NCBI GenBank assembly: GCA_034667725.1 | Contig: JAXDQS010000010.1 | Span: 160,001 to 224,000, forward strand | Length of the DNA stretch: 64,000 bases | Direction: 5' to 3' | Origin: Thermoplasmata archaeon | Lineage (GTDB): Archaea > Thermoplasmatota > E2 > JACPAO01 > JAHFTW01 | Shown: piece by piece, positions 1 to 64,000 of the stretch | Layout of the letters: each line of letters opens with the position of its first letter | How positions within the stretch are numbered: the first letter of the stretch is position 1 | Notes under the pieces: generated by a model | Told to the model about the DNA's origin: nothing | What the model saw: the letters and a program-made list of their open reading frames with translations, nothing else | Database searches by the model: none | Position numbers and translations under genes: made by a program

Positions 1-802
1 CGGCGCCGCCGGGCGAGGTGCCACAAGCACCGATGATCGTGGCTCCAGCGGGCGTGTAGACCGAAGTCTCGACAGAACCTTCAGTCACGCTGGCCGCAGC
101 CGCATCCTGGGCGTCGACGAACACGGCCACATGGCCGGTCCAGGCCTGGTAATGGTCGACAAGGATGGTGTCGACGACGCCGTTGCCAGTGTGGGCAAAG
201 CCAGGAGCGTCGCCACCCGTGTAGCCGCCATCGCCATCGTAGTTCATGGAAGCGTACCACTCGTCGTAGACCAAGGCCTTGGCCGCCGAGACAAAGCATG
301 AGTAAACGCCGATTTCAGCGGTGAACCCGATGTTGGTGGTCGAAGCGGGGAACACGCACGCTGCCGCGGTGCCCGGCAAGAAGGGGCCATCCACGCCGTT
401 GCGTCCCACGGTGGTCTCGTCACAAACCTCCAACTTGGTCCAGGTGGTCCTGGGGGCCGGCGGCGGAGCAGTCTCCGACAGGCCGGTGGCATCGTTGCGG
501 CCCGTCGTGCAGAGGCCACCCTCGCCGTTGTTGCCCATGTCGCCGGGGAAGGCGAGGCGGTCGTCCGCAGCGGAGCCGGCGGAGCCAGCGCCCCATTCGA
601 GCTCGCAGAGGTTGAGGCAGAAGACGGTGCCAACCATGGTGGGCTCATTGATGCACGTGGCGACGTGCCAGTCAGCGGCCGTAAGGGCCGTTCCCGGCGC
701 GGCCCCACCAGGGGTGACGCCGTCGATATGGTAGGCTGTCGAAGGCATTGCAGCCGCCAGGAAGGCGGCGGCGACAAGGCCGACAAAAGTTCGGTTGTTC
801 AA
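1..802 (-). CDS. Secreted Cys-containing hypothetical protein, truncated at the window edge
   Basis: Not in the ORF track because it has no stop in the window. Manual translation from TTG at 802 gives MNNRTFVGLVAAAFLAAAMPSTAYHIDG..., a signal-peptide-like start, and the frame stays open to position 2. Confidence 0.7.
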   Translation of the reverse strand, partial: MNNRTFVGLVAAAFLAAAMPSTAYHIDGVTPGGAAPGTALTAADWHVATCINEPTMVGTVFCLNLCELEWGAGSAGSAADDRLAFPGDMGNNGEGGLCTTGRNDATGLSETAPPPAPRTTWTKLEVCDETTVGRNGVDGPFLPGTAAACVFPASTTNIGFTAEIGVYSCFVSAAKALVYDEWYASMNYDGDGGYTGGDAPGFAHTGNGVVDTILVDHYQAWTGHVAVFVDAQDAAAASVTEGSVETSVYTPAGATIIGACGTSPGGA

Positions 803-866
803 GTGTTCACGTTTTCCAGGCCAATCAAGGCCAAGACGCAGGAACCTTGCGGACTAGTTTGGCCTT

Positions 867-956
867 TTGGCTAATGCAAAGGGGATTCCAGCCAACCTAG
901 GCCATTCCTTTGGCATCGCCCAGTGATTGCAGTTGCATTAGCCAACAAATTTATAT
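867..956. promoter_or_regulatory. Divergent promoter region with a 13-bp inverted repeat and TATA box
   Basis: TTGGCTAATGCAA (867-879) and its exact reverse complement TTGCATTAGCCAA (933-945). TTTATAT at 950-956 lies about 25 nt upstream of GTG 981. Confidence 0.6.
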
Positions 957-980
957 GGGGGTAAACGTACTGCGAACTCG

Positions 981-3509
981 GTGGTTCCCTTGGCCGCGCC
1001 TCGGTCGCTCAAAAATCGTGTTCCTTTTTTCCTCCAATGGATGGCCCTGGCGTTCCTTGTTTCGGTTACGGTTTTGGCGCTCGCGACCCCTTCGGACGCC
1101 GCTCAGGCGGCGGTCCAGGACGGGAACATCCGAATGGGGGTCATGGACGACGGCCTCCTAGGAATCCAGGAATCGCCCGCTTACTACAGCGCCTCCACCA
1201 GCCCTTTCACCCTCCTGCGCGACACCACCACCAACAATGAAGTCAACGCCAATTTTGGCGCCCGAGCCAACTCGTGGGGCGTCGCCTACGACAGCGCCAC
1301 GGCGACGCCGCGGGTCGGTTGCACCCAGAGTGGGTATGCGTTCGGCTGTTCAGGCCCCCCGTCGGTGCCTTTCAGCGGGACGAAAGCCTTGACCCCGACT
1401 GGCTCCTGCGGGGTGCCGACGGCCGCCTGCGAAGTCAAGGTCTGCAACGACTTCTTCAGCGAGCTCCGGGTGTGCCATGAGTTCCGGTCTAATCCACACC
1501 CTGATATCATCGAGGTCACGGTCACCTTGGAGAGCCTTCGGCCTGCCGTGGACGGTCCGTTGCAGGACGTCCTTTACCAGCGCGCCATGACCTTCGCGCC
1601 GGAGCCTTACACTGGCGCCTACTCGAGCAGCAGGCCCATTGTCCCTTCCCATATGATTCTGGAAGGCGTGGCGCCGCCACCTCCGGCATTGGTGTGGTCG
1701 AGCAACCAGCCGGCAAGCACTCGCCCTCCGACGGGAGGCTACGCTCCAATGGGATCCTGCGCTACAGGAACCAGCTATACTCCAGCCGAACCCAGCGGCG
1801 GCTGGTATGCTGCCCCGATCGGTCCCTGCTTCCAGGGGGCGCTGTTCGAGTTGGACTTGGGGGATATCCTCAATGGTTCGCCAGCGACGTTCCAAATGTT
1901 CTATGGTGCTTCCACTTCCTTGGCCAACGCCAGGGCAGCCGTCGGCCCGGCCGGCGTCAACGCCGACTTCTGGGCCCTCGGCATGCATTCGTCCGACCCG
2001 TCGATGGGCACCCCCAACACCTTCATCTGGGCCTTCGGCGGCCTCTCGCCGCCCACAGCCTCCTTCACGACCTCCCGTCCCAGCCCGCCGCCCGCCGCCG
2101 TCTTCGCCGCCACCACCGTCTGCCTGGGCGACGCGATGACCTTCCTGGACACCAGCCTTCCGGCCGGTTGGCCCATCACGGCCTCGACCTGGGACTTCAA
2201 CGACCCCCCCGCCCCCGATGCGTCCTCCGGTCCACGCGGCTCCGTCACGCACACGTTCAGTGCGCCTGGCACGTACACGGTCCAACAAACGGTGCTGGAC
2301 GACGGCGGCCGCACGGCGACATCCTCCCAAGCCATCACCGTCCTCGACTGCGCCGTCCCCGTGCCCGACTTCGCTGGGGAGCCGTGCGAGGGCCGCGCCG
2401 CCGCTTTCACGGACCTCACGCCCGCCGGCCCACATCCCTACGTCTCGTCGCAATGGATTTGGGGCGACAGCGGCGCCACGGTCCTGAACCCCTACGCCAC
2501 CAGCACGACCCACACTTACGCCGCGTCCGGCACCGTCGCGGTGACGCTACGGGTGACGAACGCCATTGGCATCGTCGGGGCCACCACCAAGAACATCGAG
2601 GTCTGCCCCATCGTCTGCCCAGACATTGAGCAGCCCGGCGTCGTCGTGGCCTACGAAAGCCAGCGCCTGCTGCTGCCGCTGCGCGCCACGGATCCCAACG
2701 GTCCGGTGCTGACGTTCACCATGGGGCCGCTGGCCGCGGGCACCTTCACGGCTGCGCCTGCCTCCGGGGCGGGCCCGCTCGTGGTGGACGGCATGCTCGA
2801 CTGGACGCCGAACCCCGGAACGCTCGGCACAGTCACCGTGACGTTCGCCGCCAACGACACGTTCTGCACGGTCGTGCGCGACGTCACGTTCCGCGTCGGC
2901 CTGACGCCGCTTGCCGACTCCGACTTGGATGGCGTGCGCGACGCGGCCGACAACTGTCCCGACACCGTCAACCGTGGCCAGGAGGACGTCGACATGGACG
3001 GCATCGGCGACGTGTGCGCGCCCGCGCCCGTGGCCAAGCCGCCGCCTGCGCCGCCAGCGTTCCGCAACGGCACCGCGTTCGACAGGGACGGCGACGGCAT
3101 CCTCGACCGCGCGGACGGCTGCCCCGTGGACCAAGATCCGTTGCAGGAAGACTTCGACCGCGACGGCCGCGGCGACGCGTGCGACCTCGACGCGGACGGC
3201 GACGGCGTGGCCGAGCGCGGACAGTCGGGGGCCGCCACGGTCCACTTGGACAACTGTCCGCTGCGGCCGAACCCCGACCAGACGGACGGAGACCGCGACG
3301 GCCTGGGCGACGCCTGCGACGGCCCGCAAGAGGCCCTTACCCTGTCGCCTCCCACGGAGCCGCCCGCCGTCCGGTCCTCCTCCGAAAGGTACGGGCTCTG
3401 GATGTTCGCGCTGGCGTTCCTGGCCACGATGGGCGCATTAGGCCTCGCCGTGTTCTTCCTGGAGCGCCGCAACCGCAAGCACGAGCCGCCATTAGCCAAA
3501 AACGCCTAA
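981..3509 (+). CDS. Membrane-anchored surface protein with PKD domains, an Ig-like domain and thrombospondin type-3 (Ca-binding) repeats
   Basis: Signal peptide; PKD motifs (TWDFND...HTFSAPGTYTV, WIWGD...HTYAASGT); DxDxDG...DNCP repeats; C-terminal TM helix followed by RRNRK. Confidence 0.85.
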   Translation: MVPLAAPRSLKNRVPFFLQWMALAFLVSVTVLALATPSDAAQAAVQDGNIRMGVMDDGLLGIQESPAYYSASTSPFTLLRDTTTNNEVNANFGARANSWGVAYDSATATPRVGCTQSGYAFGCSGPPSVPFSGTKALTPTGSCGVPTAACEVKVCNDFFSELRVCHEFRSNPHPDIIEVTVTLESLRPAVDGPLQDVLYQRAMTFAPEPYTGAYSSSRPIVPSHMILEGVAPPPPALVWSSNQPASTRPPTGGYAPMGSCATGTSYTPAEPSGGWYAAPIGPCFQGALFELDLGDILNGSPATFQMFYGASTSLANARAAVGPAGVNADFWALGMHSSDPSMGTPNTFIWAFGGLSPPTASFTTSRPSPPPAAVFAATTVCLGDAMTFLDTSLPAGWPITASTWDFNDPPAPDASSGPRGSVTHTFSAPGTYTVQQTVLDDGGRTATSSQAITVLDCAVPVPDFAGEPCEGRAAAFTDLTPAGPHPYVSSQWIWGDSGATVLNPYATSTTHTYAASGTVAVTLRVTNAIGIVGATTKNIEVCPIVCPDIEQPGVVVAYESQRLLLPLRATDPNGPVLTFTMGPLAAGTFTAAPASGAGPLVVDGMLDWTPNPGTLGTVTVTFAANDTFCTVVRDVTFRVGLTPLADSDLDGVRDAADNCPDTVNRGQEDVDMDGIGDVCAPAPVAKPPPAPPAFRNGTAFDRDGDGILDRADGCPVDQDPLQEDFDRDGRGDACDLDADGDGVAERGQSGAATVHLDNCPLRPNPDQTDGDRDGLGDACDGPQEALTLSPPTEPPAVRSSSERYGLWMFALAFLATMGALGLAVFFLERRNRKHEPPLAKNA

Positions 3510-3702
3510 TAGGGACAAGCGGAAGCCGGGTCGTCGCGCCTGCTGCGACGGCTTTGCGTCCGTCGGCCCAGGCGGCGCTTTTGCGGCCGTGCCATCGCCT
3601 TGCATCGCGGGCCGTTGCGGGCGGTCGCCGCCTCCTGTCAACACAGAGTCTATGAACCCCGCCGGGCCTGCGCGCATCGCAGCCGGTGGCTGCTGTGGTT
3701 GC

Positions 3703-4119
3703 ATGCGTGGATTCCTTGTCCTTGTCCTAGCCAGCTTCTTGGTCGTTCCTGCAACGGCCTTGCCGCCGTTGACCCCGGTCTACGCCTACGGCGTGATCCA
3801 GGACAACGGCAACTTCCGCCTCGAGTGGAGCCCGCCTGCCACGGGCACCAACGGCATGACGGGCTACCGCGTCGAGCGCTACGTCGACGGCGTCCTGGAC
3901 GACGCCATCGTGGTCGCCGCCAGCGTGCACGCCTTCATCGACGACGTGGTCCCGACCGGCCTCGTCTACTACATCGTCTACTGGGCGAACGCCGAGGGCG
4001 TCTCCCCCGGCAGCAACCCCGTGGTCCGCGGCGAATACCCGCCCTGCAACTGGTTCTACGAGTCGCATGGGTTCCCTGGCTACGATCTGAAGCCGGAATG
4101 CCTCGTCCCACCGGTGTGA
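3703..4119 (+). CDS. Small secreted protein with an FN3-like domain and C-terminal Cys-loop motif (module A, gene 1)
   Basis: ATG 3703 gives MRGFLVLVLASFLVVPATA signal peptide; LEWSPP...GYRVERY...YYIVYWAN is FN3-like; ends YPPCNWF...PGYDLKPECLVPPV. Confidence 0.75.
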   Translation: MRGFLVLVLASFLVVPATALPPLTPVYAYGVIQDNGNFRLEWSPPATGTNGMTGYRVERYVDGVLDDAIVVAASVHAFIDDVVPTGLVYYIVYWANAEGVSPGSNPVVRGEYPPCNWFYESHGFPGYDLKPECLVPPV

Positions 4120-4122
4120 TCG

Positions 4123-5547
4123 ATGCGCGCGGGTGGGCTCCTCATTGTCCTGATGCTGTTGGCCTTGGCCGCGCCTGCGACCGACGCCGCCCCGCTGGGC
4201 GACCTGCAAGCCCGCCAGATGCGCACCCTCGACCTCGCCGTGGCCGCCGGCGCCGCCAAGGCCATCGCGGTCACGGCCCCCACCGACGGCCCCGTCTCGG
4301 GGCATGACCTGCGCATCACCGCGGAGCGCATCGTGGTCGTGACCAACGAGGCCTGGAGCAACGCGACCGTCTTCGGCGCCGCGCCCAAAACGGAGACCCG
4401 CTCGGCGCCGCCGCAGGCCCACGAGGACGCCACCGTCGCCACCACCCGCGTCGGCGAGCGCTTCGACCTCACCATCATCCCCGCCGACGGCCAGGTCCGC
4501 ATCGAGTCGCTGGGCGGCACCGCCCTCCCCTCCGCCGACCCCGTCGTGGAGGGGGGCCGCCACGTCGACGACCCCGACCAGCCGCCGCTGTGGGCGACGG
4601 TCCAGGCCACCGTGGTCTGGCTGCCCAGCGGCGACGTGTCGATCCGCCTCGAAGGCGACTTCTCGCTCTCGGTCTGGGACTGGGACCTCCGCGTCTCGGG
4701 CCGCGACCTCCGCAGCGGCTTCTTCCGCGACACCACCGTCGGGAGCCTCGGCGTCAGCCTGCTGTCGCAGGACTACTCCGCCGAGCAGTTCCTTCAGGTC
4801 GAGAACGGCACCCTCGACCTCCGCGTCCCCGACGGCCGCGCCGCCCGCGCCTACCTCGCCCGCCTCGGCGTCAGCACCGACGGCGCCCTCGCGCTCTCCG
4901 GCGCCAGCGGCGACCTGCCCACCGCGGACGGCGTGCGCGCCCTCGACGGCACCATCATCCTCGAAGGCGGTGTCGCCATCGAGCTCCGGACGCTCAAGGA
5001 CAGCCTGGTCGCCGACGTGCTCCAAGCCGATTCGCTGCGCGCGGACGGCGCCGTCGTGCCGCTCGCCTTCGCCTCCGACAACGGCCCCGCCTCCCCGCTC
5101 CCCTGGCTCCTCGGCCTGCTCGGCGCCGTGCCGCTGGTCGCCGCCGCCTGGCGCTCCGTCGTCCTGACGCGCGCCCGCCGCGTCACGCTGCTGCGGATGG
5201 ACGCCGGCCGCTACGAGCTGGCGCTGCACGGCAGCCGCGGCCTGCTGCGCTCGCGCCGCCACCGCATCTTCGCCCGCACCGTGCGCACCGTCGCGCTGCT
5301 GCGCCTCGGCCGCCCCGCGGAAGCCCGCCAGCTGCTCGACGAGCGCCACTGGCAAGGCCCGCTTGCGGCCTCCCGCCTCTACCTGCTTGCCCACGCCAGC
5401 GCCCTCGAGGGCGACCGCGACGCCGCCCAGCGCCACCTGCAGGCCGGCCTCGCGCTCGACCGCGGGCTGCGCGCCGACGCCGCCACCAACCCCACCCTCC
5501 GCCCCCTGCTTGAGCGCACCCTCGCCAGCCGGGAGGGCTACACGTGA
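4123..5547 (+). CDS. Single-pass membrane protein with extracellular domain and cytoplasmic TPR-like region (module A, gene 2)
   Basis: Signal peptide, about 300-aa beta-rich region, TM helix (LPWLLGLLGAVPLVAAAW), TPR-like helices (ALLRLGRPAEA, YLLAHASALEGDRDAA), ends EGYT. Confidence 0.8.
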   Translation: MRAGGLLIVLMLLALAAPATDAAPLGDLQARQMRTLDLAVAAGAAKAIAVTAPTDGPVSGHDLRITAERIVVVTNEAWSNATVFGAAPKTETRSAPPQAHEDATVATTRVGERFDLTIIPADGQVRIESLGGTALPSADPVVEGGRHVDDPDQPPLWATVQATVVWLPSGDVSIRLEGDFSLSVWDWDLRVSGRDLRSGFFRDTTVGSLGVSLLSQDYSAEQFLQVENGTLDLRVPDGRAARAYLARLGVSTDGALALSGASGDLPTADGVRALDGTIILEGGVAIELRTLKDSLVADVLQADSLRADGAVVPLAFASDNGPASPLPWLLGLLGAVPLVAAAWRSVVLTRARRVTLLRMDAGRYELALHGSRGLLRSRRHRIFARTVRTVALLRLGRPAEARQLLDERHWQGPLAASRLYLLAHASALEGDRDAAQRHLQAGLALDRGLRADAATNPTLRPLLERTLASREGYT

Positions 5548-5984
5548 ACGACGGCGACGCCACCCGGCAGGTCATCCTCAACCTCCTGCAGCAGCACCCA
5601 GGCCTGCACAAGAGCGAGCTGGCGCGCGCCCTCGGCCTCGGCTGGGGCACCATCTCCTACCACCTCCAAGTGCTGTGCCAGACCGGCGCGGTCCAGCAGA
5701 TGCGCCGCGGCCGCCGCCTCCGGCTGTTCCCCGGCGGCATGGACGAGAAGCAGATGCGCCTGCTGTGCGCGATGCGGCAGGACGTCCAGAACGACATCCT
5801 GAAGGCGCTGACCTTCTCGCCCGGCGCCGCCGCCGAGTCGCTGGCCGACGAGCTGGGCCTGAGCCGCCGCCTCATCCGCCGCCACCTTGCCAGCCTGGAG
5901 GAGGACGGCATCGTGGACGCCCTGCACGTGCCCCGCACCGACGTCACCAACCTGCGGCAAGGCCTGGAGCCCTACCACCGCTAG
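5544..5984 (+). CDS. Double winged-helix-turn-helix transcriptional regulator, COG3398-like (module A, gene 3)
   Basis: HPGLHKSELARALGLGWGTISYHLQVL and a second HTH (PGAAAESLADELGLSRRLIRRHLASL). GTGA overlap with the upstream gene. Confidence 0.85.
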   Translation: MNDGDATRQVILNLLQQHPGLHKSELARALGLGWGTISYHLQVLCQTGAVQQMRRGRRLRLFPGGMDEKQMRLLCAMRQDVQNDILKALTFSPGAAAESLADELGLSRRLIRRHLASLEEDGIVDALHVPRTDVTNLRQGLEPYHR

Positions 5985-6044
5985 CTTGCCGCTTTCAAGA
6001 ATCCGCCCGGAAACCCTAACCCTGCGGCTTCTGGGTGGGCTCCC

Positions 6045-6482
6045 ATGGCACGATCTGCCGTCCTTGCAAGCCTGCTCATGATCGCCCTGCTGGGCACCCC
6101 CGTCCACGCCGGCGCCCCCTACCAGTCCGGCGAAGGCTGGTGCGGCGGCCAAGCCCCCATCGCGTCCGCCTGCCAGGCCAAGCCCTACACGCTGCCATCG
6201 TCCATCACCGTGGACATCGACGCCCACCTGCTGTGCCTGCTCGTCTCAGGCTGCGAGGACGGCGAGGTCGTGGTCACGCTGCACGGCGCCACCGAGACCG
6301 GCACCGTCGAGAAGAGCTGCTCCTACTCCTTCAGCGCCAACAGCTGCACCGGCATCCAGAGGACCGGCGCCATGTACGTCGGCCAGGACATCGTGGTCAC
6401 CGGGACCGCGACCCTGCGCTGCGGCTCGACGGTCTGCGGCAGCCTGCCCGCCGCGGCCGAGTGGTCGGTCGCCGTCTACTGA
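6045..6482 (+). CDS. Small secreted Cys-rich hypothetical protein
   Basis: Signal peptide MARSAVLASLLMIALLGTPVHA; 8 Cys in 145 aa. Confidence 0.7.
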   Translation: MARSAVLASLLMIALLGTPVHAGAPYQSGEGWCGGQAPIASACQAKPYTLPSSITVDIDAHLLCLLVSGCEDGEVVVTLHGATETGTVEKSCSYSFSANSCTGIQRTGAMYVGQDIVVTGTATLRCGSTVCGSLPAAAEWSVAVY

Positions 6483-6626
6483 GCCGTCCCGCGGCCCTCT
6501 TCCTTCACCCCAACCCCTTTATCAAGCACGCCCGTGCCGCACCTGGAACGTCGCCCCGCCGCGTGGGCCGGCAACCGCCCCAGGCACCCGTTCGCCTGAG
6601 GCCCATTGGACGCGGCACGTGATAGT

Positions 6627-8141
6627 ATGCCGCAATCCAAGGAGAAGTCCCCCAAGCTCAAGCTCAGCGCCCAGGCCCAGAAGGTCGTCGACCTCAAGGC
6701 CACCTTCGCGGACCTGAAGCTCAGTCCCACCACCATCGCGGCCCTCGACAAGCTCGGCTTCGCCCATCCCACCCCCATCCAGGAAAAGACCATCCCGCTT
6801 CTCCTGGAGGGCCACGACGTCATCGGGCAGGCGCGCACCGGCACCGGCAAGACCGCCTCGTTCGGCCTGCCCATCATCGAGACGTACGACCCGGCGGCCA
6901 AGCACGTTCAGGCGCTGATCCTGGCCCCGACGCGCGAGCTGGCGCTGCAAATCCACGACGAGATGATCCGCTACGCCGCCAACCGCGAGTTCCGCATCCT
7001 CGCCATCTACGGCGGCACCGGCTACGAGGTCCAGGACAAATCCCTCAAGCAGGGCGTCCACGTCGTCGTCGGCACCCCCGGCCGCATCATGGACCACATG
7101 GAGCGCGGCACCCTCGACCTGCGCTCCACCAAGCTCCTGGTGCTGGACGAGGCCGACCGGATGCTCGACATGGGCTTCATCGACGACGTCGAGAAGATCC
7201 TCAAGTCGATGCCGGGCAAGCACCACCGCCAGACCCTGCTGTTCTCGGCCACCATGCCCGAGGAGATCAAGGGCCTCACCCGCCGCTTCATGGTGCAGCC
7301 GCAGTTCGTCCGCGTCAGCGCCGACGAGCTCACGGTCCCCGAGATCGACCAGGTCTACTACCCCGTCGGCCGCCGCAACAAGCACTGGGCCCTCACCCGC
7401 GTCCTCGACAACGAGCCCGAGCAGGACCTGGTGCTGATCTTCTGCGCCACCAAGATGATGTGCGACCGCCTCAAGGAGGACCTCAACCGCTGGGGCTACA
7501 ACGCCGAGGCCATCCACGGCGACCTTCCCCAAAGCAAGCGCGAACGCGTCCTTGCGGACTTCGACGCCGGCAAGGTCAAAATCCTCATCGCCACCGACGT
7601 CGCCGCCCGCGGCCTCGACATCGACCGCATCACCCACGTCGTCAACTTCGACCTCCCCGAGACCGAGCCCGAGGTCTACGTCCACCGCATCGGCCGCACC
7701 GGCCGCGCCGGCCGCAAGGGCAAGAGCATCTCGTTCGTCAGCCTCGACGACAAGCCGCTCTTGAAGCGCATCGAGATGCTGATCGGCCGCGAGATCAAGG
7801 AGGCCACTCCGCCGGCCGGCGCCGACGGCAAGCCCGACCGGGTCGAGCGCAAGACCGACTGGGACGAGCTGGCCGACAAGTACGGCAACGTCCACCTGCG
7901 CGTCAACGCCGGCCGCGACGACGGCCTCACGCCCTACCTCCTGCACAAGCTGGTCGCGGAGTCCACCCGGCTCCCCGACCACGCCATCCGCGACATCATC
8001 GTCCACCGCCACGAGGCCGGCTTCGCCGTGCCCAAGGACGCAGCACTCTCGGCCCGCCAAGGGCTGCAGAGCATCAAGCTGGACGGCTACAAGCTCGACG
8101 CGGAGTTCGAGTCGCGCGAGACCACTGTCCGTACGGCCTGA
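6627..8141 (+). CDS. DEAD-box RNA helicase (DeaD/CshA-like) with a C-terminal DbpA-like RNA-binding domain
   Basis: Q motif, ARTGTGKT, PTRELA, TPGR, DEAD, SAT, ARGLD and HRIGRTGRAG motifs. Confidence 0.95.
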   Translation: MPQSKEKSPKLKLSAQAQKVVDLKATFADLKLSPTTIAALDKLGFAHPTPIQEKTIPLLLEGHDVIGQARTGTGKTASFGLPIIETYDPAAKHVQALILAPTRELALQIHDEMIRYAANREFRILAIYGGTGYEVQDKSLKQGVHVVVGTPGRIMDHMERGTLDLRSTKLLVLDEADRMLDMGFIDDVEKILKSMPGKHHRQTLLFSATMPEEIKGLTRRFMVQPQFVRVSADELTVPEIDQVYYPVGRRNKHWALTRVLDNEPEQDLVLIFCATKMMCDRLKEDLNRWGYNAEAIHGDLPQSKRERVLADFDAGKVKILIATDVAARGLDIDRITHVVNFDLPETEPEVYVHRIGRTGRAGRKGKSISFVSLDDKPLLKRIEMLIGREIKEATPPAGADGKPDRVERKTDWDELADKYGNVHLRVNAGRDDGLTPYLLHKLVAESTRLPDHAIRDIIVHRHEAGFAVPKDAALSARQGLQSIKLDGYKLDAEFESRETTVRTA

Positions 8142-8166
8142 GCTTCGCAAAAACTGCCGTAGGCGG

Positions 8167-8445
8167 TCAAATCATCCTAGCCAGATAATTCTCGCCTTGC
8201 TCCACCTCGGCGTCGCAGTGGCGCTTGTACTTCATGGCCACGGTGACAAGGGTTGCGGTCAGAACGGCATATGCGACCATCAGTTCTGATTTTTGGATTA
8301 ACAACGCGTCCGAGCCGGCGAGCGCGATTCCAATCAGGGCAAGTGAGAGTGCCGATCCGAGAACGGCAAGCGCGACAACCGCTCGTAGCGCCACCCGCGC
8401 GACAAAGGCCCGAATCTTCAGTTGGTCAAGCTCACTTCGGTCCAT
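8167..8445 (-). CDS. Small two-TM hypothetical protein in a lower-GC segment
   Basis: 92-aa ORF with two hydrophobic stretches; codon usage differs from neighbours. Confidence 0.55.
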   Translation of the reverse strand: MDRSELDQLKIRAFVARVALRAVVALAVLGSALSLALIGIALAGSDALLIQKSELMVAYAVLTATLVTVAMKYKRHCDAEVEQGENYLARMI

Positions 8446-8506
8446 GAATCGGTCAGCGGGGCCGCCGGCATAACGATATCGAGTTAGTAAAACGAACCGG
8501 CCAAGC

Positions 8507-9583
8507 TCACACTAGCACGCACCCGTGCCACGCGATCTCGTCGCCCGGCTGGAACGCCATGCCCGTGATGCCGAGCGGCGCGGACGCGCCGTTGACGTCG
8601 TAGCACCAGTCCGACAGGGCGCCGTAGCCGTCGATGGACTCGACGCCGAAGCCGAACGAGTCGTTGAAGCTGAACTCGACGGCGCGGCCCGTCTGGGTCC
8701 AGGCCACCAGCACGTCGTGGACGTTGGCGTGCGGCGGGTGGGCGATGGGCTTGCCGTCATAGTCGGGCGCCGACAGGAAGGCGTCGATGTCGAGCCAGAC
8801 CTCGTCGTCCAGCGGCGCTTTCTGGGGGATGGCGGCCGTGAACTCGGCCTGCACGCGGGCGGAGGCGAGGCGGACCGCGACCACGTCGCGGACGGCCGTG
8901 GCCTTGCCGTCGTCGGCGAGCACCCGGAGCGGCGTCTGCCCGTAGTCGAGCGGCACGGTGACGCTCCATGGGCCGGCGGGCACGTCGGCCGTCGTGGCGT
9001 TCGTCACCGTCAGGCGGACGGCGCGGTCCACCGTGCCCGCGAGCACCAGGGTCGCGCTGCGGGTCGGCGCCGGCGCCGTGACGGTGAGCGTGAGGGGGCC
9101 CGTCGCCGGCTTCAGGGGCGCGGCGGCGGTCGGGGTGGCGGTCGCGGTGCCGGAGGCGGCGGTCGGGCTCGTGGAGCTGCCCTCCGAATCCTGGTCCAGC
9201 GGCGTGTAGGTCCAGGACACGGTGTCGCCGGCGTGGACCTGGACATCGTCCATGCCCGTCATGCTGGCGACCCCGTTGAGCGCGAGCGCCCAGTGGCCTT
9301 CGGCGCCTTGCGAGCAGCCGGGGGTCTTGGGCACGCCGTCGATGGCGTCGAGGCAGTGGCCGAAGCTGAACTCCTGCATGTCCACGCGGACCCCGGAGTG
9401 GTGGGACCAAGCCAGCAGCTGGTGGTAGGCGGTCGCGGCCTCGGCCGCGGGCACGGTGGCGTCCACGTCGGCGTGGGGCGCGGGGAAGTCGAGGAGGATG
9501 CGGGTCGTGGGGCCGTCGTCGGCGGCGCAGCCGGCAAGGAGGGCGGCGACGAGCAAGGCGATGGCGAGATGGGTCTGGGTCAT
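8507..9583 (-). CDS. Lipoprotein with two DUF4430 (transcobalamin-like C-terminal) domains
   Basis: Lipobox LLAGC. Two copies of FG..(V/L)..IDG...W...(L/V)NG..(A/S)..G.....GD.(V/I).W. ATGA overlap with the upstream gene. Confidence 0.75.
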   Translation of the reverse strand: MTQTHLAIALLVAALLAGCAADDGPTTRILLDFPAPHADVDATVPAAEAATAYHQLLAWSHHSGVRVDMQEFSFGHCLDAIDGVPKTPGCSQGAEGHWALALNGVASMTGMDDVQVHAGDTVSWTYTPLDQDSEGSSTSPTAASGTATATPTAAAPLKPATGPLTLTVTAPAPTRSATLVLAGTVDRAVRLTVTNATTADVPAGPWSVTVPLDYGQTPLRVLADDGKATAVRDVVAVRLASARVQAEFTAAIPQKAPLDDEVWLDIDAFLSAPDYDGKPIAHPPHANVHDVLVAWTQTGRAVEFSFNDSFGFGVESIDGYGALSDWCYDVNGASAPLGITGMAFQPGDEIAWHGCVLV

Positions 9584-10512
9584 GGGCGGCACCGGGCGAG
9601 GAGGGCGGAATAGGCGAGCAGCAAGAGGGGAAGGAGGACGGCTGGGCCCGGCGCGGCGCGCGGCGTGGCCGCGGCGGCCGGCGGGCCGTCGAGGGCGAGC
9701 GCCAGCGGGGGCGAGGCGCGGCCGGCGCCTTCGCTGCGCAGCTCCAGGGTGTGGTTGCCGGGGAGGGCGGGCACTTCGAGGCGCCACGTCGGGCCGGTGG
9801 CGCGCGCCTGCCATGCGCCGTCGTCGAGGCGGAACGCGAGCGCCGTGGCGTTGCCGTCGGCGTGCCGGCCTTCGACCTGCCAGGCGTCGGCGCGCGTGGC
9901 CGCGGCCGTCGGAGGCGTGAGCGGGAGGGCGCGCCACGCCGCGACCGTGGCTGGCGCGGGCGGCACCGTGGCCTGGAGACTGGCGGTGGCGTCGAAGCGC
10001 TCGCCGCCGTCGGCGGCGTTGGCGGCGATGACGTGGTTGCCGTTGGCGGCCAGGACCGCCAGCCACGCCTGGGCGGGCTGCGGCTCGTGGGCCAGGTCCG
10101 GCGCGGTCCAGGCGACCTGCCACTCGCGCCGCAGGGTTCCGTCGGCAGTGTAGGTGGCTTCACGCGCGTCGGGGAGGCGGACCAGGTCCTCCATGCCGGC
10201 GGGGACCGCGAGGCGGCCGGCGCCGACGGCCAGGTCGAAGCCGCCTTGAGGCTGCGGCGCGGGCATGGCGGCCGGGCCGCCGCCGACGCGGACAGTCAGG
10301 AGGTAGCTGGCGCCGGGCAGCCAGCCGTCGGCGGGCAGGCCTTCGAGCGTGGCCGTGGCTTCGGTCGCCACCAGGGGCGGGACGGTGTGGCAGGCCAGGC
10401 AGGTGAGGCCGTTTTTGCCCGAGAAGCCGTCGGAGCCGCCGAAGTTGGCGGACGCGGTCCAGGCGACGGCCAGGAAGAGGGCGGCTGCGGCGAGGCGGGC
10501 GGCGGACGACAC
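9580..10512 (-). CDS. Secreted Reeler/choice-of-anchor V-like protein with CxxCH motif and C-terminal TM anchor
   Basis: Signal peptide, GLTCLACH, LEGLP..W.PG.SY.LTV, GGFDL, WTAP, AANGN; C-terminal APGP followed by a hydrophobic helix. Confidence 0.7.
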   Translation of the reverse strand: MSSAARLAAAALFLAVAWTASANFGGSDGFSGKNGLTCLACHTVPPLVATEATATLEGLPADGWLPGASYLLTVRVGGGPAAMPAPQPQGGFDLAVGAGRLAVPAGMEDLVRLPDAREATYTADGTLRREWQVAWTAPDLAHEPQPAQAWLAVLAANGNHVIAANAADGGERFDATASLQATVPPAPATVAAWRALPLTPPTAAATRADAWQVEGRHADGNATALAFRLDDGAWQARATGPTWRLEVPALPGNHTLELRSEGAGRASPPLALALDGPPAAAATPRAAPGPAVLLPLLLLAYSALLARCRP

Positions 10513-10592
10513 TTCAACCCCGGTTGTTGGGATTCAACCAGGATGGAACGGCCAAAAGGCTTGCTTCAACAGGTGTTGAGGGAGCCGCCACC

Positions 10593-12140
10593 ATGATATC
10601 CACGCCAAGGGTCGCGCGCGCGATGCCGAAGCCTGCCGCCGCGCCCGCCCCGACGGTCGAGGACGCCCTTGCCGTCCTGCCCGACCTCGACGCCGACCAG
10701 GTGCGCAAGGTCGTGGCGCTCGGCAAGAAGGCATGGCCGTACCGCTTCCCCGCGGAGCGCGACCTGGCCGCGCTGCGCGCCCGCCTGGAGGCGGCGCACC
10801 AGCCGGGCCAGAAGGGCGACGCGCCCGGGGCCAAGCGCTACAAGGTCGCGGGCCGGCTGCGCGCCAAGCGCGGCAGCGGCGGCATCGCGTTCCTTGATTT
10901 GGAGGGCCAGGACGGCAAGATCCAGTGCATCCTCGACAAGGGCGAGCTGGGGGACGCGGCGTTCGACGCGGCGCTGCACCTGCTGAACGAGGGCGACTGG
11001 GTCGGAGTCGCCGGCTACGGGATGCGCTCGAAGCGCGGCGAGCCCTCGATCGGCGCGGAGAAGGTCACGCTGCTTGCCAAGGCGCTGGTGTCGTTCCCGG
11101 ACCTGGGGCAGGCGGAGGCGCCGGAGCTGCGCTATGGCCGTCCGTATGTCGGCCTGATGCAAGGCCCGGCGGCGCGGCGGCCGTTCGTGCAGCGCGCCCG
11201 CATCACCCAAGTGGTCCGCCAAGTGCTGGAGAAGGCCGGCTTCCTGGAGGCGCACATCCCGGTCTTGGAGAAGGTGTACGGCGGCGCCAACGCCCAGCCG
11301 TTCGTCACCCACTCGAACGCGAAGGACATGCCGATGTACCTGCGCATCAGCCACGAACTGGCCCTGAAGAAGCTCCTCGTGGGCGGCCTGGAGCGGGTCC
11401 ACCACATCGGGCCGGCGTTCCGCAACGAGGACATCGACACCACCCACAACCCCGAGTTCACGCTGCTGGAGTGCTACGCCGCCTACTGGGACTACACAGA
11501 CATGATGCGGCTCACCGAGAAGATGTTCCAGGCCGCGGTGAAGGCCGTGAACGGCGGCTCGCTGGTGCTGCAGCGCCCGGGCAAGGAGCCGCTGGACTTC
11601 GGCACGTTCCACGTCGTCACGATGAAGGACGCGATCCGCTCGCACGGCGGCCCCGACCCCGACACCGTGTCGGACGAGGAAATCCAGAAAATCCTCGCGG
11701 AGGCCAACGTCCACATCCGCGGCGGCTACTCGCGCGGCCTCGGGGTCGCCAAGCTGTTCGAGGTCTACGCCGAGCCCCTCCTGGTGCAGCCGACCTTCGT
11801 CATCGACCACCCGCGCGAGACGACCCCGCTGTGCAAGGCGCACCGCAAGGACCCCAGCCTGGTCGAGCGGTTCGAGCTGTTCATCGCCGGCCGCGAGCAC
11901 GCCAACTCCTACTCCGAGCTCAACGACCCCATCCTGCAAGCGCGGCTGTTCGCCGAGCAGGAGGCCCGGCGCAAGGGCGGCGACGACGAGGCCCCGCCGA
12001 CCGACCAAGACTTCATCCAAGCCCTGAAGCATGGCATGCCCCCCGCGGGCGGCCTCGGCGTGGGCATCGACCGCATGGTGATGACCCTCCTCGACCTCGA
12101 CTCGATCAAGCAAGTGCTGCCGTTCCCGCAGATGAAGTGA
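10593..12140 (+). CDS. lysS: Lysyl-tRNA synthetase, class II
   Basis: OB-fold (VAGRL...FLDL...GKIQ), YGGANAQPFVTH, YLRISHEL.LKKLLVGG, FRNEDID.THNPEFT, ERFELFI.GRE.ANSYSELNDP, GMPPAGGLGVGIDR. Confidence 0.95.
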   Translation: MISTPRVARAMPKPAAAPAPTVEDALAVLPDLDADQVRKVVALGKKAWPYRFPAERDLAALRARLEAAHQPGQKGDAPGAKRYKVAGRLRAKRGSGGIAFLDLEGQDGKIQCILDKGELGDAAFDAALHLLNEGDWVGVAGYGMRSKRGEPSIGAEKVTLLAKALVSFPDLGQAEAPELRYGRPYVGLMQGPAARRPFVQRARITQVVRQVLEKAGFLEAHIPVLEKVYGGANAQPFVTHSNAKDMPMYLRISHELALKKLLVGGLERVHHIGPAFRNEDIDTTHNPEFTLLECYAAYWDYTDMMRLTEKMFQAAVKAVNGGSLVLQRPGKEPLDFGTFHVVTMKDAIRSHGGPDPDTVSDEEIQKILAEANVHIRGGYSRGLGVAKLFEVYAEPLLVQPTFVIDHPRETTPLCKAHRKDPSLVERFELFIAGREHANSYSELNDPILQARLFAEQEARRKGGDDEAPPTDQDFIQALKHGMPPAGGLGVGIDRMVMTLLDLDSIKQVLPFPQMK

Positions 12141-12143
12141 CCC

Positions 12144-12614
12144 CTAGTCCAAGCCCAGGCGCTCGTCGTCCTCCAAGTGGCGGTCGCGCCGCGTGGTCCC
12201 GACGATGTGCTCCGGCGGCAAGAGCGGACGGTAGCGCGGCCGCGTGACCCCCACCTTCTCGACCACGCCGTCCTCGATCATCCGGGTCAGATGGGCGCGC
12301 ACCACCTTGCGGGTGAAGCCGATGTCGTCGCTGATGCGGTAGACGCCCGACATCGGGTGCGCCAGCAAGGCCTCCAGCACGCGCGCCGCGTCCTCGTCAT
12401 GCAGCGCCCGCAGCCACGGCCGGTCGTGCGCCGGCACCTCGCCGGGGAACAGCTCGTGGCTCCAGCCGCGGTCCTCGACGTGCAACAGCCGCTGGCGCGT
12501 CAGCACGCGGACGTGGTGCTGGATGGTCGCCCAGCGCACGCCCAGCAGCGAGCACAGCTCGTTCTTGGTGATGCCGGGGCGGCTGGCCACCGCCGCCCGG
12601 ATGCGGGCCCGCAT
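12144..12614 (-). CDS. Double winged-HTH transcriptional regulator, COG3398-like (module B, gene 3)
   Basis: C-terminal part of ORF 12144..13547: RPGITKNELCSLLGVRWATIQHHVRVL...LFPG...HPMSGVYRISDDIGFTRKVVRAHL. Paralog of 5544..5984. Start codon uncertain. Confidence 0.85.
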   Translation of the reverse strand: MRARIRAAVASRPGITKNELCSLLGVRWATIQHHVRVLTRQRLLHVEDRGWSHELFPGEVPAHDRPWLRALHDEDAARVLEALLAHPMSGVYRISDDIGFTRKVVRAHLTRMIEDGVVEKVGVTRPRYRPLLPPEHIVGTTRRDRHLEDDERLGLD

Positions 12615-12649
12615 CGCGTCACCGTCGCGCAGGGCGATGAAGAGCGGCG

Positions 12650-14053
12650 CTAAACGTATCCCTCCACGAGCGCCGCGCGGCGCGTCTCCGCCTTCCGAAG
12701 GGCCTCCGCCACCAGGCCCCGCAGCGCGGGGTCGGCCGCCGCATCGCGGGCGTAGCCGGGGCTGACCGCGATGCAGTTGGCCAACGATTCGAGCGCCTCG
12801 CCGCGCCGGCCTTGCAGCGAGCGCAGGTGGGCCAAGAGGTAGTCGCGGGTGTCGCGCCGCCGCGCCCAGCGACGCGCCGGGCCGAGGCGGCGCTCCGCGC
12901 GCGCCAACTGGCCCGAGCGCAGCAGCGCCACGGCCTCGGCGACGCGGGCGTCGCGGCCCGCCCACGGCAGCCACGCCAGCCGCGACGCGGTGGCGGCGGC
13001 TTGCGGGTAGTCGCGCGCGTCCATCCGGCGCCGCAGCAGGACGCGCTGGTGGCGGTAGGCGGTGGCCGCCAAGGCGACGACGGCCAGGCCGGCAAGCCAC
13101 CACGGCCACAGCGCGCCGAGGCCGGGGCCGTCGGCGGCCTCCAGGCCGGCGCCCTCGATGGCGGCGACGTCCCCCAGCTCGAGGCGCACCGCCGCCGACT
13201 GGGCGCGCAAGGCCCCCGCCAGCGGGGCGCGCAGCACGACGGTGGCGGGCGCCACCGCCTCGCCGGCGACCACCAGCCGCGCCGAATGCAGCGAGACGCT
13301 GCCGGCGGCCATCGCGAGGGACGCGTCCTCCAAGAGCGCCGTGGTGGCGTTGGCGAGCACCAAGGTCAGTTCGGCGCCGCGCAGGTCGGCGTACGCCTCG
13401 ACCTGGACGTTCTCCATGACGGGCACGCCTGGCGCGACCGTGGGCGTGCTGTGCTGCCCGGTCTCCGCCGTGACGGTCCCGTTGGCGCTCGCGAAGGTGG
13501 CGTCGGCGCCCCAGACGACCAGCCGGAAGTCGCCGCGCACCGACCACTCCCTGCCGCCCAGCGCCGCCAACGCCCCCCGCGCCTCATACGTGGTCTGCGG
13601 CCGGACCGTGCTGGCGTGCGGCTTGAAGGTGGTGGTGCCCGCCGTGGCGGCCTCCACCGCCAGCCCGGCCAGCTGGGCCTCGGCGGAGCGGGGCGCAAGC
13701 GGAATCAGGACGAGGCGGCAGTCCTTGGTCCCATTGACCAGCACGCGGACGTCGCGCAGGTCGCTGGGTTCGGTGGTCACGTCGGCGTCCAGCGGCGCAA
13801 CACCCACGGCCGAGTACGCGACCTGGCTGCGGTCCACCTCGACGTGGGCGCTCGCCGCCGTCCCCACCAGGCGGACGCTGCCGCACGCCTGCTCCTGATG
13901 GGACCAGGCGCGCAACGGGCCCGCGAGGTCCGCGTGCCCCGCGACCTCGACGCGGGTGGCGGTGCCTGTGACGGCGACGCCCGCGTGGACGGAAGGAGAA
14001 AGAAGGAGCAGCAGGAAAAGGGCCAGCGCCCAGGCCCAGCCCGGCCGGTGCAT
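12650..14053 (-). CDS. Single-pass membrane protein with extracellular domain and cytoplasmic TPR-like region (module B, gene 2)
   Basis: Signal peptide, GDFRLVVWGAD (compare GDFSLSVWDWD in 4123..5547), TM helix, ALLRSG/YLLAH TPR-like helices, ends EGYV. Confidence 0.8.
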   Translation of the reverse strand: MHRPGWAWALALFLLLLLSPSVHAGVAVTGTATRVEVAGHADLAGPLRAWSHQEQACGSVRLVGTAASAHVEVDRSQVAYSAVGVAPLDADVTTEPSDLRDVRVLVNGTKDCRLVLIPLAPRSAEAQLAGLAVEAATAGTTTFKPHASTVRPQTTYEARGALAALGGREWSVRGDFRLVVWGADATFASANGTVTAETGQHSTPTVAPGVPVMENVQVEAYADLRGAELTLVLANATTALLEDASLAMAAGSVSLHSARLVVAGEAVAPATVVLRAPLAGALRAQSAAVRLELGDVAAIEGAGLEAADGPGLGALWPWWLAGLAVVALAATAYRHQRVLLRRRMDARDYPQAAATASRLAWLPWAGRDARVAEAVALLRSGQLARAERRLGPARRWARRRDTRDYLLAHLRSLQGRRGEALESLANCIAVSPGYARDAAADPALRGLVAEALRKAETRRAALVEGYV

Positions 14054-14095
14054 CAGCCGTGGGACAATGAGGCCGGATATCGCCCTTCTGGGCGA

Positions 14096-14312
14096 CTAAG
14101 GGCCGATGGGCGGCAACGGCAGCAGGCAGGTGGGGTCGAGGGTGTAGGTGGGTGGGTTGGTGTCGTCGTCGTGCATGAACACCTGGCAGTGCGGCCAGTG
14201 GTCGAGCGGGCCTTCATCCTCCCCCGGCGGGTCGGCGGGCTCGTCCGCGACGCAGTTCGGAATCCAGGCCAAGGCGATCGTCAACAGGGCTGTCGCTAGT
14301 CTCGTGGGGCAT
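14096..14312 (-). CDS. Small secreted Cys-loop peptide (module B, gene 1), possibly frameshifted near its start
   Basis: Track ORF 14096..14284 ends WPHCQVF...PTYTLDPTCLLPLPP. An ATG at 14312 is out of frame by one base at a C4 run; removing one C gives MPTRLATALLTIALAWIPNCVA, a signal-peptide-like start. Confidence 0.6.
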
Positions 14313-14584
14313 CACTTCCGGCCGCCGAAGCCGACGGCCGGAGTCCCATCCCGCAGCAGGCTTATCGCCCGATTCGCAAGAACTGGGGTCGTTCTTTGCT
14401 AAAAATGGGAACGTTCCGAAAGCAACGCCCGGCCGCGACGCCCATGCACGACCAAAAGCGCGCATCCCGCGGTTTTGCTCCAATGACCCGGGCTTGCGTT
14501 GGGCGGCGGACCAAGGCCATGGTGCAAGCGAAGGTCTCGGGCTGTCCCAAAAGCATCATGACCTAGGGCGGCGGAGGTTTCCCA

Positions 14585-15469
14585 ATGAGCCCCGGGCGCG
14601 CCTGCATCGGGCTTGGCCTTGCTGGCCAAGGCGTGGCGCTGCTGTCCGGCGTCGTGCCCCACGAGGACCCGCTGGTGGGCGCCGGCCTCTTGGCCTTCGG
14701 CCTCGCCTTGGTGGCCACGGGGACCATGCCCGCCTTGCCGGCGCTGCGGCGGTGGCACCTGCTGGCCTGCGGCGGCGCCGCCCTCGCCGCCGCCGGCGCC
14801 GCGTGGGCACTCTCGGGCCGGGCCCCCTCGGGGCCGCTGCTGCTGCTCGGGCTCCTGGGCACGACGCTCGTGGCCGCCGCCGCGCTCCACGGACGGTCCT
14901 TGCAGGCGGGCGGACGGGCTTGGCCCGCCCGGGACCTTGCCGCCGGCGCCGCCGTCGCCCTCGGGGCGCCGCTTGCGGTCTGGCTGGCGCAGGCCGCCTT
15001 CAAGCGGGTGGCCGCCACGACGCCGCTGGAGGCGTTCGAGATGCTGTTCCTGGTGGCGCCGGTCCACTGGATGCTCGGCCAGGCCGGGTTCGCCACGACC
15101 ATGGACGGCCAGACCCTGACCATGCAGGGCACGCACGGCCTCCTGACGGTCCAGGTGGGCGCGGCGTGCTCGGGGCTGCAGGCGATGGCGTTGTTCATGG
15201 GGATGCTGGCGCTGTTTGCCGCCACGCAGCGCCCGCCGGGCCGCCGCCTTGCCGTCTGGACCGTCGTGGGCTTGGCCGGCGTCTACGTCGCCAACGTGCT
15301 GCGGCTGTTCGTCGTGATCCTGGCCGGCCACCAATGGGGCGCTGGGGCCTTGCAGGAGGTCCACGCCAACGCGGGCTGGGCGTTCTTCGTGGCCTGGAGC
15401 CTGCTGTTCGCCGTGTGGCTGCGGCGCGACCTTCAACGCATGCGGGCCGCGTCCCCGCCCATGGCCTGA
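14585..15469 (+). CDS. Archaeosortase/exosortase family protein
   Basis: Multi-TM protein with the Cys/Arg/His triad: VGAACSGLQAM, ANVLRL, EVHANAGW. Confidence 0.9.
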   Translation: MSPGRACIGLGLAGQGVALLSGVVPHEDPLVGAGLLAFGLALVATGTMPALPALRRWHLLACGGAALAAAGAAWALSGRAPSGPLLLLGLLGTTLVAAAALHGRSLQAGGRAWPARDLAAGAAVALGAPLAVWLAQAAFKRVAATTPLEAFEMLFLVAPVHWMLGQAGFATTMDGQTLTMQGTHGLLTVQVGAACSGLQAMALFMGMLALFAATQRPPGRRLAVWTVVGLAGVYVANVLRLFVVILAGHQWGAGALQEVHANAGWAFFVAWSLLFAVWLRRDLQRMRAASPPMA

Positions 15470-17088
15470 CGCAGCACGACGTGGAACACCTGGGCTTGGC
15501 CGTTGTCGAAGACGAGGTGGAGGTCGTCGGAGCGCGCGAACTTGCCGTACGCCTCGGCGCCGACAGGCTCCCGCAGCGGCCCGAACTCCATGAAGCCGGA
15601 CGCCTCCACGTCGTGGCGCAGCACGAACACCTCGAAGCCGGCCAGGTAGGGCAGGGTGGTCGTCGGGTCGGTGCTGTACCAGAAGTCCCGCAGCAGCGAC
15701 TCGCTGGGACGGAACGCGATGGCGTCATGGAAGCCGTAGCGCCGGAACAGCACGCTCGACAGCTCCAGGGACGAGTACACGACGGCGTCGTGGCGCTCGT
15801 GGCCGTCCATCCATTCGAGCGCGCCCCGGTCGCCTTCCGAGTAGTTCGGGGTGGCGGTGGCGACCAGCAGCGGCGTCGCCACCACGAGCCCCGCCAGCAC
15901 GGCGCCGGCGGTCCGCAGCGCAACGCCACGCCGGACGAAGCGCGCCAGCAGGTAGAGCGACGCCAGCAGTCCCAACGGCGCGAGGTAGATGACGCTCCGG
16001 TTGAGGAAGCTCACGCCGAGGCTGCCCACCAGCACGGCGCTGAACAGGCCGACGCCGACCGCCCACTGGGCGAAGGCGCCGTGCGCCGGCTGCACGGGCC
16101 GGCCGGCCCACCAGTCGCGCAACGCCAGCAGCACGAGCCAGCCAAGCGGGGCGAACACGGCCGCGCTGCCGGCGTACAAAAGCGCCGACCGCCACGGCTC
16201 GCGGTTGAGGTGGCTGGCGTAGTCGCCGCCCGTGTCGGGGCCCAGCACGGGCGCCGCCGTCATCTGGGCCGACAGCTCCAGGTGGCTCGTCAAGGCGCCG
16301 TTCAAGAGCAGCATCCCCACCAGCGCCAGCGGCACCGCGATGCTGAACGCGAGCGGGACGAGCGGCGTGAACGGCGTGCGCCGCAGCCGGGCCAGCAGGT
16401 GCAGGGCCAAGAAGCCCGCGAACAGGAGGATGACGTAGTACGACACAGTGTAGTACCAGAAGGGCAGGACCGCGATGGGCACCAGGGCAAGCGGGATGGC
16501 GCGCCGGTCCCCCAGGAGGCTGCGCCGCAGCAGCAGGTGCAGCACGATCGCCACCGCCACCAGCGACGTGCTGGGCATGAGGACGCGCAGGTCGAGCACG
16601 AACGGCGCGCTCACCACCGGCAGCGCCAGCGGCGCCAGCGCGTGCCACGGGGCCTTGGCGGGCCGCATCAAGAGGTCGGCGGTCGCGAACGTGAGGCCCA
16701 GCAGGGCGAAGGCCCCGAACGGGACGCGGGCCGTCTCCTCGGGGGCCGCCCCGGCCAGGCTGCTCAAGGTGGCAAGCAAGGTGGGCTGCAGCGGGATGCC
16801 GTTCCAGAAGTGCCATGTCGTGGTCGCGTAGAAGCTGGGGCGGCCGAGGCCCATCTCCTCCTGGAACGGGCCGAGCGTGTCCGCGAACGACGAACGCGCG
16901 AACACGTCCTCGTTCACCGGGACGCGGCCGTCGTCGAGGGCCGCCTGGGCCAAGAGGTCATGCGAGAACAGCCACTCGTTGGGCGCGTAGGGCGACGCCC
17001 GCGTGCCGGCGTTCGCGACCGCGAAGAACAGCGTGCAGCCGGCCAAGGCCAAGAGCGCGAGCCGCCAGCCGACGGGAAGGCCGCGCAC
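15433..17088 (-). CDS. Polytopic membrane protein, DUF2206/GT-C-like (glycosylation-locus type)
   Basis: About 12 hydrophobic segments plus a C-terminal soluble domain with GALEWM... and VFDNG motifs. Confidence 0.6.
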   Translation of the reverse strand: MRGLPVGWRLALLALAGCTLFFAVANAGTRASPYAPNEWLFSHDLLAQAALDDGRVPVNEDVFARSSFADTLGPFQEEMGLGRPSFYATTTWHFWNGIPLQPTLLATLSSLAGAAPEETARVPFGAFALLGLTFATADLLMRPAKAPWHALAPLALPVVSAPFVLDLRVLMPSTSLVAVAIVLHLLLRRSLLGDRRAIPLALVPIAVLPFWYYTVSYYVILLFAGFLALHLLARLRRTPFTPLVPLAFSIAVPLALVGMLLLNGALTSHLELSAQMTAAPVLGPDTGGDYASHLNREPWRSALLYAGSAAVFAPLGWLVLLALRDWWAGRPVQPAHGAFAQWAVGVGLFSAVLVGSLGVSFLNRSVIYLAPLGLLASLYLLARFVRRGVALRTAGAVLAGLVVATPLLVATATPNYSEGDRGALEWMDGHERHDAVVYSSLELSSVLFRRYGFHDAIAFRPSESLLRDFWYSTDPTTTLPYLAGFEVFVLRHDVEASGFMEFGPLREPVGAEAYGKFARSDDLHLVFDNGQAQVFHVVLRQAMGGDAARMR

Positions 17089-17850
17089 TCACGCGCTCCC
17101 GACTTGCAGCACGAAGTGGACCTCGCGCGCCATGCCGGCGGCCTCGAGGCGTGCGTCGAAGGCGTGCAGGCCGGGCGCGTCCGTGGGCACGACGAACGCG
17201 ACGGCGTGGCGGCCATGGGGCGCAAGCCGGATCGCCGTGGCCTCGCCGTGGCCGTCCCAGGCGAGCCGGAGCGTCCCTTCGAGCGCCGCGTCGCCGCTCG
17301 CAAGCAGCACCGTGACGGGGACGGTGGCGTTCACGGCGACCACGGCGGGCAGCACAAGCGCCTGGCCGTCGGGGCCTTCCAGCCAAAGCGCGGCCGGCAG
17401 CTCCGCGCCTGGCTGCGGCCACCACGCCACGACGCCGGCCAGCAGGAACGTGGCGCCGCACAGGGCCAGCGTGGAGCGCGTGCTCGGCGCCACGGCGAAC
17501 CCGGCCGGCTCGGCCCCTAGGCGGCCCTTGCGGGCGGCGGCGACGATGGCCGCGACGGCCACGACGACCATGATCGCCAGCACCAGCGACCAACGATGGA
17601 AGCCGAGGGTGGCCGAGGTCGCAAGCGCGAGGACGGGCAACAGCAGAAGCCCCAGGCCGGCCGCGAGCGCATGGCGCTCCAGGCCGACGCAGCGGCCGCG
17701 CGGATAGGCCATGTCCAGCAAGGCGTAGCCTGGCGCCCAGACCGCGCCGAGCGCCACGAAGGCCCAGCTCCAGGGCGGCTCCAGGGGGAAAAGGAGGAAG
17801 AGGGGGGCGCAGGCCGCAGCCGCCAATGCCTTGCGCCCGTCCATCGTCAT
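17089..17850 (-). CDS. DUF1616 family membrane protein
   Basis: APGYALL..AYP...LERHALAAGLGL.LLP motif typical of the DUF1616 N-terminus; C-terminal Ig-like segment ending REVHFVLQV. Confidence 0.75.
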   Translation of the reverse strand: MTMDGRKALAAAACAPLFLLFPLEPPWSWAFVALGAVWAPGYALLDMAYPRGRCVGLERHALAAGLGLLLLPVLALATSATLGFHRWSLVLAIMVVVAVAAIVAAARKGRLGAEPAGFAVAPSTRSTLALCGATFLLAGVVAWWPQPGAELPAALWLEGPDGQALVLPAVVAVNATVPVTVLLASGDAALEGTLRLAWDGHGEATAIRLAPHGRHAVAFVVPTDAPGLHAFDARLEAAGMAREVHFVLQVGSA

Positions 17851-17870
17851 CGGGAGTCCCGGTCCAGGGA

Positions 17871-18905
17871 TTACCGGCGGCGCCACAGCACGAAGCCGAC
17901 CGCCAGCACCGCGCCGGCGCCCGCAAGCCCCAGCGCCCAAGCGGTCGGGAAGGAAGGCACCGCCACGCTCGTGCACGTGGCCGAGTCATCCGACTCGGCG
18001 CCTGCGGCCAAGGCCGTCAGCTTGTAGGTGTAGGTTTGGCCGGCGGCCGCCGTGGTGTCCTCGTAGGGGCTGGTGACGCCGCTGGCAAGCAGGATGAAGG
18101 GGTCCGAGCCGGTGGCGCGGTAGATGTTGTAGGAGGTCGCGTCCGCGACGGCGTCCCACTCGACCTCCACGCCCGCCGCCGTCGGGGCGCACGTGACGTT
18201 GAGCGGCGCGCACGGGACGTCCTGGATGGTGTTGCCGGCCAGCGTGACCGCGCCGTCGAGCGCCAATGCGCTGCCATCGATGGTGGCGCCGGTGCCGACG
18301 GTGATGCTCGCCTGCGCCAGGATGTTGCCTTCCAGGTGGGAGCTGGAGCCAAGCGTGGCGCTGCTGGTGACCTGCCAGAAGACGTTGCAGGACTGAGCAC
18401 CGTTGATGAGCACCACGTTGCTGCCCGAGGCGGTGATGAGCGTCGAGCCGGACTGGAAGATGAAGACGCTGCTCGGGTCGCCGCCCCCGTCGAGCGTCAG
18501 GGTGCCCGTGATGGCCAACGAGTCGGGGGCGTCGTCGTCCGCGTAGACGCCAGGCCCCAAGGTGAGGCCGCCGAGCTCGCCGCCCACGACCGGGATGGCG
18601 CCCGTGCGGTCGCGGGCGTCGGCGTAGGCGGCCAGCAGGTCCGCCTTGGCGGCCGCGGTCACGGCGTCGTCGTGATGGTTCGTCCCCGTGACGGTGACGG
18701 TGCCGAACCCGGTCTGGGAAGCGGTAGGGTGGGAGCCCACGTCGCCCCGGATGGTCGTGGTGCCAGTGTTGGTGATGCCGGCGCCAGCCAAGACGGCGAA
18801 CGTGGCGGCGTCCCCCAGGACGACGACGTCGGCGGCGGTCGCGGCGGGGACGAGGAGGACGAGGGGGACCAAGAGGGTCGGCAGCCATGCGAGTTTGCGG
18901 TGCAC
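17871..18905 (-). CDS. Ice-binding family protein (DUF3494) with an FN3-like domain and PEF-CTERM-like sorting tail
   Basis: LGDAATFAVLAGAGITNTG.TTI.GDVG, LGGLTLGPGVY, LTLDGGGDPSSVFIFQ, NGAQSCNVFWQV.SSATLG, GNILA, GAVTL. Ends VPSFPT, TM helix, WRRR. Confidence 0.92.
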   Translation of the reverse strand: MHRKLAWLPTLLVPLVLLVPAATAADVVVLGDAATFAVLAGAGITNTGTTTIRGDVGSHPTASQTGFGTVTVTGTNHHDDAVTAAAKADLLAAYADARDRTGAIPVVGGELGGLTLGPGVYADDDAPDSLAITGTLTLDGGGDPSSVFIFQSGSTLITASGSNVVLINGAQSCNVFWQVTSSATLGSSSHLEGNILAQASITVGTGATIDGSALALDGAVTLAGNTIQDVPCAPLNVTCAPTAAGVEVEWDAVADATSYNIYRATGSDPFILLASGVTSPYEDTTAAAGQTYTYKLTALAAGAESDDSATCTSVAVPSFPTAWALGLAGAGAVLAVGFVLWRRR

Positions 18906-19225
18906 GGCCGGTCATCCGGGAACCTTCGACATGTCCTTTTTTTTGTAGAACCGGGAGCGTTCCGTCAAGCTTCAATGCCGGGCCCGTTGCGCCGCGTCAA
19001 CATGTTCGGGTCGGTCGGTTGCCGCTATCTTTTCGGGGCCGGCGGTTGGATCATTTTCGGGGGCAGGGCGATGAAGTCCGCCGCATTGCACCGCAGCGCG
19101 GACGCCAAACGCAAGGCCGTCTTGGACAGCCTGCGCGCGGTGTCGCGAAATCCACCCGACGCCCATCCCATGCCCTGACGAAATTCGCAAGGTTTTTCCA
19201 TAATGGTTTTGTCAGCGGTTGCAGC

Positions 19226-19642
19226 ATGAAGCTACTGACCATTTTGCGCTACGCCCTGCTTGCCATCGATGTAGTCGCCACGGTTTTGATTTCCGGCGGG
19301 CATTTCCACTCCATGGGATACTATCCGCCGATGGAGCAGGCGCGCACGGGGCTAGGCGTCTTGGCGGTCGGCGGCCTTGTCGGCTGGCCGCTTCTGCTGC
19401 CACACAGGGCGCCATGGAAAGGACTCGTCAAGCGATGGCAGGACCGCAAGGCCGCCAAGACCGAGAGGCAGCAGCAAGCCGCCGCGCAGAACAGCCTGCA
19501 CGGCCCCAACATCAACACGCAGTCCAGCAAGCGCGGGCTCTTCTGGAACAAGACCGTCTACAACATCTATCAGCTGCAAGCCCCAGGCCCGGGGTCGAGC
19601 CGGTCGCCGACGATCGACCCGGCGTCGCCTTCGGACGAGTAA
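19226..19642 (+). CDS. Hypothetical membrane protein
   Basis: ATG 19226 follows an AT-rich stretch; two hydrophobic segments; overlaps the convergent lipoprotein gene by about 70 nt. Confidence 0.5.
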   Translation: MKLLTILRYALLAIDVVATVLISGGHFHSMGYYPPMEQARTGLGVLAVGGLVGWPLLLPHRAPWKGLVKRWQDRKAAKTERQQQAAAQNSLHGPNINTQSSKRGLFWNKTVYNIYQLQAPGPGSSRSPTIDPASPSDE

Positions 19643-20658
19643 GGCAAGCGGAACACCCACATTCCGGCCGCGTCCGGGTACAGCATCACGTGGTCGCGGG
19701 GGTCTTCTTGGACCCGGCAAGACGTCCACGAGCCGCCCGTCTTCATGAGAAGGTCCGTCCAGCCGTCGCCTTGCGCCAGGACGAAGGTGGCGTTCCCCAG
19801 GACCCAGATCCCTTGTGGCGTCTTGTTCAAGGCGACGATCTCCGTGGCAAGCTGGCCTGCTTGCAGGCGGGCCAGCATGGTTTGTCCCGTGGCAGACTTC
19901 CACGCAAACGCATGGAGCCCTTCGGCTTGGGCCGCGACGCAGGAAGTGGCCCCCGCGAAGGCAAGGGGGTCAAGCACCCGTTGCTCCACCAAGGCCCCCT
20001 CGTCGTCGAGGATGGCGGCCTCCAAGACGCCCCCTTGGCGTTGGCAGAGAGCCAACGTCTGGCCGTCGCTCCCTAGGCTGGGCACGTTAAGGCCTCGATC
20101 GACGGCAGGGTCCAAGGCGACGTCCACGAGGTGGTCGCCTTCGACCTTGACGAGCCGATGCGCGTCCAGGCCGTCCGGGTCCAGCAGCAAGGCATACGCG
20201 ACGCCTTGGTGGAGCACCGCGTTGCCGACGTGGTAGCCTGACCGTTTGTCGGCCATGAGGGTGAACCGCAGGTCGGATTCCTGCAACGCGTAGACGACAG
20301 GCCCTGGCTCGGACTCCAGGAACACCGTCCCCACGCCGTCGTGCCGCACGGCGGCCACGGCATAGGCGCTGCCGGGGGCGGAGCCGCGCCCGAGCTCCCG
20401 CGCCACTGGATCCAAGGCCACGGCCTCGGCGGCCGAGCCCCCCGACAAGTAGACGCGGGACAAGCCGTCTTGGGCCGTGGGCAGCAGCCGGACGGCGTAC
20501 GTCAGGTTCGCCTGGTCCGTCGGGAAGACGAACTCGAAATGCGTCCCAAGGGGCTCCGGGGCCGATGGCTCCTCGGGCCGGCTTGGCGGGACGGTGCAAC
20601 CGGCCAGGACCACGACGAGGCAGGCGGCCAATGCTGTTCGGGACAGGTTGGTGCGCAT
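19570..20658 (-). CDS. Hypothetical lipoprotein, beta-rich
   Basis: MRTNLSRTALAACLVVVLAGC lipobox; starts 8 nt after the upstream gene's stop. Confidence 0.7.
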   Translation of the reverse strand: MRTNLSRTALAACLVVVLAGCTVPPSRPEEPSAPEPLGTHFEFVFPTDQANLTYAVRLLPTAQDGLSRVYLSGGSAAEAVALDPVARELGRGSAPGSAYAVAAVRHDGVGTVFLESEPGPVVYALQESDLRFTLMADKRSGYHVGNAVLHQGVAYALLLDPDGLDAHRLVKVEGDHLVDVALDPAVDRGLNVPSLGSDGQTLALCQRQGGVLEAAILDDEGALVEQRVLDPLAFAGATSCVAAQAEGLHAFAWKSATGQTMLARLQAGQLATEIVALNKTPQGIWVLGNATFVLAQGDGWTDLLMKTGGSWTSCRVQEDPRDHVMLYPDAAGMWVFRLPYSSEGDAGSIVGDRLDPGPGACS

Positions 20659-20665
20659 GGCATCC

Positions 20666-22327
20666 TCAGCAGGACCCTGGGTCTGTGAGCCCTGTGGTGC
20701 CCTTGGAGCCTTGGGCGCCGCCACGCATGTCATGGGCGCCATCCGACCCGGATTCGAAGCCCGTTCCGTGCTTGCCGCCTTCGGCGGTCAAGTCCTGGAG
20801 CCGGCCGCCGTCGCCGCCGCAGCCGCCGTCGCATTGCACGTCGCGGTGGAATCCGCCGCTGCCGCCAGCTCCGCCGGCGCCGCCGTTGCCGCGATGCGCG
20901 ATGGCGAACCCGCCGTCGCCGCCGCGGCCGACGGGGGTGGTGGCGTTGCCGCCGGCGCCGCCGGTGGCCTTGCCGAGGCCGCTGTCGCCGCCGGCGCCGC
21001 CGGGGCTGCCGGCCGTGCAGGGATAGTCGCACGACACGACGCCCCACGAGGAATGGTATTCGCCGTTGCCGCCCATGCCGCCGGCGCCTCCCAGGCCGCC
21101 GTCGCCGCCGGTCAGGTAGGCATTGCCGCCGTTGCCGCCATGCACCGGGCCGTCGTTGCCGCGCCCGCCTGAGGCGTTGTAGGTGTGACCGTTGTCGCCC
21201 CGGCTTCCGGCTCCGGACGCGGCGGCCATGGTCCGGGTGGAGCAGTCGGCGTCATGGCCGTTGTCGCCCGAGCCGCCCGCAGGGGCAGGGGCTCCGCCAC
21301 CAACGTCGTCGGATGGCCCGTCGCGGCTCTTGGTCAGGCAACTGCCAAACGGGTGGGCGTCCCGGCAATCCTTGAGCCGGTCGCACGTGACGCCGGGCTC
21401 CCTTGGACAGGTCCGCCGCGCCACTTGGTCCACGAGGCAATACGGGGGATCGGGATGGGGGTAGCACTCGATCAGGCAAGTGGTGGCGTCCTTGTCGCAA
21501 GCGGGTTCGCAGGCGTCCGGGGCCGCCAACGCCAGGCCGCCGTCGCCGCCGCGGCCGCCGGCAAGCGCGGACTGGAGCACGGACGGCGGAATGCCGGAAA
21601 ACTCGCCCAGGCTCTTGCCCCCGGGTCCGCCGAAGGCCGCCGCGTCGCGGCGTTGCGTGAAGGCCAAGGCGGCCCCTCCGGCTCCGCCGGCGCCGGCTTG
21701 CAGGACGCCGCGCGGCAGGCTGAGTCCCGAGGCTGGGCCAGCGTACGTGATGGCCAGCTTGCCGCCGTCGCCGCCAGCCCCGCCATCAGCGCGCGCCAAG
21801 CTGTCGGCGATACAGCCCGGCACGACGCCTCCCAAGCCGCCGTCGCCGCCGGGGCCCGTGCACAGCAAGGCCGTCGGGTCGATGCGCAGCGCAGGCGTCT
21901 CCTTGGTCTTGGCATCGTCCAGCAGGAAGATGCGCAATTTGCCGCCCGGGCCGCCGTCGGAGCCGGCGGCCGTGTTGGTGGCCACCACGTCCTTGCCGAT
22001 GCGGCCGGCGCCGGTGCACAAGGTCGCGCCGCGTCCAAGGACGATGCTTTCCGCCTGGATGCAAAGCCCTGGGGCAAGCCCGGGCTCGGCGTTGGCGGTC
22101 CCTAGATGCCCGTCGATCACCAGCTTGGCGGCCCGGACCACGGTGTCCACGGGGTACGTCACGTTGGAGCTCGCGGGCACCGTGAAGATGGGGGCCTCGA
22201 CCACGTTGCCGGTGTCCGAGCACAGGGGGTTGCTTGGAGAGAGGTCGAACGGAACCGTCAGGCCGCCAACAATCAAGAATCCCAATGCGGCCGTGAACGT
22301 CGGCCTGAACTTGGGTGGAGCCTGCAT
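20666..22327 (-). CDS. Secreted Gly-rich (GGxGGxGG, PGRS-like) and Cys-rich protein
   Basis: N-terminal hydrophobic segment, many GGxGGxGG blocks and a central Cys-rich linker. Confidence 0.75.
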   Translation of the reverse strand: MQAPPKFRPTFTAALGFLIVGGLTVPFDLSPSNPLCSDTGNVVEAPIFTVPASSNVTYPVDTVVRAAKLVIDGHLGTANAEPGLAPGLCIQAESIVLGRGATLCTGAGRIGKDVVATNTAAGSDGGPGGKLRIFLLDDAKTKETPALRIDPTALLCTGPGGDGGLGGVVPGCIADSLARADGGAGGDGGKLAITYAGPASGLSLPRGVLQAGAGGAGGAALAFTQRRDAAAFGGPGGKSLGEFSGIPPSVLQSALAGGRGGDGGLALAAPDACEPACDKDATTCLIECYPHPDPPYCLVDQVARRTCPREPGVTCDRLKDCRDAHPFGSCLTKSRDGPSDDVGGGAPAPAGGSGDNGHDADCSTRTMAAASGAGSRGDNGHTYNASGGRGNDGPVHGGNGGNAYLTGGDGGLGGAGGMGGNGEYHSSWGVVSCDYPCTAGSPGGAGGDSGLGKATGGAGGNATTPVGRGGDGGFAIAHRGNGGAGGAGGSGGFHRDVQCDGGCGGDGGRLQDLTAEGGKHGTGFESGSDGAHDMRGGAQGSKGTTGLTDPGSC

Positions 22328-22676
22328 GTTCGCCGATGCGCTCACTTTCAGTGTGGTTGAAAGGGTATTGGACGCAGTTGGAACAATATGCAGTTATAAC
22401 AATAGGAACACTAGGGGAATCCATCTCGTTACCGCAACGGTCCCATCTCTTGCAAATAAGCTTATGCTGAAGGGCACTTTTTTATTCGCCCTTCTCAGAA
22501 CAAAATGGGTCTGAGGGCATCGCATCCGCGGCTGCGCGGGGATTCTTTCCTGACCGAACTTCGAACGCCCTCTTTTGAAGAAATCAAGAATTCTATGCCA
22601 GCGTCTCGTCTCAGTCCAATCCAACGAGGCGACCGGAGACTTCTTTCCCATTGATTCCGCAAACCCGGTGATTCAG

Positions 22677-24434
22677 ATGATCGCCAAACAAACCCCGACC
22701 AAGCAACTGGCCGCGGCCGCCCTTGCAGTCCTGCTTCTGGGCCCCGCCGTCAGCCTCACTGGCTCCCTGGAGCCGTTCGCGACGGAGTCTGCCGTGTCCT
22801 TGGGCACCTTCGAAGGCGCGCCGCTCGCCGCCAAAGCGCAGCTGCGGGATGCCCGTCTTGCCTGCGCCGCGCTGCACGGCTTGGAGCCCCATAGCCGCGA
22901 CTACCAAGCACCGATCGGCTGCGACCGCGAAGGCGGCTTGGACTTGCCTCCGGGAACCTGCGACGGCTGCGACCCGTCCCCACTCTATGCCTTGTCCTGC
23001 GCCGACGGCTCGCCCGGCCTCGCCCACCAAGGCGCGGACCTGGCCTGTGCCAGCGAGGCCGGCCGGTACGCCCAATGCGTCGTGGTGCCCCTGCTCCCGG
23101 TCAACATCACCCCGATTCCCTTGGACTTCGGCGCCACCTGCGAGCCGGGCGACGAAACCCTGTGCAAGACCGCCGTGGCGGACCTCTGCGCCTACGTCCC
23201 CCACATCGTGGAATCCATCCCCCAGGAAATCGAGGCCTTGGGCCCTGCCCTCGCCTCCGCCATGGCGCTCACGTCCTGCGACTCCGTGCCTTGGCTCAGT
23301 CTCCATCTCAGGTGCGGCGGCTCGGGCGGCCCCGCCCCGCCCAAGACCCCCCGCCCGGACGGAATCCACTGCGAGGACCGCCAATCCACTGGCGCCGGCG
23401 GCGCCTGGAGCCTGGTGATCCCGACGGCCGACCTAGGCCCGTCCTCGCCACCCTCGATGGCGGGCTTCACGTCCTACGCCAGCCTGTCCTTGGACATCCC
23501 CGACGCGGGGACGAACAGCCAACGAATCTGCTACAAGCCCGGCACCTGGGATCCCGTGTCGCCCCCAACGCGCGAGCCTCCTTCTGCGGACGCAATCGCC
23601 GCGAAGCAACATGAGTGCGACGTGAGCATGATGATCTTCGCGGTCGGCGCTGCCGTCGCCATCGCGGGGGCCTTCAAAGGGAACCCCGGCGTCGTGATGG
23701 CCGGCGTCGGCATGATGGCGACCGGTGCTGCCATGTCAGGCGCGTGCGCCGAGGCCGAGGCCATGCGCGACGATCCCGGCTACATGAAGTGCGTCGGGCA
23801 CGCCCAGGTCACCTGGGGCGGCGCCAACGGCAACAGCTTCGACCACGCAATCCTCAGCACCGGAATCTTGGCGGTGTCCAGCCACTCTGACGGCCCTGGC
23901 TACCGCGAGGAAAACTTCCCGCCGCTCAACAAGCCCCTCTTTGACGCCGAGGGCTACCATTATGGCAACGAAACCGCCTGTCCCGGCAACATGGAGGCCA
24001 ACAACCAAGCTGCTTGGGACCGCTTCCTGGAATACATGGACACGACCAGCACCAGCGGCTCCGCGAAAGCCTCCCTCGACGTCGCGGCGCACATCGCAGG
24101 CACGGGCGCGGTCTTCGACCCGTTGTTCAGGCTTGCCCCCGGCGTCTTCACGACCTCGGCCGGCAACCTGGTCTTCGGGTGCAGCACCACGGTCTGCGAC
24201 GTCCAAGCCACCATCAGCATCGAGAGCTGCGGCCAGCAGGTCATGGCGGCCAACGCCAACCAAGTCCAATACTCCTTCATCGGCAAGGCCGGCTGCACCA
24301 CCTTGGCGATCACCGTGAACGGCCGCGCCGTCACCGTCACCCTGCCGCTGGTGCGGCTGGACGGCAGCTTCGGCGGCGAAGGCAACACCATCATAGGAGG
24401 CGGAGCGCTGGGAGCGATCCTGGCCACCGTTTGA
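22677..24434 (+). CDS. Secreted Cys-rich hypothetical protein with an internal Gly/Ala hydrophobic hairpin
   Basis: Signal peptide QLAAAALAVLLLGPAVS, Cys-rich N-terminal half, MMIFAVGAAVAIAGAFKGNPGVVMAGVGMMATGAAMSGA at about 23628-23744. Confidence 0.75.
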   Translation: MIAKQTPTKQLAAAALAVLLLGPAVSLTGSLEPFATESAVSLGTFEGAPLAAKAQLRDARLACAALHGLEPHSRDYQAPIGCDREGGLDLPPGTCDGCDPSPLYALSCADGSPGLAHQGADLACASEAGRYAQCVVVPLLPVNITPIPLDFGATCEPGDETLCKTAVADLCAYVPHIVESIPQEIEALGPALASAMALTSCDSVPWLSLHLRCGGSGGPAPPKTPRPDGIHCEDRQSTGAGGAWSLVIPTADLGPSSPPSMAGFTSYASLSLDIPDAGTNSQRICYKPGTWDPVSPPTREPPSADAIAAKQHECDVSMMIFAVGAAVAIAGAFKGNPGVVMAGVGMMATGAAMSGACAEAEAMRDDPGYMKCVGHAQVTWGGANGNSFDHAILSTGILAVSSHSDGPGYREENFPPLNKPLFDAEGYHYGNETACPGNMEANNQAAWDRFLEYMDTTSTSGSAKASLDVAAHIAGTGAVFDPLFRLAPGVFTTSAGNLVFGCSTTVCDVQATISIESCGQQVMAANANQVQYSFIGKAGCTTLAITVNGRAVTVTLPLVRLDGSFGGEGNTIIGGGALGAILATV

Positions 24435-24436
24435 CC

Positions 24437-24796
24437 ATGACCAACCGAACGATCCTTGGACACCTTGTCGGCTTGCTCGGCATCGCCGCCTTCAGCTTCT
24501 GGGGCATCGAAATCCTGCAAGGCTGGGCCTGGAGGGGCATCCTGGGGGTGTTGCTTGGGGTCGCAGGCATCGCAGCCTACGTTCGACTCGTGGCCAAGGA
24601 CGACCCGAACACGATGCGCTCCCCGCTGGGCTGGGGCACCATCGCCGCCGTGGCCGTCCTTGCCAGCCTGGTTGCGCTTCAAGGATACGGCGCCTTGCCC
24701 GACCTTGAGGTCGGCTTCTGGGTGTTCGTCGCCCTGCTGATCATCGGGGCGACCGCCGCAGCGGTGCGGACGCGAACCGCCAAGCGCCTCCACTAG
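24437..24796 (+). CDS. Small four-TM membrane protein
   Basis: MTNRTILGHLVGLLGIAAFSFWG... 119 aa with four hydrophobic helices; starts 2 nt after the upstream stop. Confidence 0.75.
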   Translation: MTNRTILGHLVGLLGIAAFSFWGIEILQGWAWRGILGVLLGVAGIAAYVRLVAKDDPNTMRSPLGWGTIAAVAVLASLVALQGYGALPDLEVGFWVFVALLIIGATAAAVRTRTAKRLH

Positions 24797-24920
24797 CGAT
24801 GCTTGGCCGAGCCGTGGTTCACTCCTTTAATAGCCCTGCACCGTCGCGCAACCTGCGCTCTGGTGCGTCTGGGTCGCCGGCCCCCGACGAAGCGAGTTTC
24901 GCACCAAGGAGAGCACTTCA

Positions 24921-24994
24921 GGGCCCGTAGTGTAGCTTGGATATCACAGAAGCCTCCGGAGCTTCAGACCGGGATTCGAATTCCCGCGGGCCCG
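24921..24994 (+). tRNA. tRNA-Arg(CCG), no intron, CCA not encoded
   Basis: Acceptor stem GGGCCCG/CGGGCCC, anticodon arm GAAGC-CTCCGGA-GCTTC, T arm CGGGA-TTCGAAT-TCCCG, discriminator G. Confidence 0.95.
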
Positions 24995-25027
24995 CTCCTT
25001 TTCCGTCCTGGCTGCCTGCCGCGCGTG

Positions 25028-25309
25028 ATGGCGGACCCCGACAAGGCGGACCTGCAACGGATGGCGGAGGAGCTGCGCCGGCAGGCGGAGGATTTGGCCA
25101 AGACCGTGCGCCGCGCCTTCGAGGACGTGGCGGAGAACGCGCAGGTCGAGGCGGAGAAGGCGGGCGCCAAGTTCGCGGCGGCCTATCCTGACTTGTACGC
25201 CGAGCTGCGCAAGACGGGCAAGCAGCTGGAGCGCACGGCGCGGCAGGCGGCGAAGGACTTCGGGTTGGCGGGCGGTCAGTCCGACGACCGGAAGCGCTCC
25301 AGCAAGTAG
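25028..25309 (+). CDS. Small alpha-helical/coiled-coil hypothetical protein
   Basis: MADPDKADLQRMAEELRRQAEDLAK...; host-like codon usage. Confidence 0.7.
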   Translation: MADPDKADLQRMAEELRRQAEDLAKTVRRAFEDVAENAQVEAEKAGAKFAAAYPDLYAELRKTGKQLERTARQAAKDFGLAGGQSDDRKRSSK

Positions 25310-25473
25310 TACGCCGCCGTCACCGTGCCCAAGGCCACGAGCGGGAAGGCGAGCACGGCGATGCCCCAGGCCTGGAGGGCGCCGTCGTGGCTCGACAGGA
25401 GGGCGGCGCCGGTGAGCATGACGGCGCTGAAGGCCAGCCACAGCAAGGGGTAGCGCAGGCGCCGTTCGGCCAC
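25276..25473 (-). CDS. Small two-TM hypothetical protein
   Basis: 65 aa with two hydrophobic helices. Confidence 0.6.
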   Translation of the reverse strand: MAERRLRYPLLWLAFSAVMLTGAALLSSHDGALQAWGIAVLAFPLVALGTVTAAYYLLERFRSSD

Positions 25474-25526
25474 GAGGGCGCCGACGGCCCTGCGGGCTTC
25501 TATGTTTGGGCGCCGTGCCCGCCCCG

Positions 25527-25889
25527 ATGGCCGACCTGCACGCCGACTTGTCGAAGTGGCTCGCCTGGGAGTTCGATCGCGCTTGGCTGGAGGCGCACGC
25601 GGGCTGGAAGGACTTCGGCAACGGCTCGCGCATCGGCAAGCTGGCGCGCAACGGCAACGTCGGCCTGGTGGTGTACCACATCGCGGACGGGGCGCCGGAC
25701 ACGGTGTTCGGGGCGCACACGCACACGGGCGGCGAGATGTACCTGGTGCTGGCCGGCGAGACCTATGACGACGAGGGCGTCTATCCGAAGGGCTCGCTGG
25801 TCTGGATGAGGCCGGGCTCCCGCCACTTGCCCAAGACCCGGGGCGACACCTGGATCCTGGTGCTTTGGCCGGACGGAGTCCGGGTGTAG
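25527..25889 (+). CDS. Cupin domain protein (ChrR-like)
   Basis: FGAHTHTGGEMYLVLAG...YPKGSLVWMRPGSRHLP cupin motifs. Confidence 0.85.
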   Translation: MADLHADLSKWLAWEFDRAWLEAHAGWKDFGNGSRIGKLARNGNVGLVVYHIADGAPDTVFGAHTHTGGEMYLVLAGETYDDEGVYPKGSLVWMRPGSRHLPKTRGDTWILVLWPDGVRV

Positions 25890-26115
25890 CTGCACCGGAA
25901 GCGGCCGGGCTGGACCCAACGCCTTCGCTTCGACTGGAAGCTTCAAATGATGGCCGTGGCGGGCGCGGTTTCGGCTAAAGCCCTTCCCGCGGACGAATCT
26001 GTCGGCTTATCTAGCCCGGCGCATCCATGGGGGGTGGAAGCCGTGATTCCATGGAACCCAACTGCACCTCCGAGACGCACGAGTACTTTTACTGGTGAGT
26101 CCACCGGAAGCAACC
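25889..26115. other. Non-coding region between convergent genes with several ORB-like boxes and an 11-bp inverted repeat
   Basis: GCTGCACCGGAAGC (25889), minus-strand GCTTCCAGTCGAAGCGAAGG (about 25941-25922), GTCCACCGGAAGCAA (26099). Inverted repeat GCCGGGCTGGA (25904-25914) / TCTAGCCCGGC (26010-26020). Confidence 0.45.
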
Positions 26116-26152
26116 CTTCGCCTGTCGCCTCCCCCGCTCTGTCCCCTGTCCT

Positions 26153-26398
26153 TCAGGCCCCTTTGCCCTTCTTGGGGCCAAGGGGTCGGATCCCCACCAT
26201 CTTGGCGTAGAAGCCGTTGGGGAAGCCGCGCACCAGCCGGTCGTGCCGCGCCACCGCGCCGGGCACCCCCGCACGCACCCGTTTTTGGGCCCGCCACACC
26301 AGCGGCAGGAAGACGGCGAAGCCCAGCAGGTAGAGCCCGCCCAGGGAATACCAGACCCAGGTGGCTGCCGTCCAGCCGGCCGGGTCCCAAGGCGCCAC
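26153..26398 (-). CDS. Small single-TM hypothetical protein; C-terminus resembles the LemA C-terminal motif
   Basis: TM helix followed by HDRLVRGFPNGFYAKMVG. Confidence 0.6.
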   Translation of the reverse strand: MAPWDPAGWTAATWVWYSLGGLYLLGFAVFLPLVWRAQKRVRAGVPGAVARHDRLVRGFPNGFYAKMVGIRPLGPKKGKGA

Positions 26399-26450
26399 GG
26401 CCGGCCCAGTTTCCCGCCGGATTTATAGGCCCATCCCATCGCCGCCCCCC

Positions 26451-27722
26451 GTGGCGGAGAAGACCCCCCAGCTGAACCCGTACGCGATGGCCTTGGCGCA
26501 GCTCAAGACCGTCGCCAAGCGCATGAAGCTGGACCCCAACGTCCACGAGGTCCTCAAGCACCCCATGCGCAGCCTCGAGGTCGCCCTCCCCGTCCGCATG
26601 GACAACGGCACCATCCGGGTCTTCACCGGCTACCGCGTCCAGCACTCGATGGCCCGCGGCCCCGCCAAGGGCGGCGTCCGGTTCCACCAGAACGTCAGCC
26701 TCGACGAGGTCAAGGCGCTCGCGATGTGGATGACCTGGAAGTGCGCCGTCGTCGGCATCCCCTACGGCGGCGCCAAGGGCGGCGTCATCGTGGACCCCCG
26801 CGAGCTGACCCACGGCGAGCTGGAGCGCATGGCCCGCCGCTACTTCTCCGAGATTTCGGTCATCATCGGCGAGCAGAAGGACATCCCCGCCCCCGACGTC
26901 AACACCAACGCCCAGACCATGGCGTGGTTCATGGACACCTACTCGATGGGGCAAGGCTACGCGGTGCCCGCCATCGTCACCGGCAAGCCCGTCGACATCG
27001 GCGGCTCCGAGGGCCGCGAGAAGGCCACCAGCCGCGGCATCACCTACTGCGTCCGCGAGGCCGCCAAGGCCATCGGGCTGGAGCTCAAGGGCGCCACCGT
27101 CGCGATCCAGGGCTTCGGCAACGTCGGCGGCAACGCGGCCCCCCTGTTCGCGGAGATGGGCTGCAAGATCGTGGCCGTGTCGGACGTCAACGGCGCCATC
27201 CACGCCCCCGACGGCCTCGACGTGCCCAAGCTCATGGCGCACCTCAAGCAGACCGGCACCGTCGTCGGCTTCCCCGGCAGCAAGGCCATCGGCAACGCCG
27301 AGCTCCTGGCCACCAAGGTGGACATCCTGGTCCCCGCCGCCTTGGAGGGCGTCATCACCAAGGACAACGCCGGCGCCATCGACTGCAAGATCCTCGCGGA
27401 GGGCGCCAACGGCCCCACCACCCCCGACGCCGACGACATCCTCCTCAAGAAGGGCGTGTTCGTCATCCCGGACGTGCTGTGCAACGCCGGCGGCGTCACG
27501 GCCAGCTACTTCGAGTGGGTCCAGGGCCTGCAGTCGTTCTTCTGGACCGAGGACGAGGTCAACCAGCGCCTCGACCAGATCATGACCAAGGCGTTCCACC
27601 AGGTCCACGACATCTGGATCAAGGAGACCAACGTCTCGCCCCTCACCATGCGGCAGGCGGCGTATATGCTCGCCGTCAAGCGGGTCGCCGACGCGATCAC
27701 CAAGCGCGGCATCTATCCGTAG
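26451..27722 (+). CDS. gdhA: Glutamate dehydrogenase (Glu/Leu/Phe/Val family)
   Basis: GPAKGGVRFH, MTWKCAVVGIPYGGAKGG, DIPAPDVNT, QGFGNVG, EGANGPTT, NAGGVTASYFEWVQ. TTTATA at 26422-26427 fits a leaderless GTG start. Confidence 0.95.
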   Translation: MAEKTPQLNPYAMALAQLKTVAKRMKLDPNVHEVLKHPMRSLEVALPVRMDNGTIRVFTGYRVQHSMARGPAKGGVRFHQNVSLDEVKALAMWMTWKCAVVGIPYGGAKGGVIVDPRELTHGELERMARRYFSEISVIIGEQKDIPAPDVNTNAQTMAWFMDTYSMGQGYAVPAIVTGKPVDIGGSEGREKATSRGITYCVREAAKAIGLELKGATVAIQGFGNVGGNAAPLFAEMGCKIVAVSDVNGAIHAPDGLDVPKLMAHLKQTGTVVGFPGSKAIGNAELLATKVDILVPAALEGVITKDNAGAIDCKILAEGANGPTTPDADDILLKKGVFVIPDVLCNAGGVTASYFEWVQGLQSFFWTEDEVNQRLDQIMTKAFHQVHDIWIKETNVSPLTMRQAAYMLAVKRVADAITKRGIYP

Positions 27723-27886
27723 CGAGCGCAAGCGAGCGTCCGGAGGGTCCAGCGCGGGGCCGCGAGGCGCCGCTTGAGGGCGCATAGCGCCAGCGCGGCG
27801 CCACGAAGTCGGCGCGGCGCGTAGGCGCGTCCCGCCGTCAAGCGGGTCGCCGACGCCATCACCAAGCGCGGCATCTATCCGTAGCG
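27671..27886 (+). repeat. Direct duplication of the gdhA 3' end (54 bp, 1 mismatch) flanking a 108-bp hairpin-rich insert
   Basis: 27671-27724 matches 27833-27886 except GCG vs GCC (synonymous); both copies include the stop codon. Confidence 0.9.
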
Positions 27887-27904
27887 GGCGCGACGCCCGG
27901 ACCC

Positions 27905-27953
27905 GACACAGATTCCACAGACCTTGGTCAAGTGGTGCTGTGGAATCTGTGTC
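27905..27953. repeat. Palindromic dispersed element, copy 1
   Basis: GACACAGATTCCACAG-N17-CTGTGGAATCTGTGTC, a perfect 16-bp inverted repeat between convergent genes. Confidence 0.85.
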
Positions 27954-27962
27954 CAGGGGGAG

Positions 27963-29081
27963 CTAGTGCGCGGCCGGCGCCACGACCGGCAGCCAGAACG
28001 CCATGCGGGCCCCTTGGCCCGGGCCGGCGCTGTCGGCCGTGAGCTCGCCGCCGTGCAGCTCGACGATGGCCTTGCTGATGTAGAGGCCGAGGCCGGTGCC
28101 GGGGCGGTCGTGGCCGCGGTAGAACGGCTGGAACATGCGGCGGCGCTGATCGGCCGTGAAGCCGAGGCCGGTGTCGGTGACCGCGACATGGACGGCGGGC
28201 CCGGCGGGGCTGGCGCGCGCCTCGGCGTGGATCAGGATGCGGCCGCCGTCCAGGGTGAACTTGAGGGCGTTGCTGAGGAGGTTGTGGAGCACCTGGGTGA
28301 TGCGGTCGGGGTCGAGGGCGGCGGGGAGGGCGCCGGGGCACTCCAGGTCGAGCCGGATGCCGGCGCGCTCGGCGGCGGGGCGGTAGGTCTCGGCGCACTC
28401 GCCCAAGAGGACGCAGAGGTCGGTGTCGCTGCGCCGGATGGAGCGCTTCTGCCAGTCGAGGCGGGCGACGTCGAGGACCTGGCGCACCAGGTTGTGCAGC
28501 CGCTTCAGGTTGCGGTCCATCAGCTCCAGCGACCGGGCGAGGCGCTCCGGGTCGGCGCCCAGCTCGCGCAGGTACTGGAGCTGGAGCAGGATCGGGGTCA
28601 GCGGGGTCAGGAGCTCGTGGGCGACGGCGTTGAGCATCTCGCGGCGCTCGTCGTCGAGCTGGCGCAGCCGCTCGTTGGAGTGGCGCAGCGCCTCCTCGGC
28701 GCGCTTGCGGTGCGTGATGTCGCGCGCGACCTTGGAGGCGGCCACGACGCGGCCGGTCGCGTCGCGGATGGGGGACACGGTGACGGACACGTCGATGAGG
28801 CGGCCGTCCTTGCGGCGCCGCACCGTCTCGTAGTGGTCCACCTTGTGGCCGGCGCGGATGTTGGCCAGGATGGCGTCCTCCTCCCCTTCGCGGCCGGCCG
28901 GGAACAGGATGGTCATGGGCTTGCCGATGGCCTCGGCCGCGGTGTAGCCGAACATCTGCTGGGCGCCGCGGTTCCAGCTCAGGATGCGGCCGTCGAGGTC
29001 CTTGCTGACGATGGCGTCGTCGGACCCCTCGACGATGGCGGCAAGGTGGGCAAGGCTTGCGACCTCGTCCAGCGGGGCCAT
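27963..29081 (-). CDS. PAS-domain sensor histidine kinase
   Basis: PAS (AAIVEGSDDAIVSKDLDG.ILSWNRGA), H-box (AVAHELLTPLT), N-box (NLLSNALKFT), G-boxes (DTGLG, GTGLGLYISKAIVELHGG). Confidence 0.93.
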   Translation of the reverse strand: MAPLDEVASLAHLAAIVEGSDDAIVSKDLDGRILSWNRGAQQMFGYTAAEAIGKPMTILFPAGREGEEDAILANIRAGHKVDHYETVRRRKDGRLIDVSVTVSPIRDATGRVVAASKVARDITHRKRAEEALRHSNERLRQLDDERREMLNAVAHELLTPLTPILLQLQYLRELGADPERLARSLELMDRNLKRLHNLVRQVLDVARLDWQKRSIRRSDTDLCVLLGECAETYRPAAERAGIRLDLECPGALPAALDPDRITQVLHNLLSNALKFTLDGGRILIHAEARASPAGPAVHVAVTDTGLGFTADQRRRMFQPFYRGHDRPGTGLGLYISKAIVELHGGELTADSAGPGQGARMAFWLPVVAPAAH

Positions 29082-29169
29082 CGGTTGCCGCCATCCGCCC
29101 GTGGCGTAAAAGGGGATGCGGCGGCGGCGAACCGGGGACAGGCCGCGGTTTTTCGCGGCGCGAGGGCGG

Positions 29170-32097
29170 CTAGGCCAGCGCGATGCCTGGCTTGAGGGGG
29201 GCCGCGACGTCCTTCTTCGGATGCTGCGGGGCGGCTGGGTCGTCGGCGGCGTACACCTCGACGGCGGCGAGGCCGAAGTGGCTGGCGAGGAACCCCTTGG
29301 CGCCCGCCAGGATGACGGCCTCGTCGGCCCGGGCGGCCAGCAGGGTCTTCTGGTCGGCGGTGAGCTGCGTCACCTGCGCCGGCAGCTTGCCCGTGAACGC
29401 CTGCACCGGCTTGCCCAGCGCGCGCATCTTGGGGTCGGCCATGACCTCGCCCATGAAGCGGCCCATGGGGAACTTGCCGCCCTCGGCGGCCGCCATCTGG
29501 ACGGCCTTGGCGGCCAGCTCGCGCTTCCAGGCGGGCGTGGTGTAGAGCGCCAGGCTGTGCACGCGCTCGACGCCGGCGAGCCGCTGCACGGTCTGGATGT
29601 CCTCCAGCACGAGGCGGACGTAGGCCTCGGAGGCAAGCGCTGCCGCGTCGACGGGGCCGGGGACCGGGAACGCCGCGGTGGTGGCGAGGCCCTTGCCGCC
29701 GGCCATCTCGTGCATCTCCTCGGCCACGTGCGGCACGATGGGGCAGAGCGCCAGCGCCCACTGCAACAGGACGTCGCGCAGGGCCTGCCGGTTGGCGCCG
29801 CCGCGCCGGGCGTACCAGCGCAGCACCTCGGGCACCTCGTACACGAGGGCGCCCGCCGCGCCGCGCAGGTCGTACGCCTCGTAGGCGTCGCGGGCGTTGG
29901 CGAGCGTGCGCGCGAACGCGGCGGCCAGCCAGGCGTCGGTCGGGTGCGGGCCGCCGTCGGCCGCGAGCGCCTCCTCGGTGGCTCGCAGCAGCCGCTCGAC
30001 GTGGCGGCGGTAGTCGAGCACGATGTCGGGGTCCCACTCGATGTCGACGTGCGGGCTGCCGACGTGGCAGTAGTAGAGCCGCATGGCGTCGACGCCGTAG
30101 CGGGCCGCGGCGCCCGGGATGGGCTCGGCGCCGCCCTTGGACTTGGAGATCTTGGCGCCGGCCTTCTGGGTGACCCACCAGTTGACGAAGATGCCGCGCG
30201 GCCACAGCTTGGGGTCGTCCAGCAGGGCGACCTGGGTCATGATGTAGACCGGGAAGTGGACGGTCTGGTGCTCCTTGCCGCCGAGGTTGAGGTCGACGGG
30301 GCCCCAGTGGAGGACGTCCTTGCGCACCTCGGACCAGAGCGCGCGGGCGGGCTCGCCCTTGCCGTTGAAGACGTGGTCGAAGAAGGCGTCCGTGAGCTCC
30401 TCCTCCCGCAGGCCGCCGTGGGGCGGGTCGGGGTTCCACCGCGACTTGAGGTAGCGGCTCACCAGGTAGAACCACGGGTAGAAGGTGGAGTCGGCGATGG
30501 GCTCGACAATCCAGCCGGGCTTGAACGGGAACTCGGTGCCGAGCCAGGCGCCGCGGCGGACGCAGGCGCGGTCGCCGAACCAGTCGAGGACGTTGGGCAA
30601 TTCGTCCTTGTAGCGCTGCGGGAACACGGCCATGGTGGCGGCGTGCCCCTTCGCGACCCGGGTCCACTCGGGGTCGCCGTAGTGGATGAAGTCCTGGTCG
30701 GGGATGCGCTTGACGTCGACGACCTCGCCGGCGCGCGACACCACCAATTCCGAGAACTGGCGCAGCACCCGCGCCCGCCCCGCCGCAAGGAAATCCTGCT
30801 TGATCTGGTCCTTGACGCCCTTGATGCGCTTGCCCGCGTAGGGGCCGCACGCCTCCGTCAGGACGCCCTTGTTGAACTCCTCGGCGTACAGCTCCTCGGT
30901 GGCGGCCTGCAGCAAGTCCTTGTCGTGCTGGGACTGGACCTTGTGGCGCTCGACGGCCAGCCTCGCGGGGATGCCCTTGGGGGCGCCCTCGACGGTGCAG
31001 ATGACCGGCGGCTCGCCAAGGGTCGCCACCAGGCCGGCGTCGCGGTAGGCCGCGTAGTCGAACGGCGCGTGCGCCGGCACCGACATGACGATCCCGGTCG
31101 CGACCGCCGGGTCCACGAAGGCGCCGGCGACGATGGGCACCTCGCGGCCGCCGGGCTCGGGCTCCATCGGGACCCGGACCTTGTGGCCGATGAGCTGGCG
31201 GGCCGGCACCTTGCGGCCCGTGGCCTCGGCGCGCTCGAACTGCCACTCCAGCTTGCGCTTGCCGGCGGCGGACACCAGCCACAGCTCGCTCGGGTCCTTG
31301 TCGGCCACGGCGCCGTCCTGCCAGACCCGCACCAGGTGGTACTCGGTCTCCGGGTGCATCCAGACGTTGGTGCAGCCGTACACGGTCTCGGGGCGCAGCG
31401 TGGCGCACGGCAGCACCACCCGCTCCTCGTGGACGACGTTGCGGGGCAGCGTGAACTTGAGGGCGACGTACTCCAGGATCTCCGCCGAGCCGCCCTGCTT
31501 GATGTCGGTCTCCGACTTGTCCACTGCGACGGGGCCGGCCACCGGGCAGAACGGGGCATAGTGCGGCTTCTCGATGAGGCGGCCCTTCTGGTGGAGCGCG
31601 CGGAACTGCCATTGGATGAACCGCATGTAGGCCGGGTCGATGGTGGTGACGTTGCGGCGCTCGTCGATGAGGAACCCGAAGCGCTTCCAGTAGTCGTTGG
31701 TGTACACCTTGGCGAAGTAGTCCACCACGGCCTTCGGGTCCGCGAGCGCCTGGATCGGCCCGGTGTAGCCGTTGGCGCGCAGGTAGTCGTCCTTCTCGCC
31801 CCGCTTGACCTCGGCCGCGAACGCCACCGACGGGATGCCCGAGGCGTGGAAGCCGGCCGGGAACAGCACGTCGTGCCCCGTCATCCGCTTGTGGCGCGCG
31901 AACACGTCGGTGTAGGTGAAGCCCCGCATGTGCCCCACGTGCAGGTAGCCCGAGATGCCCGGATACGCGAAATGCAGGAAGAACGTCGGCTTGCCCGACG
32001 GGTTGCGGTCGGCGTGGTGGACCTTGGCGTCCCACCAGCGGGACTGCCACTTGTCCGTGATGGCGGCCAAGTCCCAGCCGCGCTCGTCCTCAACCAT
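29170..32097 (-). CDS. leuS: Leucyl-tRNA synthetase, archaeal type
   Basis: AYPGISGYLHVGH (HIGH), FPAGFHASG, ATLRPETVYG editing domain, TGIVMSVPAHAPFDY, KISKS (KMSKS), PLKPGI terminus. Confidence 0.95.
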   Translation of the reverse strand: MVEDERGWDLAAITDKWQSRWWDAKVHHADRNPSGKPTFFLHFAYPGISGYLHVGHMRGFTYTDVFARHKRMTGHDVLFPAGFHASGIPSVAFAAEVKRGEKDDYLRANGYTGPIQALADPKAVVDYFAKVYTNDYWKRFGFLIDERRNVTTIDPAYMRFIQWQFRALHQKGRLIEKPHYAPFCPVAGPVAVDKSETDIKQGGSAEILEYVALKFTLPRNVVHEERVVLPCATLRPETVYGCTNVWMHPETEYHLVRVWQDGAVADKDPSELWLVSAAGKRKLEWQFERAEATGRKVPARQLIGHKVRVPMEPEPGGREVPIVAGAFVDPAVATGIVMSVPAHAPFDYAAYRDAGLVATLGEPPVICTVEGAPKGIPARLAVERHKVQSQHDKDLLQAATEELYAEEFNKGVLTEACGPYAGKRIKGVKDQIKQDFLAAGRARVLRQFSELVVSRAGEVVDVKRIPDQDFIHYGDPEWTRVAKGHAATMAVFPQRYKDELPNVLDWFGDRACVRRGAWLGTEFPFKPGWIVEPIADSTFYPWFYLVSRYLKSRWNPDPPHGGLREEELTDAFFDHVFNGKGEPARALWSEVRKDVLHWGPVDLNLGGKEHQTVHFPVYIMTQVALLDDPKLWPRGIFVNWWVTQKAGAKISKSKGGAEPIPGAAARYGVDAMRLYYCHVGSPHVDIEWDPDIVLDYRRHVERLLRATEEALAADGGPHPTDAWLAAAFARTLANARDAYEAYDLRGAAGALVYEVPEVLRWYARRGGANRQALRDVLLQWALALCPIVPHVAEEMHEMAGGKGLATTAAFPVPGPVDAAALASEAYVRLVLEDIQTVQRLAGVERVHSLALYTTPAWKRELAAKAVQMAAAEGGKFPMGRFMGEVMADPKMRALGKPVQAFTGKLPAQVTQLTADQKTLLAARADEAVILAGAKGFLASHFGLAAVEVYAADDPAAPQHPKKDVAAPLKPGIALA

Positions 32098-32145
32098 GGG
32101 CGGCCTGCGACCTGCGAGACAGGCTTGAAGGTTGGGGGCGAGGGG

Positions 32146-32388
32146 CTAGCGCGCGTCCTGGTCCGGCCCGAAGGCCTCGAAGAGGGCGAACCCCAAGCCC
32201 ACCGCCAAGGCAACGACCACCAAGGCGATGCCGCCCAGCGCCGCCAGCCCCGACTCCGGGCACCCGGAGAAGAACAGCCCGCCAGGCCGCCCGCAGTCGG
32301 CCAAGGTGTTGGCCCAAACGAGCACCCCGACCCCGGCGCCAAGGAGCGCAAGGACAACGGCCAACCCGATCCAGAGGGCCGTGCGCAC
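32146..32388 (-). CDS. Small two-TM hypothetical protein
   Basis: 80 aa; two hydrophobic helices joined by a Cys-pair loop. Confidence 0.6.
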   Translation of the reverse strand: MRTALWIGLAVVLALLGAGVGVLVWANTLADCGRPGGLFFSGCPESGLAALGGIALVVVALAVGLGFALFEAFGPDQDAR

Positions 32389-32406
32389 GAGGCCGCGACG
32401 ACCGGC

Positions 32407-32733
32407 TCAGGCTTTGGCCTTGCGGGCCTGCTTGGGCCTCGCCGTCCGCGCCCGCTTCGGCCGCGCCCCCGCCTGCCGGCGGGCCGCCGTGCGCTTGCGG
32501 GGCCGCACCATGGAGCGGGTCTGCTGGTACTCGGCGCGGGCCGTCGCCACCACGGCGCGGGCCGCCTCGCCCGCCTCGTGGAGCGAGGCCATCGCGGCCT
32601 CGGCCACCCGGGCGGCGTGGGCCAGGCCGTCCATGGCGCCGGCGACGGCGGCCATGCCCTGCTCGACGCCGGCGGCGACGCGCTGGCGGGTCTTGGCGGC
32701 CTTGCCGCGGGTCGTGGAACTCTTGGTCGTCAT
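32407..32733 (-). CDS. Small Ala-rich helical protein with Lys/Arg-rich termini
   Basis: ATG 32733 preceded by AGGTGA; ATGA overlap with the upstream gene. Confidence 0.7.
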   Translation of the reverse strand: MTTKSSTTRGKAAKTRQRVAAGVEQGMAAVAGAMDGLAHAARVAEAAMASLHEAGEAARAVVATARAEYQQTRSMVRPRKRTAARRQAGARPKRARTARPKQARKAKA

Positions 32734-33308
32734 GCGGTCACCTTCTTGGAACGGGAGCTGGAGGGGGAAGGGCGCTGGTGGCGCGCAAGCTCCCGCCGGA
32801 CGGGGCGCGCCACCTCGAGGGCCGCGGCCTTGACGTCGGCGATGCGCTCGCCCGCCTCGCGCCGCCCGTCCGCCATCGCCTTGCGGCCTTGGACCGCGGC
32901 CACGGTGGCGCCGACGGCGTAGAGGCCGGCGACGACGAAGGCGCCGCGGGGCGCGCCGCCCAGCAAGGCGTCGAGCACGACGGCGACGGCGACCGTCAAG
33001 GCCGCCAAGGCGAGGAAGGCGAGGCCGCCGGCGATGGCGTAGGCGACGGCCGCCCGGCGGGCGCCCCGGAAGCCGGCCGCCACGGCCAGCCGGACGTCGG
33101 CCAGCATCCGGGCCGGCGCGTGCCGGGCGCGCTCGGCGACCTCCTCGACGGCGGCGACGGTGCGGCCGAGCGACCTCAGCGTGCCATGCGCCGTCTCGGC
33201 GGTGGCGAGCACGGCGTCGGCGGCGTGCGCGAACGCCGGGTCGGACGGGGCGGCGCGGCCCTTGCGGCGCACGGGTCTGGGCGGCCGGGACGGCCTGGTC
33301 GTCGGCAT
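32730..33308 (-). CDS. Holin-X/YqjE-like (Phage_holin_3_6) two-TM protein
   Basis: Helical N-terminus, then AVAYAIAGGLAFLALAALTVAVAVVL...AFVVAGLYAVGA..A..GRK. Confidence 0.6.
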   Translation of the reverse strand: MPTTRPSRPPRPVRRKGRAAPSDPAFAHAADAVLATAETAHGTLRSLGRTVAAVEEVAERARHAPARMLADVRLAVAAGFRGARRAAVAYAIAGGLAFLALAALTVAVAVVLDALLGGAPRGAFVVAGLYAVGATVAAVQGRKAMADGRREAGERIADVKAAALEVARPVRRELARHQRPSPSSSRSKKVTA

Positions 33309-33397
33309 CTGCGTCGAGCTTGGGTCGGCCGGCCAGGGTCATGAAGCTGGCCCGCGCCGTTCGCGGCGGCCTCCTGGGACGGCCCGAAGCGAAGGCG

Positions 33398-33769
33398 CTA
33401 GTGCCCCACGCCGGGGGCGGAGTCGAACGGCCGGGCGCGGCGGGCCACGGTGGCCGCCTTGGCGACCTTGACGAGGTGGGGGTCGAGCTCCATCTCCTTG
33501 CCGTCCGCCAGGAGGCCCTGCACGAACACGACCACGACGTCGTCGTTGTTGGCGACCTCGAACTCGTCGCGGATCTTGACCATCTTGGCCGTGAGCGCCT
33601 TGTCCTGGGCGGCGGTGAGGTGCTTGCGGAGGGTGTGGCCGCCGAAGCGCCGGCGCTCCGTGTTCTCGCGGGTGTACATCTCCCGGAGGTCGTGCGTGTT
33701 GTGGTACGCCTTGGCCAGCTCGGCGTCCGGGATGTCGTTCGGGCGGAACGGGGCGCGGTCGCCGGGCAC
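33398..33769 (-). CDS. Hypothetical protein
   Basis: Coding-like C-terminal part of ORF 33398..34072; GTG 33769 with a TATA-like element about 25 nt upstream. Confidence 0.6.
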   Translation of the reverse strand: MPGDRAPFRPNDIPDAELAKAYHNTHDLREMYTRENTERRRFGGHTLRKHLTAAQDKALTAKMVKIRDEFEVANNDDVVVVFVQGLLADGKEMELDPHLVKVAKAATVARRARPFDSAPGVGH

Positions 33770-33843
33770 GCGGCGCGACTTGGCGGGCGCTATATGGAGG
33801 TAGTGCCGGCGGGGCTTTTGCGCGTGCCCCCGGTGCGCGGCGC

Positions 33844-34284
33844 GTGGCGATCTTGCGGATGGACAACGTCCTCGTCGTGGTGGACGACCTGGAGGCCGCG
33901 AAGGCGTTCTTCGTCGCGCTGGGCATGGCGCTCGAGGGGGAGACAACCGTCGAGGGCGCGTGGGCCGACCGCGTCGTCGGGCTCGAAGGAATCCGTTGCG
34001 ACATCGCCATGATGCGGACGCCGGACGGGCACGGCGGGGTCGAACTCTCCAGGTTCCACGCGCCTGCCGCAATCCGGTTCGGCCCCGTCGATGCGCCTTC
34101 GAACACCTTGGGGATGCGCCGCATCATGTTCGCCGTCGACGACCTGGACGCGACCCTCGGCCGGCTTCGCGCCGTCGGCGGGTCCTTGGTGGGCGAGGTC
34201 GCGCAGTACCAGGACGTGTACCGGCTCTGCTTCGTCCGCGGCCCCGAGGGAATCCTGGTCGGGCTGGCCGAGGAACTCGGCTAG
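33844..34284 (+). CDS. VOC (glyoxalase/bleomycin resistance) family protein
   Basis: RMDNVLVVVDDLEAAKAFF..LG, MRRIMFAVDDLD, FVRGPEGILVGLAE. Confidence 0.9.
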   Translation: MAILRMDNVLVVVDDLEAAKAFFVALGMALEGETTVEGAWADRVVGLEGIRCDIAMMRTPDGHGGVELSRFHAPAAIRFGPVDAPSNTLGMRRIMFAVDDLDATLGRLRAVGGSLVGEVAQYQDVYRLCFVRGPEGILVGLAEELG

Positions 34285-34290
34285 GAGGTC

Positions 34291-34986
34291 CTACAGTTCC
34301 AGGATGCTCGCCTTCTGCCGGCGCACCAGCAGGTTGGCGATCGACGGCGGCACGGTGGCGATGTCGCCGGTCTTCAGCAAATAGGTCTGCATGTCCGGCC
34401 CCACGAAGGGCGGGATGTCGCCCAAGGCGCGGATCGTCACCATGCCCTCGCCGGCGTTCGCCTTGGAGTCGTGCGGCACCTGCACGGGCGTCGGGGCGGG
34501 CTCGACCACCGGCATCTGGACGGGCGCGGCCGGGGCGGGCTCCGGGGCAGGAGGCTGCGCGGCCGGGGCGGCGGGCGCGGGCGGCGGCAGGGGCAGCGCC
34601 CCGTCGAACAGCCGGCCGCGGGCCGAGTCCAGCGTCTCCAGGAACGCCTGGTAGAGCTGCGCCTCGTCGGGGGTCAGGCCTTCCGGGCGCTTGCGGTCCT
34701 TGGTGGCGGCGAGGGCCAGCATGGCCAGCTTGCGCTCGCGCACCGCCCACAGCGACTCGGCGGCGTGGCGGGCGTTCTTGACCTGGTCCGTCAGCAGCAT
34801 GACCTTCCGGCTGAAGGGGTCCTTGGCCTGCTCCGCCTGGAACGCGGCGGTGATGGTGGCGAGGAACTCGCGCACCTGCGGCCAGAACCGCGCCGGCACC
34901 ACCATCATCTTGTTGCTGCGGCGCTCGGCGCGCAGGAGGTCCTGGAGCATCTCGTACGAGACGTTGTCCCTGGCCTCCTCCGCCAC
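34291..34986 (-). CDS. GINS complex protein (Gins51-like)
   Basis: A domain (LLRAERRS...P.RFW..VREFL, RERKLAMLA, LTPDEAQLY), Pro/Ala linker, B domain (IRALGDIPPFVGPD..TY.LK.GDIATVP). Confidence 0.8.
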   Translation of the reverse strand: MAEEARDNVSYEMLQDLLRAERRSNKMMVVPARFWPQVREFLATITAAFQAEQAKDPFSRKVMLLTDQVKNARHAAESLWAVRERKLAMLALAATKDRKRPEGLTPDEAQLYQAFLETLDSARGRLFDGALPLPPPAPAAPAAQPPAPEPAPAAPVQMPVVEPAPTPVQVPHDSKANAGEGMVTIRALGDIPPFVGPDMQTYLLKTGDIATVPPSIANLLVRRQKASILEL

Positions 34987-35047
34987 GGCCGTTTCGAAGC
35001 CCGTGCCGCACTTGAACGTTCTTTGGACAGGGACCGTTCTTGGGGCC

Positions 35048-35689
35048 GTGACCCAGCGCACCCAGGTCCGCCGCCTGCCCCAGCGCGCCGCCTACGACAC
35101 GGCCACCCTGCACGCCATCCTGGACGAGGGCATCGTGGCGCACGTCGCCTTCCAGCACGAGGGCCAGCCCGCCGTCGTCCCCACCGGCTACGTCCGCGAC
35201 GGCGACCGCGTCCTGCTGCACGGCTCCGCCGCCAGCCGCATGATGCGCGCCCTGGCATCCCAGCCCGTCTGCGTCGCCGTCACCCTCCTGGACGGCCTGG
35301 TGCTGGCCCGCAGCGCCTTCAACCACTCGATGAACTACCGCAGCGCCGTCGTCTACGGCCAGGCCCGCCAACTGGAAGGGGACGCCAAGCTGGAGGCGCT
35401 GCGCGTCTACATGGACCGCCTCGTGCCCGGCCGCTGGGACGCCGCCCGCCAGCCCAACGCCAAGGAGGTGGCCGCGACCCTTGTCGTCGAGCTGTCCTTG
35501 AAGGAGTCCTCCTGCAAGGTCCGGACGGGCCCGCCGGTGGACGACGCCGAGGACCTGACGTTCCCGTGCTGGGCCGGCGTGGTGCCGCTGCGCCTGAGGG
35601 CCGGGCCGCCGGCCCAGGCCGCCGGCCAGGCGCCCATGCCCGTGCCGCCCGCCGTCGAGGCGTGGCGGCCGGAGCGGCGCAAAGCGTGA
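35048..35689 (+). CDS. Pyridoxamine 5'-phosphate oxidase-like flavin-binding protein (NimA-like)
   Basis: RRLPQRAAYD, LHGSAASRM, DGLVLARSAFNHSMNYRSAV, WAGVVPL. Confidence 0.9.
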   Translation: MTQRTQVRRLPQRAAYDTATLHAILDEGIVAHVAFQHEGQPAVVPTGYVRDGDRVLLHGSAASRMMRALASQPVCVAVTLLDGLVLARSAFNHSMNYRSAVVYGQARQLEGDAKLEALRVYMDRLVPGRWDAARQPNAKEVAATLVVELSLKESSCKVRTGPPVDDAEDLTFPCWAGVVPLRLRAGPPAQAAGQAPMPVPPAVEAWRPERRKA

Positions 35690-35714
35690 AATCCCCCGCG
35701 TCCGCTCGCTCCGC

Positions 35715-35957
35715 ATGCGCGCCTTCCCGCTCGCTGCCTTTGCCCTGCTTGCGACCGTCCTGGTGGTCCCCGCCGTCGCCGCCCAAGGCCCGCCCACTTG
35801 CACCGAGCAGGTCGGGGACGTTGGCCTGGTCTGCTTCGACCACAACAGCCACGAGTTCTGCGCCGTCTACTGGATGCCCATCACCAACGGCGGCTGCACC
35901 GAGGCGGGCACCGGCGCCGTGGACATCATCATCGACTACATCACCCGCCTCGCCTGA
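35715..35957 (+). CDS. Small secreted protein with 4 Cys
   Basis: Signal peptide MRAFPLAAFALLATVLVVPAVAA. Confidence 0.65.
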   Translation: MRAFPLAAFALLATVLVVPAVAAQGPPTCTEQVGDVGLVCFDHNSHEFCAVYWMPITNGGCTEAGTGAVDIIIDYITRLA

Positions 35958-36002
35958 GGCCGGCATCGATGGGCTAAATCGGGAACCTCCCATCCCGCCG
36001 CG

Positions 36003-37217
36003 ATGGGCAACCCCGCCCCCCGCATCGCGTCCCCCTACGTGTCCGACCGGGTGCAGCACTTCCCCGAGTCGGTCATCCGGAGCATGAGCCGGGTCGCCAC
36101 CCAGCACGGCGCCATCAACCTCGGCCAAGGGTTCCCCGACTTCGACCCGCCGCGCGAGCTCTTGGACGCCGCCAAGGCCGCCCTCGACGCCGGCCACAAC
36201 CAGTACGCCGTCACCTGGGGCACGCCGGGCCTGCGCGCCGCCATCGCCGGCAAGCTGCGTTCGTTCAACGGCATCGACACGCACCCCGACGAAAACCTGG
36301 TCGTCACCTGCGGCGCCACCGAGGCGATGATGGCGACGATGCTCGCCACCGTCAACCCCGGCGACAAGGTGGTGCTGTTCGAGCCCTACTACGAGAACTT
36401 CGGCCCGGACGCGCTGGTGGCAGGCGGCAAGACCCTCCTGGTCCCGCTGCGCGAGCCCGACTTCCAGCCCGACCCCGACGCCCTGCGCGCCGCCATGGCC
36501 CAGTGCCCCAAGGCCGTGGTCGTGAACACGCCCGGCAACCCGACGGGGCGCGTCTTCACCGACGCCACCCTCAAGCTCATCGCGGACCTGTGCTCCGACT
36601 TCGGCGTCCTAGCGGTCACGGACGAGATCTACGAGCACATGGTGTACGACGGCAAGCGCCACCGCAGCCTCGCCACCGTGGGCGCCATGCACGAGCGCAC
36701 CGTCACCATCGGCGGCTTCAGCAAGACCTACAGCGTCACGGGCTGGCGCCTCGCCTACACCGCCGCACCCAAGCCGGTCACGGACGCCATCAAGCGCGTG
36801 CATGACTTCCTCACCGTCGGCGCGCCCCACCCGCTCCAGGTCGCCGCCGTCACCGCTCTTGGCCTGCCCGCCTCCTACTACACGGAGCTGACCCGCAGCT
36901 ACCAGGCCAAGCGCGACCTGCTGCTGGGCGCCCTCCGGTCGGCCGGCTTCCAGGCCCCCACGCCGGACGGCGCCTACTACGTCCTGGCCGACTGGACCGC
37001 GCTGGCCGGCGACGCCTTCCCCGACGACACCGCGTTCGCCATGTGGCTCACCAAGGAAGTTGGCGTCGCGTGCGTGCCGGGCTCCAGCTTCTTCGAGGAC
37101 GGCGCGCGCGGCCGCCACCTGGTGCGGTTCGCGTACCCGAAGAAGGAGGCGACGCTGCAAGCGGCGGCCGGGCGGCTGGCGACGGCGCGCGAGCGGCTGG
37201 AGCAGGTCTCCGCCTAG
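36003..37217 (+). CDS. PLP-dependent aminotransferase, class I/II
   Basis: INLGQGFPDF, GATEAM, NTPGNPTG, DEIYE, FSKTYSVTGWRL. Confidence 0.93.
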   Translation: MGNPAPRIASPYVSDRVQHFPESVIRSMSRVATQHGAINLGQGFPDFDPPRELLDAAKAALDAGHNQYAVTWGTPGLRAAIAGKLRSFNGIDTHPDENLVVTCGATEAMMATMLATVNPGDKVVLFEPYYENFGPDALVAGGKTLLVPLREPDFQPDPDALRAAMAQCPKAVVVNTPGNPTGRVFTDATLKLIADLCSDFGVLAVTDEIYEHMVYDGKRHRSLATVGAMHERTVTIGGFSKTYSVTGWRLAYTAAPKPVTDAIKRVHDFLTVGAPHPLQVAAVTALGLPASYYTELTRSYQAKRDLLLGALRSAGFQAPTPDGAYYVLADWTALAGDAFPDDTAFAMWLTKEVGVACVPGSSFFEDGARGRHLVRFAYPKKEATLQAAAGRLATARERLEQVSA

Positions 37218-37654
37218 CCCGTGGGCGTCGTCGGCTCCGCGACCGCCTTGCCGTCGCGCATGACGAGCCGCACCGTCCCCGCCGGCGGCGCCGTCCGCAG
37301 CGGCTTGCCGACCAGGTTGATCGGGTTGCCGTCCAGGTCGCCGTAGATGAGGAAGTAGCCGACGTCGCCGGAGTGCGGCGCCCGCAGCAGCGTCCAGCCC
37401 GCCGTCTCGATGTGCTTCTGGACGTCGGCGGCGTCGCCGGCCAGCGTGAAGCCGATGGCGGTGTCGAGCATCGTGGTGGGGCGGTCGTCCCAGCGGTGCA
37501 GCACGAGCTGGAGCCCGTCGTGGTGCTGGAGGACCGCCATGTCGCCGGCGTGGCGGACCTGCGTGAAGCCCAGCGCCTCGTAGAGCGGGACGTTGGCGTC
37601 GACGTCGCGGACGTAGCGGGCGACGTTGCGCAGGGTCAGGGTCGGGGCGGTCAT
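37214..37654 (-). CDS. VOC family protein
   Basis: YVRDVDA...YEALGF and DLDGNPINL. Confidence 0.75.
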   Translation of the reverse strand: MTAPTLTLRNVARYVRDVDANVPLYEALGFTQVRHAGDMAVLQHHDGLQLVLHRWDDRPTTMLDTAIGFTLAGDAADVQKHIETAGWTLLRAPHSGDVGYFLIYGDLDGNPINLVGKPLRTAPPAGTVRLVMRDGKAVAEPTTPTG

Positions 37655-37685
37655 GGTTGCGTCCACTTGAGGGCCGGTCATAAGC

Positions 37686-39500
37686 TCAGGTGTAGGTGGC
37701 CTTCAGCGTCACCGTGCCCGAGCCGCTGTAGCCGTAGACGCGGACGTACCAGTAGCCCGCCGCCGGGCTGGAGTGCGTGCAGGTCTCGGTACTGCCCGAG
37801 GCGTAGGGCCGGCAGGCGTAGGTGGTGTCCGTCGGCTTGGAGCCCAGGCGGGTGTAGAGGTCGGCGTCGACGCTGCAGCTCAGGAGGCCGCAGGCGGGGC
37901 CGGTCATCTCGACCACGAGCTGCGACTTGCCGGCGGGGACGTCGATCTTGTAGAACTTCTCCTGGCCGGTGGCGATGCTGAAGGAGACGGCGGTGCCGCT
38001 CGTGAGGTTGGGCGTCCCGGGGTCGGGATCGGAGCCGCCGCCGGAGGCGACGGTGACCGACTTGGTCTGGCTGTTGCTGCCGCCGCGGCCGTCGCTCACG
38101 GTCAAGGTCACGCTGTAGGTGCCGGCGGCCGCGTAGGTGCGGCTGGCGGTGACGCCGCTGCCGGAGCTGCTGTCGCCGAAGGTCCAGCTGTAGGTCAGCG
38201 GGTCGCCGTCGGCGTCGGTGGAGCCGCCGCCGTTGACGTTGACGGTGAGGCTGGAGGTCGTGAAGGTGAACGACGCGACCGGGGGCGTGTTCGGGGGCGG
38301 GCCGCCGCCGCACACGCTGGCCACCAGGAGGTCGGCGCGGGCGAGGCCGTAGCCGTAGGTGGTGTCGCGGCCGGCGGCGCCCAGGTCCTCCGCCGTGGAC
38401 TGGAGGGCCGACCGGAGCGCCGTGTTGGTGGTGCTGGGCGCGCAGCTCAGGGCAAGGGCGAGGGCGCCGGCCACGTGCGGGGTGGCCATGCTGGTGCCGC
38501 TCATGGTGGTGTAGCTGCCGGACGACGAGGTGCTGTCGATGGCGTTGCCGGGGGCCATGACCTCCAGGTCGGCGCCCATGTCGGAGAACGAGGCGCGCGC
38601 CTTGGTGTTGGTGGTGGCGCCGACGGCGATGACCTGGGAGTAGGCCGCCGGGTAGTCGATCGAGTTGGCGGCGCCGTCGTTGCCGGCGGCGGCCACCAGA
38701 AGGACGTTGCGGGCGTAGGCGTAGGCGACGGCGCTGGAGGTGGCGGAGTCGGAGGCGCTGGCGCCGATGCTCATCGAGATGATGCGGGCGCCCTGGTCGG
38801 TGGCGTCCACGATGGCCTGGGCGATGTCGGCGGTGCTGCCGGAGCACTCGACGGAGAGGATGCCGCCGATGGGCTGGAGCGCCTTGAGGGGCAGGATGGT
38901 CGCCTGGCTCATGCCCGCCACGCCGAGGTTGTTGTTGGTGGTGGCCGCGATGGTGCCGGTGACGTGGGTGCCGTGGCCGCAGCCGTCGTCGGGGTTGCTG
39001 TCGTTGTTGACGTAGTCGTAGCCGGTGAGGATGCGGGAGGCCTGGAAGTCGGGGTGCGTCTTGTAGAGGCCGGAGTCGATGACGGCCACCTTGATGGCCG
39101 AGGAGCCGTAGCCCGCCGAGCCCCACGCCGCCGGGAAGCCCATCTGGGGCGGGCCGTACTGGCCGCTGTAGCGCGTGTCGTTGGGGACGACGGAGCCGTG
39201 CACCTTGCCGTTGTCCTCGACCGAGCGGAGGCCGGGCAGCCCCGCCACCGCAAGCCGGAGCGGCGTCAAGTCGGGGGCCGCCACGACCAGGATGCCGATC
39301 TGCGGGATGGCCTGCACGACGGGGAAGCCGAGCAGGTCGTCGCCCACGCCGAGCGCCGGCATCGTCCCGTCCTCGAACGCCAGCATGGCCTCGCCGAAGG
39401 TCGTGGGCTGGGCCAAGCCGAGCGCCTCGAAGCCGGAGGGGAGGGCCGCGGCGGGTCCCACGGTCGTCAAAGCCAGCAGCACGGCCAAGAGGCGGAGCAT
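37686..39500 (-). CDS. Secreted S8 (subtilisin-like) serine protease with PKD and PPC domains
   Basis: VAVIDSG, GHGTHV.G, AAAGN, SGTSMATPHVAG; PKD (YSWTFGD...TYAAAGTYSVTLTV); PPC (DADLYTR...GYWYVRV). Confidence 0.93.
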   Translation of the reverse strand: MLRLLAVLLALTTVGPAAALPSGFEALGLAQPTTFGEAMLAFEDGTMPALGVGDDLLGFPVVQAIPQIGILVVAAPDLTPLRLAVAGLPGLRSVEDNGKVHGSVVPNDTRYSGQYGPPQMGFPAAWGSAGYGSSAIKVAVIDSGLYKTHPDFQASRILTGYDYVNNDSNPDDGCGHGTHVTGTIAATTNNNLGVAGMSQATILPLKALQPIGGILSVECSGSTADIAQAIVDATDQGARIISMSIGASASDSATSSAVAYAYARNVLLVAAAGNDGAANSIDYPAAYSQVIAVGATTNTKARASFSDMGADLEVMAPGNAIDSTSSSGSYTTMSGTSMATPHVAGALALALSCAPSTTNTALRSALQSTAEDLGAAGRDTTYGYGLARADLLVASVCGGGPPPNTPPVASFTFTTSSLTVNVNGGGSTDADGDPLTYSWTFGDSSSGSGVTASRTYAAAGTYSVTLTVSDGRGGSNSQTKSVTVASGGGSDPDPGTPNLTSGTAVSFSIATGQEKFYKIDVPAGKSQLVVEMTGPACGLLSCSVDADLYTRLGSKPTDTTYACRPYASGSTETCTHSSPAAGYWYVRVYGYSGSGTVTLKATYT

Positions 39501-39592
39501 GCGCGGCGATGCCGGGTCGGGCGCATAAGGCCTGGCGCAAAGGTCCCCGCCTGCCGAAGCCAAATGCCCGCTTTCGTGCAGCCGAAGTGGGT

Positions 39593-39943
39593 TCACAGCA
39601 GCGAAAGGTGGCCCGTGACCCGGTCGATCGCCGACTCCTTGCCGGGACCGATGCCGAGCACCGTCACCGTGCCCGCCGGAATCTCGGTGTGGCCCGCGTC
39701 CTTGATGAGCGCCGTGCACAGCCCCAGCCGCTCGGCGGCGGCCTTCAGCTCATGGAACTCCTTCTCGCTCGGCACCTTCAGCACCGCCTTCATCTGGCCT
39801 TGGCTCAACCACTCCGCCAAGTCGTCGCGGGCGTACTTCTGCGCCTTCAAGGTGCACTCCACCGCCGCGTGGCCCACCTGCGCCGCCAGCTTCCCCTTCG
39901 AAAGGTCCAGGTCCTTGCGGGCCAGGATCACCATCTTCCACAT
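39593..39943 (-). CDS. pth2: Peptidyl-tRNA hydrolase Pth2
   Basis: KMVILARKDL.LSKGKLAAQVGHAA, GQMKAVLKV, IKDAGHTEIPAGTVTVLGIGP. Confidence 0.95.
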   Translation of the reverse strand: MWKMVILARKDLDLSKGKLAAQVGHAAVECTLKAQKYARDDLAEWLSQGQMKAVLKVPSEKEFHELKAAAERLGLCTALIKDAGHTEIPAGTVTVLGIGPGKESAIDRVTGHLSLL

Positions 39944-39950
39944 GCGAGGC

Positions 39951-40304
39951 TCACTTCCAGTCTGCGGCGGCCCGCTCGGCCTCCGCCCAGTCCACGGCGC
40001 CCACCAGCGCCAGCTCGCCGCCGCGCGGCTCCAGCCGCGCGACCGGCACGGCGCGGTGGACGCCGGCCTGGCGCAGGATGGCGCGCTCGCCCGCGACCGC
40101 GACCACCTCGCCGACGACGCTGCCCTCGTGCTGCACGTAGCGGCCCACGATCGGATGGACGCCCTCCGCCGGCGGAGGATGGGCGGAGATGGGGGCGGGG
40201 GCGTCGCGGGCCCGCGCGGCCCGGAGGTTGTTGTACGCAATGACCGCCAGCAGCATCCCAAGCACGCCCGCGATGGTCAGCAGCTCCTGCGCCGAGAACG
40301 CCAT
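39951..40304 (-). CDS. Single-TM protein with a small beta-barrel (PRC-barrel-like)
   Basis: TM helix then IVGRYV...VGEVVAV...VDWAEA...WK. Confidence 0.65.
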   Translation of the reverse strand: MAFSAQELLTIAGVLGMLLAVIAYNNLRAARARDAPAPISAHPPPAEGVHPIVGRYVQHEGSVVGEVVAVAGERAILRQAGVHRAVPVARLEPRGGELALVGAVDWAEAERAAADWK

Positions 40305-40358
40305 GGCCGCCGCAGCCGGGGGATTGACTTGAAGATGCCCCGCGAGGTCGCGCCTGTA

Positions 40359-40916
40359 GTGGCATGGTTCTTGTGGGCGCCCATCGCCCTTGTGGTGCTG
40401 CTCGGCGTCGTCGCGCTGTTCCAGTTCAACCGCATGGTGACACTCCGGAACCGCTGCGCCGAGTCCTGGAGCAACGTCGACACCGAGCTCAAGCGCCGCC
40501 ACGACCTCGTCCCCAACCTCGTGGCCGCCGTGCAAGGCTACGCCAAGCACGAGAAGGAGGTCCTCGCCGCCGTCACCGCGGCCCGCGCCCGCGTCCTGGC
40601 CGCCACCGGCCGCGCCGAGCTGCTCCGGGGCGAGAACGCGCTCGCCGGCAGCCTCGACCGCCTGCTCGCCGTCGCCGAGGCCTACCCCCGCCTGCAGGCG
40701 TCGCGCAACTTCCTCGTCCTCCAGCAGGAGCTGGCCGTCACCGAGGACCGCATCCAGGCCGCGCGCCGGTTCTACAACGCCAACGTCCGCGACTACCGCG
40801 ACCAGACCCGCCAGTTCCCCGGCAACCTGCTCGCCGGCCTCTACAAGATGGAGCCCATCGCGTTCTTCGAGGTCGAGTCGCCGCGCCACCTCGCAACGCC
40901 CCGGGTGTCGCTGTGA
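40359..40916 (+). CDS. lemA: LemA family protein
   Basis: WSNVDTELKRRHDLVPNLV..VQGYAKHE, AVAEAYP.LQAS.NFL.LQ.EL..TEDRIQAARRFYN, QFPGNLLA. Confidence 0.93.
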   Translation: MAWFLWAPIALVVLLGVVALFQFNRMVTLRNRCAESWSNVDTELKRRHDLVPNLVAAVQGYAKHEKEVLAAVTAARARVLAATGRAELLRGENALAGSLDRLLAVAEAYPRLQASRNFLVLQQELAVTEDRIQAARRFYNANVRDYRDQTRQFPGNLLAGLYKMEPIAFFEVESPRHLATPRVSL

Positions 40917-41659
40917 AGCCCGCCCAGGCCGCGGCGCTGGTGGCAGTCATCCTCGTGTTCGCCGGCCTCGCCGTCGGAAGCATGCTGGGCGGCGGCGTGT
41001 TCCTGCTGTTCACCGGCTTCCTCGGCCTCGGCATCGGGCTCGCCGTCTACGGCTTCCTGCACGCCAAGGCCATCCGCGACGAGCTGCGGACGCTGGCGCA
41101 GCGGCACCGCTGGGAGTTCATCGAATCGGACAAGCAGGACCGCCCCCACCGCTTCAAGGGATTCGCCCCGTTCGGGGTCGGCGGCGGCCGCACCGCGCTC
41201 AACATCCTGGCCGGCAAGTTCGAAGGGATGCCGTTCGAGGCCTTCACCTACCGCTACACCACCAGCAACGGCAAGCACCAGCAGACCCACCAGCACGAGG
41301 TCGTCGCCGTCCCCATGCCCCTGCACGGCCCCGCCCTGCGCATCAGCCCCGAGCACATCGGCCACAAGCTCGCCGACGCCCTCGGCGCCAGCGACATCGA
41401 CTTCGAGTCCGACGCCTTCTCCCGCCGCTTCTGGATCCAATGCGACGACCGGCGCTTCGCCTACGACGTCATCCCGCCCGCCACCATGGAGCTCCTGCTC
41501 CAGCACGGCGGCAACTGGACCTGGCAATGGCGCGGCACGACCCTCGTCCTCTCCCGGCAAGGCACCGTGCGCGCCGACGACGTGCTGCCCATGCTCCGGT
41601 TGGCCAACGGATTCAAGGAACGGCTGCCGCGGCATCTGCTGGCCGAACGGAGGCCTTGA
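40913..41659 (+). CDS. DUF3137-like membrane protein, typical LemA neighbour
   Basis: Two TM helices, then YRYTTSNGK and DIDFESDAFSRRF...D.RFAYDVI.P. Confidence 0.7.
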   Translation: MKPAQAAALVAVILVFAGLAVGSMLGGGVFLLFTGFLGLGIGLAVYGFLHAKAIRDELRTLAQRHRWEFIESDKQDRPHRFKGFAPFGVGGGRTALNILAGKFEGMPFEAFTYRYTTSNGKHQQTHQHEVVAVPMPLHGPALRISPEHIGHKLADALGASDIDFESDAFSRRFWIQCDDRRFAYDVIPPATMELLLQHGGNWTWQWRGTTLVLSRQGTVRADDVLPMLRLANGFKERLPRHLLAERRP

Positions 41660-41684
41660 AACGCACCCCGTCCTGCCGCGCCCC

Positions 41685-42893
41685 GTGCAGGCGTTCGACG
41701 TGGTGGTGGTGGGGGCCGGGCCGACCGGCTCGAACACCGCCCGCCTGCTGCGCCAGCGCGGCTGGAGCGTCCTCCTGCTCGAAGAGCATCCCACCGTCGG
41801 CATCCCGGTCCAATGCGCGGGGCTGGTGACGCCGCGCCTGTTCGACCACACGCCGTTCCCGATCGGCGACTTGTGGCAGAACGACCTGCGGGGCGGCCGC
41901 GTCGTGGCGCCCGACGGCACGGCGGTCGAGTTCGAGGCCGCCGAGGTCCATGCGCAGGCGATGGACCGGGCCCGCTTCGACCAGCGCATGGCGGAGGCCG
42001 CGGTCGCCGCCGGCGTCGAGCTGCGGGTCGCGACCAAGGCGACCGGCGCGGCGCGCGACCCGGGCGGCGTCACGGTGACGGTGCAGGGCCCCGGCGGCGT
42101 GCAGCAGGTCCGCTGCCGCCTGCTGGTGGGCGCCGACGGCCTGCGGGGCGGGGTGGCCCGCTGGTTCGGCTTCCCGCCGGTCGAGGAGATCGTGTCGTGC
42201 TACGAGGCCGAGCTGTCGGGCTGCACGCTCGACCCGCGTCCGCACATGATCCCGATGTTCGCCGGCAGCGCCCAGGCGCCCGGCTTCTTCTCCTGGATCA
42301 TCCCGGTCGGCGGCGACCGTGCCCGCGCTGGCCTCGCGGTGGCGCCCGGCATGAACCTGGAGTCCGCCAAGCGCTACTACGAGCGGATGTTCGAGGACCC
42401 GCACTCGGCGCCCTACCTCGCGGGGGCAAAGGAGGGTTATCTCATCATCGGCGGCATCCCGCTCGGCCTGCGGGCCCAAGTGGTCCAGGACCGCGTGGCG
42501 CTGGTGGGCGACGCGGCCGGCATGGCCAAGCCGACGTCGGGCGGCGGCATCTACTACGGCGTGCTGGCAAGCGAGATGCTGTGCGACGTGGCCGACAAGG
42601 GCCTGCGCACTGACCGCCTCAGCCGCGGCGACCTCTTGCCCTACGAGCGGCGCGTGCTGCGGGTGCTGGGCCGCGAGCTGCGGAAGGGCAAGGCCATCCG
42701 GCACCTCTACAAGCGGTTCGGGGACGCGGACTTCAACCGCCTTGCCCGCCTGCTGTCGAAGCCTCGCCCCAAGGCGGTCATCGAGCGGGTCGGCGACATC
42801 GACTTCCCCAGCCGCCTCGTCCTGCCGTTGCTGTGGGCCCAGCCCCGGTTGGTGCCGTTCTTCCTGCGCGTGATGCTGAGGCCCGCCCCATGA
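41685..42893 (+). CDS. Geranylgeranyl reductase family FAD oxidoreductase (DGGGPL reductase-like)
   Basis: DVVVVGAGPTG, PVQCAG, DRARFD, APGFFSWIIP, LVGDAAG..KPTSGGGIY. Confidence 0.9.
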   Translation: MQAFDVVVVGAGPTGSNTARLLRQRGWSVLLLEEHPTVGIPVQCAGLVTPRLFDHTPFPIGDLWQNDLRGGRVVAPDGTAVEFEAAEVHAQAMDRARFDQRMAEAAVAAGVELRVATKATGAARDPGGVTVTVQGPGGVQQVRCRLLVGADGLRGGVARWFGFPPVEEIVSCYEAELSGCTLDPRPHMIPMFAGSAQAPGFFSWIIPVGGDRARAGLAVAPGMNLESAKRYYERMFEDPHSAPYLAGAKEGYLIIGGIPLGLRAQVVQDRVALVGDAAGMAKPTSGGGIYYGVLASEMLCDVADKGLRTDRLSRGDLLPYERRVLRVLGRELRKGKAIRHLYKRFGDADFNRLARLLSKPRPKAVIERVGDIDFPSRLVLPLLWAQPRLVPFFLRVMLRPAP

Positions 42894-43468
42894 GGCAGCA
42901 CCGCGGCTCCCGCCTTCCCGGCGCCATCGACGTCGTCGTCTACTACACCGCCCAGGACGACCCGCGCAAGAACACGGCGCTCCGGATGCAGAAGCACGGC
43001 AAGGCCCGCGTCGTCGACAAGCTGGAGCGCACGCCCAAGCACTCCGTCCTCTTGAACCCGTTCGCCAAGAAGGCCCTGAGCCGCGAAGACCTGGAGGACA
43101 TGCGCAAGCACGGCCTGCTCGCCCTCGACTGCTCGTGGCACCACGCCGAGGAGGCCTTCCCCGTCCTCTTGGGGCAGACCCGCAGCCGCGCCCTGCCGTT
43201 CCTGGTGGCCGCCAACCCGATCAACTACGGCAAGCCGTTCGTCCTGAGCACCGTCGAGGCGGTCGGCGCGGCGCTCTACATCGTCGGCGAGGCCCGCAAG
43301 GCGCGCGACGTGCTGTCCTGCGTCCCGTTCGGCGAGCGCTTCCTGGAGCTGAACAAGAACCCGCTGGAGGACTACGCCAAGTGCGACACCTCGGCGCAGG
43401 TCGTGGCGGCGCAGGCGCTGTACCTGGACGAGGATGCGTCCTTCGTGCCCGGCGACGCCGAGGAGTAG
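42890..43468 (+). CDS. tsr3: rRNA aminocarboxypropyltransferase Tsr3 (DUF367)
   Basis: QDDPRKNTA, LDCSW, RALPFLVAANPINYGKP..LSTVEA, FLELN..PLEDY. Confidence 0.92.
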   Translation: MRQHRGSRLPGAIDVVVYYTAQDDPRKNTALRMQKHGKARVVDKLERTPKHSVLLNPFAKKALSREDLEDMRKHGLLALDCSWHHAEEAFPVLLGQTRSRALPFLVAANPINYGKPFVLSTVEAVGAALYIVGEARKARDVLSCVPFGERFLELNKNPLEDYAKCDTSAQVVAAQALYLDEDASFVPGDAEE

Positions 43469-43499
43469 CTTCATGCCCTGCCGCTAGGTCGCGCCCCTG

Positions 43500-44657
43500 T
43501 TGGCGGCGTTCACCTTCGACGGCCGGACGGTCCCGTTCGAGCCCGGCGACACCCTCGGCTCGGCGCTGCACCGCGCCGGCGTCAAGGTCATCTCGCGCAG
43601 CCTGCGCTACCACCGCCCGCGCGGCCTCTACTGCAACGCCGGCTCGTGCGCCTCCTGCTTCGTCGGCGTCGACGGCGTCCCCAACGTGCCCGCCTGCATG
43701 GCCCTCGCCCACGACGGCCTCAAGGTCGAGTCGCAGAACACCCTCGGCTCGGCCAAGCACGACCTGTTCGGCATCGTGGACAAGGTGTACCGCAAGGGGT
43801 TCGAGCCGCACCACGCCTTCACCAAGCCGCGCCTCCTCAACGAGGCGTTCCTCAAGGGCGTCCGCTTCATGAGCGGCCTCGGCAGCGTCCCGGCCCCGGA
43901 CGCCGAATTGCCCGCCCCGCGTCGTCACACCCTTGAGGTGCAGGAGCTCGTCGTCGGCGCCGGCCACAAGGGACTGGCCCGCGCCCACGCCGCGGCGGCG
44001 GCCGGCATCGACGTGCTGCTCATCGACGAGGCGCACCACCTCGGCGGCACCGCCGTCTATGATCCCATGGAGGACGACACGCGCAGGCTGGCCCGCAGCG
44101 CGTCCAAGGCCTGGACCGGCGCCCTCGCCTTCGGCCTCTACCGCGAGCACGGCCGCCTGGTCGCCGGCATCCGGCGCCTGCGGGACGACGGCGGCGAGGA
44201 CCTATGGGAGGTCACGGCCGCCCGCGTGACCCTCGCCACCGGCAGCCACGACGCCTGGCCGCTGTTCGTCAACAACGACCTGCCCGGCATCCTCAGCCTG
44301 CGCGGTGCCCAGCGCCTCTGGGGCGAGCACCAGGTGCTGCCCGGCAAGGCCATCGTCGTCCACGGCCCCGCGATGCCGGCCGCGCTGCAAGCCCAGCTGG
44401 AGGCGGCCGGCGCGCGCGTGCTTGCGACCGGCACCGTCCGCGCGGCCAAGGGCGGCACCGTGGTCGAGGCGGCCGAGGTCGACGGCACCTGGATCCCGTG
44501 CGACACCATCCTGTGCAACCTGCCCGGCACGCCGCGCGTCGAGCTGCACCAGCAGGCCGGCTGCGACCTCGCGTTCCAGGGCGGCGTGCTGGCGCCCGTC
44601 GCCGACGCGGCCGGCGCGACCAGCGTGCCCGGCGTCTTCGTGGGGGTGCCTGGATGA
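43500..44657 (+). CDS. Sarcosine oxidase alpha / dye-linked L-proline dehydrogenase alpha-like subunit (2Fe-2S and dinucleotide-binding)
   Basis: SRSLRYHRPRGLYCNAGSCASC...AC, VVGAG..GL, LATGS, NNDLPGI. Confidence 0.85.
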   Translation: MAAFTFDGRTVPFEPGDTLGSALHRAGVKVISRSLRYHRPRGLYCNAGSCASCFVGVDGVPNVPACMALAHDGLKVESQNTLGSAKHDLFGIVDKVYRKGFEPHHAFTKPRLLNEAFLKGVRFMSGLGSVPAPDAELPAPRRHTLEVQELVVGAGHKGLARAHAAAAAGIDVLLIDEAHHLGGTAVYDPMEDDTRRLARSASKAWTGALAFGLYREHGRLVAGIRRLRDDGGEDLWEVTAARVTLATGSHDAWPLFVNNDLPGILSLRGAQRLWGEHQVLPGKAIVVHGPAMPAALQAQLEAAGARVLATGTVRAAKGGTVVEAAEVDGTWIPCDTILCNLPGTPRVELHQQAGCDLAFQGGVLAPVADAAGATSVPGVFVGVPG

Positions 44658-44938
44658 CGACGCCCAAGACGATGGCGTGCCGCTGCGAGGACATCACGGT
44701 CGAGGACTGCACCGAGGCGATCGCGCACGGCTACGCCTGCTTCGAGGACCTCAAGCGCTTCCTCGGCGTCGGCACCGGCCCCTGCCAGGGCAAATCGTGC
44801 GTCCAGGCCTGCATGAGGCTGGTCGCCGACGCGCGCGGCATCCCGATCGACGACGTCGACGTGATGACCTTCCGCCCGCCCGTGCGACCGGTGGCGTTCG
44901 CGACCCTCGCAGCCCCCGACGCGGAGGACGCGCCGTGA
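44654..44938 (+). CDS. BFD-like (2Fe-2S)-binding subunit
   Basis: CRCEDIT, LKR..G.GTGPCQGKSC, TFRPPVRPV. Confidence 0.88.
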   Translation: MTTPKTMACRCEDITVEDCTEAIAHGYACFEDLKRFLGVGTGPCQGKSCVQACMRLVADARGIPIDDVDVMTFRPPVRPVAFATLAAPDAEDAP

Positions 44939-46107
44939 TCCCCCCGCTTGCCGCCGGCCCGCGCAAGTCGCGCTACCATGTCGTCGTCATCGGCGGCGGC
45001 GCCATCGGCCTCGCCACCGCCTACCATCTCGCCAAGCTCGGCGTCACCGACGTCCTGGTGCTCGACAAGGACTCCCTCGTCAAGGGCGCCACCGGCCGCA
45101 ACGGCGGCGGCGTGCGGGCCCAATGGACCTCGAAGGAGAACATCCAGCTCGCGCAACGGAGCATCCAGCAGTTCAAGCGGTTCGCCACCGACACCGGCCA
45201 CAACTCGTTCTTCCGCCAAGGCGGCTACCTGTTCCTCACCCGCAGCGACGCGCAGCTGGCGGCCCTCGCCCGCGCCGCCGCCTTCCAGAACGACCACGGC
45301 GTCCGCACCCGTGTGATCAGCCTCGACCATGCGCGGGACATCGTGCCCGGCCTCGACACCGACGGCTGCGTCGGCGCCACCTACAACCCGGACGACGCCG
45401 TGCTGTTCCCGTGGCCCGTGGTGTGGGGCTACAAGGAGGCCGCCGAGAAGCGCGGCGCCGAGGTCGTGACCTTCACCAGCGTCACGGGCCTGCGGGTCGC
45501 GGGTGGCAAGGTCACCCACGTCGAGACGAACCGCGGCGCCATCGCGTGCGACTGGGTCGTCAACGCCGCCGGCGCGTGGAGCCGCGAACTGGCCCGCCTC
45601 GTCGGCGTGGACCTGCCCGTCAAGCCCGAACGGCACGAGATCCTGGTGAGCGAGCCCCTCAAGCCGTTTTTGGACCCGATGCTGGTGGACCTCTCGACCG
45701 GCTACTACCTCAACCAGGACATGCGCGGCGAACTGGTCGGCGGCCTCGGCACCCACACCGAGGAGTCGATGGACTGGTCGAGCAGCCTGGAGTTCCTGCG
45801 CGCCTTCAGCAAAGAGACGATGCGCCTGCTGCCCCGCCTCGGCCCCGTGCGCGTCCTTCGCCAATGGGCCGGCTCCTACGACAAGACCCCCGACGCCAAG
45901 CCCATCCTCGGTGTCGCGGAGAACGGCCCCTCCAACCTCGTGCAGGCCAACGGCTTCAGCGGCCACGGCCTCATGATCTCCCCCATGGTCGGCCAACTGA
46001 TGGCGGAGCTGGTCGCCGGCCGCAAGCCCACGCTCGACCTCCGGCCCTACGCCTTGGAACGGTTCGAGCGCGGCGAGGCCGAGCCCGACGCCATGGTCAT
46101 CGGGTGA
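44935..46107 (+). CDS. FAD-dependent oxidoreductase (sarcosine oxidase beta / proline dehydrogenase beta-like)
   Basis: VVVIGGGAIG, GATGRNGGGVR, VNAAGAWS, WAGSYD.TPD..PILG, GFSGHGLMISP. Confidence 0.9.
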   Translation: MIPPLAAGPRKSRYHVVVIGGGAIGLATAYHLAKLGVTDVLVLDKDSLVKGATGRNGGGVRAQWTSKENIQLAQRSIQQFKRFATDTGHNSFFRQGGYLFLTRSDAQLAALARAAAFQNDHGVRTRVISLDHARDIVPGLDTDGCVGATYNPDDAVLFPWPVVWGYKEAAEKRGAEVVTFTSVTGLRVAGGKVTHVETNRGAIACDWVVNAAGAWSRELARLVGVDLPVKPERHEILVSEPLKPFLDPMLVDLSTGYYLNQDMRGELVGGLGTHTEESMDWSSSLEFLRAFSKETMRLLPRLGPVRVLRQWAGSYDKTPDAKPILGVAENGPSNLVQANGFSGHGLMISPMVGQLMAELVAGRKPTLDLRPYALERFERGEAEPDAMVIG

Positions 46108-46140
46108 ACGCCTATCAACACGGGCCCGCTTGCGTGGCCG

Positions 46141-46896
46141 ATGCCCAAGGAATCCCCCGTCGAGACCTTCGTCAAGGCGAACGTCAAGGGGTCCCTCGTG
46201 CTGGTCGCCTTCCCGTCCACGGGCTCCGCCGCCAGCATCGCCGCGCAGTACATGATCCGCCACCTCGACCTCCCGCTCGTGGGCCACATCCGCCTGCCTG
46301 AGCTGTCGGGCCTCGCGGGCATCCAGGACGGCCTCGTCACGACCGCGGTGCGCATCTACGGCGGCGAGGTCGAGTGCAAGGTCGGCCGCGACTGCCCCCG
46401 CGTCTTCATCGTCACCACCGAGATGCCGCTGCCGCCGCCGCTCTTGTCCCGCCTTGCCGAGGCCATCATCTACTGGACCTCCGCCAACGAGGCCCAGCTT
46501 CTCCTGGTGCTCGAGGGCGTGGGGCGCGAGGAGGGCGACGACCAGCCCGACGTCTTCAGCGCCTCCGCCGACGCCAAGGTCCTCAAGGTGCTCCAGCAGG
46601 CCGGCATCCCCGCGATGGAGCGCGCCCTCGTGGCCGGCATCTCGGCGCAGATCCTGCTGGACGCCCCCTTGCGCGGCGTCGAGGCGGGCGGCCTGTTCGT
46701 CGAGGCCAGCCGCGACCACCCGGACGGCCGCGCCGCGGCGGCGCTCCTGGAGGCCGTCGCGCGCCTGGTGCCCGACGTGCCCGTCAACGCCAAGCCGCTC
46801 ATGAAGGAAGCCATGGAGCTGGAGCGCGAGATCAAGGCGGCGCAGGCGCGGGCCGAGGCGGCCAACACCATCCCGCAGGCGCAGACGTTCATCTAA
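46141..46896 (+). CDS. PAC2 family proteasome assembly chaperone
   Basis: LVAFPSTG...IAAQYM...L...VG.I, RIY, GISAQILL, HPDGRAAA.LLE, L.KEA.ELE. Confidence 0.85.
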   Translation: MPKESPVETFVKANVKGSLVLVAFPSTGSAASIAAQYMIRHLDLPLVGHIRLPELSGLAGIQDGLVTTAVRIYGGEVECKVGRDCPRVFIVTTEMPLPPPLLSRLAEAIIYWTSANEAQLLLVLEGVGREEGDDQPDVFSASADAKVLKVLQQAGIPAMERALVAGISAQILLDAPLRGVEAGGLFVEASRDHPDGRAAAALLEAVARLVPDVPVNAKPLMKEAMELEREIKAAQARAEAANTIPQAQTFI

Positions 46897-46921
46897 AACG
46901 CCCCGCCGCGCGTCCTTCCCG

Positions 46922-46980
46922 ACTGGACACAGATTCCACAGAACAATCTTGGATGGTTCTCTGTGGAATCTGTGTCTAGT
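46922..46980. repeat. Palindromic dispersed element, copy 2
   Basis: ACTGGACACAGATTCCACAGA-N17-TCTGTGGAATCTGTGTCTAGT, a 21-bp stem with one G-T pair. The 16-bp arms are identical to those of 27905-27953. Confidence 0.85.
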
Positions 46981-46990
46981 GGGAGGGGAG

Positions 46991-47803
46991 CTAGCGCTGG
47001 CACTTCTTGCACCAGAACGTGCTGCGCCCCGACTGGGTCGTGCGCACCACGGCCGCGCCGCACCGCGGGCACGGCTTGCCCTCGCGGTCGTACACCGCCA
47101 GCTGCGCCACGAACTTGCCCGGCTGCCCGATGTGGTCCACGTAGTCGTTGAAGCTGGTGCCGCCCTTCGCGATCGAGTCCCGCAGCGTGTCGCGGAGGTG
47201 CCGCCAAAGCTCGGGCACCTTGGCGGCGGGGACCGTGCGGGCCTTGCGCACGGGCGACAGCTTGGCACGCCACAGCGCCTCGCAGGCGTAGATGTTGCCG
47301 ACCCCGGCGACCTTGCGCTGGTCGAGGAGGAACAGCTTGAGCGGGCTGCCCGAGCCCTTGAGCGCGGCGGCGAGGTGGGCCTTCGAGAAGGCGGGCGCCA
47401 GCGCGTCGGGGCCATAATGCGCAAGCTCCGGGACCACGGCGTCCTTGGGGTAGAGCTTGAGGGTGCCGAAGCGGCGGGGGTCGGAGAACCGCAGCTCGGT
47501 GTCGTCGTCGAGGTGCAGCACGAGATGGGTGTGCGGCCGCTCCGCCTCGCCTGGCTCCGCGAACAGCAGCTTGCCCGTCATCCCGAGGTGCGCCAGCAGC
47601 AAGGCGCCGTCCAGGTCCACCAGGAGGTACTTGCCATGCCGCCGCACCGCCGTCACGGTCTGGCCTTCGAGCCCTTCGAGCGGAAGGCCGCCCGTGCCCC
47701 GCAGGCGCTTGGCGGGGCGGAAGTCCACGCCGTCGACGCGGCGGCCCACGAGGCGCGACGCCAGGCCGCGGCGGACCGTCTCGACCTCGGGCAGCTCAGG
47801 CAC
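46991..47803 (-). CDS. mutM: Formamidopyrimidine-DNA glycosylase / AP lyase (Fpg)
   Basis: (M)PELPEVETV, RRHGKYL, HLGMTG, DPRRFG, LLDQ..VAGVGNIYACE, C-terminal CPRC...CKKCQ zinc finger. Confidence 0.95.
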   Translation of the reverse strand: MPELPEVETVRRGLASRLVGRRVDGVDFRPAKRLRGTGGLPLEGLEGQTVTAVRRHGKYLLVDLDGALLLAHLGMTGKLLFAEPGEAERPHTHLVLHLDDDTELRFSDPRRFGTLKLYPKDAVVPELAHYGPDALAPAFSKAHLAAALKGSGSPLKLFLLDQRKVAGVGNIYACEALWRAKLSPVRKARTVPAAKVPELWRHLRDTLRDSIAKGGTSFNDYVDHIGQPGKFVAQLAVYDREGKPCPRCGAAVVRTTQSGRSTFWCKKCQR

Positions 47804-47888
47804 GCGGCAGGGCGCGGCGCAGGGGGTTGAAAGCGTTGCGGCCGGCGGGCGGCCAAGCCTTAACGGCGCGGCCCGAGTCGGCCCTTCG

Positions 47889-50800
47889 ATGGGAGCCGAG
47901 GCGCAGCAGCAGGTCGTGGCTGCGCCCACCGCCCCGACGGGCCCGGCGCGCAGCCCCGCGATGCAGGCGTACTTCGAGACGCTGCACGGCGAGGCGATGC
48001 GGTGCTACGCCATCGCGAAGCAGGCGCGCCGCAAGGGCAAGGACCCGACGACGGAGGTCGAGATCCCGCCCGCCGAGGACCTGGCCGCCCGCGTCGAGGC
48101 GCAGGTCGGCCCGCCCGGCGTTGCCCAGCAGGTGCGCGACGCGACGGCGCGGCTCGGCAACCGCGAGGTGGTGTCGCTGTTCGTGGCGCAGGACGTCGCG
48201 GAGCAGATGTCGCAGCGCGGCGCCAGCAAGGTGCAGGCGCTCGACCAGGCGGTGCGCACGGGCCTGTCGATCCTGACCGAGGGCGTGCTGGTGGCGCCGC
48301 TCGAAGGCATCGCCGACGTCAAGATTGGCGCCAACACGGACGGCACCGACTACGTGGACCTCTACTTCGCCGGCCCGATCCGCGCGGCCGGCGGCACGGC
48401 GCAGGCGATGTCGGTGCTGATCGCGGACCTGGTGCGGCGGCGGCTGGGCATTGGCACCTACAAGGCGACCGACGACGAGGTCGAGCGCTACAAGGAGGAG
48501 ATCGCGGCGTACAAGGTCGAGGCGCACCTGCAGTACAACCCGACGCCTGCCGAAATCGAGCTGATCGCGCGCTCCTGCCCCGTCTGCATCAACGGCGAAG
48601 GTACGGAGCGCTCCGAGGTGTCCGGCAACCGCGACCTGCCCCGCGTCGAGACCAACCAGCTGCGCGGCGGCGCCTGCCTCGTGATGGCGGAGGGCATGAT
48701 CCTCAAGGCGCCCAAGATCCTCAAGCACGTCGAGAAGCTCAAGGTCGAGAACTGGGACTTCCTCCAGAAGCTCATCAAGAAGGAGAAGGCCGCCGAGCTC
48801 GCCGCCGACGGCATCCCGGAGATTCCCGCCAACGCGAAGTTCATGCTGGAGATCCTCGCCGGCCGCCCCGTGTTCGCGCAGCCGGGGCGCGTCGGCGGCT
48901 TCCGGCTCCGCTACGGCCGCGCCCGCACCGCCGGCCTCGCCTCCAACGCCTTCCACCCGGCCACGATGGCGGTGCTGGACGACTTCCTCGCCGTCGGCAC
49001 GCAGCTCAAGGTCGAGCGGCCCGGCAAGGGCACGGTCGCGACCCCGTGCGACACCATCGAAGGCCCCACCGTCCTGCTGCAGAACGGCAACCTGCTGCGG
49101 CTGTCGACGATGGCGCAGGTCAAGGAGGTCCGCGCCGCCATCAAGGAGATCGTGGACGTCGGCGAGATCCTGATCCCGTTCGGCGAGTTCGCGGAGAACA
49201 ACGCCGTGCTCCCCCCAAGCTCCTGGTGCTGGGAATGGTGGGTCCAGGTCCACCAGAACATGACCGGCATGGCGGCCGACGTCCACCCCGCCGGCACCCT
49301 CACCGGCGCGCAGATGGTCCGCCTCGCCGAGGACACCCAGGTCCCGCTCCACCCCGACGGCACCCTCCTCTGGCACGACGCCACCGCCGTCCAGATGCGC
49401 GAGCTGGGCGACTGGCTGCTGCGCCACGCCTTCTGGGGCACCCCGCCCGACGACGCCGCCGGCACCCTTGCCAACCCCGCCGCCTCCGAGGCCGAGGCGC
49501 TGTGGATCGAGAACCAGCCCGAGGCCAAGGCCACCCTCGTCACCCTGCTCGCGCTGCACACCGCCCACGGCCGCTGGCTGCGCGTCGAGGAGCGCCTCGC
49601 CCACCCGCTCGTGCGCGGCGTCGGCCTCGACCTTGCCGACGGAAAGGTCCGCGACACGCCGCGCCGCAAGCTGCTGCACGACCCGTGCCAGCCCGACCTC
49701 ACGGGCCGCTTCCCCACGGTCGAGCTGGCCAGCCGCCTCAGCGGCTACACCGTCATGCCGCGGGCGCCCTTCCGGGTCGGCGGCCGCATGGGCCGCCCCG
49801 AGAAGGCCGACGCGCGCCGGATGAGCCCGCCACCGCACGGCCTGTTTCCCATCGGCCAGGCCGGCGGCGCCCAGCGGCTGCTGCGCGACGCCGCCGACCA
49901 AGGCGTGGTGGAGGTCGAGCTGGGCAGCCGCAAGTGCGCCTCGTGCGGCCGCAGCGAGTGGCGGACGTTCTGCGGCGGCTGCGGCGGCCACACCACGTTC
50001 CACGAGCGCAAGCAGAAGGAAGGATCCTTCACCCAGCGCGAGATGACCTCGCTCGACCTGCGCGCCGAGCTGGAGCGGGCACGGCAGTCGCTGGGCCTGG
50101 ACCGCCTGCCCGAGAAGGTCAAGGCCGTGCTCGGCGTCGTCAACGCGGAGAAGGTCCCCGAGCCGCTGGAGAAGGCGCTCTTGCGGGCCAAGCACGACGT
50201 GTTCGTGTTCAAGGACGGCACCACCCGCTTCGACATGACCGACGTGCCGCTCACGCATTTCCGGCCGCGCGAGGTCGGAACGCCGGTGGCCCGGCTGCTG
50301 GAGATGGGCTACACCCACGACCTGCACGGGGCGCCGCTGGAACGGGACGACCAACTGTTGGAGCTGCGGGTGCAGGACATCGTGGTGTCCGAGTCGTGCG
50401 GCGACTACCTCTTGGCGACGGCCAGGTTCATGGACGAGCTCTTGACGCGGTTCTACGGCCTCAAGCCGTACTACAACGCCAGCCACCGCCGCGACATGGT
50501 CGGCCACCTCACCATCGCGCTGGCGCCGCACACCTCCGGCGGCGTGCTGTCCCGCATCATCGGCTACACCCGCTCGCAATGCCACTTCGGGCACCCGTAC
50601 TTCCACGCGGCCAAGCGGCGAAACTGCGACGGCGACGAGGACGGCGTCATGCTCCTGCTGGACGGCCTCGTCAACTTCAGCCGCAAGTACGTCCCCGACA
50701 AGCGCGGCGGCCTCATGGATCTCCCCCTCGTCCTGTCGACCCGGCTGGACCCGAACGAGGTGGACAAGGAGGCGCACAACGTGGACACCCTGTTCCGCTA

Positions 50801-51380
50801 TCCCCTGGAGTTCTACCAGGCCACCCAGCGCCACGCCGCCGCCAAAGAGGTCGCCAGGAAGATGGGCCTCGTCGAAACGCGCATCGGCAAGCCCGAGCAG
50901 TACGAGCACTGGGGCTTCACCCACGACACCCGCGACATCTCCGAAGGGCCCGCCGCGTCCGCCTACAAGACCTTGGGCTCGATGATGGACAAGATGACGG
51001 CCCAGATGGAGCTCGCCCGCAAGATCCGCGCCGTCGACGAGGCCGAGGTCGGCGCCCGCGTCATCGGCACCCACCTCCTGCCCGACCTGATGGGGAACCT
51101 CAAGGCGTTCAGCCGCCAGAAAATCCGCTGCCCCAAGTGCAACGAGAAGTACCGCCGGATGCCCCTCAAGGGCACCTGCCTCGGCTGCGGCAACGCCAAC
51201 CTGACGCTCACCGTCCACGAAGGGTCGGTGCGCAAGTACCTGCAGATCTCGAAGGAGGTCGCGGTGCGCTACAAGATCGACGCCTACACCCACCAGCGCA
51301 TCCTCCTGCTGGAGCAAAGCGTGGAGTCGCTGTTCCAGAATGACAAGGTCAAGAAGGCCAAGTTGAGCGACTTTTTCTGA
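47889..51380 (+). CDS. polC: DNA polymerase II (PolD) large subunit DP2, no intein
   Basis: LTEGVLVAPLEGI, YFAGPIRAAGGTAQA, GGFRLRYGRART, KDGTTRFD.TD.PLTHF, LAPHTS, HAAKRRNCDGDED, C-terminal zinc finger, PIP-like KLSDFF. Confidence 0.97.
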   Translation: MGAEAQQQVVAAPTAPTGPARSPAMQAYFETLHGEAMRCYAIAKQARRKGKDPTTEVEIPPAEDLAARVEAQVGPPGVAQQVRDATARLGNREVVSLFVAQDVAEQMSQRGASKVQALDQAVRTGLSILTEGVLVAPLEGIADVKIGANTDGTDYVDLYFAGPIRAAGGTAQAMSVLIADLVRRRLGIGTYKATDDEVERYKEEIAAYKVEAHLQYNPTPAEIELIARSCPVCINGEGTERSEVSGNRDLPRVETNQLRGGACLVMAEGMILKAPKILKHVEKLKVENWDFLQKLIKKEKAAELAADGIPEIPANAKFMLEILAGRPVFAQPGRVGGFRLRYGRARTAGLASNAFHPATMAVLDDFLAVGTQLKVERPGKGTVATPCDTIEGPTVLLQNGNLLRLSTMAQVKEVRAAIKEIVDVGEILIPFGEFAENNAVLPPSSWCWEWWVQVHQNMTGMAADVHPAGTLTGAQMVRLAEDTQVPLHPDGTLLWHDATAVQMRELGDWLLRHAFWGTPPDDAAGTLANPAASEAEALWIENQPEAKATLVTLLALHTAHGRWLRVEERLAHPLVRGVGLDLADGKVRDTPRRKLLHDPCQPDLTGRFPTVELASRLSGYTVMPRAPFRVGGRMGRPEKADARRMSPPPHGLFPIGQAGGAQRLLRDAADQGVVEVELGSRKCASCGRSEWRTFCGGCGGHTTFHERKQKEGSFTQREMTSLDLRAELERARQSLGLDRLPEKVKAVLGVVNAEKVPEPLEKALLRAKHDVFVFKDGTTRFDMTDVPLTHFRPREVGTPVARLLEMGYTHDLHGAPLERDDQLLELRVQDIVVSESCGDYLLATARFMDELLTRFYGLKPYYNASHRRDMVGHLTIALAPHTSGGVLSRIIGYTRSQCHFGHPYFHAAKRRNCDGDEDGVMLLLDGLVNFSRKYVPDKRGGLMDLPLVLSTRLDPNEVDKEAHNVDTLFRYPLEFYQATQRHAAAKEVARKMGLVETRIGKPEQYEHWGFTHDTRDISEGPAASAYKTLGSMMDKMTAQMELARKIRAVDEAEVGARVIGTHLLPDLMGNLKAFSRQKIRCPKCNEKYRRMPLKGTCLGCGNANLTLTVHEGSVRKYLQISKEVAVRYKIDAYTHQRILLLEQSVESLFQNDKVKKAKLSDFF

Positions 51381-51496
51381 AAGCATCGTTGGTTGGTGGC
51401 TGGCGCGCGACAGCGCAGCCAGCCGCCTGGGGTTCCAAGGGGCGAAGCCCCTGGAAGGGCAAGGTCAAGAAGGCAAAGTTGAGCGACTTCTTCTGA
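51344..51496 (+). repeat. Direct duplication of the polC 3' end (37 bp, 2 mismatches) flanking a 79-bp two-hairpin insert
   Basis: 51344-51380 vs 51460-51496 differ only at GCC/GCA and TTT/TTC (both synonymous); both include the TGA stop. Confidence 0.9.
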
Positions 51497-51544
51497 GATG
51501 CGCCCAAGAGAACCGCTATAAAGCCGAAGGGGGCTCGACGGCGC

Positions 51545-54016
<2,472 letters not shown>

Positions 54017-54088
54017 GCGTCGCCCACTCGCCCACCCCCACCTTCAAATACACCTCGTTTGTCGGCCCGTTTGTCCTAGGTGACTGTC

Positions 54089-54235
54089 ATGGCCTTCGCC
54101 GAAGCTGTCGCTCGCCGCTTGAAGAAGAAGATCTGCATGCACTGCAACGTGACGAACTCCTTCGACGCGACGCGCTGCCGCAAGTGCCACCGCCAAGAGC
54201 TGCGCATCAAGGCCCTTGAGCCCCGCGGCGCCTAG
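54089..54235 (+). CDS. rpl40e: 50S ribosomal protein L40e
   Basis: Below the track cutoff. Manual translation MAFAEAVARRLKKKICMHCNVTNSFDATRCRKCHRQELRIKALEPRGA; AGGTGA upstream. Confidence 0.92.
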   Translation: MAFAEAVARRLKKKICMHCNVTNSFDATRCRKCHRQELRIKALEPRGA

Positions 54236-54237
54236 TT

Positions 54238-55797
54238 TTGCGGTTCTCCACGCTGGGCCTCCAGGAGGCCACGGTCCTTGCCCTCGAGGCCATGGGGTTC
54301 GAGGAGGCCACGCCGATCCAGGAGCAGGCCATCCCGCCGCTCTTGCTCGGCCGCGACATCATGGCGCAGGCGCAGACGGGCACCGGCAAGACGGCGGCCT
54401 TCGGCATCCCGCTCGTCGAGGCGGCCCGCAACGGGCGGCGCGGCCTGGTGCTCACCCCGACGCGTGAACTGGCGAAGCAGGTCCAGCGCGAGCTGCAGGC
54501 CATCGCGCACGGCGCCCCCGTGGACGTCGTCTGCCTGATCGGCGGCGCGCCGTTCGGCGACCAGGTGCGCGCGCTTCAGCGCCACCCCGGCGCCATCCTG
54601 GTGGCGACCCCCGGCCGCGTCGTGGACCACTTGCAGCGCCAGACCCTGGACCTCTCCAAGATGGCGATCCTGACGCTGGACGAGGCCGACGAGATGCTGT
54701 CGATGGGCTTCGCGGAGGAATTGGCCGCCATCGTCGCGACCATGCCGAGCGAGCGCCAGACGATGCTGTTCACCGCGACCTTGACGCCGCCCATCGAGCG
54801 GCTGGCGCGCGAGACGCTCCGGGACCCCCTCCTGGTGCGCATCGCGGCCGGCAAGGGCGGCGCCGCGTCCCAGGTCGACCAGCGCTTCGCCCTGGTGGCA
54901 GGCCGCGACCGGCCGCACGCGGTGCGCCGCATCCTCGAGGCCGAGGAGCCCGAGGCAGCACTCCTGTTCGCCCGCACCCGCGAGCGCGTCGAGGAGCTGG
55001 CCGAGGCGCTGCGGGACCTGGGCGCGGAGGCGCTGCATGGCGGCTTGGCCCAGCCGGCCCGCGACGCCGTCATGGAGCGGTTCCGCAAGGGCCGCACCAA
55101 GCTGCTGGTCGCCACCGACGTCGCTGCCCGCGGGCTGGACGTCGAGGGCATCCAGCTCGTGCTGCACGACGAGGCCGCCCCCGACACGGACACTTACATC
55201 CACCGCATCGGCCGCACCGGGCGCGCCGGCCGCAGCGGCCGCAGCATCGTCCTGCTGGCCCCCGGCCGGATGCACCACCTCAACGCCATCCAGCGCGTCG
55301 CCGGCCGCCTCGAGCGCTACGACGTGCCCGACGCCGCCGCCATCGCCAAGCTGCGCACCGGCCGCCTGGTGCTCGGCCTCCAGGCCGCCGCCCCGGGCGC
55401 CGCCGCCCAGGCCGCCATCGCCCGCGCCCGCGCCGACGGCATGGCCGACGACGCCATCGCGCTGGCCGCGCTGGAGCTGCTGTTGGCGCGCGACGAGCCG
55501 GCCGCCGCCGACGCCGCCCCCGCGCCGCCGTCCCGGATGGCCATCTGCCTCAAGGTCGGCGCCGTCGACCAGGTCGGCCCCGGCGCCATCGTCGGCACCC
55601 TGACCCACATCGGCGGGCTCCGGGGCGAGGACATCGGCCGCATCGACATCCTGCCCCAGATCTCGTTCGTCGAGGTGCCGTCCGCCGAGGTGCCGCGCCT
55701 GTGCGACGCGCTGGCCAACGCGACCCTCGGAGGCCGCCGGCTGTGGCCGCGGCCGGCCGAGGACTGGAAGTTCCGGATGCCGCAGCGGTCGCGCTGA
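54238..55797 (+). CDS. Second DEAD-box RNA helicase with DbpA-like C-terminal domain
   Basis: AQTGTGKT, PTRELA, TPGR, DEAD, TAT, ARGLD, HRIGRTGRAG; C-terminal PGAIVG...G.DIGRIDI....SFVEV. Confidence 0.93.
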   Translation: MRFSTLGLQEATVLALEAMGFEEATPIQEQAIPPLLLGRDIMAQAQTGTGKTAAFGIPLVEAARNGRRGLVLTPTRELAKQVQRELQAIAHGAPVDVVCLIGGAPFGDQVRALQRHPGAILVATPGRVVDHLQRQTLDLSKMAILTLDEADEMLSMGFAEELAAIVATMPSERQTMLFTATLTPPIERLARETLRDPLLVRIAAGKGGAASQVDQRFALVAGRDRPHAVRRILEAEEPEAALLFARTRERVEELAEALRDLGAEALHGGLAQPARDAVMERFRKGRTKLLVATDVAARGLDVEGIQLVLHDEAAPDTDTYIHRIGRTGRAGRSGRSIVLLAPGRMHHLNAIQRVAGRLERYDVPDAAAIAKLRTGRLVLGLQAAAPGAAAQAAIARARADGMADDAIALAALELLLARDEPAAADAAPAPPSRMAICLKVGAVDQVGPGAIVGTLTHIGGLRGEDIGRIDILPQISFVEVPSAEVPRLCDALANATLGGRRLWPRPAEDWKFRMPQRSR

Positions 55798-55864
55798 GGC
55801 TTGCCGCGGCAACAAAAAAGCGTGCTACGCCGGTTATCCTTCGTGCCCTGTCTCAAGGGTCCGG

Positions 55865-58800
55865 ATGACCCCCATCCATCCCCCAAGAACCCTACGTCCC
55901 GCCCTCCGCGCCGGCCTCGCCGTCGCCGCGGTGGCCTTCGGCGTCCTTGCCCTCCTTGCCCTCGCGACCCCCAGCGACGCCGCCATGATCGACAACGGCG
56001 TCGTCAAGCTCGGCATCAACCCCAGCGCCGCCCTCAACGTTCCCGGCGGCTCGCCCACCCCGGTCTCCGGCACCAGCATCGTCGGCATCCGGCAGATGAG
56101 CAACAACTACGACGGCGTCTCCCCCGGCTGCACCTGTGAAGGCTGGGGCATCGCCTACGACGGCAGCGTGACCGGCTACGCCAACACCGCCGTCGGCAGC
56201 TACGGCTACACCGTCCTGGCCAGCTCCGGCACGGCGTCCACGTACTCGACCAAGGTCAAGGTCGGCGACCTCGAGGTCACCCATGACTTCACGCCCTCGA
56301 CCGCCACGCCCTACCTGTACCAGATCGACGTGACCATCAAGAACACCGGCGCGCCGCACAGCGACCTGCTGTACCGCCGCGTCATGGACTGGGACATCGA
56401 GGCCTCGTTCTTCAACGAGTTCGTCACCTTGGCCTCCGTCTCTCCCGTCCCGTCGTGGGTGAAGTTCTCGAGCAACAATGGCTTCGCCTCGGCCGACCCC
56501 TTGGTCGGCCCGTCGTCCATCGGCTCCTACGGCCCGCCCACGGGCAACGTCATCGACGCCGGCCCCAAGGACCACGGCGCCCTGTTCGACTTCCAGCTCG
56601 GCCCCATCGGCGCCGGCTCGACCACCACGCTCCGCCTGTACTACGGCGTCGCCCCGACCGAGTCGGACGCCAACACCGCCCGCGCCGCGGTCGGCGCCCA
56701 AGTCTGGAGCTACGGCCAGACCAGCACCGCCCCCACGCTGGGCACGCCCAACACCTTCATCTTCGCGGCCGGCCCGCCGACACCCCCCAAGCCGCCGGTC
56801 TGCGACTCCACCAGCACGGCCAGCGCGCCCGGCACCCTCACGGCCGCCGGCGCCGCCGGCCCCAAGGTGGACCTCTCCTGGGGCGCCGCGTTCAGCGCCT
56901 GCCCCCTGACGTACGAGGTGCACCGCTCGACCACGAGCGCCAGCGGGCCGTTCTCGCTGCTGGCCACCACCGCCGCGACGGCCCACACGGACACGACGGT
57001 CGCCAACTGCGCCACCTACTGGTACCGCGTCCGGGCCCTCGCCCCCGCCGGCGCCGGCCCGTGGAGCAACGTGGCCGCCGCCATCACGCCCAGCGTTGCC
57101 CCGAGCGCGCCGACCGGCCTCGCCGGCACCCCCTCCGGCACCTCGGTCAACCTCGCCTGGACGCCCCCCGCCTCGCCGTGCGCCTTCCAGCAGCGCGTCG
57201 AGGTCCAGTCGGGCGCCACCTGGGCGACCGTGCCGCCGGCGCCGCTGGCCGCCACGGTGTCCACCCACGTCCACAGCCCCGTCGCGGCCTGCACGACCTA
57301 CACCTACCGCGTCGTCGCCTTCAACGCGGCCGGCAGCGCCACGAGCGCCCCGGCCTCGGTGACCACGGGCGCGGTGGCGCCGTCGGCCCCCACGGGCCTG
57401 TCGGCCGCGCCCACCCCGGCCACGCCGACCAGCTCCATCGACCTGGCGTGGACGCCGCCCCCGGCATCGACCTGCCCCTTCCAGCAGCGCGTCGAGATTC
57501 CCTTGGGCGCCGGCTGGACGACGCTGCACAGCGGCCTGCCCGCGAGCGCCGCCTCGGACGTCGACGCGCCGCTGCCGCCCTGCCAGGCGCGCAGCTACCG
57601 CGTGGTCGCCTACAACTCGGCCGGCGACTCGCCGCCCAGCAACGTGGCCGGCACCATGACGGCCGCCGTGGCGCCTGCCGCCCCGACCCTCACGGCCGCG
57701 ACCCACTTCCCCCCGGCCACCGTGTCGCCGCTCGGCAACACGGGCCCCCTCAACCATGAGAAGTGGATGCCCGGCAGCGGCTCGCCGTGCCCCGACCTCG
57801 CGTACGACCTCGAGCGGACCATCGTCTCGACCGGCGCCACCACCATCCTCCCCCAGGGGTTGGTGCTGGCCGCCGACGACCTGCCGGTCCAGCCCTGCGA
57901 GACCTACGTGTACCGCGTCCGCGCCGTCACCTACGGCGGCGTGACCGGCCCCTGGAGCAACGCCCTGTCGGTCGCGACCTGGATCGCGCCGCCGGGCCCG
58001 GTCACGAACGCCGTCGCCTACAGCAAGAGCATGGCGACCGGCCGCGTCGAGCACGGGCTCACCGGCATCGTGGACTGGGACGTGCCCACCGCGAACAACT
58101 GCCCCGTCGTGGACTACAAGATCTACAAGACGGACAACACGTTCGCGCCGCTCGGCATCGACCTCTACAACGACCCGCACGCGGTGGTCCCCCACCCGAC
58201 GACGGTGCTGGAGGACACGCCCAACGTGGTGTGCGTCCGCTACACCTACGACATCCAGGCCGACAACACCGCCCTCGGCGGCGGCCTTGGCCCGGCCGTC
58301 CAGGTGAGCTACGTCCACATGATCTACGTCGATGCCGACACCTACGCCGGCGACGCAGAGGCCATCACGGGCCTGCCCATCGCGGCCACCCGCGGCACCG
58401 CCTCGGGCGCGACCGGCCTGCCCCTCTCGGACGTGCCCATGGTGGCGCTGCCCGTCTGCGGCCTGCCGTGCATGCCCTTGGACATCGAGCTGTGGGACAC
58501 CGACGAAGGCCTCGCGTACCACGTCGACCTGGACGACTTCCCGTTCTACGAGAAGCGCGACCCGGCCGGCTACCCCGCGGGCATCGGCTACGACCTCCTG
58601 CTGGAGTCGCAGTGCGTCCCGGACCCGCCGTGCATGAGCCAGCGCGGCGACTACCTCTACGACAACCCGTTCACCGGCACCAGCCTGTGGCTTGAGCTGG
58701 CCGGCGCGCCCAAGGTGCACTTCCACCAAGGCGTCCCCGACCCGAACGGGGCCGTGACCCTGCCCACGGAGCCCGTGGGCACCGGCAAGGCCGTCGTCGT

Positions 58801-59944
58801 GGAGTGCGTCCCCGCCCTCCCCTGCCTGTGGGCCAACGCCGGCTACACCAACCAGGTGCTCGGCTTCGGCGGCTGGGCCTCGGCGCCGGGCTCCCTCGGG
58901 GCCTACGTCCACCAGCCGACCCTCGGCGGCCCCAACCCGCTGGGCACGTACTACGCCGGCGCGGCCCTCGGCTGCATCCCGGACGTCCCATGCCTGCGGG
59001 GCGGCGGCGGGTACCTCGGCGTCCGCCCGCTCGACGCCGACGTCTACTGGCCCGGCGCCGACGGCGGCTCGCTGGTGGTGTTCGCGTACACGCCCGACTC
59101 GCCCACGGCGACCCCGGGCATCACGAGCACCTCGACGCTGCCGACGGTGGACCGCAACTGCGTCGTCGACTGCAGGAGCATCCCGTCCAACACGCTGGTC
59201 AACCCGTGCGACCCCTGCCCGGACATGCCCAACCCTGGCCCGCTGCCGTGCGGCGTCTGCACGCGCGTGCAGGCCCAGGTCGTGTGCGACCCGGTCTGCC
59301 CCAACCAGGAATGCATCCCCGACTGCGAGGACCTCGGCACCTGCCCTCCCCCGTGCGACCCGCGGGACCCGAAGGCGGAGTGCTGCGAGTCGGCCCTCTC
59401 GGCCGACTGCCTGGTGCCGACCTGCGAAGACCTCCTGGGCCGGCCTTGCACGTGCGACAACCTGCTCGGGCGGTCCTGCACCTGCGACAGCCTGGCCGGG
59501 CGGTCCTGCACGGTGACGTGCCATGACGTCCCGCGGCCGAACCCCTCCGTGGACCCGTGCAATCCCTGCCCGCCGTCCACCACAGGCCCGGTCCCGTGCG
59601 ACGTCTGCCCGCCCGCCCCCCCGCAGGTGTGCAGCCCGCCGGACTGCGACGACGTGACCAACCCCGTGGCCGGCCACGACCCATGCCGGCCGCCTTGCAG
59701 CGTGCCCATCAATGTGAACACCTGCCTGCCGTGCGACCCGACACCGATCCAGGGATGCACGGGGACGCTGCCTTGCGTCAACAACCTGGATGACTGCCTG
59801 CCGGTGACGACGTGCGACCCCACGCCCATCCAGAACTGCATTCCGGAGCTCCCGTGCGGGACCATCCAGGAGTGCATCGTCCGGCAGGAGCCCATCTGCG
59901 TCACCGTGGGTGGCCGGAACCCCATCTGCGTCACCAACGCCTGA
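55865..59944 (+). CDS. Large secreted protein: conserved N-terminal domain, about 5 FN3 repeats and a Cys/Pro-rich C-terminal region
   Basis: Signal peptide; L.W...Y.YRV.A...G..S FN3 repeats each carrying Cys; C-terminal ~260 aa dominated by C, P and D; no C-terminal TM. Confidence 0.85.
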   Translation: MTPIHPPRTLRPALRAGLAVAAVAFGVLALLALATPSDAAMIDNGVVKLGINPSAALNVPGGSPTPVSGTSIVGIRQMSNNYDGVSPGCTCEGWGIAYDGSVTGYANTAVGSYGYTVLASSGTASTYSTKVKVGDLEVTHDFTPSTATPYLYQIDVTIKNTGAPHSDLLYRRVMDWDIEASFFNEFVTLASVSPVPSWVKFSSNNGFASADPLVGPSSIGSYGPPTGNVIDAGPKDHGALFDFQLGPIGAGSTTTLRLYYGVAPTESDANTARAAVGAQVWSYGQTSTAPTLGTPNTFIFAAGPPTPPKPPVCDSTSTASAPGTLTAAGAAGPKVDLSWGAAFSACPLTYEVHRSTTSASGPFSLLATTAATAHTDTTVANCATYWYRVRALAPAGAGPWSNVAAAITPSVAPSAPTGLAGTPSGTSVNLAWTPPASPCAFQQRVEVQSGATWATVPPAPLAATVSTHVHSPVAACTTYTYRVVAFNAAGSATSAPASVTTGAVAPSAPTGLSAAPTPATPTSSIDLAWTPPPASTCPFQQRVEIPLGAGWTTLHSGLPASAASDVDAPLPPCQARSYRVVAYNSAGDSPPSNVAGTMTAAVAPAAPTLTAATHFPPATVSPLGNTGPLNHEKWMPGSGSPCPDLAYDLERTIVSTGATTILPQGLVLAADDLPVQPCETYVYRVRAVTYGGVTGPWSNALSVATWIAPPGPVTNAVAYSKSMATGRVEHGLTGIVDWDVPTANNCPVVDYKIYKTDNTFAPLGIDLYNDPHAVVPHPTTVLEDTPNVVCVRYTYDIQADNTALGGGLGPAVQVSYVHMIYVDADTYAGDAEAITGLPIAATRGTASGATGLPLSDVPMVALPVCGLPCMPLDIELWDTDEGLAYHVDLDDFPFYEKRDPAGYPAGIGYDLLLESQCVPDPPCMSQRGDYLYDNPFTGTSLWLELAGAPKVHFHQGVPDPNGAVTLPTEPVGTGKAVVVECVPALPCLWANAGYTNQVLGFGGWASAPGSLGAYVHQPTLGGPNPLGTYYAGAALGCIPDVPCLRGGGGYLGVRPLDADVYWPGADGGSLVVFAYTPDSPTATPGITSTSTLPTVDRNCVVDCRSIPSNTLVNPCDPCPDMPNPGPLPCGVCTRVQAQVVCDPVCPNQECIPDCEDLGTCPPPCDPRDPKAECCESALSADCLVPTCEDLLGRPCTCDNLLGRSCTCDSLAGRSCTVTCHDVPRPNPSVDPCNPCPPSTTGPVPCDVCPPAPPQVCSPPDCDDVTNPVAGHDPCRPPCSVPINVNTCLPCDPTPIQGCTGTLPCVNNLDDCLPVTTCDPTPIQNCIPELPCGTIQECIVRQEPICVTVGGRNPICVTNA
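59421..59510 (+). repeat. Three 30-bp tandem coding repeats (TCxxLxGRxC)
   Basis: TCEDLLGRPC / TCDNLLGRSC / TCDSLAGRSC. Confidence 0.8.
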
Positions 59945-59950
59945 CGGGCA

Positions 59951-59998
59951 TCTTCCCCCTTCGCCCCTCTTTCCCTCCTCCTTTTTCCTTCCCTTTTC
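59951..59998 (+). terminator. Polypyrimidine tract, putative archaeal terminator
   Basis: About 48 nt almost purely C/T with T4-T5 runs immediately after the stop at 59944. Confidence 0.45.
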
Positions 59999-60040
59999 GC
60001 GCCGGGGAGCCTAAGTAGCATCGGCCGGGTGCGCGCAAGC

Positions 60041-61597
60041 GTGAGCGTCGAGGCGAAGGTCGCGGACCTCCGGCGGAAGAAGGCCGAGTCGCTGGCGGGC
60101 GGCGGCGCGGAGCGCGTCGAGAAGCAGCACCAGGCGGGCAAGCACACGGCCCGCGAGCGCGTCGACCTCTTGCTGGACGCCGGCACCTTCGTCGAGCTGG
60201 ACGCGCTGCGGGTCCACGAGTCGCACGACTTCGGCATGGACAAGAAGCACTACCTCGGCGACGGCGTCGTCACCGGCTGGGGCCACGTCGACGGCCGACT
60301 GGTGTACGTGTTCGCGCAGGACTTCACCGTCCTTGGCGGCTCGCTCGGTGGCGTCTACGCCGAGAAGATCTGCAAGGTGATGGACCTCGCCGTCCAGAAC
60401 GGCGCGCCCGTGGTTGGCCTCAACGACTCCGGCGGCGCGCGCATCCAGGAGGGCGTCGTGGCGCTCGGGGGCTACGCGGAAATCTTCTGGCGCAACACGC
60501 GGGCCTCCGGCGTCGTGCCGCAGATCTCGGCCATCCTTGGGCCGTGCGCGGGCGGCGCCGTCTACTCCCCCGCCATCACCGACTTCGTGCTCATGGTGCA
60601 GGACACCAGCCACATGTTCATCACCGGCCCCGAGGTCATCAAGACCGTCACTGGCGAGACCGTCACCTTCGACGAGCTGGGCGGCGCGCACACCCACATG
60701 GCCACCTCGGGCGTCGCGCACATGAGCTACGAGGACGAGGAGGCCTGCATCAAGGGCATCCGCGAACTCTTGTCCTACCTGCCGTCCAACAACCTCAGCG
60801 AGCCGCCGCAGCTCACCCCCACCGACGACCCGTCCCGCATGGACGAGGCCCTGCTGCGCCTGGTGCCCGACTCGCCCGACAAGCCCTACGACATGCTTGC
60901 GGTCATCCGCGCCATCGTCGACGGCGGCCGCTTCCTCGAGGTCCAGCCCGAGTTCGCCAAGAACATCGTGTGCGGCCTCGCCCGCCTCAACGGCCGCAGC
61001 GTCGGCGTCGTCGCCAACCAGCCCGCCAACCTCGCCGGCGTCCTAGACATCGACGCCTCCACCAAGGCCGCCCGCTTCGTGCGCACCTGCGACGCCTTCA
61101 ACCTCCCGCTCGTGACCTTCGTCGACGTCCCCGGCTTCCTGCCCGGCGTCGGCCAGGAGCACCGCGGCATCATCCGCCACGGCGCCAAGCTGCTGTACGC
61201 CTACGCCGAAGCCACCGTGCCCAAGCTCACCGTCATCACCCGCAAGGCCTACGGCGGCGCCTACGACGTGATGTGCAGCAAGCACGTCCGCGCCGACTAC
61301 AACGTGGCGTGGCCGACGGCGGAGATCGCGGTCATGGGCCCCGAGGGCGCGGTCAACATCGTGTTCCGCAACGAGCTCAAGGGCCTGGAGGGCAAGGCGC
61401 TCGCCGACCGCCGCTCGCAACTGGTGGCCGAGTACCGCGCCAAGTTCGCAAGCCCCTACGTCGCCGCCCGCAAGGGCTACATCGACGACGTCATCGAGCC
61501 GCAGGAGACCCGCCCCGCCTTGATCCGCGCCCTGGAGACCTTGGTCAACAAGCGGGCGGACGGGCCGAAGCGGAAGCACGGCAACATCCCGCTCTGA
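60041..61597 (+). CDS. Acyl-CoA (propionyl/methylmalonyl-CoA) carboxyltransferase beta subunit
   Basis: [70 protein letters not shown]. Confidence 0.95.
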
Positions 61598-61684
61598 CAG
61601 GGACACGCCTGGTTGCCCCCGGCGCCCGCATTATCCCGCCCCCGCATTTCGTGGGCCGGGGCGTGGTGGGCGCCCGCAAGGACG

Positions 61685-62890
61685 ATGCGCATGCACCCGC
61701 GACCGACATTGAAGCTCCGCCTGCCCTCTGCTGCCCTGCCGCTGCTGCTCCTGCTGTCCTCCGTGGGCCTGGCCGCCCCCGTCGCTGCGGAGGAATCGCC
61801 CCCGGCCGGCTGCGCCCCCACCGGCCTCAGCGGCTTCTACCAGGACGACGTCGTGTACCTGCAATGGGACGCGACCGCGGGCGCCACGGCCTACGACCTC
61901 TACCACGACCCCGGCGACGGCGAACTGGTGTACTTCACCACCGTCTATGCGCCCGAGACGCAGACCTACGACCCCACCGTCGTGGCCGGGCGCACCTACC
62001 GCTACCTTGCCACCGCCTACGTGGACGGCATCGAGACCCAGAGCTGCGGCCCCATCTCCGTGACGACCACGGCGCCGCCCTGCGCTCCCCAGGACTTCAC
62101 CGCCACGGGCCAAAGCGACGGCATCCTGCTCCAGTGGACCGCGACGGAGGGCGCGACCCAGTACGACATCTACCGGTGGGACGACACCGACCCCGGCGGG
62201 CAGCTGCTGGCGAGCGTGCAGCCGCCCGCCACCCAGTACTTCGACGGGCAGACCGTCCCGGACGTCTGGTACTGGTACGGCGCGGTGGCCATCGTCGACG
62301 GCGCCACGACCGACGGCTGCGGCAGCGTGGTCGCCAAGATGGACACGTCCGAGACGGGGCCGGCCCCTGACCCGAACGTCTGCGCCCCCGCCGACTTCAC
62401 GGCGACCCCCATCGGCAGCTTCGTGCAACTCTCCTGGACCGCCACCGTCAACGCCTCGCAGTACAACATCTACCGCGCCCGCGAGGACGGCGCGTTCCGC
62501 CTCGTCATCCTGGGCGACGCCAGCACCACCTCCACCATCGACACCCAGGTCGAGGCGCAGACGACGTACCACTACTACGCGACCGCGGAAGGCGGCGGCG
62601 TCGTGACCCCGAGCTGCGGCATCGTGACCGTGACGACCCAGGGCGAATGCTCCCCGATGCTCACCGTCACGCGCGGCGACGGCGTCAACCACCTGGAGTG
62701 GGGCTTCCTGCCCGCGGCGGAGCACTACAACGTGTACGTGGGCAAGAACCCGCGGCACATGACGCTCCTGGCCTCGGTGTTCAACGGCAACGAATACCAC
62801 CACACGGTTCACGACCCCAAGGCCAAGCTCCACTACGAGGTGCGCGCGGTGGTGGACGGCGAGGAGAGGCCGGCCTGCAACACCGCCTGA
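61685..62890 (+). CDS. Secreted protein with four FN3-like repeats
   Basis: Signal peptide; CAP..F.A....LQW.AT.GA..Y.IYR...Y.Y repeats, each with a Cys pair. Confidence 0.85.
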   Translation: MRMHPRPTLKLRLPSAALPLLLLLSSVGLAAPVAAEESPPAGCAPTGLSGFYQDDVVYLQWDATAGATAYDLYHDPGDGELVYFTTVYAPETQTYDPTVVAGRTYRYLATAYVDGIETQSCGPISVTTTAPPCAPQDFTATGQSDGILLQWTATEGATQYDIYRWDDTDPGGQLLASVQPPATQYFDGQTVPDVWYWYGAVAIVDGATTDGCGSVVAKMDTSETGPAPDPNVCAPADFTATPIGSFVQLSWTATVNASQYNIYRAREDGAFRLVILGDASTTSTIDTQVEAQTTYHYYATAEGGGVVTPSCGIVTVTTQGECSPMLTVTRGDGVNHLEWGFLPAAEHYNVYVGKNPRHMTLLASVFNGNEYHHTVHDPKAKLHYEVRAVVDGEERPACNTA

Positions 62891-62928
62891 GGCCTCCACG
62901 CGCAGCCAAGGCCCTCGGGCCCGCCGGC

Positions 62929-63050
62929 CTTTCCGGTGCAGCCACTTGTTTTCCGCTCATCGGAAGCTGCGCGACGGCCCCGCCCCCAAGGGCAGGGTTC
63001 CACCGGAAGCAAGGGGGTCTCTGAAGGGGGCGGATACCTATATTTCCCAT
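62929..63050. promoter_or_regulatory. ORB boxes / putative oriC upstream of cdc6
   Basis: GTTCCACCGGAAGCAAGGGGG (62997-63017) fits the archaeal ORB pattern TTCCAnnGGAA plus G-string. Inverted partial box at 62931-62942; AT-rich TATATTT about 63039-63045. Confidence 0.7.
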
Positions 63051-63163
63051 GCCCGTCTTGGCACGAATCCCGCGGGGGTCCAGGACCCATGGAACCCGTG
63101 CAGCCGCTGGGAGGCGGAGGCGCGGCGGAGGGTCCACGGCACCGAGCTGGGAGGTTTCCTTCG

Positions 63164-64000
63164 TTGGCTGTCAATGACTTGTTTGGCCAGTTGCTCCAGG
63201 TCGAGCCCCTCTTCGTGAACAAGGAGGTCATGCGGGCCTCCTACACGCCCGACGACCTGCCGCACCGGGACACGGAGATCCGCTCGCTCGGCAGCCTGCT
63301 GGTCCCCGCCCTGCGCGGCGAGACCCCGTCGAACGTCTTCATCTACGGCAAGACCGGCACGGGCAAGACCGCCTGCGTCAAGTACGTCGGCAAGGAGCTC
63401 AGCCACAAGGGCGTCGAGCTCGGCAAGCGCGTCAACCTCATCTACATCAACTGCGAGATCGTCGACACCCAGTACCGCGTCCTGCAGAACATCGCCAACG
63501 CCTTCGTCCCCGCAGAGAACTGGAACCACCGCATCCCCTTCACCGGCTGGCCCACGGACGAAGTGTACGAGGCGCTGCGGCGCTACGTCGACGGCTGGAT
63601 GAAGGCCGACGACACCCAATGGGTCCGCGACCCCAGCCGCGTCGGCGGCGAGGTCACCATCATCGTGCTCGACGAGGTGGACAAGCTCAAGGGCGACGAG
63701 GTCCTCTACAACCTCACCCGCATCAACGGCGACCTGGCCCAGAACAAGGTCAGCGTCATCGGCATCTCGAACGACCTCAAGTTCACCGAGTTCCTCGACC
63801 CCCGCGTCAAGTCGTCCCTCGGCGAGGAATCGATGATCTTCGCGCCCTACGACGCCAAGCAGCTCGAGGACATCCTGATGCAGCGCGCCACCATGGCGCT
63901 CAAGCTGAACGTCGTCCAGGACGGCGTCGTGCCCCTGTGCGCCGCCCTGGCCGCCCGCGAGCACGGCGACGCCCGCCGCGCCCTCGACCTCCTCCGCGTC
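63164..64000 (+). CDS. cdc6: Orc1/Cdc6 replication initiator, truncated at the window edge
   Basis: Manual translation: YTPDDLPHR, PSNVFIYGKTGTGKT (Walker A), YINC, PFTGWPT, IIVLDEVD (Walker B), LDPRVKSSL, EHGDARRALDLLR. GGAGGT 8 nt before TTG 63164; an in-frame ATG at 63089 is an alternative start. Confidence 0.96.
   Translation, partial: MAVNDLFGQLLQVEPLFVNKEVMRASYTPDDLPHRDTEIRSLGSLLVPALRGETPSNVFIYGKTGTGKTACVKYVGKELSHKGVELGKRVNLIYINCEIVDTQYRVLQNIANAFVPAENWNHRIPFTGWPTDEVYEALRRYVDGWMKADDTQWVRDPSRVGGEVTIIVLDEVDKLKGDEVLYNLTRINGDLAQNKVSVIGISNDLKFTEFLDPRVKSSLGEESMIFAPYDAKQLEDILMQRATMALKLNVVQDGVVPLCAALAAREHGDARRALDLLRV

Follow-up and report, generated by a model that had tools for sequence, protein, structure and literature searches.

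A candidate split transmembrane regulator without phosphotransfer encoded by two three-gene cassettes of a Thermoplasmata archaeon

Few archaeal routes from an outside signal to transcription are known, and a literature search for Thermoplasmatota turned up no signal, whether protein or peptide, that is paired with its own surface receptor. The window analysed here, a stretch of 64,000 nucleotides from a Thermoplasmata archaeon, carries two cassettes, A and B, each encoding a small secreted protein (gene 1), a membrane protein with a TPR tail (gene 2) and a double winged-helix (wHTH) protein (gene 3). Do they constitute a pathway that links the outside of the cell to transcription without phosphorylation? 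Their parts are as follows.

Copy A
3643..3659, + strand: upstream element ACAGAGTCTA(T/A)GAACCC, kept in the orthologous locus L001 (two loci only)
3703..4119, + strand: gene 1A, 138 aa, with a signal peptide, an FN3-like domain and a C-terminal Cys-x17-Cys hairpin
4123..5547, + strand: gene 2A, 474 aa type I membrane protein with a C-terminal G-Y-T
about 4192-5085, + strand: all-beta ectodomain of gene 2A
residues 329-347 of gene 2A, + strand: one TM helix, after the ectodomain
about 5161-5544, + strand: TPR tail of gene 2A, three repeats, matching TPR folds with TM 0.6-0.7
5544..5984, + strand: gene 3A, 146 aa double winged-helix regulator, HVO_0163-like
Copy B
14371..14383, - strand: operator-like element GTTCTTGCGAATC, immediately upstream of a TATA-like box
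14096..14312, - strand: gene 1B, short secreted Cys-hairpin protein without FN3
12650..14053, - strand: gene 2B, 467 aa, architecture as in 2A, with a C-terminal G-Y-V
12144..12614, - strand: gene 3B, 156 aa double winged-helix regulator, read from ATG 12614

All six ORFs are present in the order and orientation given by the original prediction, and every gene 2 motif quoted there is found in both copies (residues in 2A/2B: GDFxLxxWxxD 178/174, VALLRxG 390/375, YLLAH 420/405, DAAxxPxLRxL 452/437 and EGY[TV] 471/464). The same prediction spoke of a duplicated module. Both cassettes are real, but they are old paralogues, and a recent DNA duplication was rejected, there being no long, high-identity DNA repeat. 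BLASTP aligns 2A with 2B in the TPR part alone (38% over 88 aa), 3A and 3B are 32% identical, and the alignment of the two ectodomains is no better than shuffles (34 of 300 score as high); both ectodomains match the family profile, with E values of 4e-53 and 4e-43. The two copies belong to a larger set, as the genome carries eight receptor copies in total.

Two gene starts in copy B require care. In gene 1B, a one-base offset (at a CCCC run) separates the frame of the ATG at 14312 from that of the Cys-loop ORF, and the first in-frame standard start, TTG 14284, gives 62 aa with a truncated signal peptide. The same bases occur in a Logan contig, which is a second assembly, possibly of the same source sample; gene 1B may be frameshifted. 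The frame of gene 3B is open further upstream, through 12653, and its first in-frame standard start (ATG 12614) lies past the DGDA motif said to be shared by the gene 3 copies, so that in 3B this motif is translated only with a non-standard start.

The receptor family and its neighbouring genes

The all-beta ectodomain of about 300 residues is the signature of a large Thermoplasmatota receptor family, which forms 804 clusters at 50% identity and has up to 16 matches in a single genome. Profiles were needed to recover this family; gene 2A, used in a word-based search, returned one relative only. Sequence searches of Pfam, NCBIfam and the PDB with 141 members found no family. The structure model has a pLDDT of 95, and a fold search with it gave nothing clear (TM at most 0.13 in Foldseek and at most 0.31 in the Atlas); in VIA-align the best Z was 5.8 over 91 residues, to the beta domain of NAD kinase. 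The absence of a clear match to this model does not prove that the fold is new. A signal peptide, a single TM helix and an Arg-rich inner flank predict with high confidence that the receptor crosses the membrane once and that the TPR region, about 130 residues long with about three repeats, is inside the cell, as originally proposed.

For C96, P106 and C114 of gene 1A, conservation across 68 homologues is 90% or higher. The FN3-like domain (fn3 match, E 0.03) is found within the window in gene 1A only, and gene 1B is little beyond the Cys loop. Divergent members escaped a narrow Cys-loop HMM, and gene 1 was instead identified by a rule with a genome control. Gene 1 lies immediately upstream of the receptor at 92 of 121 loci against a background of 4.7%. 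The loci are related by descent, so this and the other locus counts overstate independence. In a second sample, mostly of distant families, it is divergent at 16/41 loci and co-directional at 6/41 (background 2% and 1%).

Gene 3A scores 55.9 bits against PF24266 (cut-off 31) and contains a second HTH, which makes it HVO_0163-like. Gene 3B, with 30.4 bits, is marginally below that cut-off, and its matches to HTH_20 and HTH_24 exceed theirs. Such a gene is found downstream of 60 of the 104 TPR-tailed receptors and is absent nearby at the other 44; a convergent ribbon-helix-helix (RHH) gene is present at 15/45 loci without the wHTH gene versus 0/58 loci with it. The co-occurrence of the three gene families holds across genomes. 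The idea that phosphotransfer is not involved is supported too: none of the cassette proteins scanned has a kinase or receiver Pfam match. Genes 2A and 3A share 4 nt, where the GTG start of the latter meets the stop of the former; this GTG lies 7 nt 3' of a GGAGG, and 4-nt overlaps of this kind are enriched among subunits of complexes (PMC10666635). A programmed -1 frameshift joining genes 2 and 3 was considered and rejected, as no slippery site was seen and the junctions are mostly ordinary 4-nt stop/start overlaps. Double-wHTH genes are numerous in this lineage, at about 30 per genome, and many adjoin surface genes.

From the membrane to DNA

Some proteins join parts that the cassette encodes separately. 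In about 20 of them, two in the source genome, this ectodomain and winged-helix domains form a single chain by direct fusion. Fusions of the ectodomain-TM-double-wHTH type include L134, L135, P0090 and 16 further proteins in the second sample, and profile alignment of fused with TPR-type ectodomains gives a probability of 99.3 (E 6e-21, 284 columns). A second type, with a single wHTH-like tail (assigned by eye, no Pfam match), is nested in the TPR clade with a support of 0.997. These fusions support a relay from the outside to transcription, and in their light the cassette can be read as a transmembrane transcription regulator in split form. The coexistence of fused and split forms illustrates how a one-component membrane regulator can become a multi-protein pathway.

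The fused paralogues of the source genome (C3:135103 and C10:387784), with TM helix and DNA-binding domain in one chain, and about 18 other fused proteins fit the transmembrane transcription regulators (TTRs; PMC10269533), in which a single-pass protein likewise couples an extracellular domain, without phosphorylation, to a DNA-binding output. The window cassettes differ: gene 2 ends in the TPR and a stop codon, the DNA-binding part is the separate gene 3, the ectodomain is outside Pfam and NCBIfam families, and there is a dedicated secreted partner. Literature searches on COG3398 and on Thermoplasmatota transmembrane regulators found nothing.

Sequence divergence also changes at the membrane. 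Identities in orthologous pairs are 29-55% for the ectodomain, 75-95% for the TPR and 96-98% for the wHTH protein. The outer parts usually diverge far faster than the inner ones, with one pair (L084/L088) showing the reverse gradient; other secreted proteins of the lineage diverge fast too (48-69% in L001).

Taken as a whole, the cassette is probably a phosphorylation-free signalling system, a membrane-anchored transcription regulator split over several genes. The secreted gene 1 protein would, through its disulfide-closed hairpin, be the cognate extracellular partner of the ectodomain, either as signal or as co-receptor. The TPR tail would control the separate double winged-helix protein by membrane retention or by hand-over. 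The regulator, in turn, would recognise a site particular to its clade, located immediately upstream of the promoter of its own cassette and also upstream of some genes for secreted proteins, and the receptor's C-terminal G-Y-x may be a motif for docking, possibly on the 20S proteasome. We infer ligand binding by the ectodomain and binding of the regulator by the TPR; complex prediction for gene 1A with the 2A ectodomain, run without controls, scored 0.00 in both runs and is evidence neither way. The family occurs in soil archaea in many copies, and its cassettes unite ligand candidate, receptor, regulator and candidate operator, so each step is testable with small recombinant proteins.

The presumed binding sites rest on upstream motifs demonstrated for related clades, each regulator clade having its own. 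A GGGA-N7-GACA motif precedes 9/9 cassettes of one clade and, in the source genome, where it belongs to a paralogous cassette, recurs upstream of three large secreted-protein genes. A pattern search for this paralogue's operator in five other genomes returned two cassette sites only, the pattern being too strict. Words related to GTTCTTGCGAATC are found upstream of other cassettes with regulators of the same clade (leave-one-out scores 6-19), and the copy B site ranks top among 2144 upstream regions, a rank obtained with this very site in the training set. The copy A element is probably a promoter or operator region. The neighbouring surface-protein loci had been suggested as targets; this is unsupported, as none of these neighbours recurs in any fetched homologous locus and neither upstream element has a convincing match elsewhere in the genome.

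The role of the secreted partner

Gene 1 could be something other than a diffusible signal, namely an accessory subunit that the receptor cannot do without, or an output under regulation. In the former role it would stabilise or complete an ectodomain that senses an outside cue or envelope stress, like ToxS, TcpH and VtrC. Genes 1 and 2 nearly abut at many loci, many gene 1 products contain a folded FN3 domain and are large for a pheromone, and four fused-type regulators in the source genome have an upstream secreted partner from a different family. The bacterial co-component cassettes VtrA/VtrC, ToxR/ToxS and TcpP/TcpH are likewise described as fast-evolving in their outer parts, with adjacent genes for membrane regulator and extracytoplasmic partner and no phosphorelay (10.1101/2022.04.08.487670). 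The adjacency of transducer and partner is reproduced here (the 92 of 121 loci above), but in the bacterial systems the DNA-binding domain is on the membrane protein, whereas here the regulator is a third gene, the receptor has type I topology with a cleavable signal and a TPR at its inner C-terminus, and the host is archaeal. The partner encoded beside the bacterial regulators is lipocalin-like; gene 1 encodes a Cys hairpin with or without an FN3-like domain, and the ectodomain, as noted, has no clear fold match. Many other gene 1 products, however, are only 60-70 aa long, and at some loci gene 1 is transcribed divergently; a product under its own regulation would account for this better than a subunit made in fixed proportion to the receptor. 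Some receptors, such as copy C3:641324 of the source genome, have no gene 1. On balance, we regard this alternative as possible but somewhat unlikely.

As a signal, the gene 1 protein would recall ComQXPA of Bacillus and agr of Staphylococcus (PMC4408185, PMC3673130), in which signal gene, receptor and regulator also share one operon at a polymorphic locus. Unlike them, the cassette lacks a histidine kinase, a receiver domain and an enzyme for peptide modification, and its signal candidate is a small disulfide protein exported by an ordinary signal peptide.

The C-terminal tail and the remaining alternatives

The shared EGY[TV] end of the receptors matches the HbYX proteasome-docking pattern, [LVIMGAPFYW][FY]x (PMC3493965), and this match suggests proteolytic control. 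The G-Y-T and G-Y-V ends of the window receptors both satisfy the pattern, as do 58/104 TPR tails and 7/8 source-genome copies, against 0/18 fused forms and 2.4% of all proteins. We asked whether EGY is purely a ribosome-binding-site artefact and rejected this: GGAGG accounts for E-G, and the Tyr persists where the genes do not overlap (the pattern is retained at 19/24 such loci), so the tail cannot be put down to the ribosome-binding site. Genes for 20S subunits are present in the source genome, as is one for a PAN-like ATPase whose last residues are L-Y-A.

A more specific form of the split-regulator explanation would make proteolysis the relay: the G-Y-x tails of receptors clustered by ligand would dock the 20S proteasome as HbYX motifs do, the TPR would be a substrate adaptor, and the regulator would be degraded or spared according to the signal. 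The enrichment of the pattern in TPR tails and its absence from fused forms agree with this, and there is a precedent in the archaeal activator PbaB, which ends in Gly-Tyr-Leu and requires this tail (PMC3605417). As in PAN, CDC48, AMA and PbaB (PMC3493965, PMC3605417), a free C-terminal small/hydrophobic-Tyr-X follows a variable linker; those proteins are soluble oligomers, whereas the window receptor is predicted to be single-pass. The literature search found no single-pass receptor with an HbYX-like tail. Against proteolysis as the relay, about half of the tails have no motif, few pattern-bearing proteins are expected to bind (PMC3493965), PbaA carries the motif yet does not bind mature 20S, and other partners would suit a conserved free C-terminus just as well, such as the wHTH protein, a TPR groove or a tail-specific protease. 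Matched pairs comparing tail motif with wHTH presence number only two and are uninformative. Proteolysis as the relay is rather unlikely; if the tail did recruit the proteasome, a surface receptor would be linked directly to archaeal proteolysis. Unlikely, too, is a bolder combination, cell-to-cell signalling by ubiquitin-free proteolysis, in which the receptor would sense a self-made, strain-variable disulfide-hairpin protein, clustering would dock 20S through the HbYX-like tails, and the receptor's own transcription factor would be destroyed or spared.

Alternatively, the receptor could be a surface protein with a structural or adhesive role and a TPR scaffold on the inside, and the winged-helix gene a mere local autoregulator that gets no signal from it. 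Tail-less forms that keep gene 1 and have no TPR (L048, L076) would suit such a role, as would the abundance of double-wHTH genes next to surface genes. This explanation leaves unaccounted for the two kinds of fusion between ectodomain and DNA-binding domain, the mutually exclusive wHTH and RHH neighbours, and the high conservation of the TPR beside a conserved wHTH, and we consider it improbable.

The original prediction likened the cassette to RRNPP quorum sensing, in which a TPR domain, a small secreted-protein gene and a regulator are also found together; in an RRNPP-like mechanism, gene 1 would be processed, re-imported and bound by the TPR in the cell. The analogy is unsupported because RRNPP receptors (Rap, Rgg, NprR, PlcR, PrgX) are soluble, bind re-imported linear peptides and mostly have their own HTH, whereas the TPR of the window is the inner tail of a membrane receptor with a signal peptide and a TM helix. 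With about three repeats on a membrane protein, a disulfide-closed loop that is not expected to persist in the cytoplasm, and a gene 1 that follows the ectodomain rather than the TPR, being kept beside it in forms that have no TPR or something else in its place (L033, L048, L060, L076 and the fused forms), such a mechanism is extremely unlikely.

The cassettes and the proposed signalling design

The two cassettes of the window (A and B) each comprise a gene for a secreted Cys-hairpin protein (gene 1), a receptor gene (gene 2) and a double winged-helix (wHTH) regulator gene (gene 3), and they probably represent a phosphorylation-free signalling cassette of the general design ectodomain → TPR → wHTH. 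Its gene linkage, topology, fusions, divergence pattern, tail motif and clade-specific DNA motifs are either directly seen or well predicted. In the proposed mechanism, the gene 1 protein would bind the ectodomain, the TPR would control the wHTH, and the wHTH would bind clade-specific upstream motifs; the gene 1 product may act as a diffusible signal or else as an accessory subunit, and either sequestration or proteolysis may provide the relay. All six open reading frames lie where the original prediction placed them, and every motif that it quoted for gene 2 is found in both 2A and 2B.

Open reading frames of cassettes A and B
3703–4119, + strand, gene 1A
4123–5547, + strand, gene 2A
5544–5984, + strand, gene 3A
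14312/14284–14096, − strand, gene 1B (two alternative starts)
14053–12650, − strand, gene 2B
12614–12144, − strand, gene 3B

Both copies of the supposedly duplicated module exist; judged by sequence, they are old paralogues, because BLASTP aligns 2A with 2B only across 88 aa of the TPR region (38%), 3A and 3B are 32% identical, and no long DNA repeat was found between the copies. The start assigned to gene 1B, ATG 14312, misses the Cys-loop reading frame by one base, so that the gene would have either a frameshift within a CCCC run or a TTG start at 14284 with a clipped signal peptide. The 'DGDA' motif ascribed to gene 3B precedes the gene's first standard start and would be translated only from a non-standard one.

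The gene 2 product has a signal peptide, ~300 outer residues, one transmembrane (TM) helix and an Arg-rich inner flank, and its tail is therefore predicted to be cytoplasmic. The ectodomain is modelled confidently (pLDDT 95) as an all-beta structure with very long strands, and the tail as ~3 TPRs plus a capping helix, similar to generic TPR domains. The proteins encoded by gene 1 combine a signal peptide with a Cys-x(8–24)-Cys hairpin that has a central Pro; an FN3 domain precedes the hairpin in many of them, and some have two hairpins. Gene 3 encodes an HVO_0163-like double winged helix.

A PKD/TSP3-repeat surface protein (981–3509) lies upstream of copy A and is missing from L001, the closest orthologous locus; a Cys-rich secreted 145-aa protein (6045–6482) lies downstream. 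An exosortase/archaeosortase-family gene (PF09721; region 14585–17850), divergent from copy B and beside two multi-pass membrane proteins, is not kept, nor are its neighbours, beside homologous cassettes. The region 19570–24796 has lower codon scores and is possibly acquired DNA; it encodes three proteins, one Gly/Cys-rich (512–559 aa), one that is probably a lipoprotein, and one secreted (585 aa).

Gene linkage and the receptor tail

Of the 124 distinct loci sampled within the order, 121 have room for the test, and at 92 of these a Cys-hairpin frame ends just upstream of the receptor (other genes, 4.7%), although these and the following linkage counts come from related loci and are not independent trials. 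Most loci missed by this rule also have such a frame by eye. A second sample drew its 46 loci mostly from other families; similar small secreted Cys proteins, several with both FN3 and hairpin, are divergent at 16 and co-directional at 6 of 41 loci (controls 2% and 1%). Since a gene-1-like partner is kept in either orientation, the pairing outlasts orientation change. The double wHTH gene follows 60 of 104 TPR receptors, and a convergent ribbon-helix-helix gene accompanies 15/45 receptors without a wHTH versus 0/58 with one. These ribbon-helix-helix genes are small, with stops often overlapping (contig positions C12:62874 and C3:639449 of the source genome; loci L008, L011, L039, L057, L099 and others). 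At loci L048 and L076 the receptor has no TPR tail and gene 1 is still upstream; the next wHTH gene in L048 bears its own N-terminal hydrophobic helix.

The penultimate residue is Tyr in 66 of 130 TPR tails (1.8% of proteins in the source genome). The published HbYX pattern of proteasome docking (PMC3493965) fits 58/104 TPR tails in the order against a background of 2.4%: 40/60 with an adjacent wHTH, 18/44 without, 19/24 at non-overlapping gene junctions, and 0/18 among forms fused to winged-helix domains. At overlapping junctions GGAGG can account for E-G, but it does not account for the Tyr. The archaeal 20S is activated by PbaB through a G-Y-L end (PMC3605417), and the source genome has genes for 20S subunits and for a PAN-like protein whose end is L-Y-A. 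For these reasons the tail is a real docking-motif candidate. Its possible partners include the proteasome, the wHTH and a protease, and relay by proteolysis, the alternative on which the tail bears, has a fairly low chance of being the route. The gene at 46141–46896 resembles those for PAC2/Pba-type proteasome-associated proteins; its predicted product ends T-F-I.

Fusions, divergence and upstream motifs

Ectodomain–TM–double wHTH fusions occur at loci L134 and L135, in protein P0090, at 16 second-sample loci and in two genes of the source genome; fused-only and TPR-only ectodomain profiles align over 284 columns (probability 99.3). In a second type the tail is a single winged-helix-like domain (by eye; no Pfam hit). 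It groups within the TPR forms (support 0.997) in a tree whose deeper branches are poorly resolved, which suggests that the output part was swapped on a separate occasion. The fusions provide the best evidence for an output from the ectodomain to transcription, and for genes 2 and 3 jointly doing the fused protein's job; a purely structural role seems improbable. Of the ~30 double-wHTH proteins in the source genome, some 17 have, in the same chain, a preceding signal peptide, ectodomain and TM helix (285–1093 aa), and a few that are soluble are encoded just after a gene for a small membrane protein. A second candidate partner family consists of four paralogous secreted proteins (~250 aa, 27–32% identical, C-terminal Cys; C1:267768, C1:363158, C4:14742, C10:388593), whose genes each immediately precede one for a membrane-anchored double-wHTH regulator.

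Between orthologous cassettes, identity usually rises stepwise at the membrane from outer to inner parts: 37% (gene 1), 55% (ectodomain), 95% (TPR) and 98% (wHTH) for L001 and copy A, and 34% (ectodomain), 88% (TPR) and 98% (wHTH) for L050/L124, with flanking housekeeping genes at 90–99% in such pairs. The step does not prove specificity groups, since unrelated secreted proteins in L001 are 48–69% identical and one wHTH-less pair reverses the gradient. This divergence of the outer parts is similar to that of the polymorphic ComQXP (PMC4408185) and of co-component cassettes, which evolve fast (10.1101/2022.04.08.487670).

With cassettes grouped by regulator clade, all 9 members of one clade have GGGA-N7-GACA immediately before a TATA-like box. 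In the source genome this operator-like motif precedes the C1 cassette and three large secreted-protein genes (scores 20–21; 99th percentile 9), which are a candidate regulon of that cassette: C3:244229, C3:246573 and C3:410725 (518, 515 and 1506 aa), two of them with D-x-D-x-D-G repeats. The clade of copy B has a word of the TTCTTGCGAA type (14371–14383 in the window), which is weaker. The upstream elements of copies A and B do not recur convincingly elsewhere in the source genome, and the adjoining surface-protein genes, once proposed as targets, neighbour no homologous cassette examined; autoregulation is thus likely and these loci are unsupported as targets. The same genome has a dispersed, REP- or MITE-like intergenic repeat with a TTCGGAAGATTCCCACAGA core (44 exact copies, often in tandem clusters 75–120 nt apart) and a partly palindromic TCTGTGGA arm, e.g. 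C10:119150–119480, outside the window.

Known systems and distribution

The cassette works like co-component or transmembrane one-component regulators; the literature searched holds no description of such a cassette. On the features tested it falls outside the VtrA/VtrC-like, RRNPP and two-component families, and an RRNPP-type route deserves very little credence.

The DNA derives from a soil metagenome, and the closest named relatives of the neighbouring helicase are Thermoplasmatota MAGs, one labelled 'Halobacteriales archaeon'. The source genome has eight receptor copies. The ectodomain profile matches 34/37 other genomes of the order, 0/83 searched in the remainder of the class and, among 250 sampled across the phylum, 18 from other families. 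With 804 matching protein clusters at 50% identity, the family is large and expanded; members' source names, where given, are 'hypothetical' or TPR-driven. One locus of the source genome (L022, C5:149464–154383), between NusG-like and YchF-like GTPase genes, carries genes 1 and 2 as two successive tandem pairs with one wHTH gene after them; in related genomes this place is taken by one cassette whose ectodomain is very different.
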